Assembly: GCF_963921235.1 (NCBI RefSeq) | Contig: NC_086097.1 | Span: 157,358,001 to 157,422,000, forward strand | Direction: 5' to 3' | Source: Mobula hypostoma | Lineage: Eukaryota | DNA length: 64,000 nt | Shown here: piece after piece, positions 1 to 64,000 of the stretch | How the letters are laid out: the number at the start of each line of letters is the position of its first letter | Position numbering within the stretch: the stretch's first letter is position 1 | Notes under the pieces: model-generated | What the model was told of the DNA's origin: nothing | Databases searched by the model: none | What the model saw: only the letters and a program-made list of their open reading frames with translations | Position numbers and translations under genes: made by a program

Positions 1-55
1 GGCCCTGGAGTCTCCAAGCCTCCCGGACGTCTACATCTGCGCCAAGTGCATCGAG

Positions 56-893
56 ATGCAGCTCCTAAGGGACCGTGTTACGGAACTGGAGCTGCAGCTC
101 GATGACCTTTGTCTGGTCAGGGAGAGTGAGGAGGAGATAGAGAGGAGTTGCAGGCAGGTGGTCACGCCGGGGCCACGGGAGGCAGACAAGTGGGTCACGG
201 TTAGGAGGGGGAAAGGGAAAAGTCAGGTAATAGGGAGTACCCTGGTGGCTGTGCTTCTTAATAACAGATACTCCTGTTTGAGTACTGTTGGGGGGGACAG
301 CTTACCCGGGGGAAGCGACAGTGGGCGTGCCTCCGGCACAGAGTCTGGTCCTGTAGCTCAGAAGGGTAGGGCAGGGAAGAGGAGGGCAGTTGTGATAGGG
401 GACACGATAGTAAGGGGGTCAGATAGGCGAATCTGTGGACGCAGTCCAGAGACCCAGATGGTAGTTTGCCTCCCTGGTGCCAGGGTCCGGGATATTTCTG
501 ATCGTGTCCAAGATATCCTGAAGTGGGAGGGTGAGGAGCCAGAGGTCGTGATACATATAGGTACCAATGACATAGGTAGGAAAAGAGATGAGGTCCTGAA
601 AGGAGAATATAGGGAGCTAGGAAGGGAGTTGAGAAAAAGGACCGCAAAGGTAGTAATCTCGGGATTACTGCCTGTGCCACGCGACAGTGAGAGTAGGAAT
701 GCGATGAGGTGGAGGATAAATGCGTGGCTGAGGGTTTGGAGCAGGGGGCAGGGATTCAAGTTTTTGGATCATTGGGACCTCTTTTGGCGCAGGCGTGACC
801 TGTACAAAAAGGACGGGTTACACTTGAATCCTAGGGGGACCAATAATCCTGGCAGGGAGATTAGCGGGGGCTACTGAGGTGACTTTAAACTAG
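56..893 (+). pseudogene. CR1 ORF1 (zinc finger/coiled coil plus SGNH esterase) with a +1 frameshift near 846
   Basis: VIGDTIVRG, CLPGARV, HIGTND and DGLHLN esterase blocks; removing one A near 846 restores TNILAGRLAGATEVTLN* with the stop at 891-893, matching the homologous end at 24975-24977. Confidence 0.9.
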
Positions 894-905
894 AATGGCT
901 GGGGG

Positions 906-3900
906 GTGGGAATCAAATTAAAGAGGCTAGGCGTGAGGAGGTTAGTTCACAACAGGGGGATGGGAACCAGTGCAGAGAGACAGGGGTGTAAAGTGAGGGT
1001 AGAAGCAAAATGTACTAAGGGAAAAAGTAAAAGTGGCAGGCCGACAAATCCAGGGCAAGCATTAAAAAGGGCCACTTTTCAACATAATTGTATAAGGGCT
1101 AAGAGAGTTGTAAAAGAGTGCCTGAAGGCTTTGTGTGTCAATGCAAGGAGCATTCGTAATAAGGTGGATGAATTGAAAGTGCAGATTGTTATTAATGATT
1201 ATGATATAGTTGGGATCACAGAGACATGGCTCCAGGGTGACCAGGGATGGGAGCTCAACGTTCAGGGATATTCAATATTCAGGAGGGATAGACGTGAAGG
1301 AAGGGGAGGTGGGGTGGCGTTGCTGGTTAAAGAAGAGATTAATGCAATAGAAAGGAAGGACATAAGCCGGGAAGATGTGGAATCGATATGGGTAGAGCTG
1401 CGTAACACTAAGGAGCAGAAGACGCTGGTGGGAGTTGTGTACAGGCCACCTAACAGTAGTAGTGTGGTCGGAGATGGTATTAAACAGGAAATTAGAAACG
1501 TATGCAATAAAGGAACAGCAGTTATAATGGGTGACTTCAATCTACATGTAGATTGGGTGAACCAAATTGGTAAAGGTGCTGAGGAAGAGGATTTCTTGGA
1601 ATGTATGCGGGATGGTTTTTTGAACCAACATGTCGAGGAACCAACGAGAGAGCAGGCTATTCTGGACTGGGTTTTAAGCAATGAGGAAAGGTTAATTAGC
1701 AATCTTGTCGTGAGAGGCCCCTTGGGTAAGAGTGACCATAATATGGTGGAATTCTTCATTAAGATGGAGAGTGACATAGTTAATTCAGAAACAAAGGTTC
1801 TGAACTTAAAGAGAGGTAACTTTGAAGGTATGAGACGTGAATTAGCTAAGGTAGACTGGCAAATGTCGCTGAAAGGATTGACGGTGGATATGCAATGGCA
1901 AACATTTAAAGGTTGCATGGATGAACTACAACAATTGTTCATCCCAGTTTGGCACAAGAATAAATCAAGGAAGGTAGTGCACCCGTGGCTGACAAGAGAA
2001 ATTAGGGGTAGTATCAATTCCAAAGAAGAAGCATACAAATTAGCCTGAGAAAGTGGCTCACCTGAGGACTGGGAGAAATTCAGAGTTCAGCAGAGAAGGA
2101 CAAAGGACTTAATTAGGAAGAGGAAAAAAGATTATGAGAGAAAACTGGCAGGGAACATAAAAACGGACTGTAAAAGCTTTTATAGATATGTAAAAAGGAA
2201 AAGACTGGTAAAGACAAATGTAGGTCCCCTGCAGACAGAAACAGGTGAATTGATTATGGGGAGCAAGGACATGGCAGACCAAATGAATAATTACTTTGGT
2301 TCTGTCTTCACTAAGGAGGACATAAATAATCTTCCAGAAATAGTAGGGGACAGAGGGTCTAGTGAGATGGAGGAACTGAGCGAAATACATGTTAGTAGGG
2401 AAGTGGTGTAAGGTGAATTGAAGGGATTGAAGGCAGATAAATCCCCAGGGCCAGATGGTCTGCATCCTAGAGTGCTTAAGGAAGTAGCCCAAGGAATAGT
2501 GGATGCATTAGTGATAATTTTTCAAAACTCGTTAGATTCTGGACTAGTTCCTGAGGATTGGAGGGTGGCTAATGTAACCCCACTTTTTAAAAAAGGAGGG
2601 AGAGAGAAACCGGGGAATTATAGACCGGTTACCCTAACGTCGGTGGTGGGGAAACTGCTGGAGTCAGTTATCAAGGATGTGATAACAGCACATTTGGAAA
2701 GCGGTGAAATCATCGGACAAAGTCAGCATGGATTTGTGAAAGGAAAATCATGTTTGACGAATCTCATAGAATTTTTTGAGGATGTAACTAGTAGAGTGGA
2801 TAGGGGAGAACCAGTGGATGTGGCATATTTGGATTTTCAAAAGGCTTTTGACAAGGTCCCACACAGGAGATTAGTGTGCCAACTTAAAGCACACGGTATT
2901 GGGGGTAAGGTATTGGTGTGGGTGGAGAATTGGTTAGCAGACAGGAAGCAAAGAGTGGGAATAAACGGGACCTTTTCAGAATGGCAGGCAGTGACTAGTG
3001 GGGTACCGCAAGGCTCAGTGCTGGGACCCCAGTTGTTTACAATATATATTAATGACTTGGATGAGGGAATTAAATGCAGCATCTCCAAGTTTGCGGATGA
3101 CACGAAGCTCGGTGGCAGTGTTAGCTGTGAGGAGGATGCTAAAAGGATGCAGGGTGACTTGGATAGGTTGGGTGAGTGGGCAAATTCATGGCAGATGCAA
3201 TTTAATGTGGATAAATGTGAAGTTATCCACTTTGGTGGCAAAAATAGGAAAACAGATTATTATCTGAATGGTGGCCGATTAGGAAAAGGGGAGGTGCAAC
3301 GAGACCTGGGTGTCATTATACACCAGTCATTGAAAGTGGGCATGCAGGTACAGCAGGCGGTGAAAAAGGTGAATGGTATGCTGGCATTTATAGCGAGAGG
3401 ATTCGAGTACAGGAGCAGGGAGGTACTACTGCAGTTGTACAAGGCCTTGGTGAGACCGCACCTGGAGTATTGTGTGCAGTTTTGGTCCCCTAATCTGAGG
3501 AAAGACATCCTTGCCATAAAGGGAGTACAAAGAAGGTTCACCAGATTGATTCCTGGGATGGCAGGACTTACATATGAAGAAAGACTGGATGAACTGGGCT
3601 TGTACTCATTGGAATTTAGAAGATTGAGGGGGGATCTGATTGAAACGTATAAGATCCTAAAGGGATTGGACAGGCTAGATGCAGGAAGATTGTTCCCGAT
3701 GTTGGGGAAGTCCACAACGAGGGGCCAAAGTTTGAGGATAGAGGGGAAGCCTTTTAGGACCGAGATTAGGAAAAACTTCTTCACACAGAGAGTGGTGAAT
3801 CTGTGGAATTCTCTGCCACAGGAAACAGTTGAGGCCAGTTCATTGGCTATATTTAAGAGGGAGTTAGATATGGCCCTTGTGGCTACGGGGATCAGGGGGT

Positions 3901-3947
3901 ACGGAGGGAAGGCTGGGCGGGGTTCTGAGTTGGATGATCAGCCATGA
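906..3947 (+). pseudogene. CR1 ORF2 (APE endonuclease plus reverse transcriptase) with two nonsense mutations
   Basis: CVNARS, GITETWL, VYRPP, GDFN and SDH endonuclease motifs; stops TGA at 2046-2048 and TAA near 2409-2411 where the sister copy (48318-50736) has AGA and TTA; RT is open from 2418. Confidence 0.93.
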
Positions 3948-4027
3948 TCATAATAAATGGCGGTGCTGGCTCGAAGGGCCGAATGGCCTACTCCCGCACC
4001 TATTTTCTATGTTTCTATGTTTCTATG

Positions 4028-4175
4028 AATCCACGGTGCATCTGCCTGATGGAACCACTTACATTCAGATATCTCGCTATTTATTTTAATGACAGCTTCA
4101 AGTATTTTCCTGGCCACAGATGTTAAGCTAACTGGCCTACAGTTACCCACCTTCTGCCAACATCCCTTTTAAACC
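4028..4175 (-). mobile_element. Old CR1 RT fragment abutting the tail of the young CR1
   Basis: Reverse complement translates as ...GNCRPVSLTSVARKILEAVIK..., homologous to YRPVSLTSVVGKLLESVIK. Confidence 0.75.
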
Positions 4176-5167
4176 AAGCAGCTTTTATAACCCCAAAAAT
4201 AAACCCTCAGTTTATATGTTCAGCACTATTGAAGAGGAACTGCAGGCTTTGCAATACAGCTGAGAGCAAGTATATCAGTGTAAGGCTTGATTGCTCATGG
4301 AATTTAAGTCAAAGAGATCACAGTTTAGTGTCTACCTTGACAATGCCATATTCTCACCTGTGAGAAGGATTGATCCTAGCCAGTATTTACCTTCAAACTG
4401 CATCATTAAGATAGTAATCTAATCATTTATCCCAGGTGCAGAGACTGCTACATTCAAACTGGCTGTAAAATGTGTTGATACATTGTTTGCTTATAAAACA
4501 AAAATATTTAAACACAAGATAGCCAACTTTCCTTTAGTTTTATGATGAACCCAGTTTCAATATTAACCAAAGGCATGAGGAGAAGTTAAGGTCAGGACCA
4601 AGCTCTCATGCCAAGGTCCATAAAGCACCTTTGTTGTCTACTTTCTCCAGCCTGAACTGGGCAGGTATCAACATCCGGCAAAGGGTGGAAAGTAAATTTG
4701 GGCAGCATATTTTTGTTGGCAGGACCTGCAGTCTGTTCACCTATGGTCTGCTGGATATTGATAGGGAAAGGTGGCAACCTAAGAAAACTTAGGCCCAAGA
4801 TGTCCAGGAAGAAAAAATGTAATAAGAAAAGAGTTATTCTAGCCGTAGTCAAGAGCTTCTTCAGTTTGTGCGCAAGTTAAAATGATATTCTAGCCTTTGG
4901 GGATGTTGCTGGAGTTCAGTCTGCATTTTGAAGATGGACCATACAAACTTTGGGCCTCCTGTCCTTGTTCCAACAATTCAAATTCAGGTTGCACCATGAC
5001 ACATGGGCACCATGGACAAGGTCTTAGCTTGCATTGCCTGGGTCCCAATCACCACCAGCAACCCACTCCACTACACAGAATGGCTGTGCTGGTAAGATCC
5101 TGAAGTCACCGCAAGCTACAAGGCTAGTGTAGTTGTTGCAAGATAAGTAAAGGGCTGAATGTTTCAC

Positions 5168-5365
5168 AAACGAGAAGATCTGCAGATGCTGGAAATCAAA
5201 GTAATACATGCAGAATGCTGGAGGAACTTAGCAGGCCAGGCAGCATCTGTAGAAAAGAGTAAACAGTCAATGTTTTGAGCTGATACTCTTCACCAGGACT
5301 GCATCAGGTTTACTCTTTTCCATAGAGGTTGCCTGGCCTGCCGAGTTCCTCCAGCATTTTGTATG
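5168..5365. mobile_element. Short fold-back element derived from PLE terminal repeats, with a degenerate hammerhead
   Basis: Inverted arms 5207-5264 and 5308-5365 (about 50/58 match); flanking 16-nt direct repeat gggctgaatgtttcac / gggcagaaagtttcac; same terminal sequence as the PLE at 37848-40097. Confidence 0.8.
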
Positions 5366-6344
5366 GGTTAATATGGGCAGAAAGTTTCACGCGGGCAAGC
5401 AGAATTGCACAGTTAAGGTTACAGTCAGATCAACCATGATCTTTTTAAATGCATGGTCTTATTAATCAATCATGATCTTATTAAATGAGAAAACATGGTC
5501 TGCTCCTGCTCCTAATACAGTAAGTTTGTATGTTTGAGTACTCCACTGCCTGGTTTCATCATACAAGGAGAGTTTAAAGTGAGACCAATGGCCTATTGAC
5601 TGTCATGAATTTCCATAACATCTCATAAAGAATGTATCATCAGGTGATTCATAAAAGCCTGAAAGTTGTATCATTTTCTAATGTGATTCAGAGCACAGAA
5701 GAGACAGAGATAGAAATACTGTGCAAGTATAGTTGGGCACATTAGCACTGGAAAACATCTGACTCAACCAATATAAGTGTATATGGAATTTCTGCTGGTT
5801 AAAGAAGTGAAGATTATCTTTGACAGATCTAAAGTATTCTGATTTGACTATACCACCTCAATTGGCTGATACCTTGCATTATACATGATATATTATGCAA
5901 TACTCATGGTGGTGATGATACTGAAACTGTTAACATCTTCTAACAATGAAGATTCTGTCTGTACTTTGCATAAAAGAGCAGCAGTTGAATAAAATGAGTA
6001 AGAGATGTCACAGATAGGATGATGAGAACAGCGAATAAAATTAATTTTAATAACCCACCTACAGACTGATGTTATACAGGAATAAAATCCACAATGTGCT
6101 TCAGTTTCACCTCTGTGAGCTGCTTAATCTGGTAAATGCATATGCATCAGTGATGGATAAAAATGATCTAAAACATGAATTAATAAATTCACCCTACAAT
6201 ATCAGTTTTTCAGAACATTTCAGCTGGTGTTCAGAAAAGGTTTATGTGCTTTTTCACAAGTAAGGAGAGAGAGATGCTGGACAATCATCTAGCAAATTAC
6301 CTTGTGTCTTTTTTTTTCCCACAGACATCTTAATATTGAAATAC

Positions 6345-6620
6345 AGTGCTGTTGCCTCACATCCCTAATGACCCAGAATTGATTCTGGTCTTTTGTTGCT
6401 GTTGCTGTAGAGTTGCACATCCTGCATGCAACTACTTAGATTTATATGGTTTCTCATGCCTTTTTTACCATCCCAAAGATACTCATGATGTTAGATTAGT
6501 TGGCTTCTGTAAGTTATCCTGAATGTAAGTGGGGGGTAGGAACATCAGATAGGAGTTGACAGGCATCTGAGAAAGAGTGGGCTGCAGGGAAATGGTGGGG
6601 GAATGCGGGTGGTAGAATTT
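6345..6620 (+). mobile_element. Degraded tRNA-derived SINE (HE1/V-SINE-like)
   Basis: gctgttgcctcaca...gacccag head and catcccaaaga...gttagattagttggc central block, shared with the SINEs at 35195, 41740 and 45354. Confidence 0.55.
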
Positions 6621-6639
6621 CTCTGTGAAACATGATTGT

Positions 6640-6982
6640 GTAAACTCAACTTCATTTGCCTAATCACTGAATTGTTCCCAGAACCTATGGATTCACTTTC
6701 AAGGACTCTTCATCTCATGTTCACGATATTTGTTATTTATTTATCTGTTTATTTCTCTATTTATCTGTTTGTTTATTTCTTATTTTCTCTTTCTTTTTCT
6801 GTTTGGTCAGTTTGGTTTTTTTTTGCACATTGGTTGTTATCCATCCTGTTGAGTGCAGTCTTTCATTGATGCTATTGTGTTTCTTGCATTTACTGTGTTT
6901 GCCCAGAAGAAAATGAATCTCTGTGTTGTATGTGGTGACGTATATGTACCTTGATAATAAATTTACTTTGAACTTTGACTTG
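6640..6982 (+). mobile_element. 3' end of a Rex1/Babar-like LINE or derived element
   Basis: Ends in ...ttgataataaatttactttgaactttgac; related tails occur near 28080-28165 and 43770-43960. Confidence 0.5.
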
Positions 6983-8916
6983 ATAGGTAGCATGGCCATG
7001 TTGTAATATTATGAAAATATGATATGAATGTGAGAGTTAATGTAATAAATGGCAGAAACTCAAAACTGGGGACTAAGTTGGAATTGAAAAGCTAAGCACC
7101 CCAAAGGAGCATAGAGTTGCAAAATGGTCCAGCTAGAGGGCTCTTTCAAAAGACTTCTTTCTATACAGCACATTTCTAGGAATATTCCTTCACTGAAATA
7201 CAAAAGATGCAAATAATGATTGGGAATGCCGATATGTGTAGAAATGAAAGATGTGACAGGAAACATGACTTGAAGCAAACAACAGACTATGTAACAACAA
7301 TGAAGCTAAATTTAGGTAGAGAACCCTCATTGCCAAATGTTCTGCTTGGAGCATTTACTGAAAACTAGATAAAAGAAACAGCAGATTATTCTGTTTCAGC
7401 ACTACGGTAACTATACGGATATTTGTTGTACTAATTGACTGGTGGATTCTGCCAAGGCAGAAGTTTGAATTGCAGTATCATGACACACATTAAATATTCT
7501 CTCTATTAGAATACATTCATTCATCGAGGCCTGCACCCATTTCCTTTACTTTTCCAAAGATAAGGCAATGCCAGCTGCTCACAGGTAAGGATAGTGGATC
7601 AATAAGAGTTTAGATACTTACACTGCTCAATATTTAGATGAAAATACCTCAACTTACAATTTAGTTAATTGCAAAAATAAAAATAGAAAAAGCAAGTAAT
7701 ATTCAGAAACTCTGTCAGCACATGTGAAGAGACAGACAGAGTTAATTTTTCTAGTCAATATAGAGTACACCCAGTATAGGATAAAGCTTAGTGACCTCAT
7801 CCATGGAATCTAAATGAATAATTGGCATCACTGCCCCCACGTAATGCTCAAGAGAATATGCCCTAAACTCACCAAAGCTGCAGTCTCCATCAGGTAGAGG
7901 GCAGAGATGACATTAACATGTTCCAATGCATTTTTTATACACTTACTATTTCTCCAGCACTAGCACAAATATCTCACAACCTCCACACACTTCCAGCTAT
8001 TCAGATGTGAAGAGTATATCTTCCCAAATTAACTCACTAGCATATTTCTCTCTACCTCTCTAGTCAGAGAGCAACGTAAGAAATATCAAGTGATCTCAGC
8101 TGGGTCTCATCCAGACTTGTCCGCTAGTTATTTTCCTCCATAGATGCTGCCTGACGCGTTGTGTTGCTTCAACGTTCAGTGTGTGTCGATCAAGATTAAA
8201 TGAGTCATTGGCTTTGTATTCTGGATGACGCAGTCATTAGAACTGGAATAGCAGCACAACAAAAGAAACACTGTATCATACCAAGAGATCAGACCGTACC
8301 CATGCGATGAGAAACAGAAATAATGTTTCAGGTCCAAGATTCATCACCGGATTTCCTTTCCTGTTTTACTTTGGAAAATTATGGCTGTTTATGACTTAAT
8401 CTATAGTTCATATTCCACTTTTACCTCATGCAACAACTTTGTTTGATTTGCAAATTGCACATGCATATGCATGTGCCTCTTGCTTCCTTCTCCTTCATCA
8501 TGACCATATGTGTGGGTTTTTCTTCTTCAAACTGCCATAACTCTGACCTGGCAAACAGTGACCATCTCAGTGGTTGCACACAGCCGTTGCTCAGGCGTTG
8601 AGGTTGAATATGATTAGAACCTCCACATGATGAGCTGTTGGTCTTGAGCTGACTGCAGCACAGCCAAGCGTAGAGAAACTGCAGATTCCAATGACCAATG
8701 AGGTGGTTGCACATGGGTTCTGTTGCACTGGACTCAGAGGTAGGCAATAATAAAGAAGACTAGAAGGAATGGTTGATGAAAGTGCCCTGTGACATGATGA
8801 AGTAGTGGTCCTCTTCCTGTGCTGAACAACTGATTCAGGTGTAACTTTAACACAGTTAATTGATAACTACAAGAAAAGACATTAGGTCGGCAGCAATTCC
8901 GTACTGCAGGAGGATA

Positions 8917-8940
8917 TACGCTCAGTGGTCTCTTTATTAG
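8917..8940 (+). repeat. Isolated Tc1-type terminal inverted repeat
   Basis: TA followed by cgctcagtggtctctttattag; 18/22 match to the reverse complement of the TIR at 18546-18567. Confidence 0.65.
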
Positions 8941-11500
8941 ACCGTGAGACGCAGAATAGAATTAGGCCATTTGGCCCATCGGGTCTACTCCGCCATTCCA
9001 TCATGGCTGATTGATTATTCCTCTCATCCCCATTCTCCTGCCTTCATCCCAAAACCTTTGACGCCTGACTAACCAAGAACCTATCAACTTCCGCTTTAAA
9101 AATATTCAGTGTCTTGGCCTCCACAGCAGTCCGTAGCAATGGATTCCACAAGTTCACCACCCACTGGCAGAAGAAATTCCTCCTCATCTCTGCTCTGTTC
9201 TGAGGCTGTGCCCTCTGGTACAAGCTTAGAACTATCAAACGCTCCCCATACGCTAAACTTTTTATTCCCAGAGTCATTCTTGTGAACTGCCTCTGGACCC
9301 TCTTCAGTGCCAGCACAACTTTTCTTAGATGAGGGGCCCAAAGCTGCTCACAATATTCCAAGGGTGGTTTCAGCATCACATGCTTGCTCTTATACTCTCA
9401 TCCTCTCAAAAAAAATGCTAACATTGCATTTGCCTTCCTTGCCACCAACTCAACCTGCAAGTTAACCTTTATGGAATCCTGCAGAAGGACTCCAAATTCC
9501 CTTTGCATCTCTCATTTTTGAACTTTCTCCCCATTTAGAAAATAGTGTACACCTTTGTTCCTTCTACTAAAGTACATGACCATACACATTCATAGAGTAT
9601 ATTTCATCTGCGACTTCTTTGCCCATTCTCCCAATCAGTGCAAGTCCTGCAGACTCCCTGCTTCCTCAATAATACTTGCCGCTCAATCCATCTTTGTATC
9701 ATCAGCAAACTTGGCCACAAAGCCATCAATTCCATCATCCAAATTGTTGACATATAACATGGAAAGAAACAGTCCCAATACTGGCCCCTGCAGAACACCA
9801 CTAGTCATTAGAAGCCAACCTGAAAAAGCCTCCTTTATTCTGCCTCTTTCCCTCCTGCCTGCCAGTCAATCAATCTTCTATCCATGCTAGTATCTTTCCA
9901 GTAATACTGTGATCTCCTGTCTTGTTAAGCGACTTCGTGTGGCATTTGTCAAAGGCCTTCTGAAAATCCAAGTAAGCAACACTCACTGACTCTCCTTTGT
10001 CAAGGAGAAAGTTATTTTCTCAAAGAGTTCCAACAGATTTGTAAGGCAAGATATCCCCTCAAGGAAACCATGCTGACTTTGACCTATTTTACCATACACC
10101 TCCAAGTACCCTGAAACCCCATAGTTAATACTGGACTATGTTAAATGGTCTATAATTTCCTTTTTTTCTGCCTCCCTCCCTTCATAAACATATTGTCAAT
10201 TTTCCAGTCCTCCAGAACCATTCCAGAATCCAGTGATTCTTAAAAGATCATTACCAATTGCTCCACAATCTCTTCAGTACCCTGTGGTGTAGTCCATCTG
10301 GTCCAGGTGACTTAGCTACCATCAGACCTTTATTCTTCCCAAGCAGTTTATTCAGAGTAATTGCAACAATACTGACTTCTGCCATCTGACACTTTGAATT
10401 TCTGGCACATGGCTAGTGTCTTTCACAGTGAAGATTGATGCAAAACACTTAAATTCATCTGCCATTTCTTTGTCTCCCATTACAACCTCTCCAATATCAT
10501 TTTTCAGTTGTCCAATATCCATTCTTGCCTATCTTTTACTCTTTGTATAGCTGAAAACTTCCCCTTTTATATTATTGACTAGCAATCCTTCATACTTAAT
10601 TTTTTCTCTCCTTATGGCTTTTTAGTTGCCTTCTGTTGCTTTTTAAAAGCTTCCCAATCCTCTTGGCTATTCTGGATTATACGTCCTCTCTTTTATTTCT
10701 ATGCTATCTTTGACTTCCCTTGTCAGCCACGGTCATCTCTTCCTTCCTTTAGAATATTTCTTCACCTTTCAGATGTATCTATCTTGTGCTGAATTGTCCA
10801 CAAAAACTCCAGCCATTTGCTCTTCTGCCACACCCCAGCTAGTGTCGCCTTCCAGTCAACTTTGGCCATCTCCTCTCTCATGCCTCTGTAATTCCCTTTA
10901 TCCACTGCAATACTGATACATCTGACTTTATTTTTTTCCCCTGAAACTGCAGAGTGAATTTCATCATATTGTAATCATTGTCTCCTATGGGTTCCTTTAA
11001 CTTGTGCTCCTTAATCAAATCCATTTCATTCCACCCAATCCAGACTTACTTTTTCCATGGTGGGATCAACCACAAGCTGCTCCATAAAACCGCCTCATAG
11101 GTACTCTACAATTTCCCCCTCTTTGGATCCAGTACCAAACTAATTTTCTCAATCCACCGACATATTGAAATCCCCCTTGGTTATTGTAACATTACTTTTA
11201 TTACATGACTTTGAAATTTCTCATTGAAATTTATAACCCTCAATCTGGAAACTGGTGGCCTGTATATAACTCCCATCAGGGTCTTTTTACCCTTGCAGTT
11301 TCTTAACTCTACCCACAAGGATCCTACATCTGCTGATCCTACATCACCTCATTCTAAAGATTTGATTGGAATTTTTACCAACAGCGGCACCCCACCTGCT
11401 TTTGCTACCTGTTTGTCCTTCTGATACAATGTGGATCCTTGGATGTTAAGCTCCCAACTATGATCTTCTTTTAGCCACAGCACAATGATGGCCACAACAT

Positions 11501-14500
11501 AAGATAGAAGCAGAATTAAGCCATTCAGCCCATTGAGTCTCCTCTGCCATTCCATCATGGCTAATCCTGGATCCCTCACAGCCCCATACACCCATCTTCT
11601 CACCATAACCTTTGATTCCCTGACCAATCAGGAAACTATCAATTTTCACTTTAAATATACCCACAGTCTTGGACTCTACAGTTGGCTGTGGCAGAACATT
11701 TCACAGATTCACTACTCTCTAACTGAAGAAAATTCCTCTTAACTCTGTTCTAAAGGGTTGTCTTCTAGTTCTGGACACCCCCACCAGAGGAAATATCCCC
11801 TCCAGATCCACCTTATCTAGTCCTTTCAACATTCCGTAGGTTTCAATGAGAATCCCCCACATTATTCCAAATTCCACAGCTGCCAAATGCTCCACATATG
11901 TTAACCCTTTCATTCCCAGAATCATCCTCATGAACCTCTTCAGGACTCTCCAACGACAGCACATCCTTTCTGAGATATAGAGCCCAAAACTGGTGACAAT
12001 ACTCCAAGTGCAGCCTGACTAGTATCTTATAAATGATCAGCAATATCTCCTTGCTTTTATATTCTATTTCCCTTGAAATAAATGCCAATATTGCATTTGC
12101 CACCTTTACCACGGACTCAACCTGTAATTTAACCTATTGGGACTCTTGCACGAGGACTCCTAAGTCCCTCTGCACTTCTGATGTTTGACTTTTCCCCCAT
12201 TTAGATAATAGGCTGCACTTTTGTTCCTTCTACCAAAATGCATTATCATACATTTCCCAACACTATATTCCATCTGCCACTTTTTTGACCATTCGTCCAA
12301 TTTGTCTAAATCCTGCTGCAATCACATTGCTTCCTCAGCACTACTTATCTCTCCACTCATCTTTGTATCAGCTGCAAACTTTGCAACAAAGCCATAAATT
12401 CCATTATCTAAATTATTGACAAACAATGTGAAAAGTAGCAGTCCCAATACTGACCCCTGAGGAACACCACTAGTCACTGGCAACCAATCAAAAACGGTCC
12501 CCTTTATTCCCACTCGTTGCCTCCTGCCAGACAGCCATTCTGCTGTCCATGCCAGTATCTTTCCTTAACAGAATAAGATTTTATCTTGTTAGGCATCCTC
12601 ATGTCAGCACCTTATCAAATGCCTTCTGAAAATCCAAGTAAATGACTTTTACTGTCTTTCTTTTGTCCACCCTGCTTGTGATTTCCTCAAAGAACTCTAA
12701 CAGATTTGTCAGGCATGATTTCCCTTCACAGAAACAATGCTGATTTTGATTTATTTCATCATCAGTCTCCAAGTACCCCCAAACCTCATCTTTAGTAATG
12801 GACTCCAACACTTGCCCAATCAATGAAGTTAGGCTAACTGCCCTATAATTTGTTTTCTTTTGCCTTCCTCCCTTCTTAAAGAGTGGAGTGACATTTGCAA
12901 TCTTACAGTCCTCCGGGACCATGCCAGAATCAAGTGATTCTTGAAAGATCATAGAAACGTAGAAACATAGAACATAGGTGCAGGAGTAGGCCATTCGGCC
13001 CTTCGAGCCTGCACCGCCATTCAGTACGATCATGGCTGATCATCCAACTCAGAACCCTATACCTGTCTTCTCTCCATACCCCCGATCCCTTTAGCAACAA
13101 GGGCCATATCTAACTCCCTCTTAAATATAGCCAATGAACTGGCCTCAACTGTTTCCTGTGGCAGAGAATTCCACAGATTCATCACTCTCTGCGTGGTGGT
13201 TTTTCCTAATCTCGGTCCTAAAAGGCTTCCCCTTTATCCTCAAACTGTGACCCCTTGTTCTGAACTTCCCCAACATCGGGAACAATCTTCCTGCATCTAG
13301 CCTGTCCAATCCCTTCAGAATTTAATATGTTTCAATCAGATCCCCCCCCTCAATCTTCTAAATTCCAGAGAGTATAAGCCTAGTCGATCCAGTCTTTCAT
13401 CATATGAAAGTCCTGCCATCCCAGGAATCAATCTGGTGAACCTTCTTTGTACTCCCTCTATGGTAAGAATGTCTTTCCTCAGATTAGGGGACCAAAACTG
13501 CACACAATACTCCAGGTGTGGTCTCACCAAGGCCTTGTAAAACTGCAGTAGTACCTCCCTGCTCCTGTACTCGAATCCTCTTGCTATGAATGCCAGCAAA
13601 CCATTCGCCTTTTTCACCGCCTGCTGTACCTGCATGCCCACTTTCAATGACTGGTGTACAATGACACCCAGGTCTCGTTGCACCTCCCCTTTTCCTAATC
13701 GGCCACCATTCAGATAATAATCTGTTTTCCTGTTCTTGCCACCAAAGTGGATAACCTCACATTTATCCACATTAAATTGCATCTACCATGAATTTGCCCA
13801 CTCACCTAACCTATTCAAGTCACCCTGCATCCTCTTAGCATCCTCCTCACAGCTAACACTGCCACCCAGCTTCGTGTCATCCGCAAACTTGGAGATGCTG
13901 CACTTAATTCCCTCATCCAAGTCATTAATATATATTGTAAACAACTGGGGTCCCAGCACTGAGCCTTGCGGTACCCCACTAGTCACTGCCTGCCATTCTG
14001 AAAAGGTCCCGTTTATTCCCACTCTTTGCTTCCTGTCTGCCAACCAATTCTCTATCCACATCAATACCATACCCCCAATACTGTGTGCTTTAAGTTTGCA
14101 CACTAATCTCCTGTGTGGGACCTTGTCAAAAGCTTTTTGAAAATCCAAATATACCACATCCACTGGTTCTCCCCTATCCACTCCACTAGTTACACCCTCA
14201 AAAAATTCTATGAGATTCGTCAGACATGATTTTCCTTTCACAAATCCATGCTGATTTTGTCCGATGATTTCACTACTTTCCAAATGTGCTGTTATCACAT
14301 CCTTGATAACTGACTCTAGCATTTTCCCCACCACCGATGTTAGGCTAACCGGTCTATAATTCCCCGGTTTCTCTCTCCCTCCTTTTTTTAAAAAGTGGGT
14401 TTACATTAGCCACCCTCCAATCCTCAGGAACTAATCCAGAATCTAAAGAGTTTTGAAAAATTATCACGAATGCATCCACTATTTCTTGGGCTACTTCCTT

Positions 14501-16895
14501 AAGCACTCTGGGATGCAGACCATCTGGCCCTGGGGATTTATCTGCCTTCAATCCCTTCAATTTACCTAACACCACTTCCCTACTAACATGTATTTCCCTC
14601 AGTTCCTCCATCTCACTAGATCCTCAGTCCCCTACTATTTCCGGAAGATTATTTATGTCCTCCTTAGTGAAGGCAGAAACAAAGTAGTTATTAAATTGGT
14701 CTGCCATGTCCTTGTTCCCCATGATCAATTCATCTGTTTCTGACTGTAAGGGACCTACATTTGTCTTAACCAATCTTTTTCTTTTCACATATCTATAAAA
14801 GCTTTTACAGTCAGTTTTTATGTTCCCTGCCAGCTTTCTCTCATAATCTTTTTTCCCTTTCCTAATTAAGCCCTTAGTCCTCCTCTGCTGGACTCTGAAT
14901 TTCTCCCAGTCCTCAGGTGTGCCGCTTTTTCTGGCTAGCTTGTATGTTTCTTCTTTGGAATTGATACTATCCCTAAGTTCCCTTGTCAGCCACGGGGGCA
15001 TTACCTTCCCTGGTTTATTCTTTTGCCAAACTGGGATGAACAATCGTTGTAGTTCATCCATGCGATCTTTAAATGCTTGCCATTGCATATCCACTGTCAA
15101 CCCTTTAAGTATCACTTGCCAGTCTATATTAGCTAATTCACGTCTCATACCTTCAAAGTTACCCTTCTTTAAGTTCAGAGCCTTTGTTCCTGAATTAACT
15201 ATATCATCATAACTAATGCATCTGCTAACTCTTCAGCAACCTTTTTCCAAAACCTTGCAAGTCGTGAATCTGGTCCAGGTGACTTACCCACCCTTATGAC
15301 CATTCAGTTTGCCTAGTACTTTTTGCTTTGTAATAGCAATGGCACTTGTTCCATTGCTATTACAAAGCAAAAAGTACTTTGTTCCTGTTCCCTGACACTC
15401 GTGGACCTCTGGCACACTGCTAGTGTCTTCCACAGTGAAGACTGATGCAAAGTACCCATTAAGTTCATCTGCCATTTCCTTGTCCCCCATTACTACCTCA
15501 TCAGCATTATTTTCCGGTGGTCCAATAACAACTCTCACCTCCCTTTTGTTCTTTATGTTACTGAAAAAAAAACTTTTAGTATCCTGCTTTTTATTATTAG
15601 CTAGTTTGCCCTCATATTTCATCTTTTCCCTTCTTGTGACCTTTTTAGTTGCCATTTGTTGGATTTCAAAAACTTCCCAATCATCCAACTTCCCACTCAC
15701 TTTGCTACCTTGTATGTCCTTCCATTGGCTTTTATGCAATTCTTAACTTACCTTGTCAGCCGCAGTTGCCTACCCCTGCGATTTGAGAACAACTTCTTCT
15801 GTGGGACGTATCTATCCTATGCCTTGTGAACTATTCCTGGAAACTTCAGCCTCCTCTACTCTGCCATTATCCCCGCCAGTATCCTCCTGAAATCTACCAG
15901 GGCAAGCTCCTCTCTCATGCCTCTATAATTCCCTTTATTCCATTTTGATACTAATACATATGACTTATGCTTCTCCTTCTCAAGTAGCAGTAAGAATTCA
16001 ATCATATTATGATCACTGCTTCTTAATGATTCCTTTACCTTAAGCTCCCTATTAAAATCTGGGTTATTACACAACACCCAATCTAAAATAGCCTTTCCTC
16101 AAGTAGGTTCATGCACAAGCTGTTCTAAAAAACCATTTTGTGGGCATTCAACAAATTTGTTTTCTTGTGATCCGACACCAAGCTGATTTTCCCAATCCCC
16201 TTGCACATCGAAGTCCCTCATTACAATAGTGACATTACTCATATTACATGCCCTTTCCAGCTTCCACTGCAATCTCAACCTCACATCTTGCATACTATTT
16301 GGAGGCCTTAATATTATTCCCATAATGGATTTTCTTTACCTTTACAGTTTCTTAACTCCACCTACAAAGATTTGACATTCTCTGACCGTATGTCACCTCT
16401 TTCTAAAGGTGCAATTCCATCTCTTACCAACAGAGCCACACAACCGCCTATGCCTTCTTGCCTGTCCTTTCAATACAAAGTATATCCTTTGATCTTAAAC
16501 TTCCAACTAGGGCCTTGTTTCAGCCATGACTCGATGATGCCCACAACATCATACCGACCAATCTGTATTTGCACGAGTTCATCCACCTTATTCTGAATAT
16601 TATGTGGATTTGAATAAGGCACCTTCAGTCTTGCATTCTTCACCTTTTCAAATTTTGCCTCTGTGCTGCCACTTACTCAGTGCTTTGTCTGCATTTGTAC
16701 CTAATCATTGGCTTGTCCTTCCTTACATTCATTTGTACCCATCATCTACTTGTAAACCTTCTGTATCATCCTCAGCCCTTTCATACTGGTTCCCATCCCC
16801 CTACCGTATTCGTTAAAACCACTCCAAACAGCTGTAGCAAACCTGCCCTAGAAGAGGTCCCAATAATCCAAAATCTGAATCCCTGCCCCCTGCTC
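11501..16895 (-). mobile_element. CR1 copy B nested in A; segments 11501-12953 and 15206-16895
   Basis: Has its own 3' end at ~11501; joining across the atcata duplication restores DALVMIFQES; flanked by caacat at 11495-11500 and 16896-16901. Confidence 0.9.
12951..15206 (-). mobile_element. CR1 copy C (relative of young subfamily 1), 5'-truncated, nested in B
   Basis: Highly similar to 1771-4027; TTTCTATG-type tail at 12951-12975; flanked by atcata at 12948-12953 and 15206-15211; several frameshifts and stops. Confidence 0.95.
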
Positions 16896-18024
16896 CAACA
16901 TCATACAAGCCAATCTCTAACCGCGTTACAAGATCATCTACTTTTTCAATATTCTGCATGTATTCAAATATAAAACCTTCAGTCCTGTATTCGTCACTCT
17001 TTTTAATTTTTCCCCCATGGTGCACTTCAACTCATCCACCAAACGCAATTTTGCCCAATCATCTGCATGTCCTTCCTCACAGTCTCACTAAGCACTGCAT
17101 CAACTTGTATACCAACTGCCCTATCATTCTGGTTCCTATCTTCCTGCCAAATTAGTTTAAACCTTCCCCAATAACTGTGGCAAACCTACCCACAAGGATA
17201 TTGGGCCCCACCCCACCCCCCGACCTCGGGTTTAGGTGTAACCCATCCTTTTTGTACAGGTTATACTTTCTACAGAAAAGATCCCAGTGATCTAGAATTC
17301 TGAAACCCTAACTCCTGCACCAAGTCCTGAGCCACACATTCATCTGCTAAGTCATCCTATTCTTCCCCTCATCCCGTGAGAAAATGTCAAATGCATCTGT
17401 GGGCACTTTTGCAATTGGAAACTCATTCTTGAGTAGTTCAAGTGAAGATTGACATGCTGTTAGTGTTCAAAAATAATCTGAAGTACTATGATGAAATAAC
17501 AGTGCAAGGAAGCTGAATTTGTTGCTTTCTTGCTACAATAAATTGAACATTTGTAGGAATGAATAGTAGCAATATGCTGTGATTTATTGTTTTTGATGTG
17601 TAACCCTTTGTCAACAACTTCATGTTAAATAGACTGCCACCTTTGTTCTGCAAGACAGAAGTAAGATGATAAAGTGATCAATAATGTATTGCTTTTATGA
17701 GTGGGTTAAAAGATGCAAATATAGGAGAAGACCGTAGAGTCAGGTGCCAAACTTAAGTGGATATTTTTGTTCCCTTGTGGTTTCCTTTACATAAGGAGTT
17801 CTGAGACTCCCATAGCTACAGTAGTTGCATCCAGAGTCTTTAAAAACCATTCATAGCTGAAAAAAATGTTCACTCACCAATGGTTTTAATTAATATCTGG
17901 ATTCTAAAACACAAAAACTCATTAAGGAAAACAAAAGATTTTTTAATACCTTTCACATCTCTTTCAAGCATCCCAAAGAGCTCTACTGTCAGTGAAGCAC
18001 TGTTGCAATGAAGACGTCCCAAAT

Positions 18025-18569
18025 TTACCTCCTGTACCTAATAAAGTGGCCACTGAAAGTATGTTTGTTGTCTTCTACAGCATTGCTCACCCACTTCAAT
18101 GTGCAACATGTTGTTTGCACAAAGATTCTCTTCAGCACATTCTGTTATATTGTGTGGTTACTTCAGTTAATGTTACCTTCCTGTCAGCTTGATTCAATCC
18201 GGCATTCTCCTCTGACCTCTCTCATTAACAAGGCATTTCACTCACAGAACTGCAACTCACTGGATGTTTTTTGTTTCTTGTGCCATTCCCTGTAAACTCT
18301 AGTGACTGCTGTGTGTGAAAATCCCAGGGGATTAGCAGTTTCTGAAATACTCAAACTACCCTGTCTGGCACCAACAAACATTTCACCATCAAAGTCACTT
18401 AGATCACATTTCTTCCCCATTCTGATATTTGGTCTAAAAAATAACTGAGCCTCTTGACCATGTCTGCATTCTTTTATTCATTGGGTCACTGCCATATGAT
18501 TGGCTGAATAGATCTTTGCATTAAGGAGCAGGTGTACACATATACCCATTAAAGTGGCCACTGAGCGTA
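18025..18569 (-). mobile_element. Non-autonomous Tc1/mariner derivative with an N-terminal transposase remnant
   Basis: ORF 18420-18238 MGKKCDLSDFD...GARQGSLSISETANPLGFSHTAVTRVYREW resembles a Tc1 HTH; TIR ...aaagtggccactgagcg+TA at 18546-18569; a second TIR copy in the same orientation at 18034-18056. Confidence 0.88.
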
Positions 18570-19029
18570 TAATTGCCAAATGGCTACGCCACATCTTGCT
18601 AGAAATTTGCACATGCACTCGGTCCTCAACTGTATAGAATGCAAGACACATCAAACACACAATGTGTATGAAGAAGTTTCTACGTGCATTATTTAGATTC
18701 TGTGAGATGCAAGAGGAAAATATCTATTCAAAGTTATATTTATCATGCCTGCATGAAATAACTTCCACAAACAGAACATACTGTTCCTTTGACAACGCTG
18801 AGGGATATTTGTTTTCGCTCTGTACTGCAGCAAGTTCAGGCAGTTAATTAGTCCATGGGAGATATGTTTCTTGCGTCCAGACATTTATATTTCCTCCATA
18901 TCTCTTTAAACCCTTATACAAATAAATCTATCAATTCCATTCATTAAAAATTAATTTGAGTTGGCAACAGCAGATCTTTGGGGCCAGAATTCTACAACCT
19001 GTTCATTGAAGAAGTCAAATAGTTTCACC

Positions 19030-19212
19030 ATCCATAGACCATAAGACCGTATGACCATTGGAGCCAAACTAGGTTGTTTGATCTGTCGAATCTTCTCCGC
19101 CATTCCATCATGGCTGATTTATTATCTCTTTCAACCTGATTCTCGTGCCTTCTCCCTGTAACCTTAGATGTCCTTACTAATCAAGAACCAATTAACCTCC
19201 ACTTTAAATATG
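19030..19212 (-). mobile_element. CR1 3' terminal fragment
   Basis: gaccataagacc tail and ccgccattccatcatggctga block as at 8945-9100. Confidence 0.75.
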
Positions 19213-19215
19213 ATT

Positions 19216-19573
19216 CTGGCCATGCCATCTTCTTGTAGCTACCATGGTGCAGGCAACATAGAAACCTGAATTCCCACACCATCAGGTTCAAGAACAGCTA
19301 CTACCCTTTCCCTTCTTGAACCAACCTGCACAACCCTAATCACTTACTCAGTGCAGCAAAAGTATGAACACTTTGCATTACTTTAAACTTCTTTGTTCTA
19401 ATCATGTCCTTTCTTGTATAATTTTGTATAACCTCCTTTTAATTGTGTTTTTTTTCTTGTGAATGTTGTGCCTCTAATGCTATGTGCCTGAGACGCTGTT
19501 TTGATCAAGATCTTCATTGCACCTATGCACAGATATATATTTGTACAACTAACAATAAACTCGACTTCGACTC
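19216..19573 (+). mobile_element. Rex1/Babar-like LINE 3' fragment
   Basis: cacaccatcaggttcaagaacagctactaccct (TIRFKNSYYP-like C-terminus) followed by aataaa and a short tandem tail. Confidence 0.6.
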
Positions 19574-20274
19574 TGAAGTGATTCCTGATTTCAGTCTTTA
19601 ATTTATCCAAATATAGGAAATGGTTTCCTTTTATTAACCTAATCAAAATCATTTTATTGTGATAAATACTTCACCTTACTTATTCCTAATTTTATAATAC
19701 TCAGGAGATTATAGAGGGAGAGTGAACTAAATTAATCTTATTTAAAAAAATTCATAAGAAATAATTAAAGGCTTTTGACTATATTTTCTGTGGGGAATAT
19801 AGCATAATGAATTAAAAATTACATTGATCCTATTTAATCTGAGAGTTTTTCACACTATTTTCTCAATAAAAATAGGTAATCTTAGCCAAAATTTAAATAA
19901 AATACAAATGCTTTAAAACAGTCCAAATGAAATTAGTTCAAATTGAAACCATTTGGATTGGCATTTACAGCAATTATATAAGTATTTAAAACTCCTGGAC
20001 AATCTATGAGGGTTTAGGTGATGTTGCTTAGTGATTTTTTATTCAAGAGCAGTATATTGGATCAGAGGCTCACAAACACCAAATGAAATACTGAATCAGA
20101 ATAATTTGAATAACATATGCACTAATTAGCCTGAAGACATAATTATTCTTCAAAAATATTCAGCACATACTATAAAATAATGCACACACAAAACAATTTG
20201 AAAAAAGAATAAAAACTAACAGAAAAGAATCTTAGGCAAGCACGGTGAGACAACAAAAGACCAAAACTTGGATC

Positions 20275-20822
20275 ATACAGACTGTAATGATGAATCAGAG
20301 TATAGGAAAGATGCACAGAGTTTAGTGACAAGGTGGCATGACAACAACCTTTTGCTCAATGTCAACAAAAGAGCTTTGACACAGCCCCAGCACATCATGG
20401 ACACTAGTTTCTCCGCCATGAATTCTTTCCATACTTCTCGCTGCCTCTGTAAAGCAGCCAGCATAACCAAAGACTCCACATATCTGGACAGTATCCATTC
20501 TCCCCGCTTACAATGGGCAGAAAATATAAAGGCCTGAATGCAAATACCACCAAACTCAAGGATAGTTTCTATCCAGCTGTCATCAGACTCTTGAAAGAAC
20601 CTCTTTTACGATAAGATGAACTCTTGACTTCACGGTCTACTGCACCATATTGTGATTGTTGTATTTTATTGCTTACATTCACAGCACTTCCTCTGTAGCT
20701 TTTATACTTTATTTTGCATTGTTTTTTTTATCTTGTTTTACCATAATACACTGCAATGATTTAACTTGTGTGAACACCAAGCAAGACAAGCTTTCCTCTG
20801 TACATTGGATCAATAAACCAAG
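20275..20822 (+). mobile_element. Rex1/Babar-like LINE fragment, internally deleted
   Basis: DESEYRKDAQSLVTRWHDNNLLLNVNK joined to RCLCKAASITKD; homologous to 57305-58297. Confidence 0.75.
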
Positions 20823-21059
20823 ACCGTAGAGTGAAAGAGCCAACCTTGCAGAAGCACATGATTGACATGTCTAGTCTGATTGCAGTCAATTATTGACCAG
20901 AGAATTGCCAGCTTTGAAAGAATTCCCCCTGCTTCCCCATATTTAATTGGTGACACTTGATGACATCCACAAAGTGACATGACTTTACATAGTAAATTAT
21001 CTCAAGCAATCTAAAAGGAAAGTTAAAAATCAAAATTTGACACAAAACCATTTAAGATA

Positions 21060-21480
21060 CCATGAAATAAAGCAAATAAATATTCATGGGTGAGTCAGTT
21101 TTTGTGGAGAAAGAAACAGTGACAATGTTATTTCACCGATCTTTCATCAGAACAGGGAGAATTTAGAGATAGGGCAAGTTTTAAGTTGCAGCGAAAGGCA
21201 GAGTAGAGAGAAAAAGTTCTCTGAAGGCAAAGGGTAGGAGAGAGACAATAACGACAGGGAGATTTAAATAGATGGAGGCAAATGGAATTTTAAATTAGCA
21301 GAAGAGGTTTAAAACTGTTCTGGATTTGTGAGATTTAATGAAGTGGATGGTGATGATGTAAAAAAAATCATCAATCTGAAATATTAACTCCATATTTCTC
21401 AACAAAAAGCTACTTGTTCTGCTAAGCAGTTTCAAGAGATTTTTTATTTATTTCAGATTGCCAGCATCTGTGATAATTTG
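21060..21480. mobile_element. Old PLE-terminus fold-back remnant
   Basis: Left end gtggagaaagaaacag...tttcatcagaac (reverse complement contains CTGATGA); right end ...tgaaatattaactc...tttcagattgccagcatctg in the opposite orientation. Confidence 0.5.
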
Positions 21481-22879
21481 CATGAAGTGATAATCTGGCA
21501 GATGATCAAAAGCTTGATCAAAGTGATTTTAACAAGGATTTTAAAGTTTGTAACTTTCAGGAAAGGAATCCAGATTTCAGAGTCATGGCAGCTGCAAGCA
21601 GACTACCAATAATATACCTGAAATGGAGGGGGTTTGGGATTCCCAGATTGTTAAATGGCTGAAACAGTTTACCAGGACTTTGAGAGGACAAGTACGCAGA
21701 GAGATTTGAAAACAAGGATTAAAAGTTTGTAATTGACCAATTCAGGCATTAGAAGGGTCAGTAAGCAAAAAAAAATGATGTGTGTCATTGACTTGAAGCA
21801 TGTTAAGACAAGGAATACATCAAATTATTGCTTGACAGTGCTTAATATGCTATAGTGTATTGGATGCACATTCAATTCCATTTTTAAAATAAAGTTTTGT
21901 AAAGGCAAAAGAACCATATCAATGAAAATATTCCTATGTGTCTCCTACTCACATCTGGTTAAAATTACGAGAAATGTGCTTGATATCTTGGCAAAGTGCT
22001 ATCGACTACTGTGCCCTTTATTCACCATTAAATCTTTGAAAGCTTTTACACTTTGCTGGACTTTAAACTGAAAGATAAATTGGCTAGGTTGAAGAACATG
22101 GTATGTGATTTGATCCAATACTTTTCCCCAAAATAAAAGATTTGAAAGTGACAGCAAAGTGGCAAGGCACTTTAGTGTAATTGTGGTTCACTGAGTGGCA
22201 ATCTGCCTGCACCTGCTTTTGTGAATTGAGTCATGTTTGCAGTATTACCTGGTACTGTCAACAAACAACAGCTTTCATGGCTTAACATCTGTTCTTGAGG
22301 CAGTGATGAAGTTGTCTCTATATGAATCACAACAATCAAGCTTCAGATATTCTTGCTCGCAGCTTTCGCAATGCAGACTCTCACAGTGAAATTCATTAGC
22401 TGTGACTTAGTAACCCAAAATTCCAGTAACTACCCATTCTGCAGGCTGTGAACCCCCTGACAAAGTAAAGGAACTGTCTCTGTGATTGGCTGGGACTGGT
22501 TACTGATGTTTGTAACAGATCTGTGTCAACTCTAACTCCCTGATCTAACTTAGTGATACTGTACATATTCACCTACAAGATAGTCGAAGATCCTCTCAGG
22601 TGCAGCAGGAACTGGCTGCACAATTGCAACTCATTAAATTCACTGATGGACATCAAGCCTTCAGAAAAAAAATGATCAAAACATGAAAATATTTTGAGAT
22701 TTATTGCATTTGAGTAGACTTTAGAGGATTTCAATAACCCTCTCAGAGGGTTATTAAGATTTTCAGCTTAATGAAGTTAGAGTGAAGCATTGTGATGAGG
22801 TCACATTGTAGGTTTATGAGTTACTAATAGGTCCTTCCAACTACTACAGAAATTACCTGCAATATTGATCAAGTAATAT

Positions 22880-23605
22880 TATTTGAATTATTGTTTTATT
22901 ATTGGCACATGTACTGAGATACGGTGGAAAACTTTGTTTTGCATACCATCCATACAGATCATTTCAAAACGTAAGGACATTGAGGGAGTACAAAGGGAAA
23001 AGCAATTATTCAATGCAGAATATAGTGTTGCAATTACCATCACATTAAATGTGCTGTGCAGATCGACAAATAAGGTCCAAGGATCATGATAAGGTAGATT
23101 GAAAGATCAAGGGTTCAACTTACATTGTGCAAGACATCCATTCGGGAGACATGTAACAGTGCCTCTGAAGCTGTCCTTGAGTCGGATGGTGTGTATTTTC
23201 AAACATTTGTATGTTGCGCAGTAGAAGAAGGGAGAAGAGAGAATGATCATGGTAGCAGGGGTCTTTGATTATGGTGTTCAGTTTCCTTGGGTAGCAGGAA
23301 GTGTAAACAGAATCAGTGGAGGAGAGGCTGGTTTTTATGATGCACGAAGCCATGTCCTCAATCTCTGAAAATTCATGCAGTATTGGGCAAGTTTGTTGCC
23401 ATACTAAGTTATAACATATCCAGATATCTTACCTTGTATGATGTATTTATAAAATTTGCTCTTAGTCATTGGGGACATGCTGAATTTCCTATGAAGTTGA
23501 GGGAATGATGCGCTTACTTAGCCATAACATGAATGTGGCTCAAGCAGGACAAGCTACAATATCAGTGATATTTACACCTTTAGATCTTGAAGTTCTCAAC
23601 CATCC
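22880..23605 (-). mobile_element. Rex1/Babar-like LINE 3' fragment
   Basis: Reverse frames give IIKDPCYHDHSLFSLL and related degraded RT C-terminal text; 3' UTR with aataaa. Confidence 0.7.
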
Positions 23606-23844
23606 TACGGCCTTGTCTCTAATAGTAAATCTGATACATTCACTATGAGTAGAGCAAAATATCTAACAGACAATTATCCATCCTATAGCCAATCATGCAC
23701 TTTGAGTACCTAAGTATACATTATGCACCTAAACTTTGCCATGTATTTTTGTAGCAAGAATTTTAGAGATATATTTCATGCAGAATTAATGCTCTTCATT
23801 GTATTGTTGGAACAAGTTATTTTTCCTTTGGTTTTGATTGAGGC

Positions 23845-26800
23845 ACAACTGTGCAAGTGCGTGGACGTCAGCCGTTTAGAACAGTGAGAAGAGTTTAAAG
23901 GAGACAGCTTTATAGAATGGGCGCAGGAGAAGTGGACTACAGAGTAGAGGGAGACAGAGTAGGAGGGCATTGGCTCAACAGGGCTTCGGTGATAACGAGT
24001 CTAGATGAGGTATGTTACCTGTGTAGAATACAGACAAGAAGTATGTGTATGAGGCCGGTGTTCTGTGCTTGGTGTCAGATGTGGGAAGTCCGGGAGACTC
24101 CCAGCCTCTCAAACGGCTACATCTGCGCCAGGTGCATTCAGCTGCAGCTGCTTAGGGACCGCGTAAGGGAACTGGAGATGCAGCTCAATGTCCTTCGTCT
24201 GGTCAGGGAGGGTGAAAGGGTGATAGATAGGAGCTATAGGCAAGTAGTCACATCAGGGCCTCGGGAGACATATAAGTAGGTAACAGTCACAAGAGGGAAA
24301 GGCAAGAGTCAGATACTAGAGAGTACCCCGTGGCTGTCCCCCTTAACAATAAGTACTCCCGTTTGAGTACTTTTGTGGGGAACTGCCTACCTAGGGGAAG
24401 CAACAGTGGCTGTGCCTCTGGCGTAGAGTCTGGCCCTGTGGCTCAGAAGGGTAGGGAAAGGAAGAGGACGGCAGCAGTGATAAGGGACTCTATAGTTAGG
24501 GGGACAGACAGGTGATTTTGTGGACTCAGAAAAGAAACATGGATGGTAGTTTGCCTCCCAGGTGCCAGGGTCCGGGATGTTTCTGATCGCGTCCATGATA
24601 TCCTGAAGTGGGAAGGAGAACAGCCAGAGGTTGGGGTACATATTGGTATCAATGATATAGGCAGGAAAAGGAAGGAGGCCCTGATAGCAGACTACAGGGA
24701 GTTAGAAAGGAAGTTGAGAAGCAGGACCTCAAAGGTAGTAATCTCGGGATTACTGCCTGTGCCACGTGACAGTGAGTATAGGAATAGAATGAGGTGGAGG
24801 ATAAATGTGTGGCTGAGGGATTGGAGCAGGGGGCAGGGATTCAGATTCCTCGATTATTGGGACCTCTTCTGGGGCAGGTGTGACCTGTACAAAAAGGACA
24901 GGTTGCACTTGAATCCAAAGGGGACCAATACCCTGTTGTGGAGGTTTGCTACAGCTATTGGGGAGAGTTTAAACTAGAATTGCTGTGGGGGGTAGGAACA
25001 AAACTGAAGAGACGGAGAAAGAGGCGGTTGGCTCACAAATAGAGAAAGCTTGTAGACAGTGCGAGAGGGAGGATAGGCAATGATAGAGAAGGAACGCGCT
25101 CAGACCAGTGGTTTGAGATGTGTCTATTTGAACGCAAGGAGTATTATGAACAAAGAGGATGAGCTTAGAGTGTGGATCAGTTCTTGGAGCTATGATGTTG
25201 TGGCCATTACAGAGACTTGGATGGTTCAGGGGAAGGAATGGTTACTTAGAGTGCCAGACTATAGATGTTTCAGAAAGGACAGGGTGGGAGGCAAAAGAGG
25301 TGGGGGCGTGGCATTGCTGATCATAGATAGTGTCACGGCTGCAGAAAAGGAGAAAGTCATGGAGGGATTCTCTACTGCGTCTCTGTGTGTGGAAGTTAGG
25401 AACAGGAAGGAGTCAATAACACTACTGGGTGTTTTTTATAGACCACCCAGTAGTAACAGGGACATCGAGGAGCAGATAGGGCGATAGATTTTGGAAAGTT
25501 GTAATAATAACAGGGTTGTCATGGTGAGAGATTTTAATTTCCCAACTATTGATTGGCATCTCCCTAGAGCAAGGAGTTTAGATGGTATGGAGTTAGTTAG
25601 GTGTGTTCAGGAAGGTTTCTTGATACAATATGCAGATAAGCCTATAAGAGGAGAGGCTGTACTTGATCTGGTATTGGGAAATGAACCTGGTCAGGTGTCA
25701 GATCTCCCAGTGGGAGAGCATTTTGGAGATAGTGATCACAATTCTATCTCCTTTACCATAGCATTGGAGAGGGATAGGAACAGATAAGTTAGGAAAGCGT
25801 TTAATTGGAGTAAGGAGAAATATGCGGCTATCAGGCAGGAACTTGGAAGCATAAATTTGGAACAGGTGTTCTCAGGGAAATGTATGGCAGAAATGTGGCA
25901 AACATTCAGGGGATATTTGCGTGGAGTTCTGCATAGGTGCATTCCAATGATACAGGGAAAGGATGGTAGGGTACAGGACCCGTGGTGTACAAAGGCTGTT
26001 GTAAATCTAGTCAAGAAGAAAAGAAGAGCTTACGAAAGGTTCAAAAAACTAGGTAATGATAGCGATCCTGAAGATTATAAGTCCAGCAGGAAGGAGTTTA
26101 AGCATGAAATTAGAAGAGGCAGAAAGGGCCATGAGAAGGTCTTGGTGGACAGGATTAAGGAAAACCCCAATGCATTCTACAAGTGTGTGAAGAGAAAGAG
26201 GATAAGATGTGAGAAAATAGGGCCAATCAAGTGTGACAGTGGACAACTGTGTATGCAACTGGAGGAGATAGCAGAGGTACTTAAAGAATACTTTGCTTCA
26301 GTATTCACTACGAAAAAGGATCTTGTTGATTGTAGGGATGACTTACAGCAGATTGAAAAGCTTAAGTATATAGATATTATGAAATAGGTTGTACTGGAGC
26401 TTTAGGAAAGCATCAAATTGGTTAAGTCACCAGGACCGGATGAGATGTACCCCAGGCTACTGTGGGAGGCAAGGGAGGAGATTACTGAGCCTCTGGTGAT
26501 GATCTTTGCATCATCAATGAGGATGGGAGAGGTTCCAGAAGACTAGAGGGTTGTGGATATTGTTCCCTTATTCAAGAAAGAGAGTAGAGATAGCACAGGA
26601 AATTATAGGCCAGTGAGTCTTACTTCAGTGGTTGGAAGGTTGATGGAAAAGTTCCTGAGAGGCAGGATTTATGAACATTTGGAGAGGCATAATAGTCAGC
26701 ATGCTTTGTCAAAGGCAGGTCATGCCTTACGAGCCTGATTGAATTTTTTGAGGATGTGATTAAACACATTGATGAAGGTAGAGCAGTAGATGTAGTGTAT

Positions 26801-27543
26801 ATGGATTTCAGCAAGGCATTTGATAAAGTACCCCATGCAAGGCTTATTGAGAAAGTAAAGAGGCATGGGATACAAAGGGACATTGCTTTGTGGTTCCGGA
26901 ATCGGCTTGCCCACAGAATGCAAAGTGTGGTTGTAGATGGGTCATATTCTGCATGGAGGTCAAAGAACAGTGATGTGCCTCGGGGATCTGTTCTGGGACC
27001 CTTACTCTTCATGATTTTTATAAATGACCTGGATGAGGAAGTGGAGGGATGGGTTAGTAAATTTGCTGATGACACAAAGATTGGGGGTGTTGTGGATAGT
27101 GTGAAGGGCTGCCGAAGGTTTCAGCGGGACAGCGATAGCCTTTTCTCCTTGGAATGACTGAGGATGAGAGGTGACCTGATAGAGGTGTATAAGATGATGA
27201 GAGGCATTGATTGTATGGATAGTCAGAGGCTTTTTCCCTGGGCTGATATGGCTAACATGAGAGGGCACAGTTTTAAGGTGCTTGGAAGTAGGTACAGAGG
27301 AGATGTCATGGTAAGTTTTTTACGCAGAGAGTGGTGAGTGCGTGGAATGGGCTACCAGCAACGGTGGTGTAGGGAGATGTGATAGGGTCTTTTAAGAGTC
27401 TCCTGGATAGGTACATGCAGCTTAGAAAAAGAGAGGGCAATAGGTAAATGTAGGTAATTTCTATAGTAAGGACATGTTCGGCCCAGCTTTGTGGGCCGAA
27501 GGGCTTCTATTGTGCTGCAGACTTTCTATGTTTCTATATTCTA
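23845..27543 (+). mobile_element. CR1 LINE subfamily 2, near full length, with ~430-bp internal deletion in RT
   Basis: ORF1 CAWCQMW...YICARC zinc finger and esterase; endonuclease and RT with several stops; junction at ~27137 skips sequence equivalent to 46838-47268; tail tttctatgtttcta. Confidence 0.95.
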
Positions 27544-28019
27544 CATTCAATTATTCAACATTGACATCATGAGTTGAAAGAAGTGCTTTATATAACATAA
27601 GTACAGAACATAGGTCATTGAAAATAGTGTAAAGGAACAGCCTTTGGGTGTACATTACCAAATTTAAGCTGGTGGTTAATTTAAAAGGTCAGGGAGGGGC
27701 CGGTTCAGATCATGGCTCGAAATAGCAGAACCTGATATTTGGATGGAGAGTTAGGCGCTGGGCCAGATTGAGATTGAAAAGGACTGGGAGTCAGCCTGAG
27801 GTAACAAATGGGCTGATTAACATTGCTGCTCCATGACACTTACTCAGCTCTGCACTGAACTATGGGATTCTCTTTGTGGACTTCAGTTCAGAAATGCTCT
27901 TTGCTTGAAGTTACTGTTTGCATGATTTTTAAAAAAATGGTCATTGGGTGATATTTTATTTTTTTGTGAGCATGATGTGTTTTTTTAAATCTCTGCACAT
28001 TGGGTGTTAGTGCACTCGT

Positions 28020-28020
<1 letters not shown>

Positions 28021-28070
<50 letters not shown>
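28021..28070 (+). repeat. (CT)25 microsatellite
   Basis: Perfect dinucleotide run inside a degraded interspersed repeat. Confidence 0.98.
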
Positions 28071-28081
<11 letters not shown>

Positions 28082-28179
28082 TCTGCTTTGTGGCTGCCTG
28101 TTAGGATATGAATCTCAAGATTGTATAACGTATACATACTTTTATAATGAATGTACTTTGAACTTAATTAGACTAATCC

Positions 28180-28685
28180 CTCCTCCCAGCATGTGGTTCA
28201 TATCCTGTCATTCTCTTCATATTTATGTGCAGATTGACTCTCAGACACGTGTAATATCTGCCTTTATCACCAACCCTGACAGTCCATTTCAGGCATGCAC
28301 CTGTGCACAATGTACATTCACCTCTCACATTAAATGCATTCCTTCTAGTATTAGATGATTTAATCCTGGGAAGAAGATACTCGCTGTCTACTCTATCTAT
28401 ATTTATCTCTCATAATTTTTCCAAGATTCTGCTGTACATCAATGCTGTTAATTGCCCTGTCATTAACTGTGTACTTTCCCTTAATATTTGATCTCTCAAT
28501 GTCAATATCTCACACTTTTCTGGATTAAACTCCATCTGCCATTTCTCCACCCATATCTACAACTGATCCATATACCTTTTGGCAATCCTCTACACTATTC
28601 ACAATGCCACCAGTCTTTGTGTTATCTGCAAATCTACTAACTCATTCTCATTTAAGCCATTTACATAACACCCAAACAGCAGAGC
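28180..28685 (-). mobile_element. Degraded CR1 3' fragment
   Basis: ccagtctttgtgttatctgcaaat (reverse complement of FADNTK) and ttaaactccatctgccat (reverse complement of WQMEFN). Confidence 0.65.
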
Positions 28686-28894
28686 ACACACTAAATGTGA
28701 GCCTTTCTTGCTTTAATATTGGCACATAGTCTAACAATTCAATTCGCTGTAACATAACAGTTCCAGTTAGAACTTAAAGACTTCTCCCTTAACTGGGGAG
28801 AAGAATGTGGAAGCTAATTAAGACAAAGATCTGTTGATATTCTGCAGCATTTCTGTATCATAAAGGAAGACGGTTTTAAAAAATATTGTCATGC

Positions 28895-29900
28895 ATAAAG
28901 GTAAATAAATTCCCAGGACCTGAAAGGGGAGGAAAGAATGAGACAGCTGAAGCTGTAGGAGGGATTTTTGCATTTTCATTAGCTATGGGTGAAATATCAG
29001 AAGACTAGATGATAGTTTGTCCTTTATTCTACAGTAATGAGAGGCCTGGAAACTACAGGTCAATTAGCCTTACATCAGTGATGGAGAAAATTTTGAGGAA
29101 GATGATTTATGTTCACTTGGACAGGCAGAAACTAATAAGGAGTCAACACATTTTTGCATAGAAGGGATCATGTCTATCAAAATTAACTGAATCTTTTGAG
29201 GAGGTAACTGGAAAAATTGACATGGGCAATGCAATAAACATGGTTTCAATCCACTTCAATGAGACTATTGATAAGATCCAGCATAGGTAGCCTTGTTCAG
29301 AAGGTCAGGGATCTGAAATGTGTTAGCAAACTGGATCCAAACTTGGCTTGGTGACGGGCTGTAAATAGTTGTGCATGAGTGGGTGTTTATCAGACTGGAA
29401 CAAGTAGTGTACCACAGGCATTTGAGCTGGGGTCTTTGATGTTTGTGATATATTGTATATAGATTGCATAAGAATGTAGGTGGTGCAACTCATATGTTTG
29501 CAGACATGAAAATTGGTGGAGTCCTCGATTGCAATAAAAGCTGTCCATAGCAAGACATCGATTAGTGGGAGAGTTGGGCAGAGTAACGGCAGATGGAAAA
29601 TCTTTGGGAAATCCAATCCTAGTTGGATACACAGAGATAATGACGGAAATGCCAGGATAATTGATAGAGAGTGGAACCTTGAAGTGAAAGTACATAGTTC
29701 TCTGAAAATGGAGACACAGGTGGATAAGGCAGTGAAGAAAGCATGAACTTGCCTTCATAGGCTAAAATTTGAGCATAAAAATTGGGACGTCATATTGTAA
29801 ATGCATGAAATATTGGTTGGAATGCAATAGTAGTATTGTTTACACGTCTGGTCATCACACAACAGGAAGGATGTGGACACAGAGAGGAGATTAATTTGAC
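28895..29900 (+). mobile_element. Degraded CR1 RT fragment
   Basis: PGNYRSISLTSV, FAD-like and VHSSLKMETQVDKAVKKA segments. Confidence 0.75.
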
Positions 29901-30134
29901 AGGGCTGAGAGATGGATGTGCAGCAGGGCTATCAATGGGCCCACCCCTCGAGCTAGCTGCATCAGACGGTCCCAGTAGCAGACAGCTGCTTTTTAGCCAG
30001 TGAACCTCAGCCATTCACCACTTTTATTCGTTGGCAATAGTGTACTTTATATAAGTACTAGAGAAAGAAAATGACTTTTAAGAAAAGCAGTGTAGATTGA
30101 CAGTTCAAAGAAAATAATGGAAATGTAAAAAATA

Positions 30135-30370
30135 AATGCAGATGCAGGAAAACTGAAATAAACAGAAAATGCATGACATATGCCCCATTTAAGGCAGCAT
30201 TACAAAGAGAGAAAAATGATCACAGATCAGGTTGACAGTCTTTTATTAGAATAAGTGTCCCTTTCTTATAGAACCTGATTAAAGTTCATCAACTTGAAAG
30301 ATTAACTCTATTTCTCTCTCCACAAATGATGCCCGACGACCTCACTATTTCCAGCATTCTCTGTTTCAAT
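30135..30370. mobile_element. Old PLE-terminus fold-back remnant
   Basis: tgcagatgcaggaaaactgaaataaacagaaaatgc at the left and tttccagcattctctgtttc at the right; decayed ctgatta...tgaaag core. Confidence 0.5.
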
Positions 30371-33300
30371 TAAATGATTGCACTGTGGTCTCACTTTTAA
30401 CTTCCCATACATTAATCTGAACTGTGGAAAGAGATATAAAATTAATTCCTGATACTTTCACCTTGAATTCTTAATAAATTCTCTTTCTTACTTCAGAACA
30501 TTTTGCAGCCATTATTTAGTCAATGGAATTGTTACATTTCATAAGAATCAAGACAACCCTCACACAGGGGAAAAATAAACCTCAGGTTATCATAGCTTTC
30601 ACAGAAATGCAATTAAGATAATTGAAGCAGCTTTGCAAAACTATCTTTAGTGTATAATTTTAGAGAGAAATGGTAGACAGGGCATTAATGTCACCTTTTG
30701 ACACCCACACACAAGGGAAAGTCAAAATTGCAATCTGAGACAAAATTAGAATAGAAAGAACAAAATAATTTCTTACTGAAGCAACTGGCAAAGTGAAAAG
30801 TATCATCTGATCCAATTGATCATAACAACTCTTTATATTCATTCCAAACTATGTTAGGGGAGCTGACTAATCTATGAGCACCAGATCAAATTCCTTGAAG
30901 ATCCAAATGTTTATTTGTACACTACCTTTTTGGAGTAGTTTAATTGATCAGAAAATAAGCAAGTTATCTGAGTTTAAAATGTTCAAATCTTTATCCATCA
31001 GTATAAGTGGGGGAAAACTGCATTTCTAATTTGTTATCAAAATATTATTGTTGCCAATTATAAAATGTCACAAACGTTAATGCTATTCTAATGTTCTATT
31101 AAAAATCTACACACGTGATTTGGAACGAAAGCCAGGAAGCATTATGTGGCTTTCTTCTGGATTCTTCTAAGCCTCAGTGTATTTTGCTTCTGGTGAACTG
31201 CCAACCTTGCTGAAAACCTGATTAAATTGTGTGGAGGATTCAAATGAGTCATCAGGCATCACTGTTACATTTTAATTAGATCTTCATTTGCCTTGGACAA
31301 AGAGCTAGTCATGCTGGCTCAAAGCATCTTCTGAATAGTGCAGTCAGTGCAGATTCAGAGGTATCCACATTCCGCTGCTTTAACCCAACAAGTGCTCTGC
31401 TCTTGTTGAGGACTAGGGATTTAATTTGGTCCACTAATGACCAGCTTACTCAGACTATAGCTATACCCATCATTAACCTTCTGATTCCAGTCTGAAACCA
31501 TTTTTCTAATTTTATGTCCTCATTGCTATGTGGATGAACCACCATAAATTTGTTGAATCAGTTTAAGCCAGGGATATTTGATTGTGAGAAATGAAATTTA
31601 GATGACTGTAAGGCAAATAATCATGTCCTCATATTCTTGTAGGTTCTTAAATACTGCATGAATAACCACGGGAACCTTAAGTACAATCTTTAAAAACATA
31701 TATTCCTATCACATACATCCTGAGACTTATTTACCTACTGCTTCCTTTCAAGCAGTTGCAGCAATATCGAATTTTCTCTCTAAGTGTGTGACCTTACAGC
31801 GATTAGCCAATTTCATAGTAGAAGCTTGTATTGAATGTCTAATCAGGATGACTCCGGGAGATTGAAGGCTGACTGTGTGTTTAATGAGCACTGAAGTGTT
31901 CTTGTCTATATCTATGTACGTTGCAAAAAACCTACCCCAGAGTGGCAAAGAATGCAGGACTAATAGTATCACCATATGTTGAAGCACATAAAATTGGTTG
32001 CATCGTTTAGTCAAGGGATCCCTTTCATTTCATATAATAAAAATCAGCCGTCTGGATTTCTCGTAGACAAATCAATACCACAGTAACTAAAAGACAAAGG
32101 AAACTTAAGCCAACATATTTCAAAGAATGCATACCCACTCTCTACTATGACAGTAACTGCCCCATGTCATGCAAGCTGAGAAAATTTATGGCAACGGTGA
32201 AAGGTTTCATACTGGTTTATTGTACAATGAGATTTTAGAAAATGAAGGCATATGGCTCAGTCAGCCAACAGCAAATTATGCTTGATTATTACTGCCAGTT
32301 AAAGGCTATGATCCAAAAGGTCATGACACCTCAGGGAGAAGGCTAATCCTTAGCTGATGGATGTAACTTATTTAGCCTTTTGTTTTGGAAAATAGTGCAA
32401 CTGCCATTTCTAGTCTGGCATAACCATGCTATTTATAGCCAGCTTATTTATATAATCAAACAGAGGCGTTCAGCAGTTATTTCACATGACTGCACAATTC
32501 CCAATATTGAGAAGAGCAATAGCTTTTGAATTGACAGAACACGCCTGCAGCACAGAAAACATTTGTGATTATGCAAACAGGAGATGATAGAAACAATGTA
32601 CTGAAAAGCTTTTGAAAATGCACACAAAGTTCCACTTTAGGTACTTGTCAGTTTTTGAAGCCAGTGGAGAATATGGGCTTTAAACCCCAATTTAGCAATC
32701 TTGTGATTCGTTAAACAATTTTGTAAGCACCCTGCACAATAACAAACTGCTGTCTTCACAGGCTAACCTGTTTGAGGAATAGTACACAGTCTTGATCAAT
32801 TTAAATAGCCCAGGGATCACATTAAATCATCAGCAGTTCTACATTGTTCTGCTGGTACTGTATTTAGCTTCCACCCTGTTTGTTAGGTTTGGAGCTCCCC
32901 CACCAAAATGTACATCCCAATGTTGCAGGCTAGGTTCACAGCTGAACTCCAACACAGTAAACCATAGGAAGTCCAGTGATAGAGCAGGAAATTATTGCAT
33001 TCTCTGTCACTTTGCCTGAGAGATCTACGTGTTGAACTTGCACCAGGTTGGATCATTTGACTGGCATGATATTTATCTGCCTCAGCATTCATTTCTTCCA
33101 CCAGGTGGCTGCAGTGTGTGACACCTACAAAATAGTTACTCATCTAGGCTTATTTAGCAGCGTCTCCCAACCCTCAGTCTCAACCATAAAGAAGGCCGTC
33201 AGTTGGTCCATGCACAAACCACTCCCTACAGAGACCCCTTACTGATTTCATCACCATCGCTGGGTCTAAATCCTGAAAATCCCATTGCAACATAAATAGA

Positions 33301-36300
33301 GAAGGGCATCAATGATTCAAGAAGCAGCTTGCTGCTATCTTCCAAAGTGTAAAAGAGAATAGACAATAAATTCCAGCCTGACCAGTGATACATTTTTCAA
33401 ATAAATGGATTCAAAAAGTCTCTACAAAGGTTCTTCTCATAATTACTATCCAGAAACTGCTCTTGGGAAGAATATGTATGGACAAAGGACATGAAGATCT
33501 GGGCTGATCATTATCATCCTTACAGCACCCACAGGAGAGGAAGGCAGGAGTCTGAGACAATGATTAAGAAAATTTAAAGACAATATTAGAAACAAGATCT
33601 GAACATAAAACGGTGACCAGAGCATTTCTCAACAATTTTCAAAGAAAGATGGCACTTCCATGAAGAATCAATTGAGAATTATGAAGATATTTACAATGAA
33701 TTTAATAACAATGGCACAGGTATACACCTTTGATAATTACTTCACTGGCAGATATTGTAGATTTTAAGTAGAAAACGCTAAATCTCAATCTTCTATTACA
33801 TTTCACGGTTCACTGCTTCTTTTGCCAAAAGGACTTGTAGAAAATTCTCAATGCACTTAGAGTAGGAAACACTCATCAAGCAAGACACATCTCTGGAGAG
33901 AACAGGCCACTTGGTAACTCTGGCACAGACTTAGGTTCATCACTGTTTAAAAAGAAAGTCTATCCAAATAACTGGCTCATTCTTTCAATCAGCATTATCC
34001 AGTTTGCTGTACTTCTAACTTTTCAAGACTTTCTTTCAGATTTTTGACGTCTGGCTTTTTTTTTAATAAGAAAATGTTTTCTTTACATATTAAATGTATA
34101 CAACATTTTTTTTGAATAAGGGGATCAGAAAACATGTGTTTTGAACACTAATGAGCTAAGCCTTGTTGAATACCCCAGAAATTTAACTGATTTGTAATTA
34201 ATCTGTTGATAAGACTCATACCTGCTTTTCTTTTGAAAATTGATCCAGTACTGATGCACCTGCATTAGAGAAATTCATCCTTTCAAATCACTACTCAAAA
34301 TTTGAAATATGAAATAAAATTTACTCACAGAATTTATGTGAAAAAATTCACCTCAAACATTTTCTTTCAACTTGCATTTCCAGACACGTGCAAAAGATGT
34401 GGTTTTGCATTATGGAAAGTTGGAATAAGGCTGATTTTCAAGATGACACCTCCATAATGAAAAAGCTGGCTGTACTATGTTGAAGACTATGACAGAATTA
34501 ATATAATCTTATCAAGGCATTCCAAATCCCTAACCATTAGCTGAATAGAAAATTACCTTTATGATCTCTTAGGTTCTAATGCCAATTAAATTAAATCTCT
34601 GCTTATGGAACCATCAACTAGCAGTTTTACTTTATTCACTTCTGGGTGAAAAAAATGATATTTCTGTCAAAAAAGATTAGTATGAGTTCTCAATGGGTTG
34701 ACTGGATTGAAGATTATGGATCTGGGCTGGATGGAAGGGTGGGCAGAAAATAGCGCAGAGACCAGGAAGAAGAGTGATCATTCAGATGGGGGCGGGAAGG
34801 GTGGAATTGGTGGGTTTGGGTGGATTAATTGGGGTGAGAGACTATAGTAGACAGTGGTCATCGGGTTGGGAGATTGGTAGGGTAATTGATGGGTCAGGAA
34901 GTGGAGATCCATATTCCATGACATCAATGGATTTGTGGTGAGAATCTGTAGGTGATAGTTATGAGGTTAAGTTTGACAATTGATGCTTTGGTAAAGAGAT
35001 CAGTGGGTTTGGTGGGAGATACATTGTGGTCGGGGAGATAGGTAAGTTTAGGCAGAAAATTTATTGCATTGCGATTGATTGATGGGTCAAGGGGGATTCC
35101 CATGTGTCAGGAGGTGTGGTGGTGGATTATCAGAGATTTGTGAGGTAGGTCATTGGCTTAAAGGGGAAGACTTGTGGAACAATGCCAAAACTAATTGTTA
35201 CTACCTCAGTTTTAGTCACCCTGGTTCAATGCTAAACTTGGCTACTGTCTGTTCTCCCAGTGACCATGTTCTTCAGGTGTTCTGGTTTCCTCCCGCATTC
35301 CAAGGGCTCGCAGGTTGGTAGTTTCACTGTCTACTGCAAATTGGTAGAATCTAGGAGGAACAGAGGGGATGTGAAGAGGCAGAGAAAATTATGAATGGAT
35401 TTGCTCTGAGCTGGCATAGACTACATGGGCTGAATTGTTTGTCTTTTATGTCTTGACAAAACATGGTGAGTTATGTGAAGCCATTGTTGGGCAGTGGGGG
35501 TATCAACAGGTTAGGGAAGGCAAGAGATTGCTGGGTTGAGTGGGAGATTAGAGATATTCAGTATATTGGACATGAATCTGGGGAGAGGTATGTCACTACT
35601 CTCAAGAAAGCTAACAATAATCATATCCAGTTAACTAAGTCCACCACCCTGCTTCCAAGGTGAATGACAGTATCATCCCATTGAATGGTGTGGATGGAAA
35701 TTACATCAGTTCCAAAAGGTGAATTATCACTGAAAACATCCAGCAGAAATTCTAGAGTGGTTCAATTCCTTTTTGAAATCAGTTTTCAGAACTGGAGAAA
35801 TGAAAGGCACATTTCAATTTCTGGTTTTTAAAAAGCAACCTGAAGGAGTAACTGAAGTGTGTGATTACTGATGGACCTTCTACTGAGGACAGGAAACCAG
35901 TTAAATCCAACCCTTCCTTACAATCACAGGACGAGTCAAGAAACAATGATCCTTCACTATTTCATTTGTTTCCTCCTTGGGGGAAATCACAAAATTATAT
36001 TCGTCTTCTGTGGAGAATGGTTAAGTCAGCACACAGAAGCAAGTCAAGCTCAATTATACTTTATATTACACAGGAGAGTCCACTTTGATCCATCAAGTTC
36101 ATGTAGCCCACAGAGCAAACTCATTCCCCAGTAAATTTCCTTACAGCTGATTCACCATACATTCCTATCAACTCCACACAGACTCTGCCCCTTGCTTACA
36201 CTGAGGGCTATTTACAGTGGCCAATTAACCTAAAAATCTGCACACATTTTAGACATGACAGGAAGCCAGAGTACCAGAGAAAATAGGGAGAATCTCTAAA

Positions 36301-36704
36301 AATGGCACCGGAGGTCAGAACTGATCTTGGGTTGTTGGAGCTATGATCCATTAAACTACCCTCTCAATACAGTACAATACTGAACAAACTGCACGAAGTA
36401 GCTGGAGGTGTGGTCCAGCAATATCTATGGCAATATAGAAGAAAATGAAATTATCAAGAGTACTCATTATTCTCACACATCAAATAATGACAGGTAAATA
36501 TATCTAAGCGAAGCTCTGTTTCAAAGAACTGGCAGAGAGTTAATATCCCATGCTGTGAGAAAATGTGAGGATCCATTTTTTTTGAGCATTGATTCTTCAA
36601 ACGATTATTTCTGATAATAGTCACCAAATAAGTTTATGCTCATCTAGTTCTCATTTTTAGATCAGATATAATTTTTCCTGGTCCTTCATAATGAGTTTTA
36701 GTAA

Positions 36705-37447
36705 GTACACTACTTATAGTTTACATTTTTATTAGAAAGGACACATTCATTTGTGCTCTGAAAACTGTACAGAAAAACTGACAAACATGGATATAGGAAA
36801 CCAGTACCAGTTTAACCAACCATAAAAGTAGAATCTTGTAGGTCAACAATTATTAAACACGTGGCATAACATTAGCTTTACTCTGTTGTTGTACAGAACA
36901 CTGTTAAAGTTTGTTAACTTAACAGGAAAATTAAACACAGTAGAAAGATATTTAAGCTAAAAGTCAATAGGTGTAATAATTACATATTATACAGCAGGGT
37001 AGCCAAGGCCTTGTGCTTTCAATTTATATATCTAAAATCTTGACAGGTACATCACAGTTTTTAAGTATGTTCATTGTATTTACTATTTGAAATTTCATTT
37101 TTATATAATACACAATATGACAAGAAAATGCCATTAAATTTTGATGCAAAAAATGCTTGCATATCAAGCAATCAACACTAAACTGGTTACTTGTTTTTTT
37201 TTGTATATATTTATATATATATTTATATATATATATATAATTTGCCCATTACTGTCTTTGATAAGAGCTTCTGGACTACGAGTATTGAGTTCGCTAGCGT
37301 GTTTTCTCATTGCAGTGAGACAACACGACGCTGACTGCATCACAAGGTTTAAAACAATATCTCTCTGAGAACAAGATATCTGTACTGTATAAGGTTTCAA
37401 AAGAAACCAATCTGTTTTAAAATTTAAAAAAAAGGTCGCTCCTCAGA
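36705..37447 (-). other. ADGRB1: ADGRB1 3' UTR (predicted)
   Basis: AT-rich stretch free of interspersed repeats directly after the stop codon, ending near an AATAAA; the exact cleavage site is inferred. Confidence 0.7.
36728..36733 (-). terminator. Polyadenylation signal AATAAA (candidate)
   Basis: Plus-strand tttatt about 715 nt after the stop; TGTA motifs upstream in the transcript near 36768 and 36892. Confidence 0.6.
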
Positions 37448-37645
37448 TCAGACTTCAGTCTGAAGGTCAATGATGTCCTGTCCACCAAGTGGTATCGTAG
37501 CTCCTGTTTTCTCCCATTCCACTGTTCTCATTTCTAAGGGAGAATGCTGAGTGGGATCCAGTTCCTTTTTCAGCCATGTGGGTGGAGATTGTATTTTTCG
37601 GATCCCTTCCCAAGGCCGCTTGATTGGAGTCTGCTTCTCCTGCTG
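37448..37645 (-). CDS. ADGRB1: Adhesion GPCR B1 (BAI1), last coding exon
   Basis: Translates [65 protein letters not shown], matching my recollection of the BAI1 C-terminus ([21 protein letters not shown]2 and BAI3 end in GDFQTEV); phase 0 acceptor ...atattag. Confidence 0.95.
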
Positions 37646-37946
37646 CTAATATGATGAGAAGCTTGTTATTTACAAGTAAGACCAAGGAACTAAGCTCCAG
37701 AATTAGAAATAAAGGGCTTCCCATTTATTTGAATTTTATCAACTAAATACATGCAAGATCCAAGATAAATGCAGAAATCTATGGAAGCATGCTGTGTGTT
37801 CATCAAATTCTGAAAAAAAAAGACTATACTTTCACTTGCATATAAAAAACACAAGAAATTCTGTCACTGCTGGAAATCCAAAGTAACATATACAAAATTC
37901 TGTAGAAACTCAACAGATCAGGCAGCACCCATGTAAGTGAACAAAC

Positions 37947-37982
37947 AGCCGATATTTCAGGCCAAGACCCTTCTTCAGGACT
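37947..37982 (-). ncRNA. Minimal type I hammerhead ribozyme motif
   Basis: AGUC-CUGAAGA-AGG(gucuugg)CCU-GAAA-UA-UC^GGCU; full core, helix I with one G-U pair, palindromic AUAU helix III. Confidence 0.7.
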
Positions 37983-38773
37983 AGAAATGACAGGTAGGTG
38001 GAGATGGCCAGATCAGCCATGGTCTTGTTGAATGACAGAGCAGGCAGATAGCCTACTCCTGCTCCTATTTCTTAAGAAAGGAAGGGGGAAGATGCCAGAA
38101 TAAAAAAGGTTTGGGGAGGAGGAGGATAGCTAGGAGGTGATAGGTGAAGCCAGGTGGGTGGGAAAGGTAAACAGCTGGAGAGGAAGGAGAGTAGAGTGAA
38201 CCACAGGAGAAAGGGAAGGAGGAGGGCACCCAGGAGGAGGTGATAGGCAGACAGGAAGAGATAAGAGAGCAGAGTGAGGAATAGATGAAGAGGAAAGGGA
38301 GAGATTTTTTTTACTGGAAGGAGAAATCAATATTCATGTCATCAGATTCGAGGCTAAAAAGATGGAATATAAGGTATTGCTCCACCACCGAGGGTGTCCT
38401 CATCTTGGCACAAGAGAAGGCCATAGACTGATATGTCGGAACGTGAAAGGGAATTGGAATTACAATGTTTCGCCACTGGGAATTTCTGCTTTTGGCAGAG
38501 CGGAGGGCCCCGATGAAGTGGTCCCCCAATTTATAACGGATCTCACCAATGTAGAGGAAGCCTCATCGGGAGTACTGGACACAATAGACATCTCTGGCAG
38601 ATTCACAAGTGAAGTGTTGCCTCAGAGATGGCCCATGCTGAGCTCATCATTTTCCTCAACTTTACCTCCAACTTCCACCCTGCCCTTATATTCACTTAGT
38701 CCATTTCTGACACCTCCCTCCCCTTTCTCGATCTCTCTGTCTCCATCTCTGGAAACAAACTGCAGAGCAGCAA

Positions 38774-39002
38774 ACAACAGGAATTCTGCAGCTGCTGGAA
38801 ATTCAAGCAACACACATCAAAGTTGCTGGTGAACGCAGCAGGCCAGGCAGCAGCCGTAGGAAGAGGTGCAGTCGACGTTTCAGGCCGAGACCCTTCGTCA
38901 GGACTAACTGAAGGAAGGTCTCGGCCTGAAACGTCGACTGCACCTCTTCCTAGAGATGCTGCCTGGCCTGCTGCGTTCACCAGCAACTTTGATGTGTGTT
39001 GC
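38774..39002. mobile_element. Young fold-back mini-element (PLE termini only) inserted into the older PLE
   Basis: 86-bp inverted arms 38807-38892 and 38917-39002 with 3 mismatches; 13-nt duplication tgcagagcagcaa / tgcacagcagcaa. Confidence 0.9.
38870..38905 (-). ncRNA. Minimal type I hammerhead ribozyme motif
   Basis: AGUC-CUGACGA-AGG(gucucgg)CCU-GAAA-CG-UC^GACU; all core nucleotides, GUC cleavage triplet, perfect helices I and II, palindromic ACGU helix III. Confidence 0.8.
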
Positions 39003-41739
39003 ACAGCAGCAACTTGTATAAGCCTACCGATTCCCACAGCTGTCTTGACAACCTCTTCCACCCTGTCTCCTGTGAAATTGCTATTCTGTTTTCTCAGTTC
39101 CTTCATCTCTGCTATATCTGTTACCAGGATGTGGCTTTCTTTTCCACAGCATCAAAGGTGTCCTTCTTCTTCAACAAACGGGTTTTCCTTCCTCCACCAC
39201 TGATGCTGCCGTCACCTGCATATCCTCCATTTCCTGAACAACCACGCTCACCCCATCCTTCCACCATCTGAACAGTTAGAGATCCTTCTGTTCTTACCTA
39301 CCACCGCATGAGCCTCTGCATCCAACACATCAATTCTCTACGACTTCCACCATCTCCAAAAGGATCCTACCACCAAACACATCTTTACCTCCCCCTCTTC
39401 ATTTTCCACATGGATCACTCCCTCCGTAACTCCCTTGTCTTCCTCTCTCATCTTCATTTATGGTCCCAAACAGTCCTTCCAGGTAAGGTAGCGGTTCACC
39501 TGCGAATCTGCTGGGGTTGTCTATGTATCTGGTTCTCCTGATGTGGCCTCCTCTACATTGGTGAGGGCTTTCGTAAATTCGGGACTGCTTCATCGAGCAG
39601 GAACTTCCAGGTGGCTAAACATTTTAATTCTGATTCCCATTCCGATATGTCGGTCCAAGGCTTTCTCGTGTCATGATGAGGCCACCGTCAGGGTGGAGGA
39701 GCAACACCTTATATTCCATCTGGATAGACTCTAACCTGATGGCATGAATATTGATTTCTCGTTCTGGTAAAACAAACTCCCCCCACCCCCCTGGTCCTCT
39801 ATTTCCCATCTGGCCTCTTACCCCTTTTACTCACCTGCAAATCACCTGGTGCCCCTCCTTCTTCCTTTACACCCAGGTTCCACTTTCCTCTCCCCTCAGT
39901 TTCCTTCCTCAGCCCTTTACTTTTGTTACCTGTCTGGCTCCAGCTATCACCTTCTAGCTATCCTCCTCCTCCTCCCCCCACCTTTTTATTCCTTTCCAGT
40001 CCTGATGAAGGGTCTCTGCCTAAATTGTCAACTGTGTGTTCATTTCCATAGATGCTGCCTGATCTGCTGAGTTCCTCCAGCATTTTGTGCGTGTTGCATT
40101 AAAATTGAATGCTATCTTTCTTTTTCAAGTTGTGTGAGAATATGCTTGTGGTGTCAGTTCCTGAACTGGGTAAACAGAAATAATCACACTTTCCTCAGAG
40201 CATAATGGTTGCAGTGTGATCATGACTACATAATTACCTCCCAGCTGAGAGATGGAAGTGGGGTCAGTGCAACACAATCGTTTGGACAGAAGGTTTATTG
40301 GACGACCATAAAGAAAAGACTAAGGAAAATTGGGAGCATTGTAGTTGTGACCTCACTTACACATAAAATTCTTCAGTCTTTTAAGCCATATAATTGGTTT
40401 GCACATAGAATACATTCACATTTGACAGCGCACATAAATGGAACTTTAGGCTGCCATTACTGAAATCTCCCCAGGGGACGACTTGATGGGACCATAAAGA
40501 ATAAATCCTAATGGTGTTTGTTCACTTTACAATCTTAGTGCATCTGTTTCTGCACACTTCCTGATAGCAGTCATAATGTGAAATAGTCACTATGTTAAAA
40601 AGGCTGTATTTTTTGGTGCTTAGAAGAATGAACAGTGATCTTACTAAGACACGCAAGTTCCCAAAAGGACACGTCAAGGTGGATGTTGGGGCATTTCACT
40701 GGAGGTGTTTAAAGAGCCATTTCCTTTTGGTAGATGGAGGGGGAGATAGGAACGGAGATCAGAGTTATAGGAGACCAGCACACAGAGGAGTTGAAGCCTG
40801 GAGTGTATCAGTCACGGTTAAATTAAATGATAGGGCAGGCTTGAAGGGCCAAGTGACCATTCCTGCTCCAATTTTCTTGTGTTCTTCTGCTAACTTAGAA
40901 ACAGCCATCAATAAATTTTATGATTTACTGTCGTTTGTCTAGTTATTATAAGTCTTATATGGCTCTTCTGATTTAATGCAAATTTATGGAAAAACTCACT
41001 TAAAACGCAATTAGCTCCCTATATAATTCATACTACAACCTTCGGTATTCCTTAGTATTATGCAGTTTAATGGGTGAAAGCAGCCAGTCATTGTAAAATA
41101 ATATAATCTGCGAGGTTAGCACATTTTAAAAGAACTTCATTTAATTATCTTAGTAGGTTAGAAAATAGTTTTAAGAAACTTTTCTCAGCAGACTTGCTTT
41201 TGTGCAACTTACAAAGCAAGGAGAAGTGATAGAGGAGAGCTTTACGCCTGAGTGGTCTCAAAAGCTACATGTCGATCACAAATGGGGTCCCATGACAATT
41301 TTATATTCAGCCTAACTCTCTATCATGGCCTCTGTCAAATGCATCTTTCCAGACACGCTATTTTCCCTCCATTTATTTCTTGGCACACAAACTGGACTGC
41401 TGTAAGATGTTGGGTTTTGGGGCTCTCTTTGAAAATTCTTAATTACTAGGCCATTCAACTGAGCACACTGCCAGAGGCATCCTGAAAACAGTAAACTGTT
41501 AAGAAGTCAGTTAGTAAAAACATCACACTTACATTGAGACTGGCTTTATCACTTCCTGCTGATGAAACACTCCATCGTTTCACAGCCTATTAACAAAAAA
41601 AAAATTTAAAAACTAATAAGTACAGAACAGCATTAATAAGGGCCAGTACTACAATACTGCATAATATGCATTACAAATACCTGCTGAAAGTGTAGTAACA
41701 ATATTTATTTATTTATTTATTTATTTATATTTATATCTA

Positions 41740-41995
41740 TATTTATTGAGATACAGTGCAGAACAGGTCCTTCTGGCTCTACAAGCCACACTGCCCAGCA
41801 ACCTTTAAGTCTAATCACAGGCCAATTAACTTACCAACCAGTACTTATTTGGACAGTGGGAGAAAACCTGGGCACCTGGAGAAAATTCACATGGCCAAGG
41901 GGAGAACATACAGACTCCTTACAGGCAGTGGCAAGAATTGAACCTGGGTTGCTGGTACTGTAAAGAGTTGTGCTAACCACTATGCTACTGTGTCG
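41740..41995 (-). mobile_element. tRNA-derived SINE (HE1-like) with adjacent (TTTA)n
   Basis: Reverse complement head has A box tagcatagtgg and B box ggttcaattc; CR1-like 3' tail. Confidence 0.8.
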
Positions 41996-42631
41996 TTCCA
42001 CTACAGAAGCTCAAACACTAGCCAATATGGAGATGCTGATGAGCTAAATGTTGGGGATTGTCAGCATTATGACAAAATAATTTTATAGTAAATACAATTC
42101 AAACATTACACTTATTCAAACGTGATTCTGTACCTGACAGGACTCAAAGGGGAGAATGTTTCTCCTGGCTGGAAGGAATCTAGAACCATGCGTCAATATC
42201 TAGGAATAGTGGATTAACTACCTAGGACTGAGATAAGGCGAAACTTTTCTATCAAAGAAGTTTGAAATCTAATATGTCGTATATATTTAAGAAGATGAAT
42301 AGAACTCTGGACACGAAATTTATCATTGAACATAAATGTAGCATGGAGTTAGAGGATCAGGCAAGATTATAATGTATGGTAGAACAGACTTGAAGGGCTG
42401 AGTGGTCTATTCCAACTGTTTTTTCATGCATCCATTTGTTTTGATCTAAATAATAATGTCTTTCTATGAGAAGTATTGCTAATACTTTGAAATTAACTTT
42501 GTATTGCTTGGATTGGACTAGTCAGAAGATAAATTAACATGAACAATAGCTTGGTGTTAAATCCTTTGGTGGTGTAATAATTGTCATAAATATTGTGATA
42601 TATCTTCAGATATATATCATATCTTGACCCA

Positions 42632-42955
42632 TATGAACATAAGAAATAGGAACAGGATTAGGTCATATGGCTCGTAGAGCCTGTTCCGCCATTCAAGAAG
42701 ATCATGGCTGATCTGGCCATGGACTCATCCTGCACCTACCTGCCTTTTCCCCTTAATCTTTACTTCCCCTACAATGCAAAAATCTATCCAACTTTGTCTT
42801 AAATATATTTACTGAGGCAGTCTCCACTGCTTTATTGGGCAGAGAATTCCACAGATTCACCACTCTCTGGGAAAAGCAGTTCCTCCTCATCTCCATCCTA
42901 AATCGACTCCCTTGAACCTTGATACTCTGTCCCATAGTTCTAGTCTCACCTAGCT
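42632..42955 (-). mobile_element. CR1 3' fragment
   Basis: RFRMEMRRNCFSQRVVNLWNSLP plus CR1 3' UTR. Confidence 0.9.
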
Positions 42956-42964
42956 CTAGATCCA

Positions 42965-43330
42965 ACATCGAAGGTTGTGGATTCAAGCCCCGTTCTGGTG
43001 ATCAGAGCACAATCATCTCATTTCATATTTCAATTCCTATGCAGTAGAAACACAGTTACACTCGAAAATCTAAATGTTAATCTGAGCATATGCCTCGCCT
43101 TTCCATGAATATAAAGAAGGTCCATTTGGATTCTTCTGAAGAATATGGGATTTAGTTCAACAACTTAGCTCGTACTTAACCTTCAATCAATATAACTAGA
43201 ACTTATTGGCCTACCCATTATTGCATTGATATTTACGGGGGCTTCTAGTGCAGATAGAGGCTACAACAATGACTGCAAAGCCCTTTGTACGTTGTGAGAT
43301 TGTGAAGGACACTGAATAAATGCAAGTCAG
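42965..43330 (+). mobile_element. Ancient DeuSINE-like (SacSINE1/AmnSINE1-type) remnant
   Basis: gaaggttgtggattcaagcccc B-box head, degraded central domain and ...gtgaaggacactgaataaatgcaagt tail; family call made from memory of the consensus. Confidence 0.5.
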
Positions 43331-45353
43331 TCAGTCAGTGCATCATGACAACACTGTACAATTTTACTGCCTTCAGATTTTTTTTTCCATTTTCCACGAT
43401 CTACAATTAAAATGGAAAAGACAAAATGGGTAAAATGATTACAAATAAATTTAAATTGACACTGCTAACACTGGCCAACATTAATTGGTATTTTCAGAGG
43501 GAACTTAGGTGCCAAAATTACAAGGCTTGATACTGCAATGAGAGTGCTGGCTTTGGTACTCTAATGCAAAATTTGGACAACTGCATGGAGAGGAAAGATT
43601 TAGAGGCAAATGGAAGTAGTTTAGATGGGCTTCTTGAAATGGACAGATTGGGCCAAAAGGCTTTTTCCATGTCATATGATTCGGTGACTCTAATTATAAT
43701 AAAGGGGATGTTCATAATTTCTATTTATTACATTAAATGTGTTAAATTTAACTGAATATATATTATATATTCTATGTGTTTGCTTTTTTTTGTTGACATT
43801 TGTGCAACTTGTTCTTTTTTATGCATTGGGGGGGGTTGATGTTTTTCATATTTTTCTTTGAATGTATTCCATGGTTTTCTTTGTTTCGTGGCTGCCGGTG
43901 GGGAAGATGAATCTCAGGGTTATACACACTTTGATAGTAAATGTATATTGAATCTTTGAAATTGTAATAGTTATTAATTCTTTGGTCCAAGCATGAAGAG
44001 CAACTTAAATTCAGAGGTGAGCTGACAGGCAGCAGCAACCAATGTAAAACAATGACCATTAATGGCATCAAGCAGCTTTAGCAAAACCTAAATCAATGTG
44101 GATCTGGACAAAACCCTTGTATATACAAAGCCATGTCTAACATAAAGGTTTTGCTTGCCACAGATTATCACCTCAGCGTTGTGCCCAAGGCTAACTGATG
44201 ATAAGTGACTTCCCCTCCACTATGAGGTCAAAAATCTGAATGTTCAAAGATGTTGATGAATGCCATTGTATTTTAGATCTACAGAAGGGAGCTCTAGTTG
44301 GGGATGATAGCAAATATTTGTAAATCTGAGGATGACTCAAAACTTGCCACTGCCAAGAACTGCAAAGCAGATAGTGTTAAATAAATGAAAATGGGATATT
44401 AACAAGCTGGTGGAATGTAACACATAGAAGATGGAATTTAAAGCAGAGGTTTGTGTGGTGATGTATTGTATTTTGGTAGAAAAATGAGGAGAGATAATAC
44501 AGCATATTGTTCTAAAAGGGGTGAAGGAGTAAAGAACCTCAAAGGAAATGGGCAGAAATCAGGACCAAAAACAGAAAATCGATGGCACAAAACATGTCAG
44601 AGGGTATGGCAGACAAGGCATGAAACCCCTTCATGTTTCTGCACAAGTGCTGCTCCAACAACATTCAGAAAGCTTAGTATCAGTCAGGAATAATCAGTTG
44701 GTTACATGCTAGCCCATCCATCAAGAGGTTCCCTTCGAATGTAAGTAACTTGTTTCCACTCCAGTTCCATGTGTGACTGTTTTCCATGTGGGGAGGCTGT
44801 TACACACCAGCTAACAACTGGCCTTTATAGAGTGTGGTCTTGACCAAATGGCAAGGATATCCAACAAAAATGTGGGCCAGCAACTCCATCTCTCTTCTTT
44901 CCCTCTTCCTATCCATCTTAATTTCCCTTCCTAAGATCTTTATCAATAGCCTTGACATTTCTGGACTAGAACATAGAAACAGGCCTTCCAGCCCACAAGG
45001 TTGTGCCGAACTAATGAGACTGGTAATCACAATTCCCAATAAAACTAATCTTTTCTACCTACACAATGTCTATATCTTCCATTTCCTGCACATTCATGTG
45101 CCTATCCAAGAGCCTCTTGAACACCTCTATTATATTTGCCTCCACAATCACCCCAGACAGAGCGTTTCAGGTATCCATTACTCTGTAAAATAACTTCCAC
45201 AACGCATTCACTTTGAATTTACCTCTCACCTTAAATGCATGCCCTCTGGATTTAGACATCCCAACCCTGAAGTAAAGATACTAATGTATACTCTATCTAT
45301 GCCTTTCAAAATCTTAAAAACCTCTATCAGATTTCTCCTCAGCTTCCAATACT

Positions 45354-46007
45354 TTTAAAAAATTTATTGAGACACTTGCAGAGTAGGCCCTTCTAGCCCT
45401 TCAAGCCTCGCTGCACAGCAACCCCCAATTTAACCCTAGCCTAATTACGGCCAGCTACATCGTGGTTGACACTCAGCTGGAAGGCCGAAGAAGCGCTATA
45501 AGGATCAGATGAAGAATGTTTCAAGGAAGAGCAAGATCAGACCCAAGGACCTGGAGGAGGTTGCTGCTGACCGTACCACTTGGCGACAACTCTGTAGGGA
45601 CGGGGTTCGTATTCTGAGATGGAAAGAACAACCAGAAGACAGGAGAAGAGAGCCAGGAGAAATGCAGCCATGGTTGCCACCACTACTACATATGCATGTC
45701 CCACCTGCAATAGCGCTTGTGGGTCCAGGATAGGACAGCATAGTCCTTCAAAGATCTCACCGTTAAAGCAGTGGACGTCATCATCAGATTTCGATGGACA
45801 ACCGAAGAAGAGAAGAATTATGGAACAATTCACAATGAGCCAATAACCTACGAATCAGTACCTCTTTGGATTGTGGGAGGAAACCAGAGGACCAGGAGGA
45901 AACCCATGTGGTCATAGGAAAACATACAAACTCCTTACAGACAGCAGGAGGAATTGAACCCAGGTTGCTGGTACTGTAAAGCATTATGCTAACTACCATG
46001 CCACCAT
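45354..46007 (-). mobile_element. tRNA-derived SINE (same family as 41740-41995), split by an RTE fragment
   Basis: A and B boxes at ~45950-46003; TSD aatact at 45348-45353 and 46008-46013. Confidence 0.82.
45451..45815 (+). mobile_element. RTE-clade LINE 3' fragment
   Basis: GRPKKRYKDQMK...LEEVAADRTTWRQL and a C-terminal YACPTCNSACGSRIG..SH-like zinc finger; GAA-rich tail; TSD aattacgg / aattatgg. Confidence 0.78.
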
Positions 46008-46465
46008 AATACTCCAAAGAAAACAAGTAAAACAATACAAGTTTGTCCAACATTTCCAGATAGCCCATGCCCTCTAATCCTGCCAGCATCCTGGTAAACC
46101 TCTTCAGTGCCCTCTCCAAAGCTTCCATATCCTTCCTATGATAAGGCAACCAGAAATGCATGCAATACTCTAGATGCAGCTTAACCTGAGTTTTGTAAAG
46201 CTGCAAAATTTCTCTCTGACTCTTGAACTCAGTCCCTCGACTAATAAAGGCAAGCATACCATAGGCTTCCTTAACATCTTATTGACTCGTGGAGCCACTT
46301 TCATGGATACTGACCCCAATATCCCTTTGCACATCAGCACTGTTAAAAGTCTTGCTGTTAACAAATACTGTCCATTTACATTTGATCTTCCAAAGTGAAA
46401 TACTTCATATTTGGCCTGAAAACTCCAACTGCCATTTCTCTGCCCATAGAAGGGGTACCTTCATC

Positions 46466-47670
46466 GTTGATGAAGGAAGAGCAGTAGATGTAGTGTATAT
46501 GGATCTCAGCAAAGCATTTGATAAGGTACCTCATGCAAGGCTTATTGAGAAAGTAAGGAGGCATGGGATCCAAGGGGACATTGCTTTGTGGATCCAGAAC
46601 TGGCTTGCCCACAGAAGGCAAAGAGTGGTTATAGACGGGTCATATTCTGCATGGAGGTCAGTGACCAATAGTGTGCCTCAAGGATCTGTTCTGGGACCCT
46701 TACTCTTCATGATTTTTATAAATGACTTGGAAGTGGAAGTGGAGGGATAGGTTAGTAAGTTTGCTGATGACACAAAGGTTGGGGGGTGTTGTGGATAGTG
46801 TGGAGGGCTGTCAGAGGTTACAGTGGGACATTGATAGGATGCAAAACTGGGCAAAGAAGTGGCAGATGGAGTTCAACCCAGATAAGTGTGAAGTGGTTCA
46901 TTTTGGTAGGTCAAATATGATGGCAGAATACAGTATTAGTGGTAAGACTCTTGGCAGTGTGGAGGATCAGAGGGATCTTGGGGTCTGAGTCCAGAGGATA
47001 CTCAAAGCAGCTGCGCAGGTTAACTCTGTGGGTAAGAAGGCATACGGTGCATTGGCCTTCAACAATCGTGGAATTGAATTCAGGAGCCGAGAGGTAATGT
47101 TGCAGCTATATAGGACCCTGGTCAGACCCCACTTGGAGTACTGTACTCAGTTCTGGTCACCTCACACAGGAAGGATGTGGAAGCCATAGAAGGGGTGCAG
47201 AGGAAATTTACAAGGATGTTGCCTGGATTGGGGAGCATGCCTTATGAAAACAGGTTGAGTGAACTTGGCCTTTTCTCCTTGGAGCGACAGAGGATGAGAG
47301 GTGATCTGATAGAGGTGTATAAGATGATGAGAGGCATTGATCGCGTGGATAGTCAGAGGCTTTTTCCCAGGGCTGAAATGGCTGCCACAAGAAGGCATAG
47401 GTTTAAGGTGCCTGGGAGTAGGTACAGAGGAGATGTCAGGGGTAAGTTTTTTTACACAGAGAGTGGTGGGTGCTTGGAATGGGCTGCTGGCAACAGTGGT
47501 TGAGGCAGATACGATAGGGTCCTTTAAGAGACTTTTGGATAGGTACGTGGAGCTTAGAAAAATAAAGGGTTATGGATAACACTAGGTAATTTCTAAGGTA
47601 GGGACATGTTCGGCACAAATTTGTGGGCCAAAGGGCCTGTATTGTACTGTATGTTTTCTATGTTTCTATA
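46466..47670 (+). mobile_element. CR1 subfamily 2, 5'-truncated
   Basis: DEGRAVDVVYMDLSKAFDKVPH to the tttctatgtttcta tail; 10-nt TSD taccttcatc at 46456-46465 and 47673-47682. Confidence 0.95.
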
Positions 47671-48317
47671 CTTACCTTCATCAGTCAACTACTTGCAAAA
47701 CTCAATCAGTTAATGAAACATGACTTGTTCTGCACAAAGTAATGTTGACTGTCTGTAATTATGCCATGGTTTGCCAAATGTTCATAAATCTTATCCCAAA
47801 GAATCTCCACCAGTAACTTAGTTGTTCCAGACCTCAGCAATCTCATCTCTTGCCTATCTCAATAACTTGGTGTACACCCAACTAGTCCGGAGGACTGAAT
47901 TACCACAAATTTTCTTTAAGGGGCCCATTACTACCTTACATTTTATCTTGAAATGCCCCAACAAGTTAGCACACTACTTACTATTCACAAACACGTTCTC
48001 GTATTTTGTAAATACAGAAGTAAAGCACTCATTAAGACCTCATCCACATCTTCTGGCTACAAACACGAAATCCCTCCTTTATCCCTGATTGGTCCTATGC
48101 GATCTGCCGTTATGCTCTTGCTCTTCAGGTATGCACAGAATGCCTTGGGATTCATTTTAATCCTAATGGCCAAGGACTCTTCAGGGCCACTCATGGCTTT
48201 CCTATTTCCCTCCTTGAGTTCTTTTCTGGTTTCTTTATATTCCTGAAGGTTTTAGCTTCCTAAACCTACTTCCCTTGACATCTAAGGTTTGCTGACCTTG
48301 TTATCCTTGTCCTTCTT

Positions 48318-50736
48318 TGTATGTGGGATTGTTTTTTGAACCAACATATCAAGGAACCAACTAGAGAACAGGCTATTCTGGACTGGGTTTTGAGCAATGA
48401 GGAAGGGTTAATTAGCAATCTTGTCGTGAGAGGCCCCTTGGGTAAGAGTGACCATAATATGTTGGAATTCTTCATTAAGATGGAGAGTGACATAGTTAAT
48501 TCAGAAACAAAGGTTCTGAACTTAAAGAGGGGTAACTTTGAAGGTATGAGACGTGAATTAGCTAAGATAGACTGGCAAATGACACTTAAAGGATTGACAG
48601 TGGATATGCAATGGCAAGCATTTAAAGGTTGCATGGATGAACTACAACAATTGTTCTCCCAGTTTGGCACAAGAATAAATCAAGGACGGTAGTGCACCCG
48701 TGGCTGACAAGAGAAATTAGGGATAGTATCAATTCCAAAGAAGAAGCATACAAATTAGCCAGAGAAAGTGGCTCACCTGAGGACTGGGAGAAATTCAGAG
48801 TTCAGCAGAGGAGGACAAAGGGCTTAATTAGGAAGGGGAAAAAAGATTATGAGAGAAAACTGGCAGGGAACATAAAAACGGACTGTAAAAGCTTTTATAG
48901 ATGTAAAAAGGAAAAGACTGGTAAAGACAAATGTAGGTCCCCCGCAGACAGAAACAGGTGAATTGATTATGGGGAGCAAGGACATGGCAGACCAATTGAA
49001 TAATTACTTTGGTTCTGTCTTCACTAAGGAGGACATAAATAATCTTCCAGAAATAGTAGGGGATAGAGGGTCCAGTGAGATGGAGGAACTGAGCAAAATA
49101 CATGTTAGTAGGGAAGTGGTGTTAGGTGAATTGAAGGGATTGAAGGCAGATAAATCCCCAGGGCCAGATGGTCTGCATCCTAGAGTGCTTAAGGAAGTAG
49201 CCCAAGAAATAGTGGATGCATTAGTGATAATTTTTCAAAACTCGTTAGATTCTGGACTAGTTCCTGAGGATTGGAGGGTGGCTAATGTAGACCCACTTTT
49301 TAAAAAAGGAGGGAGAGAGAAACCGGGGAATTATAGACCGCTTAGCCTAACGTCGGTGGTGGGGAAACTGCTGGAGTCAGTTATCAAGGATGTGATAACA
49401 GCACATTTGGAAAGCGGTGAAATCATCGGACAAAGTCAGCATGGATTTGTGAAAGGAAAATCATGTCTGACGAATCTCATAGAATTTTTTGAGGACGTAA
49501 CTAGTAGAGTGGATAGGGGAGAACCAGTGGATGTGGTATATTTGGATTTTCAAAAGGCTTTTGACAAGGTCCCACACAGGAGATTAGTGTGCAAACTTAA
49601 AGCACACGGTATTGGGGGTAAGGTATTGATGTGGGTGGAGAATTGGTTAGCAGACAGGAAGCAAAGAGTGGGAATAAACAGGACCTTTTCAGAATGGCAA
49701 GCGGTGACTAGTGGGGTACCGCAAGGCTCAGTGCTGGGACCCCAGTTGTTTACAATATATATTAATGACTTGGATGAGGGAATTAAATGCAGCATCTCCA
49801 AGTTTGCGGATGACACGAAGCTGGGTGGCAGTGTTAGCTGTGAGGACGATGCTAAGAGGGTGCAGGGTGACTTGGATAGGTTGGGTGAGTGGGCAAATTC
49901 ATGGCAGATGCAATTTAATGTGGAAAAATGTGAAGTTATCCACTTTGGTGGCAAAAATAGGAAAACAGATTATTATCTCAATGGTGGCCGATTAGGAAAA
50001 GGGGAGGTGCAACGAGACCTGGGTGTCATTATACACCAGTCATTGAAAGTGGGCATGCAGGTACAGCAGGCGGTGAAAAAGGCGAATGGTATGCTGGCAT
50101 TTATAGCGAGAGGATTCGAGTACAGGAGCAGGGAGGTACTACTGCAGTTGTACAAGGCCTTGGTGAGACCACACCTGGAGTATTGTGTGCAGTTTTGGTC
50201 CCCTAATCTGAGGAAAGACATCCTTGCCATAGAGGGAGTACAAAGAAGGTTCACCAGATTGATTCCTGGGATGGCAGGACTTTCATATGAAGAAAGACTG
50301 GATGAACTGGGCTTGTACTTGTTGGAATTTAGAAGATTGAGGGGGAATCTGATTGAAACGTATAAGATCCTAAAGGGATTGGACAGGCTAGATGCAGGAA
50401 GATTGTTCCCGATGTTGGGGAAGTCCAGAACGAGGGGCCACAGTTTGAGGATAGAGGGGAAGCCTTTTAGGACCGAGATTAGGAAAAACTTCTTCACACA
50501 GAGAGTGGTGAACCTGTGGAATTCTCTGCCACAGCAAACAGTTGAGGCCAGTTCATTTGCTATATTTAAGAGGGAGTTAGATATGGCCCTTGTGGCTACA
50601 GGGGTCAGGGGGTATGGAGGGAAGGCTGGGGCAGGGTTCTGAGTTGGATGATCAGCCATGATCATAATAAATGGCGGTGCAGGCTCGAAGGGCCGAATGG
50701 CCTACTCCTGCACCTATTTTCTATGTTTTCTATGTT
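48318..50736 (+). mobile_element. CR1 subfamily 1, 5'-truncated, very similar to 1602-4027
   Basis: Near-identical alignment by eye; TSD ttcttt at 48313-48318 and 50737-50742. Confidence 0.97.
48963..50642 (+). CDS. Uninterrupted CR1 reverse transcriptase frame (559 aa, partial ORF2, no authentic start)
   Basis: All RT motifs and the C-terminus are intact; upstream part is frameshifted near 48655 and 48900; antisense to ADGRB1; expression is unlikely. Confidence 0.6.
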   Translation: MIMGSKDMADQLNNYFGSVFTKEDINNLPEIVGDRGSSEMEELSKIHVSREVVLGELKGLKADKSPGPDGLHPRVLKEVAQEIVDALVIIFQNSLDSGLVPEDWRVANVDPLFKKGGREKPGNYRPLSLTSVVGKLLESVIKDVITAHLESGEIIGQSQHGFVKGKSCLTNLIEFFEDVTSRVDRGEPVDVVYLDFQKAFDKVPHRRLVCKLKAHGIGGKVLMWVENWLADRKQRVGINRTFSEWQAVTSGVPQGSVLGPQLFTIYINDLDEGIKCSISKFADDTKLGGSVSCEDDAKRVQGDLDRLGEWANSWQMQFNVEKCEVIHFGGKNRKTDYYLNGGRLGKGEVQRDLGVIIHQSLKVGMQVQQAVKKANGMLAFIARGFEYRSREVLLQLYKALVRPHLEYCVQFWSPNLRKDILAIEGVQRRFTRLIPGMAGLSYEERLDELGLYLLEFRRLRGNLIETYKILKGLDRLDAGRLFPMLGKSRTRGHSLRIEGKPFRTEIRKNFFTQRVVNLWNSLPQQTVEASSFAIFKRELDMALVATGVRGYGGKAGAGF

Positions 50737-52309
50737 TTCTTTCTTACTGGAACCTCTCTGTGCAGTTGATCTTTACAAATGGCTGAAATATCCAAATGTC
50801 AAATGTGGACTTGCCCCATTAACTCTCCAGTTTCATGACTAATAGACTAGTAATTCTCCCTTCTCCAATTTAATATTCTTTTGCAAGATCCATACTTATT
50901 TTTTTAAATCTGTAGCTATCTTAAAACTTAAGGATGATCGTGATTGTTGCTATCCAAGTCTTTTCCCACCAGTCAGTCACCAGGCCTGGCTCATCCCTCA
51001 ACACCAGGCCCGTATGGCCCCTCCTCTTCTTGAACTTTCTACAGATTGATTTACAAATCCCTCTTGGATGCATGAAATAAACTTTCCCTCATCTGAACCT
51101 CTTGAAACCTCCCATCCTTGCCTGGTCTGCCCTGCATACGACTCAGATCCACTAATGTGTCTCAGCTTTCCCTGCTCTCTTATTTCAACTGAGGACAAAC
51201 CATAAAATCTTGCTTTGCCAACAATAGTTGTGCTCCTTGAACCAAGCAAAAACACCAGCAGCTTCTCAAGATTGGATAATTGATAGCATCTTTGACAGGG
51301 ATGCCCAGACGGCATAATTTTCAATACAAAATAAGACAGTGTCAGTGAGGCTCAGGTAATTTACAGAGCAGAAGACAATAAAATATAGAACAGTAAAACA
51401 CAAGAACAGGTCTTTTGGCCGTTGATGTTGGATGGAACTAATCGAGCTAATTACACTAATCCCTTCTGCTTGCACATGGTCCAAATCCATTCTCTGCATA
51501 TTCAGAATGGACAAGGGTTCAAAATTGTATATGACTTTAACTTAAAAACAGAACTTGCATTCATTCTGTGTCTTATATGCTTTTAAGGCTTTCCCTCAAT
51601 AATTCACACTTAATAAAATATATACTCACAACTAATGAAACAGGTTGAAGAGCCTGTTCCTGTGCTGTACTCTTCTATTTCAAAATGTAATGTGATTAAA
51701 AAAAAATGCAGAAGCTATTTTGTATGCAGTAAAGTTCAGGAACTGAAGAAATAATGCCTAGCTTTATCCCCAGGGTTGTAGAATTAAAACCAGCCATCTT
51801 AGGTTTGAAGTGAGAGTGGAGAGATACAACAGGAATTTGAGGAGCAACATTTTTCACCTAGAGGGTGGTCAGTATATGGAATGAGCTGCCAGCATTAGTG
51901 GCTGAGGCAGGTATATCAACAATATTTAATGGATACTTGAACAGGTACTGGACATGAGCAGGAACAATTTAGATGGATATGGGTCAAATGTGGGCAAATG
52001 GGACTAGCTTAGATGGGAATCTTGGTTGACGTGGACTAGTTGAGCCTGTTTTCATACCCTGTGGCTCTAAATAATCTGTTTTGATCCAATTTGTTAAGGA
52101 ATAAATGCTGGATTAAGACAGTGAAAACACAAATTTGTTGAAGAACCGTAAGTGGAACAGACCGGATGGTTCTTTACATTCCTACAATTATTACTATCAC
52201 AAATGGTGGCATTGTCCATTAGTGTTAAAAGTTACACTTTCACACATACTCAAGATGGCAAACAGATTAATACATCATCATAGAGAATCTCTGAAGATAC
52301 AACACTTCA

Positions 52310-53062
52310 CCATCACAGGCCTCCTCACTAATCTCCCTCCTGGCCCGTTCACATCCTCCCTCACTTCCATTCAGGGCCCCAAACAGTCCTTCCAAGTGAG
52401 GCAACATTTCACCTGCAAATCTGCTGGGGGTCATCCATTGTATCTGGTGATCCCAATGCGGCCTCCTCTACACTGGTGAGACCCATCGTAAATCAGAGGA
52501 CTGCTTCATTGAGCACTTTTGCTCCATCCGCCAAAAGCGAAACTTCCTGGTGGCCAACATTTTAATACCAATTCCCATTCCTATTCTGACATGTCAGGCC
52601 ATGGCCTCCTCTTGTGTCAAGTGAGGCCACCCTCAGGGTAAAATAGCAATACCTTATATTCCATCTGGGTAGCCTCCAACCTGATGGCATATCGATTTCT
52701 CCTTCCAGTAAAAAAATCTCCTGCCCCCTCCCCCACCCCTTCTTCTATTCCTCACTCTGGCCTCTTATCTCTTCTCACCTGCCTATCACCCCGCCCTGGG
52801 TCCCTTCCTCCTTCTCTTTCTCCTGTGGTTCACTCTCCTCTCCTATCATGTTCCTTCCTCTCCAGCCCTTCATCTTTCCTACCCACCTGGCTTCACCTTT
52901 CACCTTCTAGCTATCCTCCTTCTTGTTCCCCATCTTTCTATGCTGGTGGCTTGCCCCTTCCTTTCCAGTCCTCAAGAACAGTCCAGCCTGAAACATCAAA
53001 TGATTACTCATTTCCATCGATGCTGCCTGACCTGCGAAGATCCTGCAGCATATTGTGTGAGC
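52310..53062 (+). mobile_element. Penelope-like element 3' fragment (GIY-YIG region and terminal repeat), apparently inserted in an old minus-strand SINE
   Basis: TSIQGPKQSFQVRQHFTCKSAG...CGLLYTGET; degenerate core ctcaaga...gaaacatc; SINE head remnant at ~53065-53168. Confidence 0.88.
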
Positions 53063-54700
53063 TACAATGAAATGTTAGCTTAGGCTATGTGTTGAAGTCT
53101 CTGCAGTGGGCCTTCAATTCATGACCTTTTAATTCAGAAGTGGGCGTACTGCTGTAAAGCCAAGGCTAGCATACCTAATTTCACACTCAGAACATGCTCA
53201 GCAGGCAATTAATTAGTTTCTGTAAACATGAATGCCAACAAAGATCTATTATTATAAAAATATATATTGAAGTAAATGCACCACTAGCGAGGCTTTAATT
53301 GAAGTGCACAAAAGACAATGGTTTTGGCAAGTTTGTATTTTCCCCTGGAAAGTGGTCTGATAATTTCCATAGTTGACTATCATATTTTCCCCCAAAAACC
53401 ATACATCTTGACACCATCCCATCAAGTCGACTTCCCAGCTACATAACAGGGGTCATCACCAAGGTCAACTCCTTTCACTGTTGAACATTCGCAATTCTCT
53501 GATTGAACTTAATTAATGACAATATTACTATTGAGATATTAAGATAGGCAACTAACACAGTAAAAGCAAAGTTCAGGGATGTGATTTTGACAAGTTTTGG
53601 AATTTTTTTTGGATTGTCTTTCATTAATCAGGGAAATAAGTTTAAAGAGATTTGTATTTGTCCTCTGATTTGGCTGAAGTGCTTTTTCAAATAACCTACA
53701 TTTCAAAGAAAAACTTTGTTGAATCAATCAAAATTCTCTTGTGAGGTCTCTCAAGGTATTAAACATTGACTAGTGGTGTAACGTAGACATAAATGTTCGG
53801 GTACCAGCAAGTCACAATACATATATGGAAGAGGGGATTGAATATATTTCTATGTTTGCAAATAGCACAACACTGAGTGTAATTTTGAGCTTTGAGGAGG
53901 ATACAAACAGGTTCAAGGAGATTTGGGCAAACTGAGTGAATGGGCTCATACTTAGCTACAATGGCCCTTTGTCTTCAACTCTCCAATGGTCATGGTTACA
54001 AAGGATATGTATCAGATATATGTATACATGTCTAATGTATATGGTACATTTGACATGCATGTCAAATCTATGGAACACACTGAAGCCAATGCATCAATAT
54101 AATATGTCCAATGTATTGTACAGATTTATCCAATGTAGCCATTAGATGTATATCAGAAATGCATCCAATATATCTAATTTATCCAGGGGAAAGGTATAAA
54201 TGTGAAATTATGCACTAAAAACATTGAAAGATAGTATGCTGATTACTGAGGGATTGGGAAATCCTGATGTACAAAGGAATCTGTATACCAGCCACTAAAA
54301 ACAAACCTGCTGTTTAAGAAAACAAATGGTATATTGGCCCACATTGCAAGAGATTCAGAATACAGAAGCACAAATGTCTTCCAAGAGTTATACAAGGCTT
54401 TTAGCACACACCTGAAGAGTTATATGTAGTTCTGGAATCCTTTTCTAAAAGCCTGTACTTGTCACAGAGGGAATGCAATGAAAAGTTCACTAGACTAACT
54501 TTTGGGATGGAGGAAGTGAACCACTGGAGAATGAGAACGTCACTCTTGTAGCTGCAAACCAAATCATTATTATGACGAGATAGCATGTATAATTTGCAGT
54601 GAAGCTGTGACAATAATTTATGGCCATATGGACTACATGGGTAATGCAGAAAGGGTTTTGAATTTATGAGCCCTCTTGGATTACAGATACCCATTCTTAC

Positions 54701-54805
54701 TTTGTTGTCCACTGTTGGAGATTCTCTATCTTTCTCAGCGTGCTGAAGCTTCCTGTTTAGATCCTGAAACATGTCCTGATGCCGTTTTCTTGTGTGCATT
54801 ATTTT
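54701..54805 (-). CDS. ADGRB1: ADGRB1 penultimate coding exon (105 nt)
   Basis: [35 protein letters not shown]; acceptor tcttgctttcaatctctag, donor gtaaga; phase 0/0. Confidence 0.95.
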
Positions 54806-54901
54806 CTAGAGATTGAAAGCAAGACATCAGTTAAGATGCAGCTGAGTGCACCTGGTACAGAATCAACACTTAAAGCAGTGAACTTAGCAGAAAGGGCTCA
54901 C

Positions 54902-54937
54902 CTCAAAGTCTAATTCGGCGTATCTAGATTTTCTTCT
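54902..54937 (-). CDS. ADGRB1: ADGRB1 36-nt coding exon
   Basis: RRKSRYAELDFE; acceptor tttgttttccag, donor gtgagc; joins in frame to KIMHTRKR as in BAI1. Confidence 0.93.
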
Positions 54938-56171
54938 CTGGAAAACAAATTGGACAATTAGTAACATCTTTTTAGAAATAAATAGCAAATTACGATCCAG
55001 ATGGGGCAACTAATCTATTAAATCTACTTAAATCTATTTTAACAATCACAACTCCACTTCATCGTTGTCATCGTAATGTTTTTGGAGTTTCTTCATTAGG
55101 TTTTACCACGTTGTGAGGAGCCAGGGGAGATTTGGATAATGCCAAGCCTTCGAAAGTATTCTCTAATCTTGAAAATCCAAAAACATTTTGCTCAGATTGA
55201 CAAAAAGAACTTCTTTTTCACTGGGTAATCGGTATGGCACTATGCTTAATCATTTTAGGCAATCTCAAGTCAATTCCTTGATGAAGTGGCCGTAGCACAC
55301 TTTGTCTTGGCAATCTCATTCAGATCTGCTACAGGATAGCTGATGAGTGAAATTAGATATTATTCTGCTACAGCAAGAGACATTTGGAGCTTAATCAGAG
55401 ATGTTTTGTTGGCACAGAACTTCACTCTGCATCTAATTGTGTAAAACCTGACCCGAGAATACTTCATGCTGACACTGATTTTTCGAAAGAAAGTGTTGAC
55501 TTAACTTTCTTGACAAACACAGCAACAAAAAAAAATTAAAAGAACTCAGATGTAAAAGGTTATTGAAATAAGTCTTTGTAAAATGAGAAAACACTACATA
55601 ACACTTTTCATTTCCCCAGACACATAACACAAAGACATAAATCATTCTGGAATGCTGACCACATCACTTCAAGCAGATGTCACTTTCAATATAATGGTAC
55701 TCCATACAAAAGCATTTTACAAAGCACTTACTCAGGGAGATAGTGGTCTGAAGTCATTTTGGGTCAAAGCACAATGATAGATGTAAAAGGATTATATTAT
55801 ATAAAGCAGATCAGGGTTTGAACTGGGGAGGAATGAGCCCTGTAAAGTAGCTGCTTCAAAGTGACACTGAGGTTGATGGATCAGGATCCTCTCCAACACT
55901 GTTCCTTTGCTTTCTCTTTTATTCTGCAAGCCATAACTCAAGTATATTTAATAATGTCTACAGATAGTCAAAGGTTCTTCAGGTTCAAGGTGATCAGGTT
56001 TAAACAGCTCAAATTCTTAATAATTTACTGTCAGTAATGTACTTTGTTAGATTTACGTGAAAACTCTAGTTAAATGATAATGACTTGTGATCTTAGTTGG
56101 CACCGACCCATCCAAATTACAACCACAGGTACACTAATCTTTCAACCGAGGACAGAAGTTACTGAATAATT

Positions 56172-56398
56172 CTAGAACACAGAGCACAGAAAATCTACAG
56201 CATGTTACAGGCACTTCAGCCCGCAATGTTGTGCTGACCATGTAACCTACTCTAGAAACTGCCTAGAATTTCCCTACTGCATAACCCTCTATTTTTCTAA
56301 GCTCCATGTACCTACCTAAGAGTCTCTTAAAAGACCCTGTTGTATCCGCCTCCATCACCATTTCTGACAGTGCATTCCATTCCACGCACCCATCACCA
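56172..56398 (-). mobile_element. CR1 subfamily 2-like 3' end
   Basis: Reverse complement aligns with 47460-47670 and 27330-27540. Confidence 0.85.
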
Positions 56399-56523
56399 CT
56401 AATTCTAATGAAGGATCATGACTGTGAAACACTTAACTTTGCTTCTCTCTAAACATCTATTGCCTAACTTGATGAATATTTCAAGCACTTCGTTTTAATT
56501 CAGATTGCCAGTACCTGCAATTG

Positions 56524-56696
56524 ATACGTAAACACGGGGAATTCTGCAGATGCTAGAAATTCAAGCAACACACATCAAAGTTGCTGCTGAACGCAGCAGG
56601 CCAGGCAGCATCTCTAGGAAGAGGCACAGTCGACATTTCGGGCCGAGACCCTTCGTCAGGACTAACTGAAGGAAGAGCTAGTAAGAGATTTGAAAG
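56524..56696 (-). mobile_element. Solo PLE terminus (~170 bp) with 11-nt TSD
   Basis: Nearly identical to 38774-38917; acctgcaattg duplicated at 56513-56523 and 56697-56707; inserted at the end of an older related remnant (56400-56520). Confidence 0.88.
56628..56663 (-). ncRNA. Minimal type I hammerhead ribozyme motif
   Basis: AGUC-CUGACGA-AGGG(ucucgg)CCC-GAAA-UG-UC^GACU; core intact, helix II closes with A-C or a bulged A, helix III has a U-G pair. Confidence 0.65.
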
Positions 56697-57304
56697 ACCT
56701 GCAATTGTTGTTGTTTGCTTTTCAGTACTCAAATTGCGAGCGAAGGTTTGGTACTATTGTAACTGATAATGCTAGTGTGACAATACTGACTCCAAATCTA
56801 GTGACCACCAGAGGGGTGCCAGAAATGGGCTTAAATTTTGGTCTACAAATATTACTCACATTCTTCTTGGAATGTGTCTCTTAATTCTTATAAGATTTAT
56901 GCAATTCATGGCCATTCATTTCTTCAATGCCTTGTTTCAAAAATAATTTTTGCGTCATCTTAGCATTGAAATTGAAGGCTTAAAAGCCATAATAGACACA
57001 TTTTATGACCATACCAATGATATGTGACCCCTCATCACCCAATCTCCAACTCTTAGCATATTTGATTACATCCACCTTCTTCTAAAATGGTATGTCCATT
57101 GGTTAATCAATTTCATAATCTTCAATGTTTTTACTAAAACTAGCTCATCTCTTCCAATGGCTTCTATTCTTGCTCTTTCATTGTTGCCTCCAAACCCATC
57201 AAAGGTCAGTAACATCACGCAAAAATCCAGCATTATGTTTCACTAATATCCAACTCCATGTCAGGAAAGGCACAGTCACTCCTTCCAATGTCCACTAACT
57301 TGAT

Positions 57305-58297
57305 TAAGATTCAGGTTTAGTATCACTGGCCTATGCCATGAAGTTTGTTGTTTTGTGGCAACAGTACATTGCAATAATTAAAAAAAGACTATAAATTACT
57401 AGTACATTAAAAAATATTAAATTAAATAACTAATTCAAACACAGAGGGGAAAATACTATGGTAGTGTTTATGGATTCATTGTCCATTCAGAAATCTGATG
57501 GCAGAGGGGAAGAAGTTGTTCCTAAGTTCTCCTCAATGGCAGCAATAAAAAGAGGGCATGCCTTGGGCGGTTTGGGTCCTTAATGATGGATGTTGCCTTT
57601 CTGAGGCATTGTCTCTTGAAGGTGCCCTGGATGTAGGGCAGGCTAGTGCCCATAATGAACCTGGCTGAGCTGACAACTTTCTACAGCTTTTTCTGATCCT
57701 TTGCAGTGGCCACTCCATACCAGATGGTGATGAAATCAGTTTGAATGCTCTCCATAGTACATGTGTAGAAATTTGTGAATATCTCTGGTGATGTACCAAT
57801 TCTCCTCAAACTCCGAATGAAATACAGCTGCTGTCGCGTCTTCTTTGTTATTGTATTAATACGTTGGGCCCTGCATAAATTCTCAGAAATGTTGACACCC
57901 AATAACTTGAAAATGCTCACTCTTTACACTTCTGAAACCTTGATGAGGACTGGTGTGTGTTCTCTCAACTCAATTTTCCCTTCCTGAAGTCCACAATCAA
58001 TTCCTTGGTCTTAATGACATTGAGTGCAAGGTTGTTGCTGTGACACCACTCAACCAGCTGATCTATCTCACCCCTGTACATCGTCACCATCTGAAATTCT
58101 GCCAACAATAGTTGTGTCATTGATAAGTTTATGGATGGCATTTGAGCAGTGCCCGCCACAGAATCATGAACGTAGAGAGAGTGGAGCAGTGGGGTAAGCA
58201 CACATCTTTGAAGTACACCAGTGTTGATTGTCAGAGAGGAGGAGATGTTATTTCTTATCTGTATAGACTGTGGTCTGCTGGAGAGGAAGTCAAGGAT
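57305..58297 (-). mobile_element. Rex1/Babar-like LINE RT 3' portion
   Basis: LVEWCHSNNLALNVIKTKELIVDFRK and KKTRQQLYFIRSLRRIG...FYTCTMESI motifs; internally deleted. Confidence 0.88.
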
Positions 58298-61200
58298 CTA
58301 GATATCCTGCAATACTATGTTTGGGAAGATTAGAGCTGTCTTCAGCCCCTCCTATTAGCTCTGTTTCCCTTCACTTGATTCCATCTACCTCTCTAGCTAC
58401 AGTCCAAGGCTGCACAAGATTATTTGTAATTATCAGAATTACCCATTAATCAATTACAATCATCTGTTGTCCAATTTCTGTCCTGTGAAATGTATTGGGA
58501 TATATGCCTGGGATAAAAGTGCAACATTAATGCAAGTTGTAGCACTAGAATCCATGCTTATTTACTTAGGAATGGTCTGTTTTTCATTTTAGGGCGTGGT
58601 TATCAAAGATTCATTCAAATTAATCACATGTTTTAGAGTAACCTCACTTGTGCTGCTTTTATTTCTAAACCTGTAAAGCACTGTGGATCAGTCTCTGAAA
58701 ACAACGACTGCAAGTGAAGCAGAACTGTGTATCAAGATGATGATGATGATGAAAAGTTCATCCAAAATATTAGCATATCTTTCAGATAGTGACTGATTAC
58801 CTACTGTGCACTTCCAACAGTGTATGTTATTATTCACAGAATGGGTGGGAGGAAGCTTAGCATTAACAGTGAATTCAACACTTAATCATAATGAAACCAT
58901 TTACTTAAAAAAAATTGTGATGACAATGGCAAGTAGATCAGAGGGAGAGCTGTCTTCATTACTTAAAACAAAAAAGGATGCTGTTTACATTAGATTCATG
59001 GAGGGAGAATATATATTCATACAGTGATGGCGTTAATCATCATTCTGAGCTCCTCTTTCAGAATATGCTTCCAGTTTTGCCAAAACGGCTTTCTTGGGAA
59101 TATGCTATCTGTGTGGCTGAAGGTACGAGCCAAGCAAATTCCCCAAACAAACCATTTGGATACAACAATAAAGTGCTGCATCAATTTGCTGTTTCTCCGG
59201 AGATCGAGGAAAATTTCTACTCTCAGGAGTTAGATAATGACTCATACATAACTCATTTTTTAAACCACGTCTTTTAATATTTCATTGCTTATATGGGGTG
59301 TTGCAACATATCAGTCAAGTTACTGAACTAATAATGAGAAAAAAATAGCACGAGTAAAACAGAAACATGCTCAAATACCACCATATTAATTGGGGAGCCT
59401 ACATTCAGTCATTTAAGTAACATTTGATCCACTACAACCTATCCCTGGCTGATCTCTGAAATGCCCCAACAAACCTAACTTTCTACGACGAGTTCATAAA
59501 GGAATAGAGAATAAATGCGGTCCTTGCCGGTGATGCCTATTTAATATGCAACAACAAAACAGCAACTGAAAAGGCATATCAGAGAGGCATTTAGGATACT
59601 AAGTGGAATAGAAAAGGCTACTATTCCAAGTTAAATCTCAAAGGAATCCAGGTACAAAGTAGTAAAAATGCAAGTTCAGAACTTGTGTCAGGATTGTTTC
59701 TCCAAAAGAACTGAAGACCTGAAACAGCAGTGGATAGCGTAGTACAGGACAATTTTGAGAAGCACTCAAAAGGCAAGTAGATTCTTTGGCAGACAGAAAT
59801 GTTTCATTGAAAGGCAGCACCACATAAGCTCAAGGGATCAACTGCAAAACAATAGTTTCTGTACAGCTAAGCAACACACACAATTTCCAACACCTGCAGA
59901 TTTTCTCCGCTTGTTTCTGTATAGCTACTCAGTCATATGTGTGATCATTGACTCGGCAGGATGATTTTTGTTTTCAACTTCCAAGTAAAACCATAACACA
60001 TAATTTAACCAATGTATAGTGTATGTAAAAATATTTGGGGCAAATATTAGTCAAGTATCAAGAATCAATGAATTGTTAAATAAACTAGTTGTTTCCAAAT
60101 GGGAACATTATAAATAAATTTTAGATTTGGTGACTTTGATCAATGAGTTTATATGTATGTTGAAATCAATAAGGTATTCTTCAAATGGAGAATTTAAAGA
60201 AATTAAGTTTTAGAAGTTGAAATCCAATGAATAATGTAAACAATTTGTGACCACACTACATACTGTATATCCTTACAACAGAGCTACTAAAAGGCTCAAA
60301 ATAAATTATAGTTTTTGTTAAATTATTTTTAGAAGTGATTCTGCAACCTAACTTTCAGATTTAACAATCCACAAAGTATCCAGATCTGATAGGTTGCATC
60401 CTCAAAGTAATTACAGATTCATTTGTTGAGTTCTTTGTAGGAGCACCGTAAACACTTCAGAATTTTTTTTTCCCAAAGAATTAGAGGGCAATGTAGTGAA
60501 GTTGGGAAAATATTGGCCAGACACATCTCATGTTCCATAGTAAAAAATTAGGATAAGCACAGAATTCCAAAGGATTGGACTCTTCGTGATAATTTAACGA
60601 AGTGGAGATCCTCAATGAGAGTCCAGATTATTAAGATATTCAGATGTCAGTTGATTAGGAGCAGTATTTTCAGGAGGTACTTAATAAAGCACCTTCCTAC
60701 TAAAATTTGTGGCATGTGGTAATAGTGTATGTGGAATTCAAGAAGTATAGAAAGCTGAAAGGACACAGTTATCTTAAATACCGAGCATCTGCTTTCTAGT
60801 TATCTAGATGAGGTTTACATAATCAAAAGAGGAATCAAAATTTGATTAATTTCATATAAAATGGTCTTGCAAACTGTGAACTTATATTGGACCTCTTAAA
60901 TTCCAAGAATTGTTTCCTGCTTTATAAGTACAGTAACAGTAAGGTGAAGAATTTAGTTGAAGGCTGGTACATCTGTGAATCCTCCTCCTCCCTTAATTGG
61001 TGCTCGAGTATGGTGTAATGTTTTATAGATGGGGAAGAAGGGAGAGTACATAATGGAGGTCTAAAGGAGACCTGAATTGATAGAGGTAAAGAATGGTAGG
61101 ACTATTGTGCAAGTAAAGAGCCACAGAATGTTGAGCTGCAGAGAATCTATGAGCTCAGAGATGGTCAGGCCAGTGCTCTAGATCATAATGCAAGTAGATG

Positions 61201-61398
61201 CCATGTGTCTTATGCAGACATCTTGCCCCATTCACAGGTCATGCATGTATACATGAATTTTGAAAAGATGACCTCAAAATGCGTGTCAGGCATTGTTTAA
61301 AGCTACACTGCAATATAACTGTGTCATACAAGTACTGCAAACTACACTGACAAATCACAAAAGCTGAATTATTGCAGTTCACAGTGAGGCTTGCTTAA

Positions 61399-61458
61399 AT
61401 GCAAACACGAGGAAATCTGCAGATGCTGGAAATTCAAGCAACACACACAAAATACTGA
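61399..61458 (-). mobile_element. 60-bp PLE terminal tail fragment
   Basis: aaacacgaggaaatctgcagatgctggaaattcaagcaacacac matches the ends at 38774 and 56530. Confidence 0.75.
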
Positions 61459-64000
61459 TTAAATTCCTTTTTTCTTGCACTATCTAAATAATTTCTATGC
61501 TTGCATGCCTTGGAATATTAAAACTGGACATTAGTAAAGGAGAAATAGGTACGGTGCAGACATATGGAGGGGAAGGATTTATACAGATGAAATGCTGAAT
61601 TTTAATAGCTGGTACGCCGAATATAAAAATCAAAGAGAGTGGAACTCAATTTGTACAACACATTGTTAAACTATCATTATAATATTGTGTAGAGTCCCTG
61701 GATCCCCATTACAGGGAGCATTAAACAAAAGATCATGCAAAGCTGAGATTTCCTGGAACTGTCTCATTATGGAGTATGATTACATGGTCTAATGAAGGAC
61801 TCAAAAACCAGAAGCATCTCGCAGTAGAGCAGAGTGTGTTAAGAACGGACATAAAACAGTCAAAATTAAGAAAATTTGACAGACATCATTAAATATTGTT
61901 TCCACTGCCTAACAAATCAGCACAGGTGGTGTATGCATTTTGAATAGTCTCAAAAGAATTAAAAAAGATAAAATATTTTTCTGAGAAATCCAGTCCCTTA
62001 ACAATATTTTATCAGTGTTATGTAATTGAAAGTTGATTCTTCCTACCTTCAACTTCTGAGTGATTTCACATCACACCAGATAAGGCCTTTTGGCATGAGT
62101 CACTTTTGCACATCTAGCACAATTTTCCCTTTAGTCGTACACTGGATGACATGCTTTCCCTGCAGAACTATTTGGGAGCACTGTATAGGGTAACTAAGAT
62201 AAAGCTGTCTGTAATGTAAGCTGTTGTCAGTCATGCTTAAGTATAATATGCTAGATTGGGACACCTATAAACTCGTCTATTACGTATTAAAGTCAATAGG
62301 TTATGTTTCGTAAGTCTACAATTATTCTTTAAGGAGGTAACTTAATTAAAGCATGAGAGCTGTTTTGTTGACATAATTCATTTGCACTTTTAGATGTTGT
62401 ATGATAAAGTCCAATATCAGAAGGGTCTTTAGAAATCAACCAACTACGCACAACAATGATATGGGAATAGAAAACAGAATGCACTGAAAGCCATAAGCCC
62501 TGACTGAGGATAGTAACTTGTACCATTTCATGGCATATGTTCTTTGTCTCTTAATGTTCTGAATATCCATAAGTAAGTAGCAAGGGAAACAACTGGAATA
62601 TAAAGTTTGCTAATGACACCAAACTCTACATGTAGATCATCAGAATGATTTGTAGCCTTCGAGACATTCGAATGAATTAAGTGGATGAGGTAATGAATAT
62701 GAAATTATACATAAATATGAAATAAGACATACACAGTGGGGAGACTATGCTCACAGGACTTGTAAAACTCATGATTAAACACCACATTTAAGGGTAATTT
62801 TCTTAATTCTGCTCCCAGTATGACGATTTGCCTACTGGGAATGTGCATCAGCGATCTACATACACACCCTCCAAAGTATTCTGTCCTTCATATCAATTTT
62901 AGTGATAGAAAAACACAAATTTCCAATGTGAACTTTCAGCAAAATCAAACCAGGAGCACAAGGTCATAAAATCAGCCCTTTAGACTTCCATGTACAATTT
63001 TCATTATCCTACCTTCAACGGTACACTGACACATTGGAGAGAATTCAGGGATGAGCGACTAGGATTATTCTGGGATTTAGGGCTCTATAGATTGAAAAGA
63101 AAACACCAAGATCTGATCTTACTTCCATTGAAGAATTGTCAATTAAGGGACATACAGACAGACACAGATTATTCAACTTTGATTTCAATCATGGAACCAG
63201 CAAACACAAAAACAAATTTATCTAGCACCCCAAAGGAGTGGAGATTTTAAGATTTCTACCCACTGAGACATTAATTGGGTTAGGCAGAACCTACAGGATC
63301 TGGAAAGGAAATATGCCAAATTGACTTTCTATATTCTATGCTGTGCAAATTAAGATCCGGAAATATTAACAATTTATCAGAAATGCAAACTAACTTTTGT
63401 TTATTCAATTGGTGCAGAAGAAGAGTGGGATTTAATACGATAGGATTCTAACACACTGCAGTTTCTGAAACAATATAAATTCTACTCAAGTGAAAATGGT
63501 CTATTCTAAATCTGCAGGCAACAGTTCCCCATAGTTGCTTTTAATATTGGTACAATGTATATAACTTCCTAGAAAACATATTGCCCCAATTACGCTAAAT
63601 AAATCACCCACCTGTATTGAAGACCATGCCTCTGGCAAGACCGCAGAAAAATCTATACAAAACTGTTTTACTATTTGCTTATTTTTAGGATAAGAAGACA
63701 ATATATTTAATCTGTTAGAAATTTTATACCTTGGGCAGCTCACTATAAGTTTGCAAGGTTTGCATTTGTGTCCTTTTCCACAACTGCAAAAAAAAAGTTA
63801 TTCTTCGGTTAACTCCTAACTCACGCAAATCTTCACGTGCCAATCCAGAAAACAAATTGCCAGGAAATTAAGTTGCATTGGAAACATAACCAATTGCATT
63901 GCACTGTTGGCCCAATGAGCAATTTTTTTTTTACTCCATGGAGACACAGTTAAAACTGTGCAGCCTTGGTTCATACTTCCTCCCCCATGTTAGGGAGAAC

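Follow-up and report, generated by a model that had tools for sequence, protein, structure and literature searches.

Three minimal hammerhead motifs in introns of ADGRB1 occupy terminal repeats (pLTRs) left by three separate insertions of a Penelope-like retroelement (PLE), and they most probably have no effect on the host message. The window analysed comprised 64,000 nt of Mobula hypostoma NC_086097.1 (GCF_963921235.1, 157,358,001-157,422,000), and all positions below are relative to it. The motifs are very likely ordinary transposon debris and inert, because they are abundant, neutral in orientation and predicted by folding to leave the ADGRB1 message uncut. PLE copies would insert 5'-truncated and frequently inverted, and would then decay neutrally, mainly at CpG sites. 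The two last-intron copies (38870 and 37947) would pair in the pre-mRNA with antisense copies made earlier, so that the last intron would be removed whole.

Host gene, motifs and the insertions that carry them

The host gene was confirmed as ADGRB1 on the minus strand, to which the motifs are sense, with the 63 aa of the last exon 100% identical to Hemitrygon and Mobula ADGRB1. This last coding exon (37448-37645, minus strand; protein match) ends in the C-terminal QTEV and a TGA stop at 37450-37448. The penultimate exon (41533-41586, minus strand) was placed by exon mapping and contig depth arithmetic. Two of the three motifs (37947 and 38870) are contained in the last intron (41532-37646). 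The third (56628) lies within intron 63012-54938, upstream of two minus-strand exons at 54937-54902 and 54805-54701.

The three 36-mers were located on the minus strand at 37982-37947, 38905-38870 and 56663-56628, as first described, with C17 at 37951, 38874 and 56632. Core boxes CUGANGA and GAAA...UH were present in every copy. Loop 3 was lacking, and positions 15.2-16.2 formed the palindromes AUAU in the older copy (37947-37982), ACGU in the young copy (38870-38905) and AUGU, with a wobble, in the 56628-56663 copy. Helix III consequently cannot close inside one copy, as had been noted; each homodimer is predicted to close free of mismatches. Two helix assignments in the first-pass annotation were revised. 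In the 56628 copy its 3-bp helix II (AGG/CCY) would set A against C, a mismatch, and all three copies were better accommodated by inserting an extra A after A9 and pairing GGGU with GCCY as a 4-bp stem. This register places G10.1·U11.1 in both last-intron copies, whereas the 56628 copy carries G10.1-C11.1, the conserved pair of minimal hammerheads (min-HHRs). Helix I of the 37947 copy, given as AGUC/GACU, was found to be AGUC/GGCU.

Each motif sits inside a pLTR. The 37947 copy belongs to an old insertion with two arms. The inverted arm (37850-38625, minus strand) comprises a broken GIY-YIG remnant (38625-38320), a 3' spacer and a pLTR (37985-37850). The direct arm (38619-40126, plus strand) comprises a broken reverse transcriptase (RT) end and GIY-YIG (38619-38762 and 39017-39761) and a pLTR (39995-40126), and is 78% identical to the inverted arm (468/598). 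The RT remnant was broken up by a young 231-bp fold-back insertion (38774-39004) consisting of two head-to-head pLTR stubs, with an 8-bp direct repeat on either side (38766-38773, 39005-39012). The 38870 copy lies in this young insertion, and the two last-intron copies thus stem from insertions differing in age. The 56628 copy is held by a solo pLTR stub (56524-56696, minus strand) that has an 11-bp direct repeat at its two borders (56513-56523, 56697-56707), and the copy's closest intact sense copy is 17.8 kb off.

Three plus-strand copies had been described as having damaged cores. This was borne out at 39998-40033, where G12 is changed and whose antisense is predicted to pair with the 37947 motif, and at 52967-53001, in the pLTR of a third old PLE fragment (52318-53086, plus strand) that also holds a GIY-YIG remnant. 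The copy at 38908 is instead the 5'-truncated pLTR arm of the young insertion (38908-39002, plus strand), with its CUGA derived from the inversion junction. A further damaged minus-strand copy, absent from the first-pass annotation, was found outside the gene at 5303-5170.

Search of the window against Rfam gave 0 matches at gathering score, and no hammerhead model was among the 8 matches at E<=10 over 37700-40300. MicroRNA matches below the gathering score reflect the long hairpin only. A generic descriptor lacking the extra A recovered two of the three copies and missed the third; it also picked up a chance motif at 45346-45269.

Class assignment and relation to known systems

By their sequence features, the motifs belong to the minimal type I hammerheads, and the Penelope retroelement whose pLTRs hold them is Neptune-like. 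The earlier assignment to PLE terminal repeats was supported by the position of the motif, which trails a GIY-YIG-ending frame by approximately 300 nt in the window and in loci L005, L007, L065, L067, L068 and L069. The extra nucleotide between 9 and 10.1 was A in 47 of 51 copies. The L069 frame comprises RT, a CX4CxxC linker and, at the C terminus, a GIY-YIG with a CCHH-like motif; Pfam GIY-YIG matches (E=0.0024 and 0.00059) were both under the curated cut-off. A full-length PLE frame was absent from all 16 related loci examined. The CX2-5CxxC RT-endonuclease linker is common to Neptune and Nematis (PMC8557442) and, there being no RT tree, placement between the two relies solely on motifs and host range. 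A C-terminal GIY-YIG with two internal cysteines, the CX2-5CxxC linker, head-to-head inverted pLTRs and target duplications of 8-11 bp are shared with Neptune-type EN+ PLEs (PMC8557442, PMC3846280), from which the ray family differs in being known here without a full-length element.

Compared with the min-HHRs in pLTRs of metazoan PLEs (Cervera and De la Pena 2014, PMC4209133), helix II is shorter in the ray copies, at 4 bp against 7-8 bp in Schistosoma, and U at 11.1 in most young ray copies (84 of the 100 first-listed matches) is a further difference. The ray copy number of 48,782-57,255 exceeds those of coelacanth (4,000) and Xenopus (9,000) (PMC4209133), as obtained by different counting methods. 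As it stands the finding is minor: a known hammerhead class gains a very large ray family. None of the papers found on Penelope hammerheads in sharks dealt with this family, as judged by titles and abstract openings; the supplements of PMC4209133 and bioRxiv 10.64898/2026.07.22.740005 may list cartilaginous-fish motifs. No published account of how G·U at 10.1-11.1 affects activity was found, including in passages of PMC544870.

Non-LTR retrozymes have pLTR-related hammerheads, are recorded in one cartilaginous fish and include many intronic monomers (bioRxiv 10.64898/2026.07.22.740005). Retrozyme identity was rejected: the vertebrate retrozymes form head-to-tail tandems, whereas the ray copies are solo or inverted, arose as separate insertions and, in one case, remain joined to PLE coding remains. 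As dimers, PLE minimal hammerheads are proposed to process tandem transcripts of the element itself, with weak activity and possible help from a protein (PMC4209133, PMC11167929, PMC8557442, PMC3846280); published motifs of this class cleave weakly or only when a protein assists.

Genome-wide abundance and orientation

A pattern fitting all three copies gave 57,255 exact matches in the genome, 28,536 on the plus and 28,719 on the minus strand. Chance motifs were rejected, the reversed-pattern control giving 0 matches. For a 64-kb window, 1.05 copies are expected and 3 were found, a number that is not out of the ordinary (P(>=3)=0.09). The probability that a given strand holds all three and the other strand zero is P=0.01, to be set against approximately 54,000 such windows, and both values come from a pattern picked after the copies had been seen.

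The first-pass annotation had stressed that all three motifs are sense to the pre-mRNA and had proposed an orientation count. Run on two long genes, ADGRB1 and its C2 paralogue (1.35 Mb), this count gave 16 sense and 15 antisense intact copies (p=1.0), a sample (n=31) with power to exclude a strong orientation bias only. With the genome-count pattern, 24 copies were observed in the same two genes against 22.3 expected. ADGRB1 alone held 6 sense and 3 antisense copies (p=0.51), or 3 and 3 outside the window. Because the two-gene count is even, the common orientation of the three motifs is a window effect. Core decay was scored in the 51 of 112 ADGRB1 pLTR copies that span the motif at >40 bits. 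Mismatches in the core were equally frequent in sense (25/296) and antisense (23/264) copies, as were intact cores (10/27 and 9/24). Orientation and core retention show nothing beyond neutral expectation, and a sense bias was rejected. Even orientation in long genes is small in-genome evidence against strong cutting of host pre-mRNA by minimal hammerheads.

Folding, splicing and alternative readings

In the first-pass annotation, the copies at 38870 and 37947 were proposed to form a double hammerhead in cis that would cut the last intron and thereby modulate how the QTEV exon is included. If true, a transposon ribozyme would govern the PDZ tail of a synaptic receptor, which would be notable; the evidence speaks against it, and we consider this reading exceedingly improbable. 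In its favour, both copies have intact core boxes and are sense, they lie 923 nt apart (the nearest same-strand intact pair among the 31 copies), and the dimer is topologically nested. As a precedent, the intronic ribozyme of CPEB3 is reported to act on its host (PMC10919898). Against this, the two copies come from insertions of unlike age, both have G·U at 10.1-11.1, and in the 4-bp helix III of the heterodimer one position is mismatched (C·A) and another is G·U. The heterodimer's predicted energy was -4.9 kcal/mol, compared with -12.9 for a matched homodimer. Forcing the dimer was predicted to cost 28, 140 and 437 kcal/mol in transcripts of 1.0, 1.1 and 2.2 kb, the first of these values being obtained even without the fold-back arm. 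For both copies, the partners predicted by folding are antisense copies that are made before them in the transcript. For 38870 this had been raised as a caveat and was upheld: the copy is predicted to lie in a 95-bp hairpin with the arm at 38908-39002, which is 94% complementary to 38807-38901 and is made first in the pre-mRNA. The energy model takes no account of tertiary contacts in the core, of proteins or of the kinetics of co-transcriptional folding, and differences are overstated in long folds; with this qualification, dimer self-cleavage is predicted to be disfavoured in the native context.

Depth figures from runs X1, X2 and X4 (three of four) fit one contig spanning the penultimate and last exons. 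The X1-X4 contigs are presumed to be RNA, possibly from other species without the young insert, and their repeat region is swamped by family copies from many loci. Contigs from three of the four runs are compatible with normal splicing across the last intron, and the suggested effect on the QTEV exon found no support.

Unsequestered sense copies such as 56628 might instead act as latent cutters: upon expression of the element, they would be cleaved either by the pLTR RNA of other loci acting in trans or with the aid of the element's protein. At 56628 there is no fold-back arm, the inactive fold of the monomer is not predicted to be favoured in a 260 nt context, and with its canonical G10.1-C11.1 the copy is predicted to pair mismatch-free with a young copy (-13.6 kcal/mol). 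Very many family contigs occur in the X1-X4 runs, and a lizard PLE hammerhead cleaves only with its protein added (PMC11167929). The inactive duplex is, however, predicted to be far more stable (-31.8 kcal/mol), sense copies are undepleted in the two genes, and no RNA-seq ends were found at the lizard cut site (PMC11167929); we regard such cutting as very unlikely. Its widest form, also highly doubtful, would make ray genomes carriers of approximately 57,000 intact hammerheads gated by protein, with half of those in introns sense to the host gene. They would stay silent until Penelope protein or a trans partner RNA appears and would then nick pre-mRNAs transcriptome-wide; ADGRB1 would be among the targets, nicked upstream of the PDZ-ligand exon. 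Intronic ribozymes adopted by their hosts, such as the HDV-like one of CPEB3 and the intronic hammerheads of amniotes, are single-copy, conserved and active as monomers. Like these, the ray motifs are intronic in a neural gene and sense to it; they differ in being high-copy repeats without a closed helix III.

An effect of the duplex and not of catalysis was also judged improbable to a high degree. In this reading, long dsRNA formed by the nested inverted repeats would lie 200 nt upstream of the last acceptor and would be a likely substrate of ADAR editing or of Dicer. Editing of inverted Alu pairs is ordinary; editing of the ray repeats would be likewise, and the contigs examined derive from many family copies. 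Besides the 95-bp hairpin at 94%, nested arms matching at 77-85% extend over 37880-40100, and for 74 of the 112 pLTR copies in the gene another copy lies on the opposite strand no more than 3 kb away.

Motifs, host gene and source element

All three hammerhead motifs claimed by the first-pass annotation were found, each on the minus strand: 37982-37947 (the 37947 copy), 38905-38870 (the 38870 copy) and 56663-56628 (the 56628 copy). The host was confirmed as the ADGRB1 gene of a ray (coding span ~562 kb), since its last exon matches Hemitrygon and Mobula proteins with 100% identity across 63 aa. Exon mapping placed the 37947 and 38870 copies in the last intron (41532-37646, minus strand) and the 56628 copy in the intron at 63012-54938 (minus strand). 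An Rfam search returned no hammerhead match for these motifs. The 3-bp helix II described earlier was replaced by 4 bp with an additional A after A9, the register fitting all three copies. G10.1-C11.1 pairs in the 56628 copy only; the 38870 and 37947 copies have G·U.

The 37947 motif sits in a terminal repeat (pLTR) of an old Penelope-like element (PLE) insertion. Both its direct arm (38619-40126, plus strand) and its inverted arm (38625-37850, minus strand), whose pLTR holds the motif, end in pLTRs, and the arms are 78% identical to each other. The 38870 motif is held by a young 231-bp fold-back insert (38774-39004, 8-bp flanking repeat) that breaks into the reverse transcriptase (RT) remnant of the old insertion, and the 56628 motif by a 173-bp pLTR stub with an 11-bp flanking repeat. 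Inverted pLTRs and short flanking repeats of 8 and 11 bp match the PLE insertion pattern, inverted pLTRs plus short target duplications, described in PMC3846280.

At related loci the motif lies ~300 nt downstream of a frame that closes with the C-terminus of an RT, followed by a CX4CxxC linker and GIY-YIG; the Pfam GIY-YIG matches were weak, below cut-off. Judged by its motifs, the source element is a Neptune- or Nematis-type PLE as described in PMC8557442. Neptune is likelier because the host is a fish; PMC4209133 places minimal hammerheads in pLTRs, fish Neptune among them. The feature is real and ordinary: both the motif and the class of element that carries it are known, and only these copies are new.

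Additional pLTR copies, all decayed, lie at 5170-5375, 8102-8199 and 61406-61462; they include a pair arranged head-to-head at 5303/5308, downstream of ADGRB1. Two further head-to-head pairs (spacings 38 nt and 1.2 kb), each with both hammerheads intact, occur in upstream ADGRB1 introns (loci L022-L024, G000:C1 ~157541600-157555900). Long LINE frames with endonuclease and RT, split into several, were noted at 894-3947, 13336-15232 and 48279-50642 and are presumably CR1-like.

Abundance, orientation and decay

Three copies, all sense, are present as first annotated, but this is not unusual. The strict pattern, fitting two of the three copies, had 48,782 exact matches genome-wide; a pattern fitting all three had 57,255 (28,536 versus 28,719 by strand; control 0), giving an expectation of 1.05 per window and P(>=3)=0.09. 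Its matches in ADGRB1 and the paralogue on contig C2 (791 kb) numbered 24 against 22.3 expected. Intact structure-filtered copies were 6 sense and 3 antisense over ADGRB1 (p=0.51), 3 and 3 beyond the window, 10 and 12 in the paralogue, and 16 versus 15 when the two genes were pooled (p=1.0). ADGRB1 carries 59 sense and 53 antisense pLTR copies in total; in the 51 of 112 covering the motif, the core mismatch rate was 8.4% for sense copies against 8.7% for antisense copies, and the core was intact in 10/27 and 9/24, respectively. These orientation and decay counts alike rule out strong bias only. According to bioRxiv 10.64898/2026.07.22.740005, one cartilaginous fish carries both retrozymes and PLEs; in the frog, ~43% of retrozyme copies are intronic, and after size correction the copies are depleted from introns.

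Motif variation was concentrated at CpG sites (11.1-12, 15.2-16.2, 17-1.1), so the palindromes AUAU and AUGU are most simply explained by CpG decay from ACGU. Among the first 100 strict-pattern matches listed, 84 had U at 11.1 and only 3 showed decay of the CpG at 15.2. It is therefore likely that G·U (or A-U) occupied 10.1-11.1, a pair reported to be highly conserved, in the dominant young subfamily. The exact C11.1 form had 5,457 genome-wide matches.

Folding and cleavage potential

The motifs are very probably passive transposon debris. Cleavage in cis by the 38870 and 37947 copies, earlier proposed to cut the last intron and affect splicing of the QTEV exon, is extremely improbable. Their helix III (ACGU x AUAU) would comprise A-U, C·A, G·U and U-A, and the heterodimer is predicted to be weak (-4.9 kcal/mol, versus -12.9 for a matched homodimer and -24 to -32 for inactive duplexes). 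Both copies are predicted to pair with other sequences. Young copies folded alone gave a rod with the GACG core paired to the cut site (P 0.98); in context, 38807-38901 and 38908-39002 would form a 95-bp hairpin (94%), the latter arm being transcribed earlier; and in a 2.3-kb fold the 37947 copy paired with the antisense of 39998-40033. Forcing the double hammerhead cost 28 kcal/mol when the arm was left out, 140 when it was included and 437 over the entire repeat, these being predictions that leave out tertiary contacts and proteins. The 56628 copy was less clearly locked; its closest intact sense partner is 17.8 kb off.

Minimal monomers are inactive and dimers of low activity in PMC4209133, and PMC6765202 gives very low in vitro rates, dimers included. 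Cleavage in trans or gated by protein is very unlikely here. In PMC11167929 a lizard PLE hammerhead cuts only if its protein is present, and zero RNA-seq reads ended at the lizard cleavage site. An effect mediated by duplexes, such as those predicted above, is given equally little credence.

Contigs across the last intron

Four sequencing-run contig sets (X1-X4), only guessed to be RNA and possibly from other species, were compared across the last intron; contigs cannot reveal cleavage ends. For X1, X2 and X4, depth in the first penultimate-exon bin equalled last-exon contig depth multiplied by the exon share of the bin (X1: 321.1 x 26/171 = 48.8; the second bin likewise fits, 63.3). Their last-exon contigs extend ~200-250 more letters upstream, and no contig covered 40362-41387. 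We therefore read the last intron as spliced normally, from depth arithmetic, the joint itself not being in the rows listed. X3 had no such depth pattern across this intron.

The final acceptor (37640-37648) is a TAG-CAG-CAG run. Contig pieces begin at 37642 in X1 and X4 and at 37645 in X2, as might be expected if alternative acceptor use added or dropped one Gln. Elsewhere in the genome, G000:C67:59526041-59526262 matches the end of the large intracellular exon of ADGRB1 at 69% and contains one stop codon; it is possibly a pseudogene fragment.
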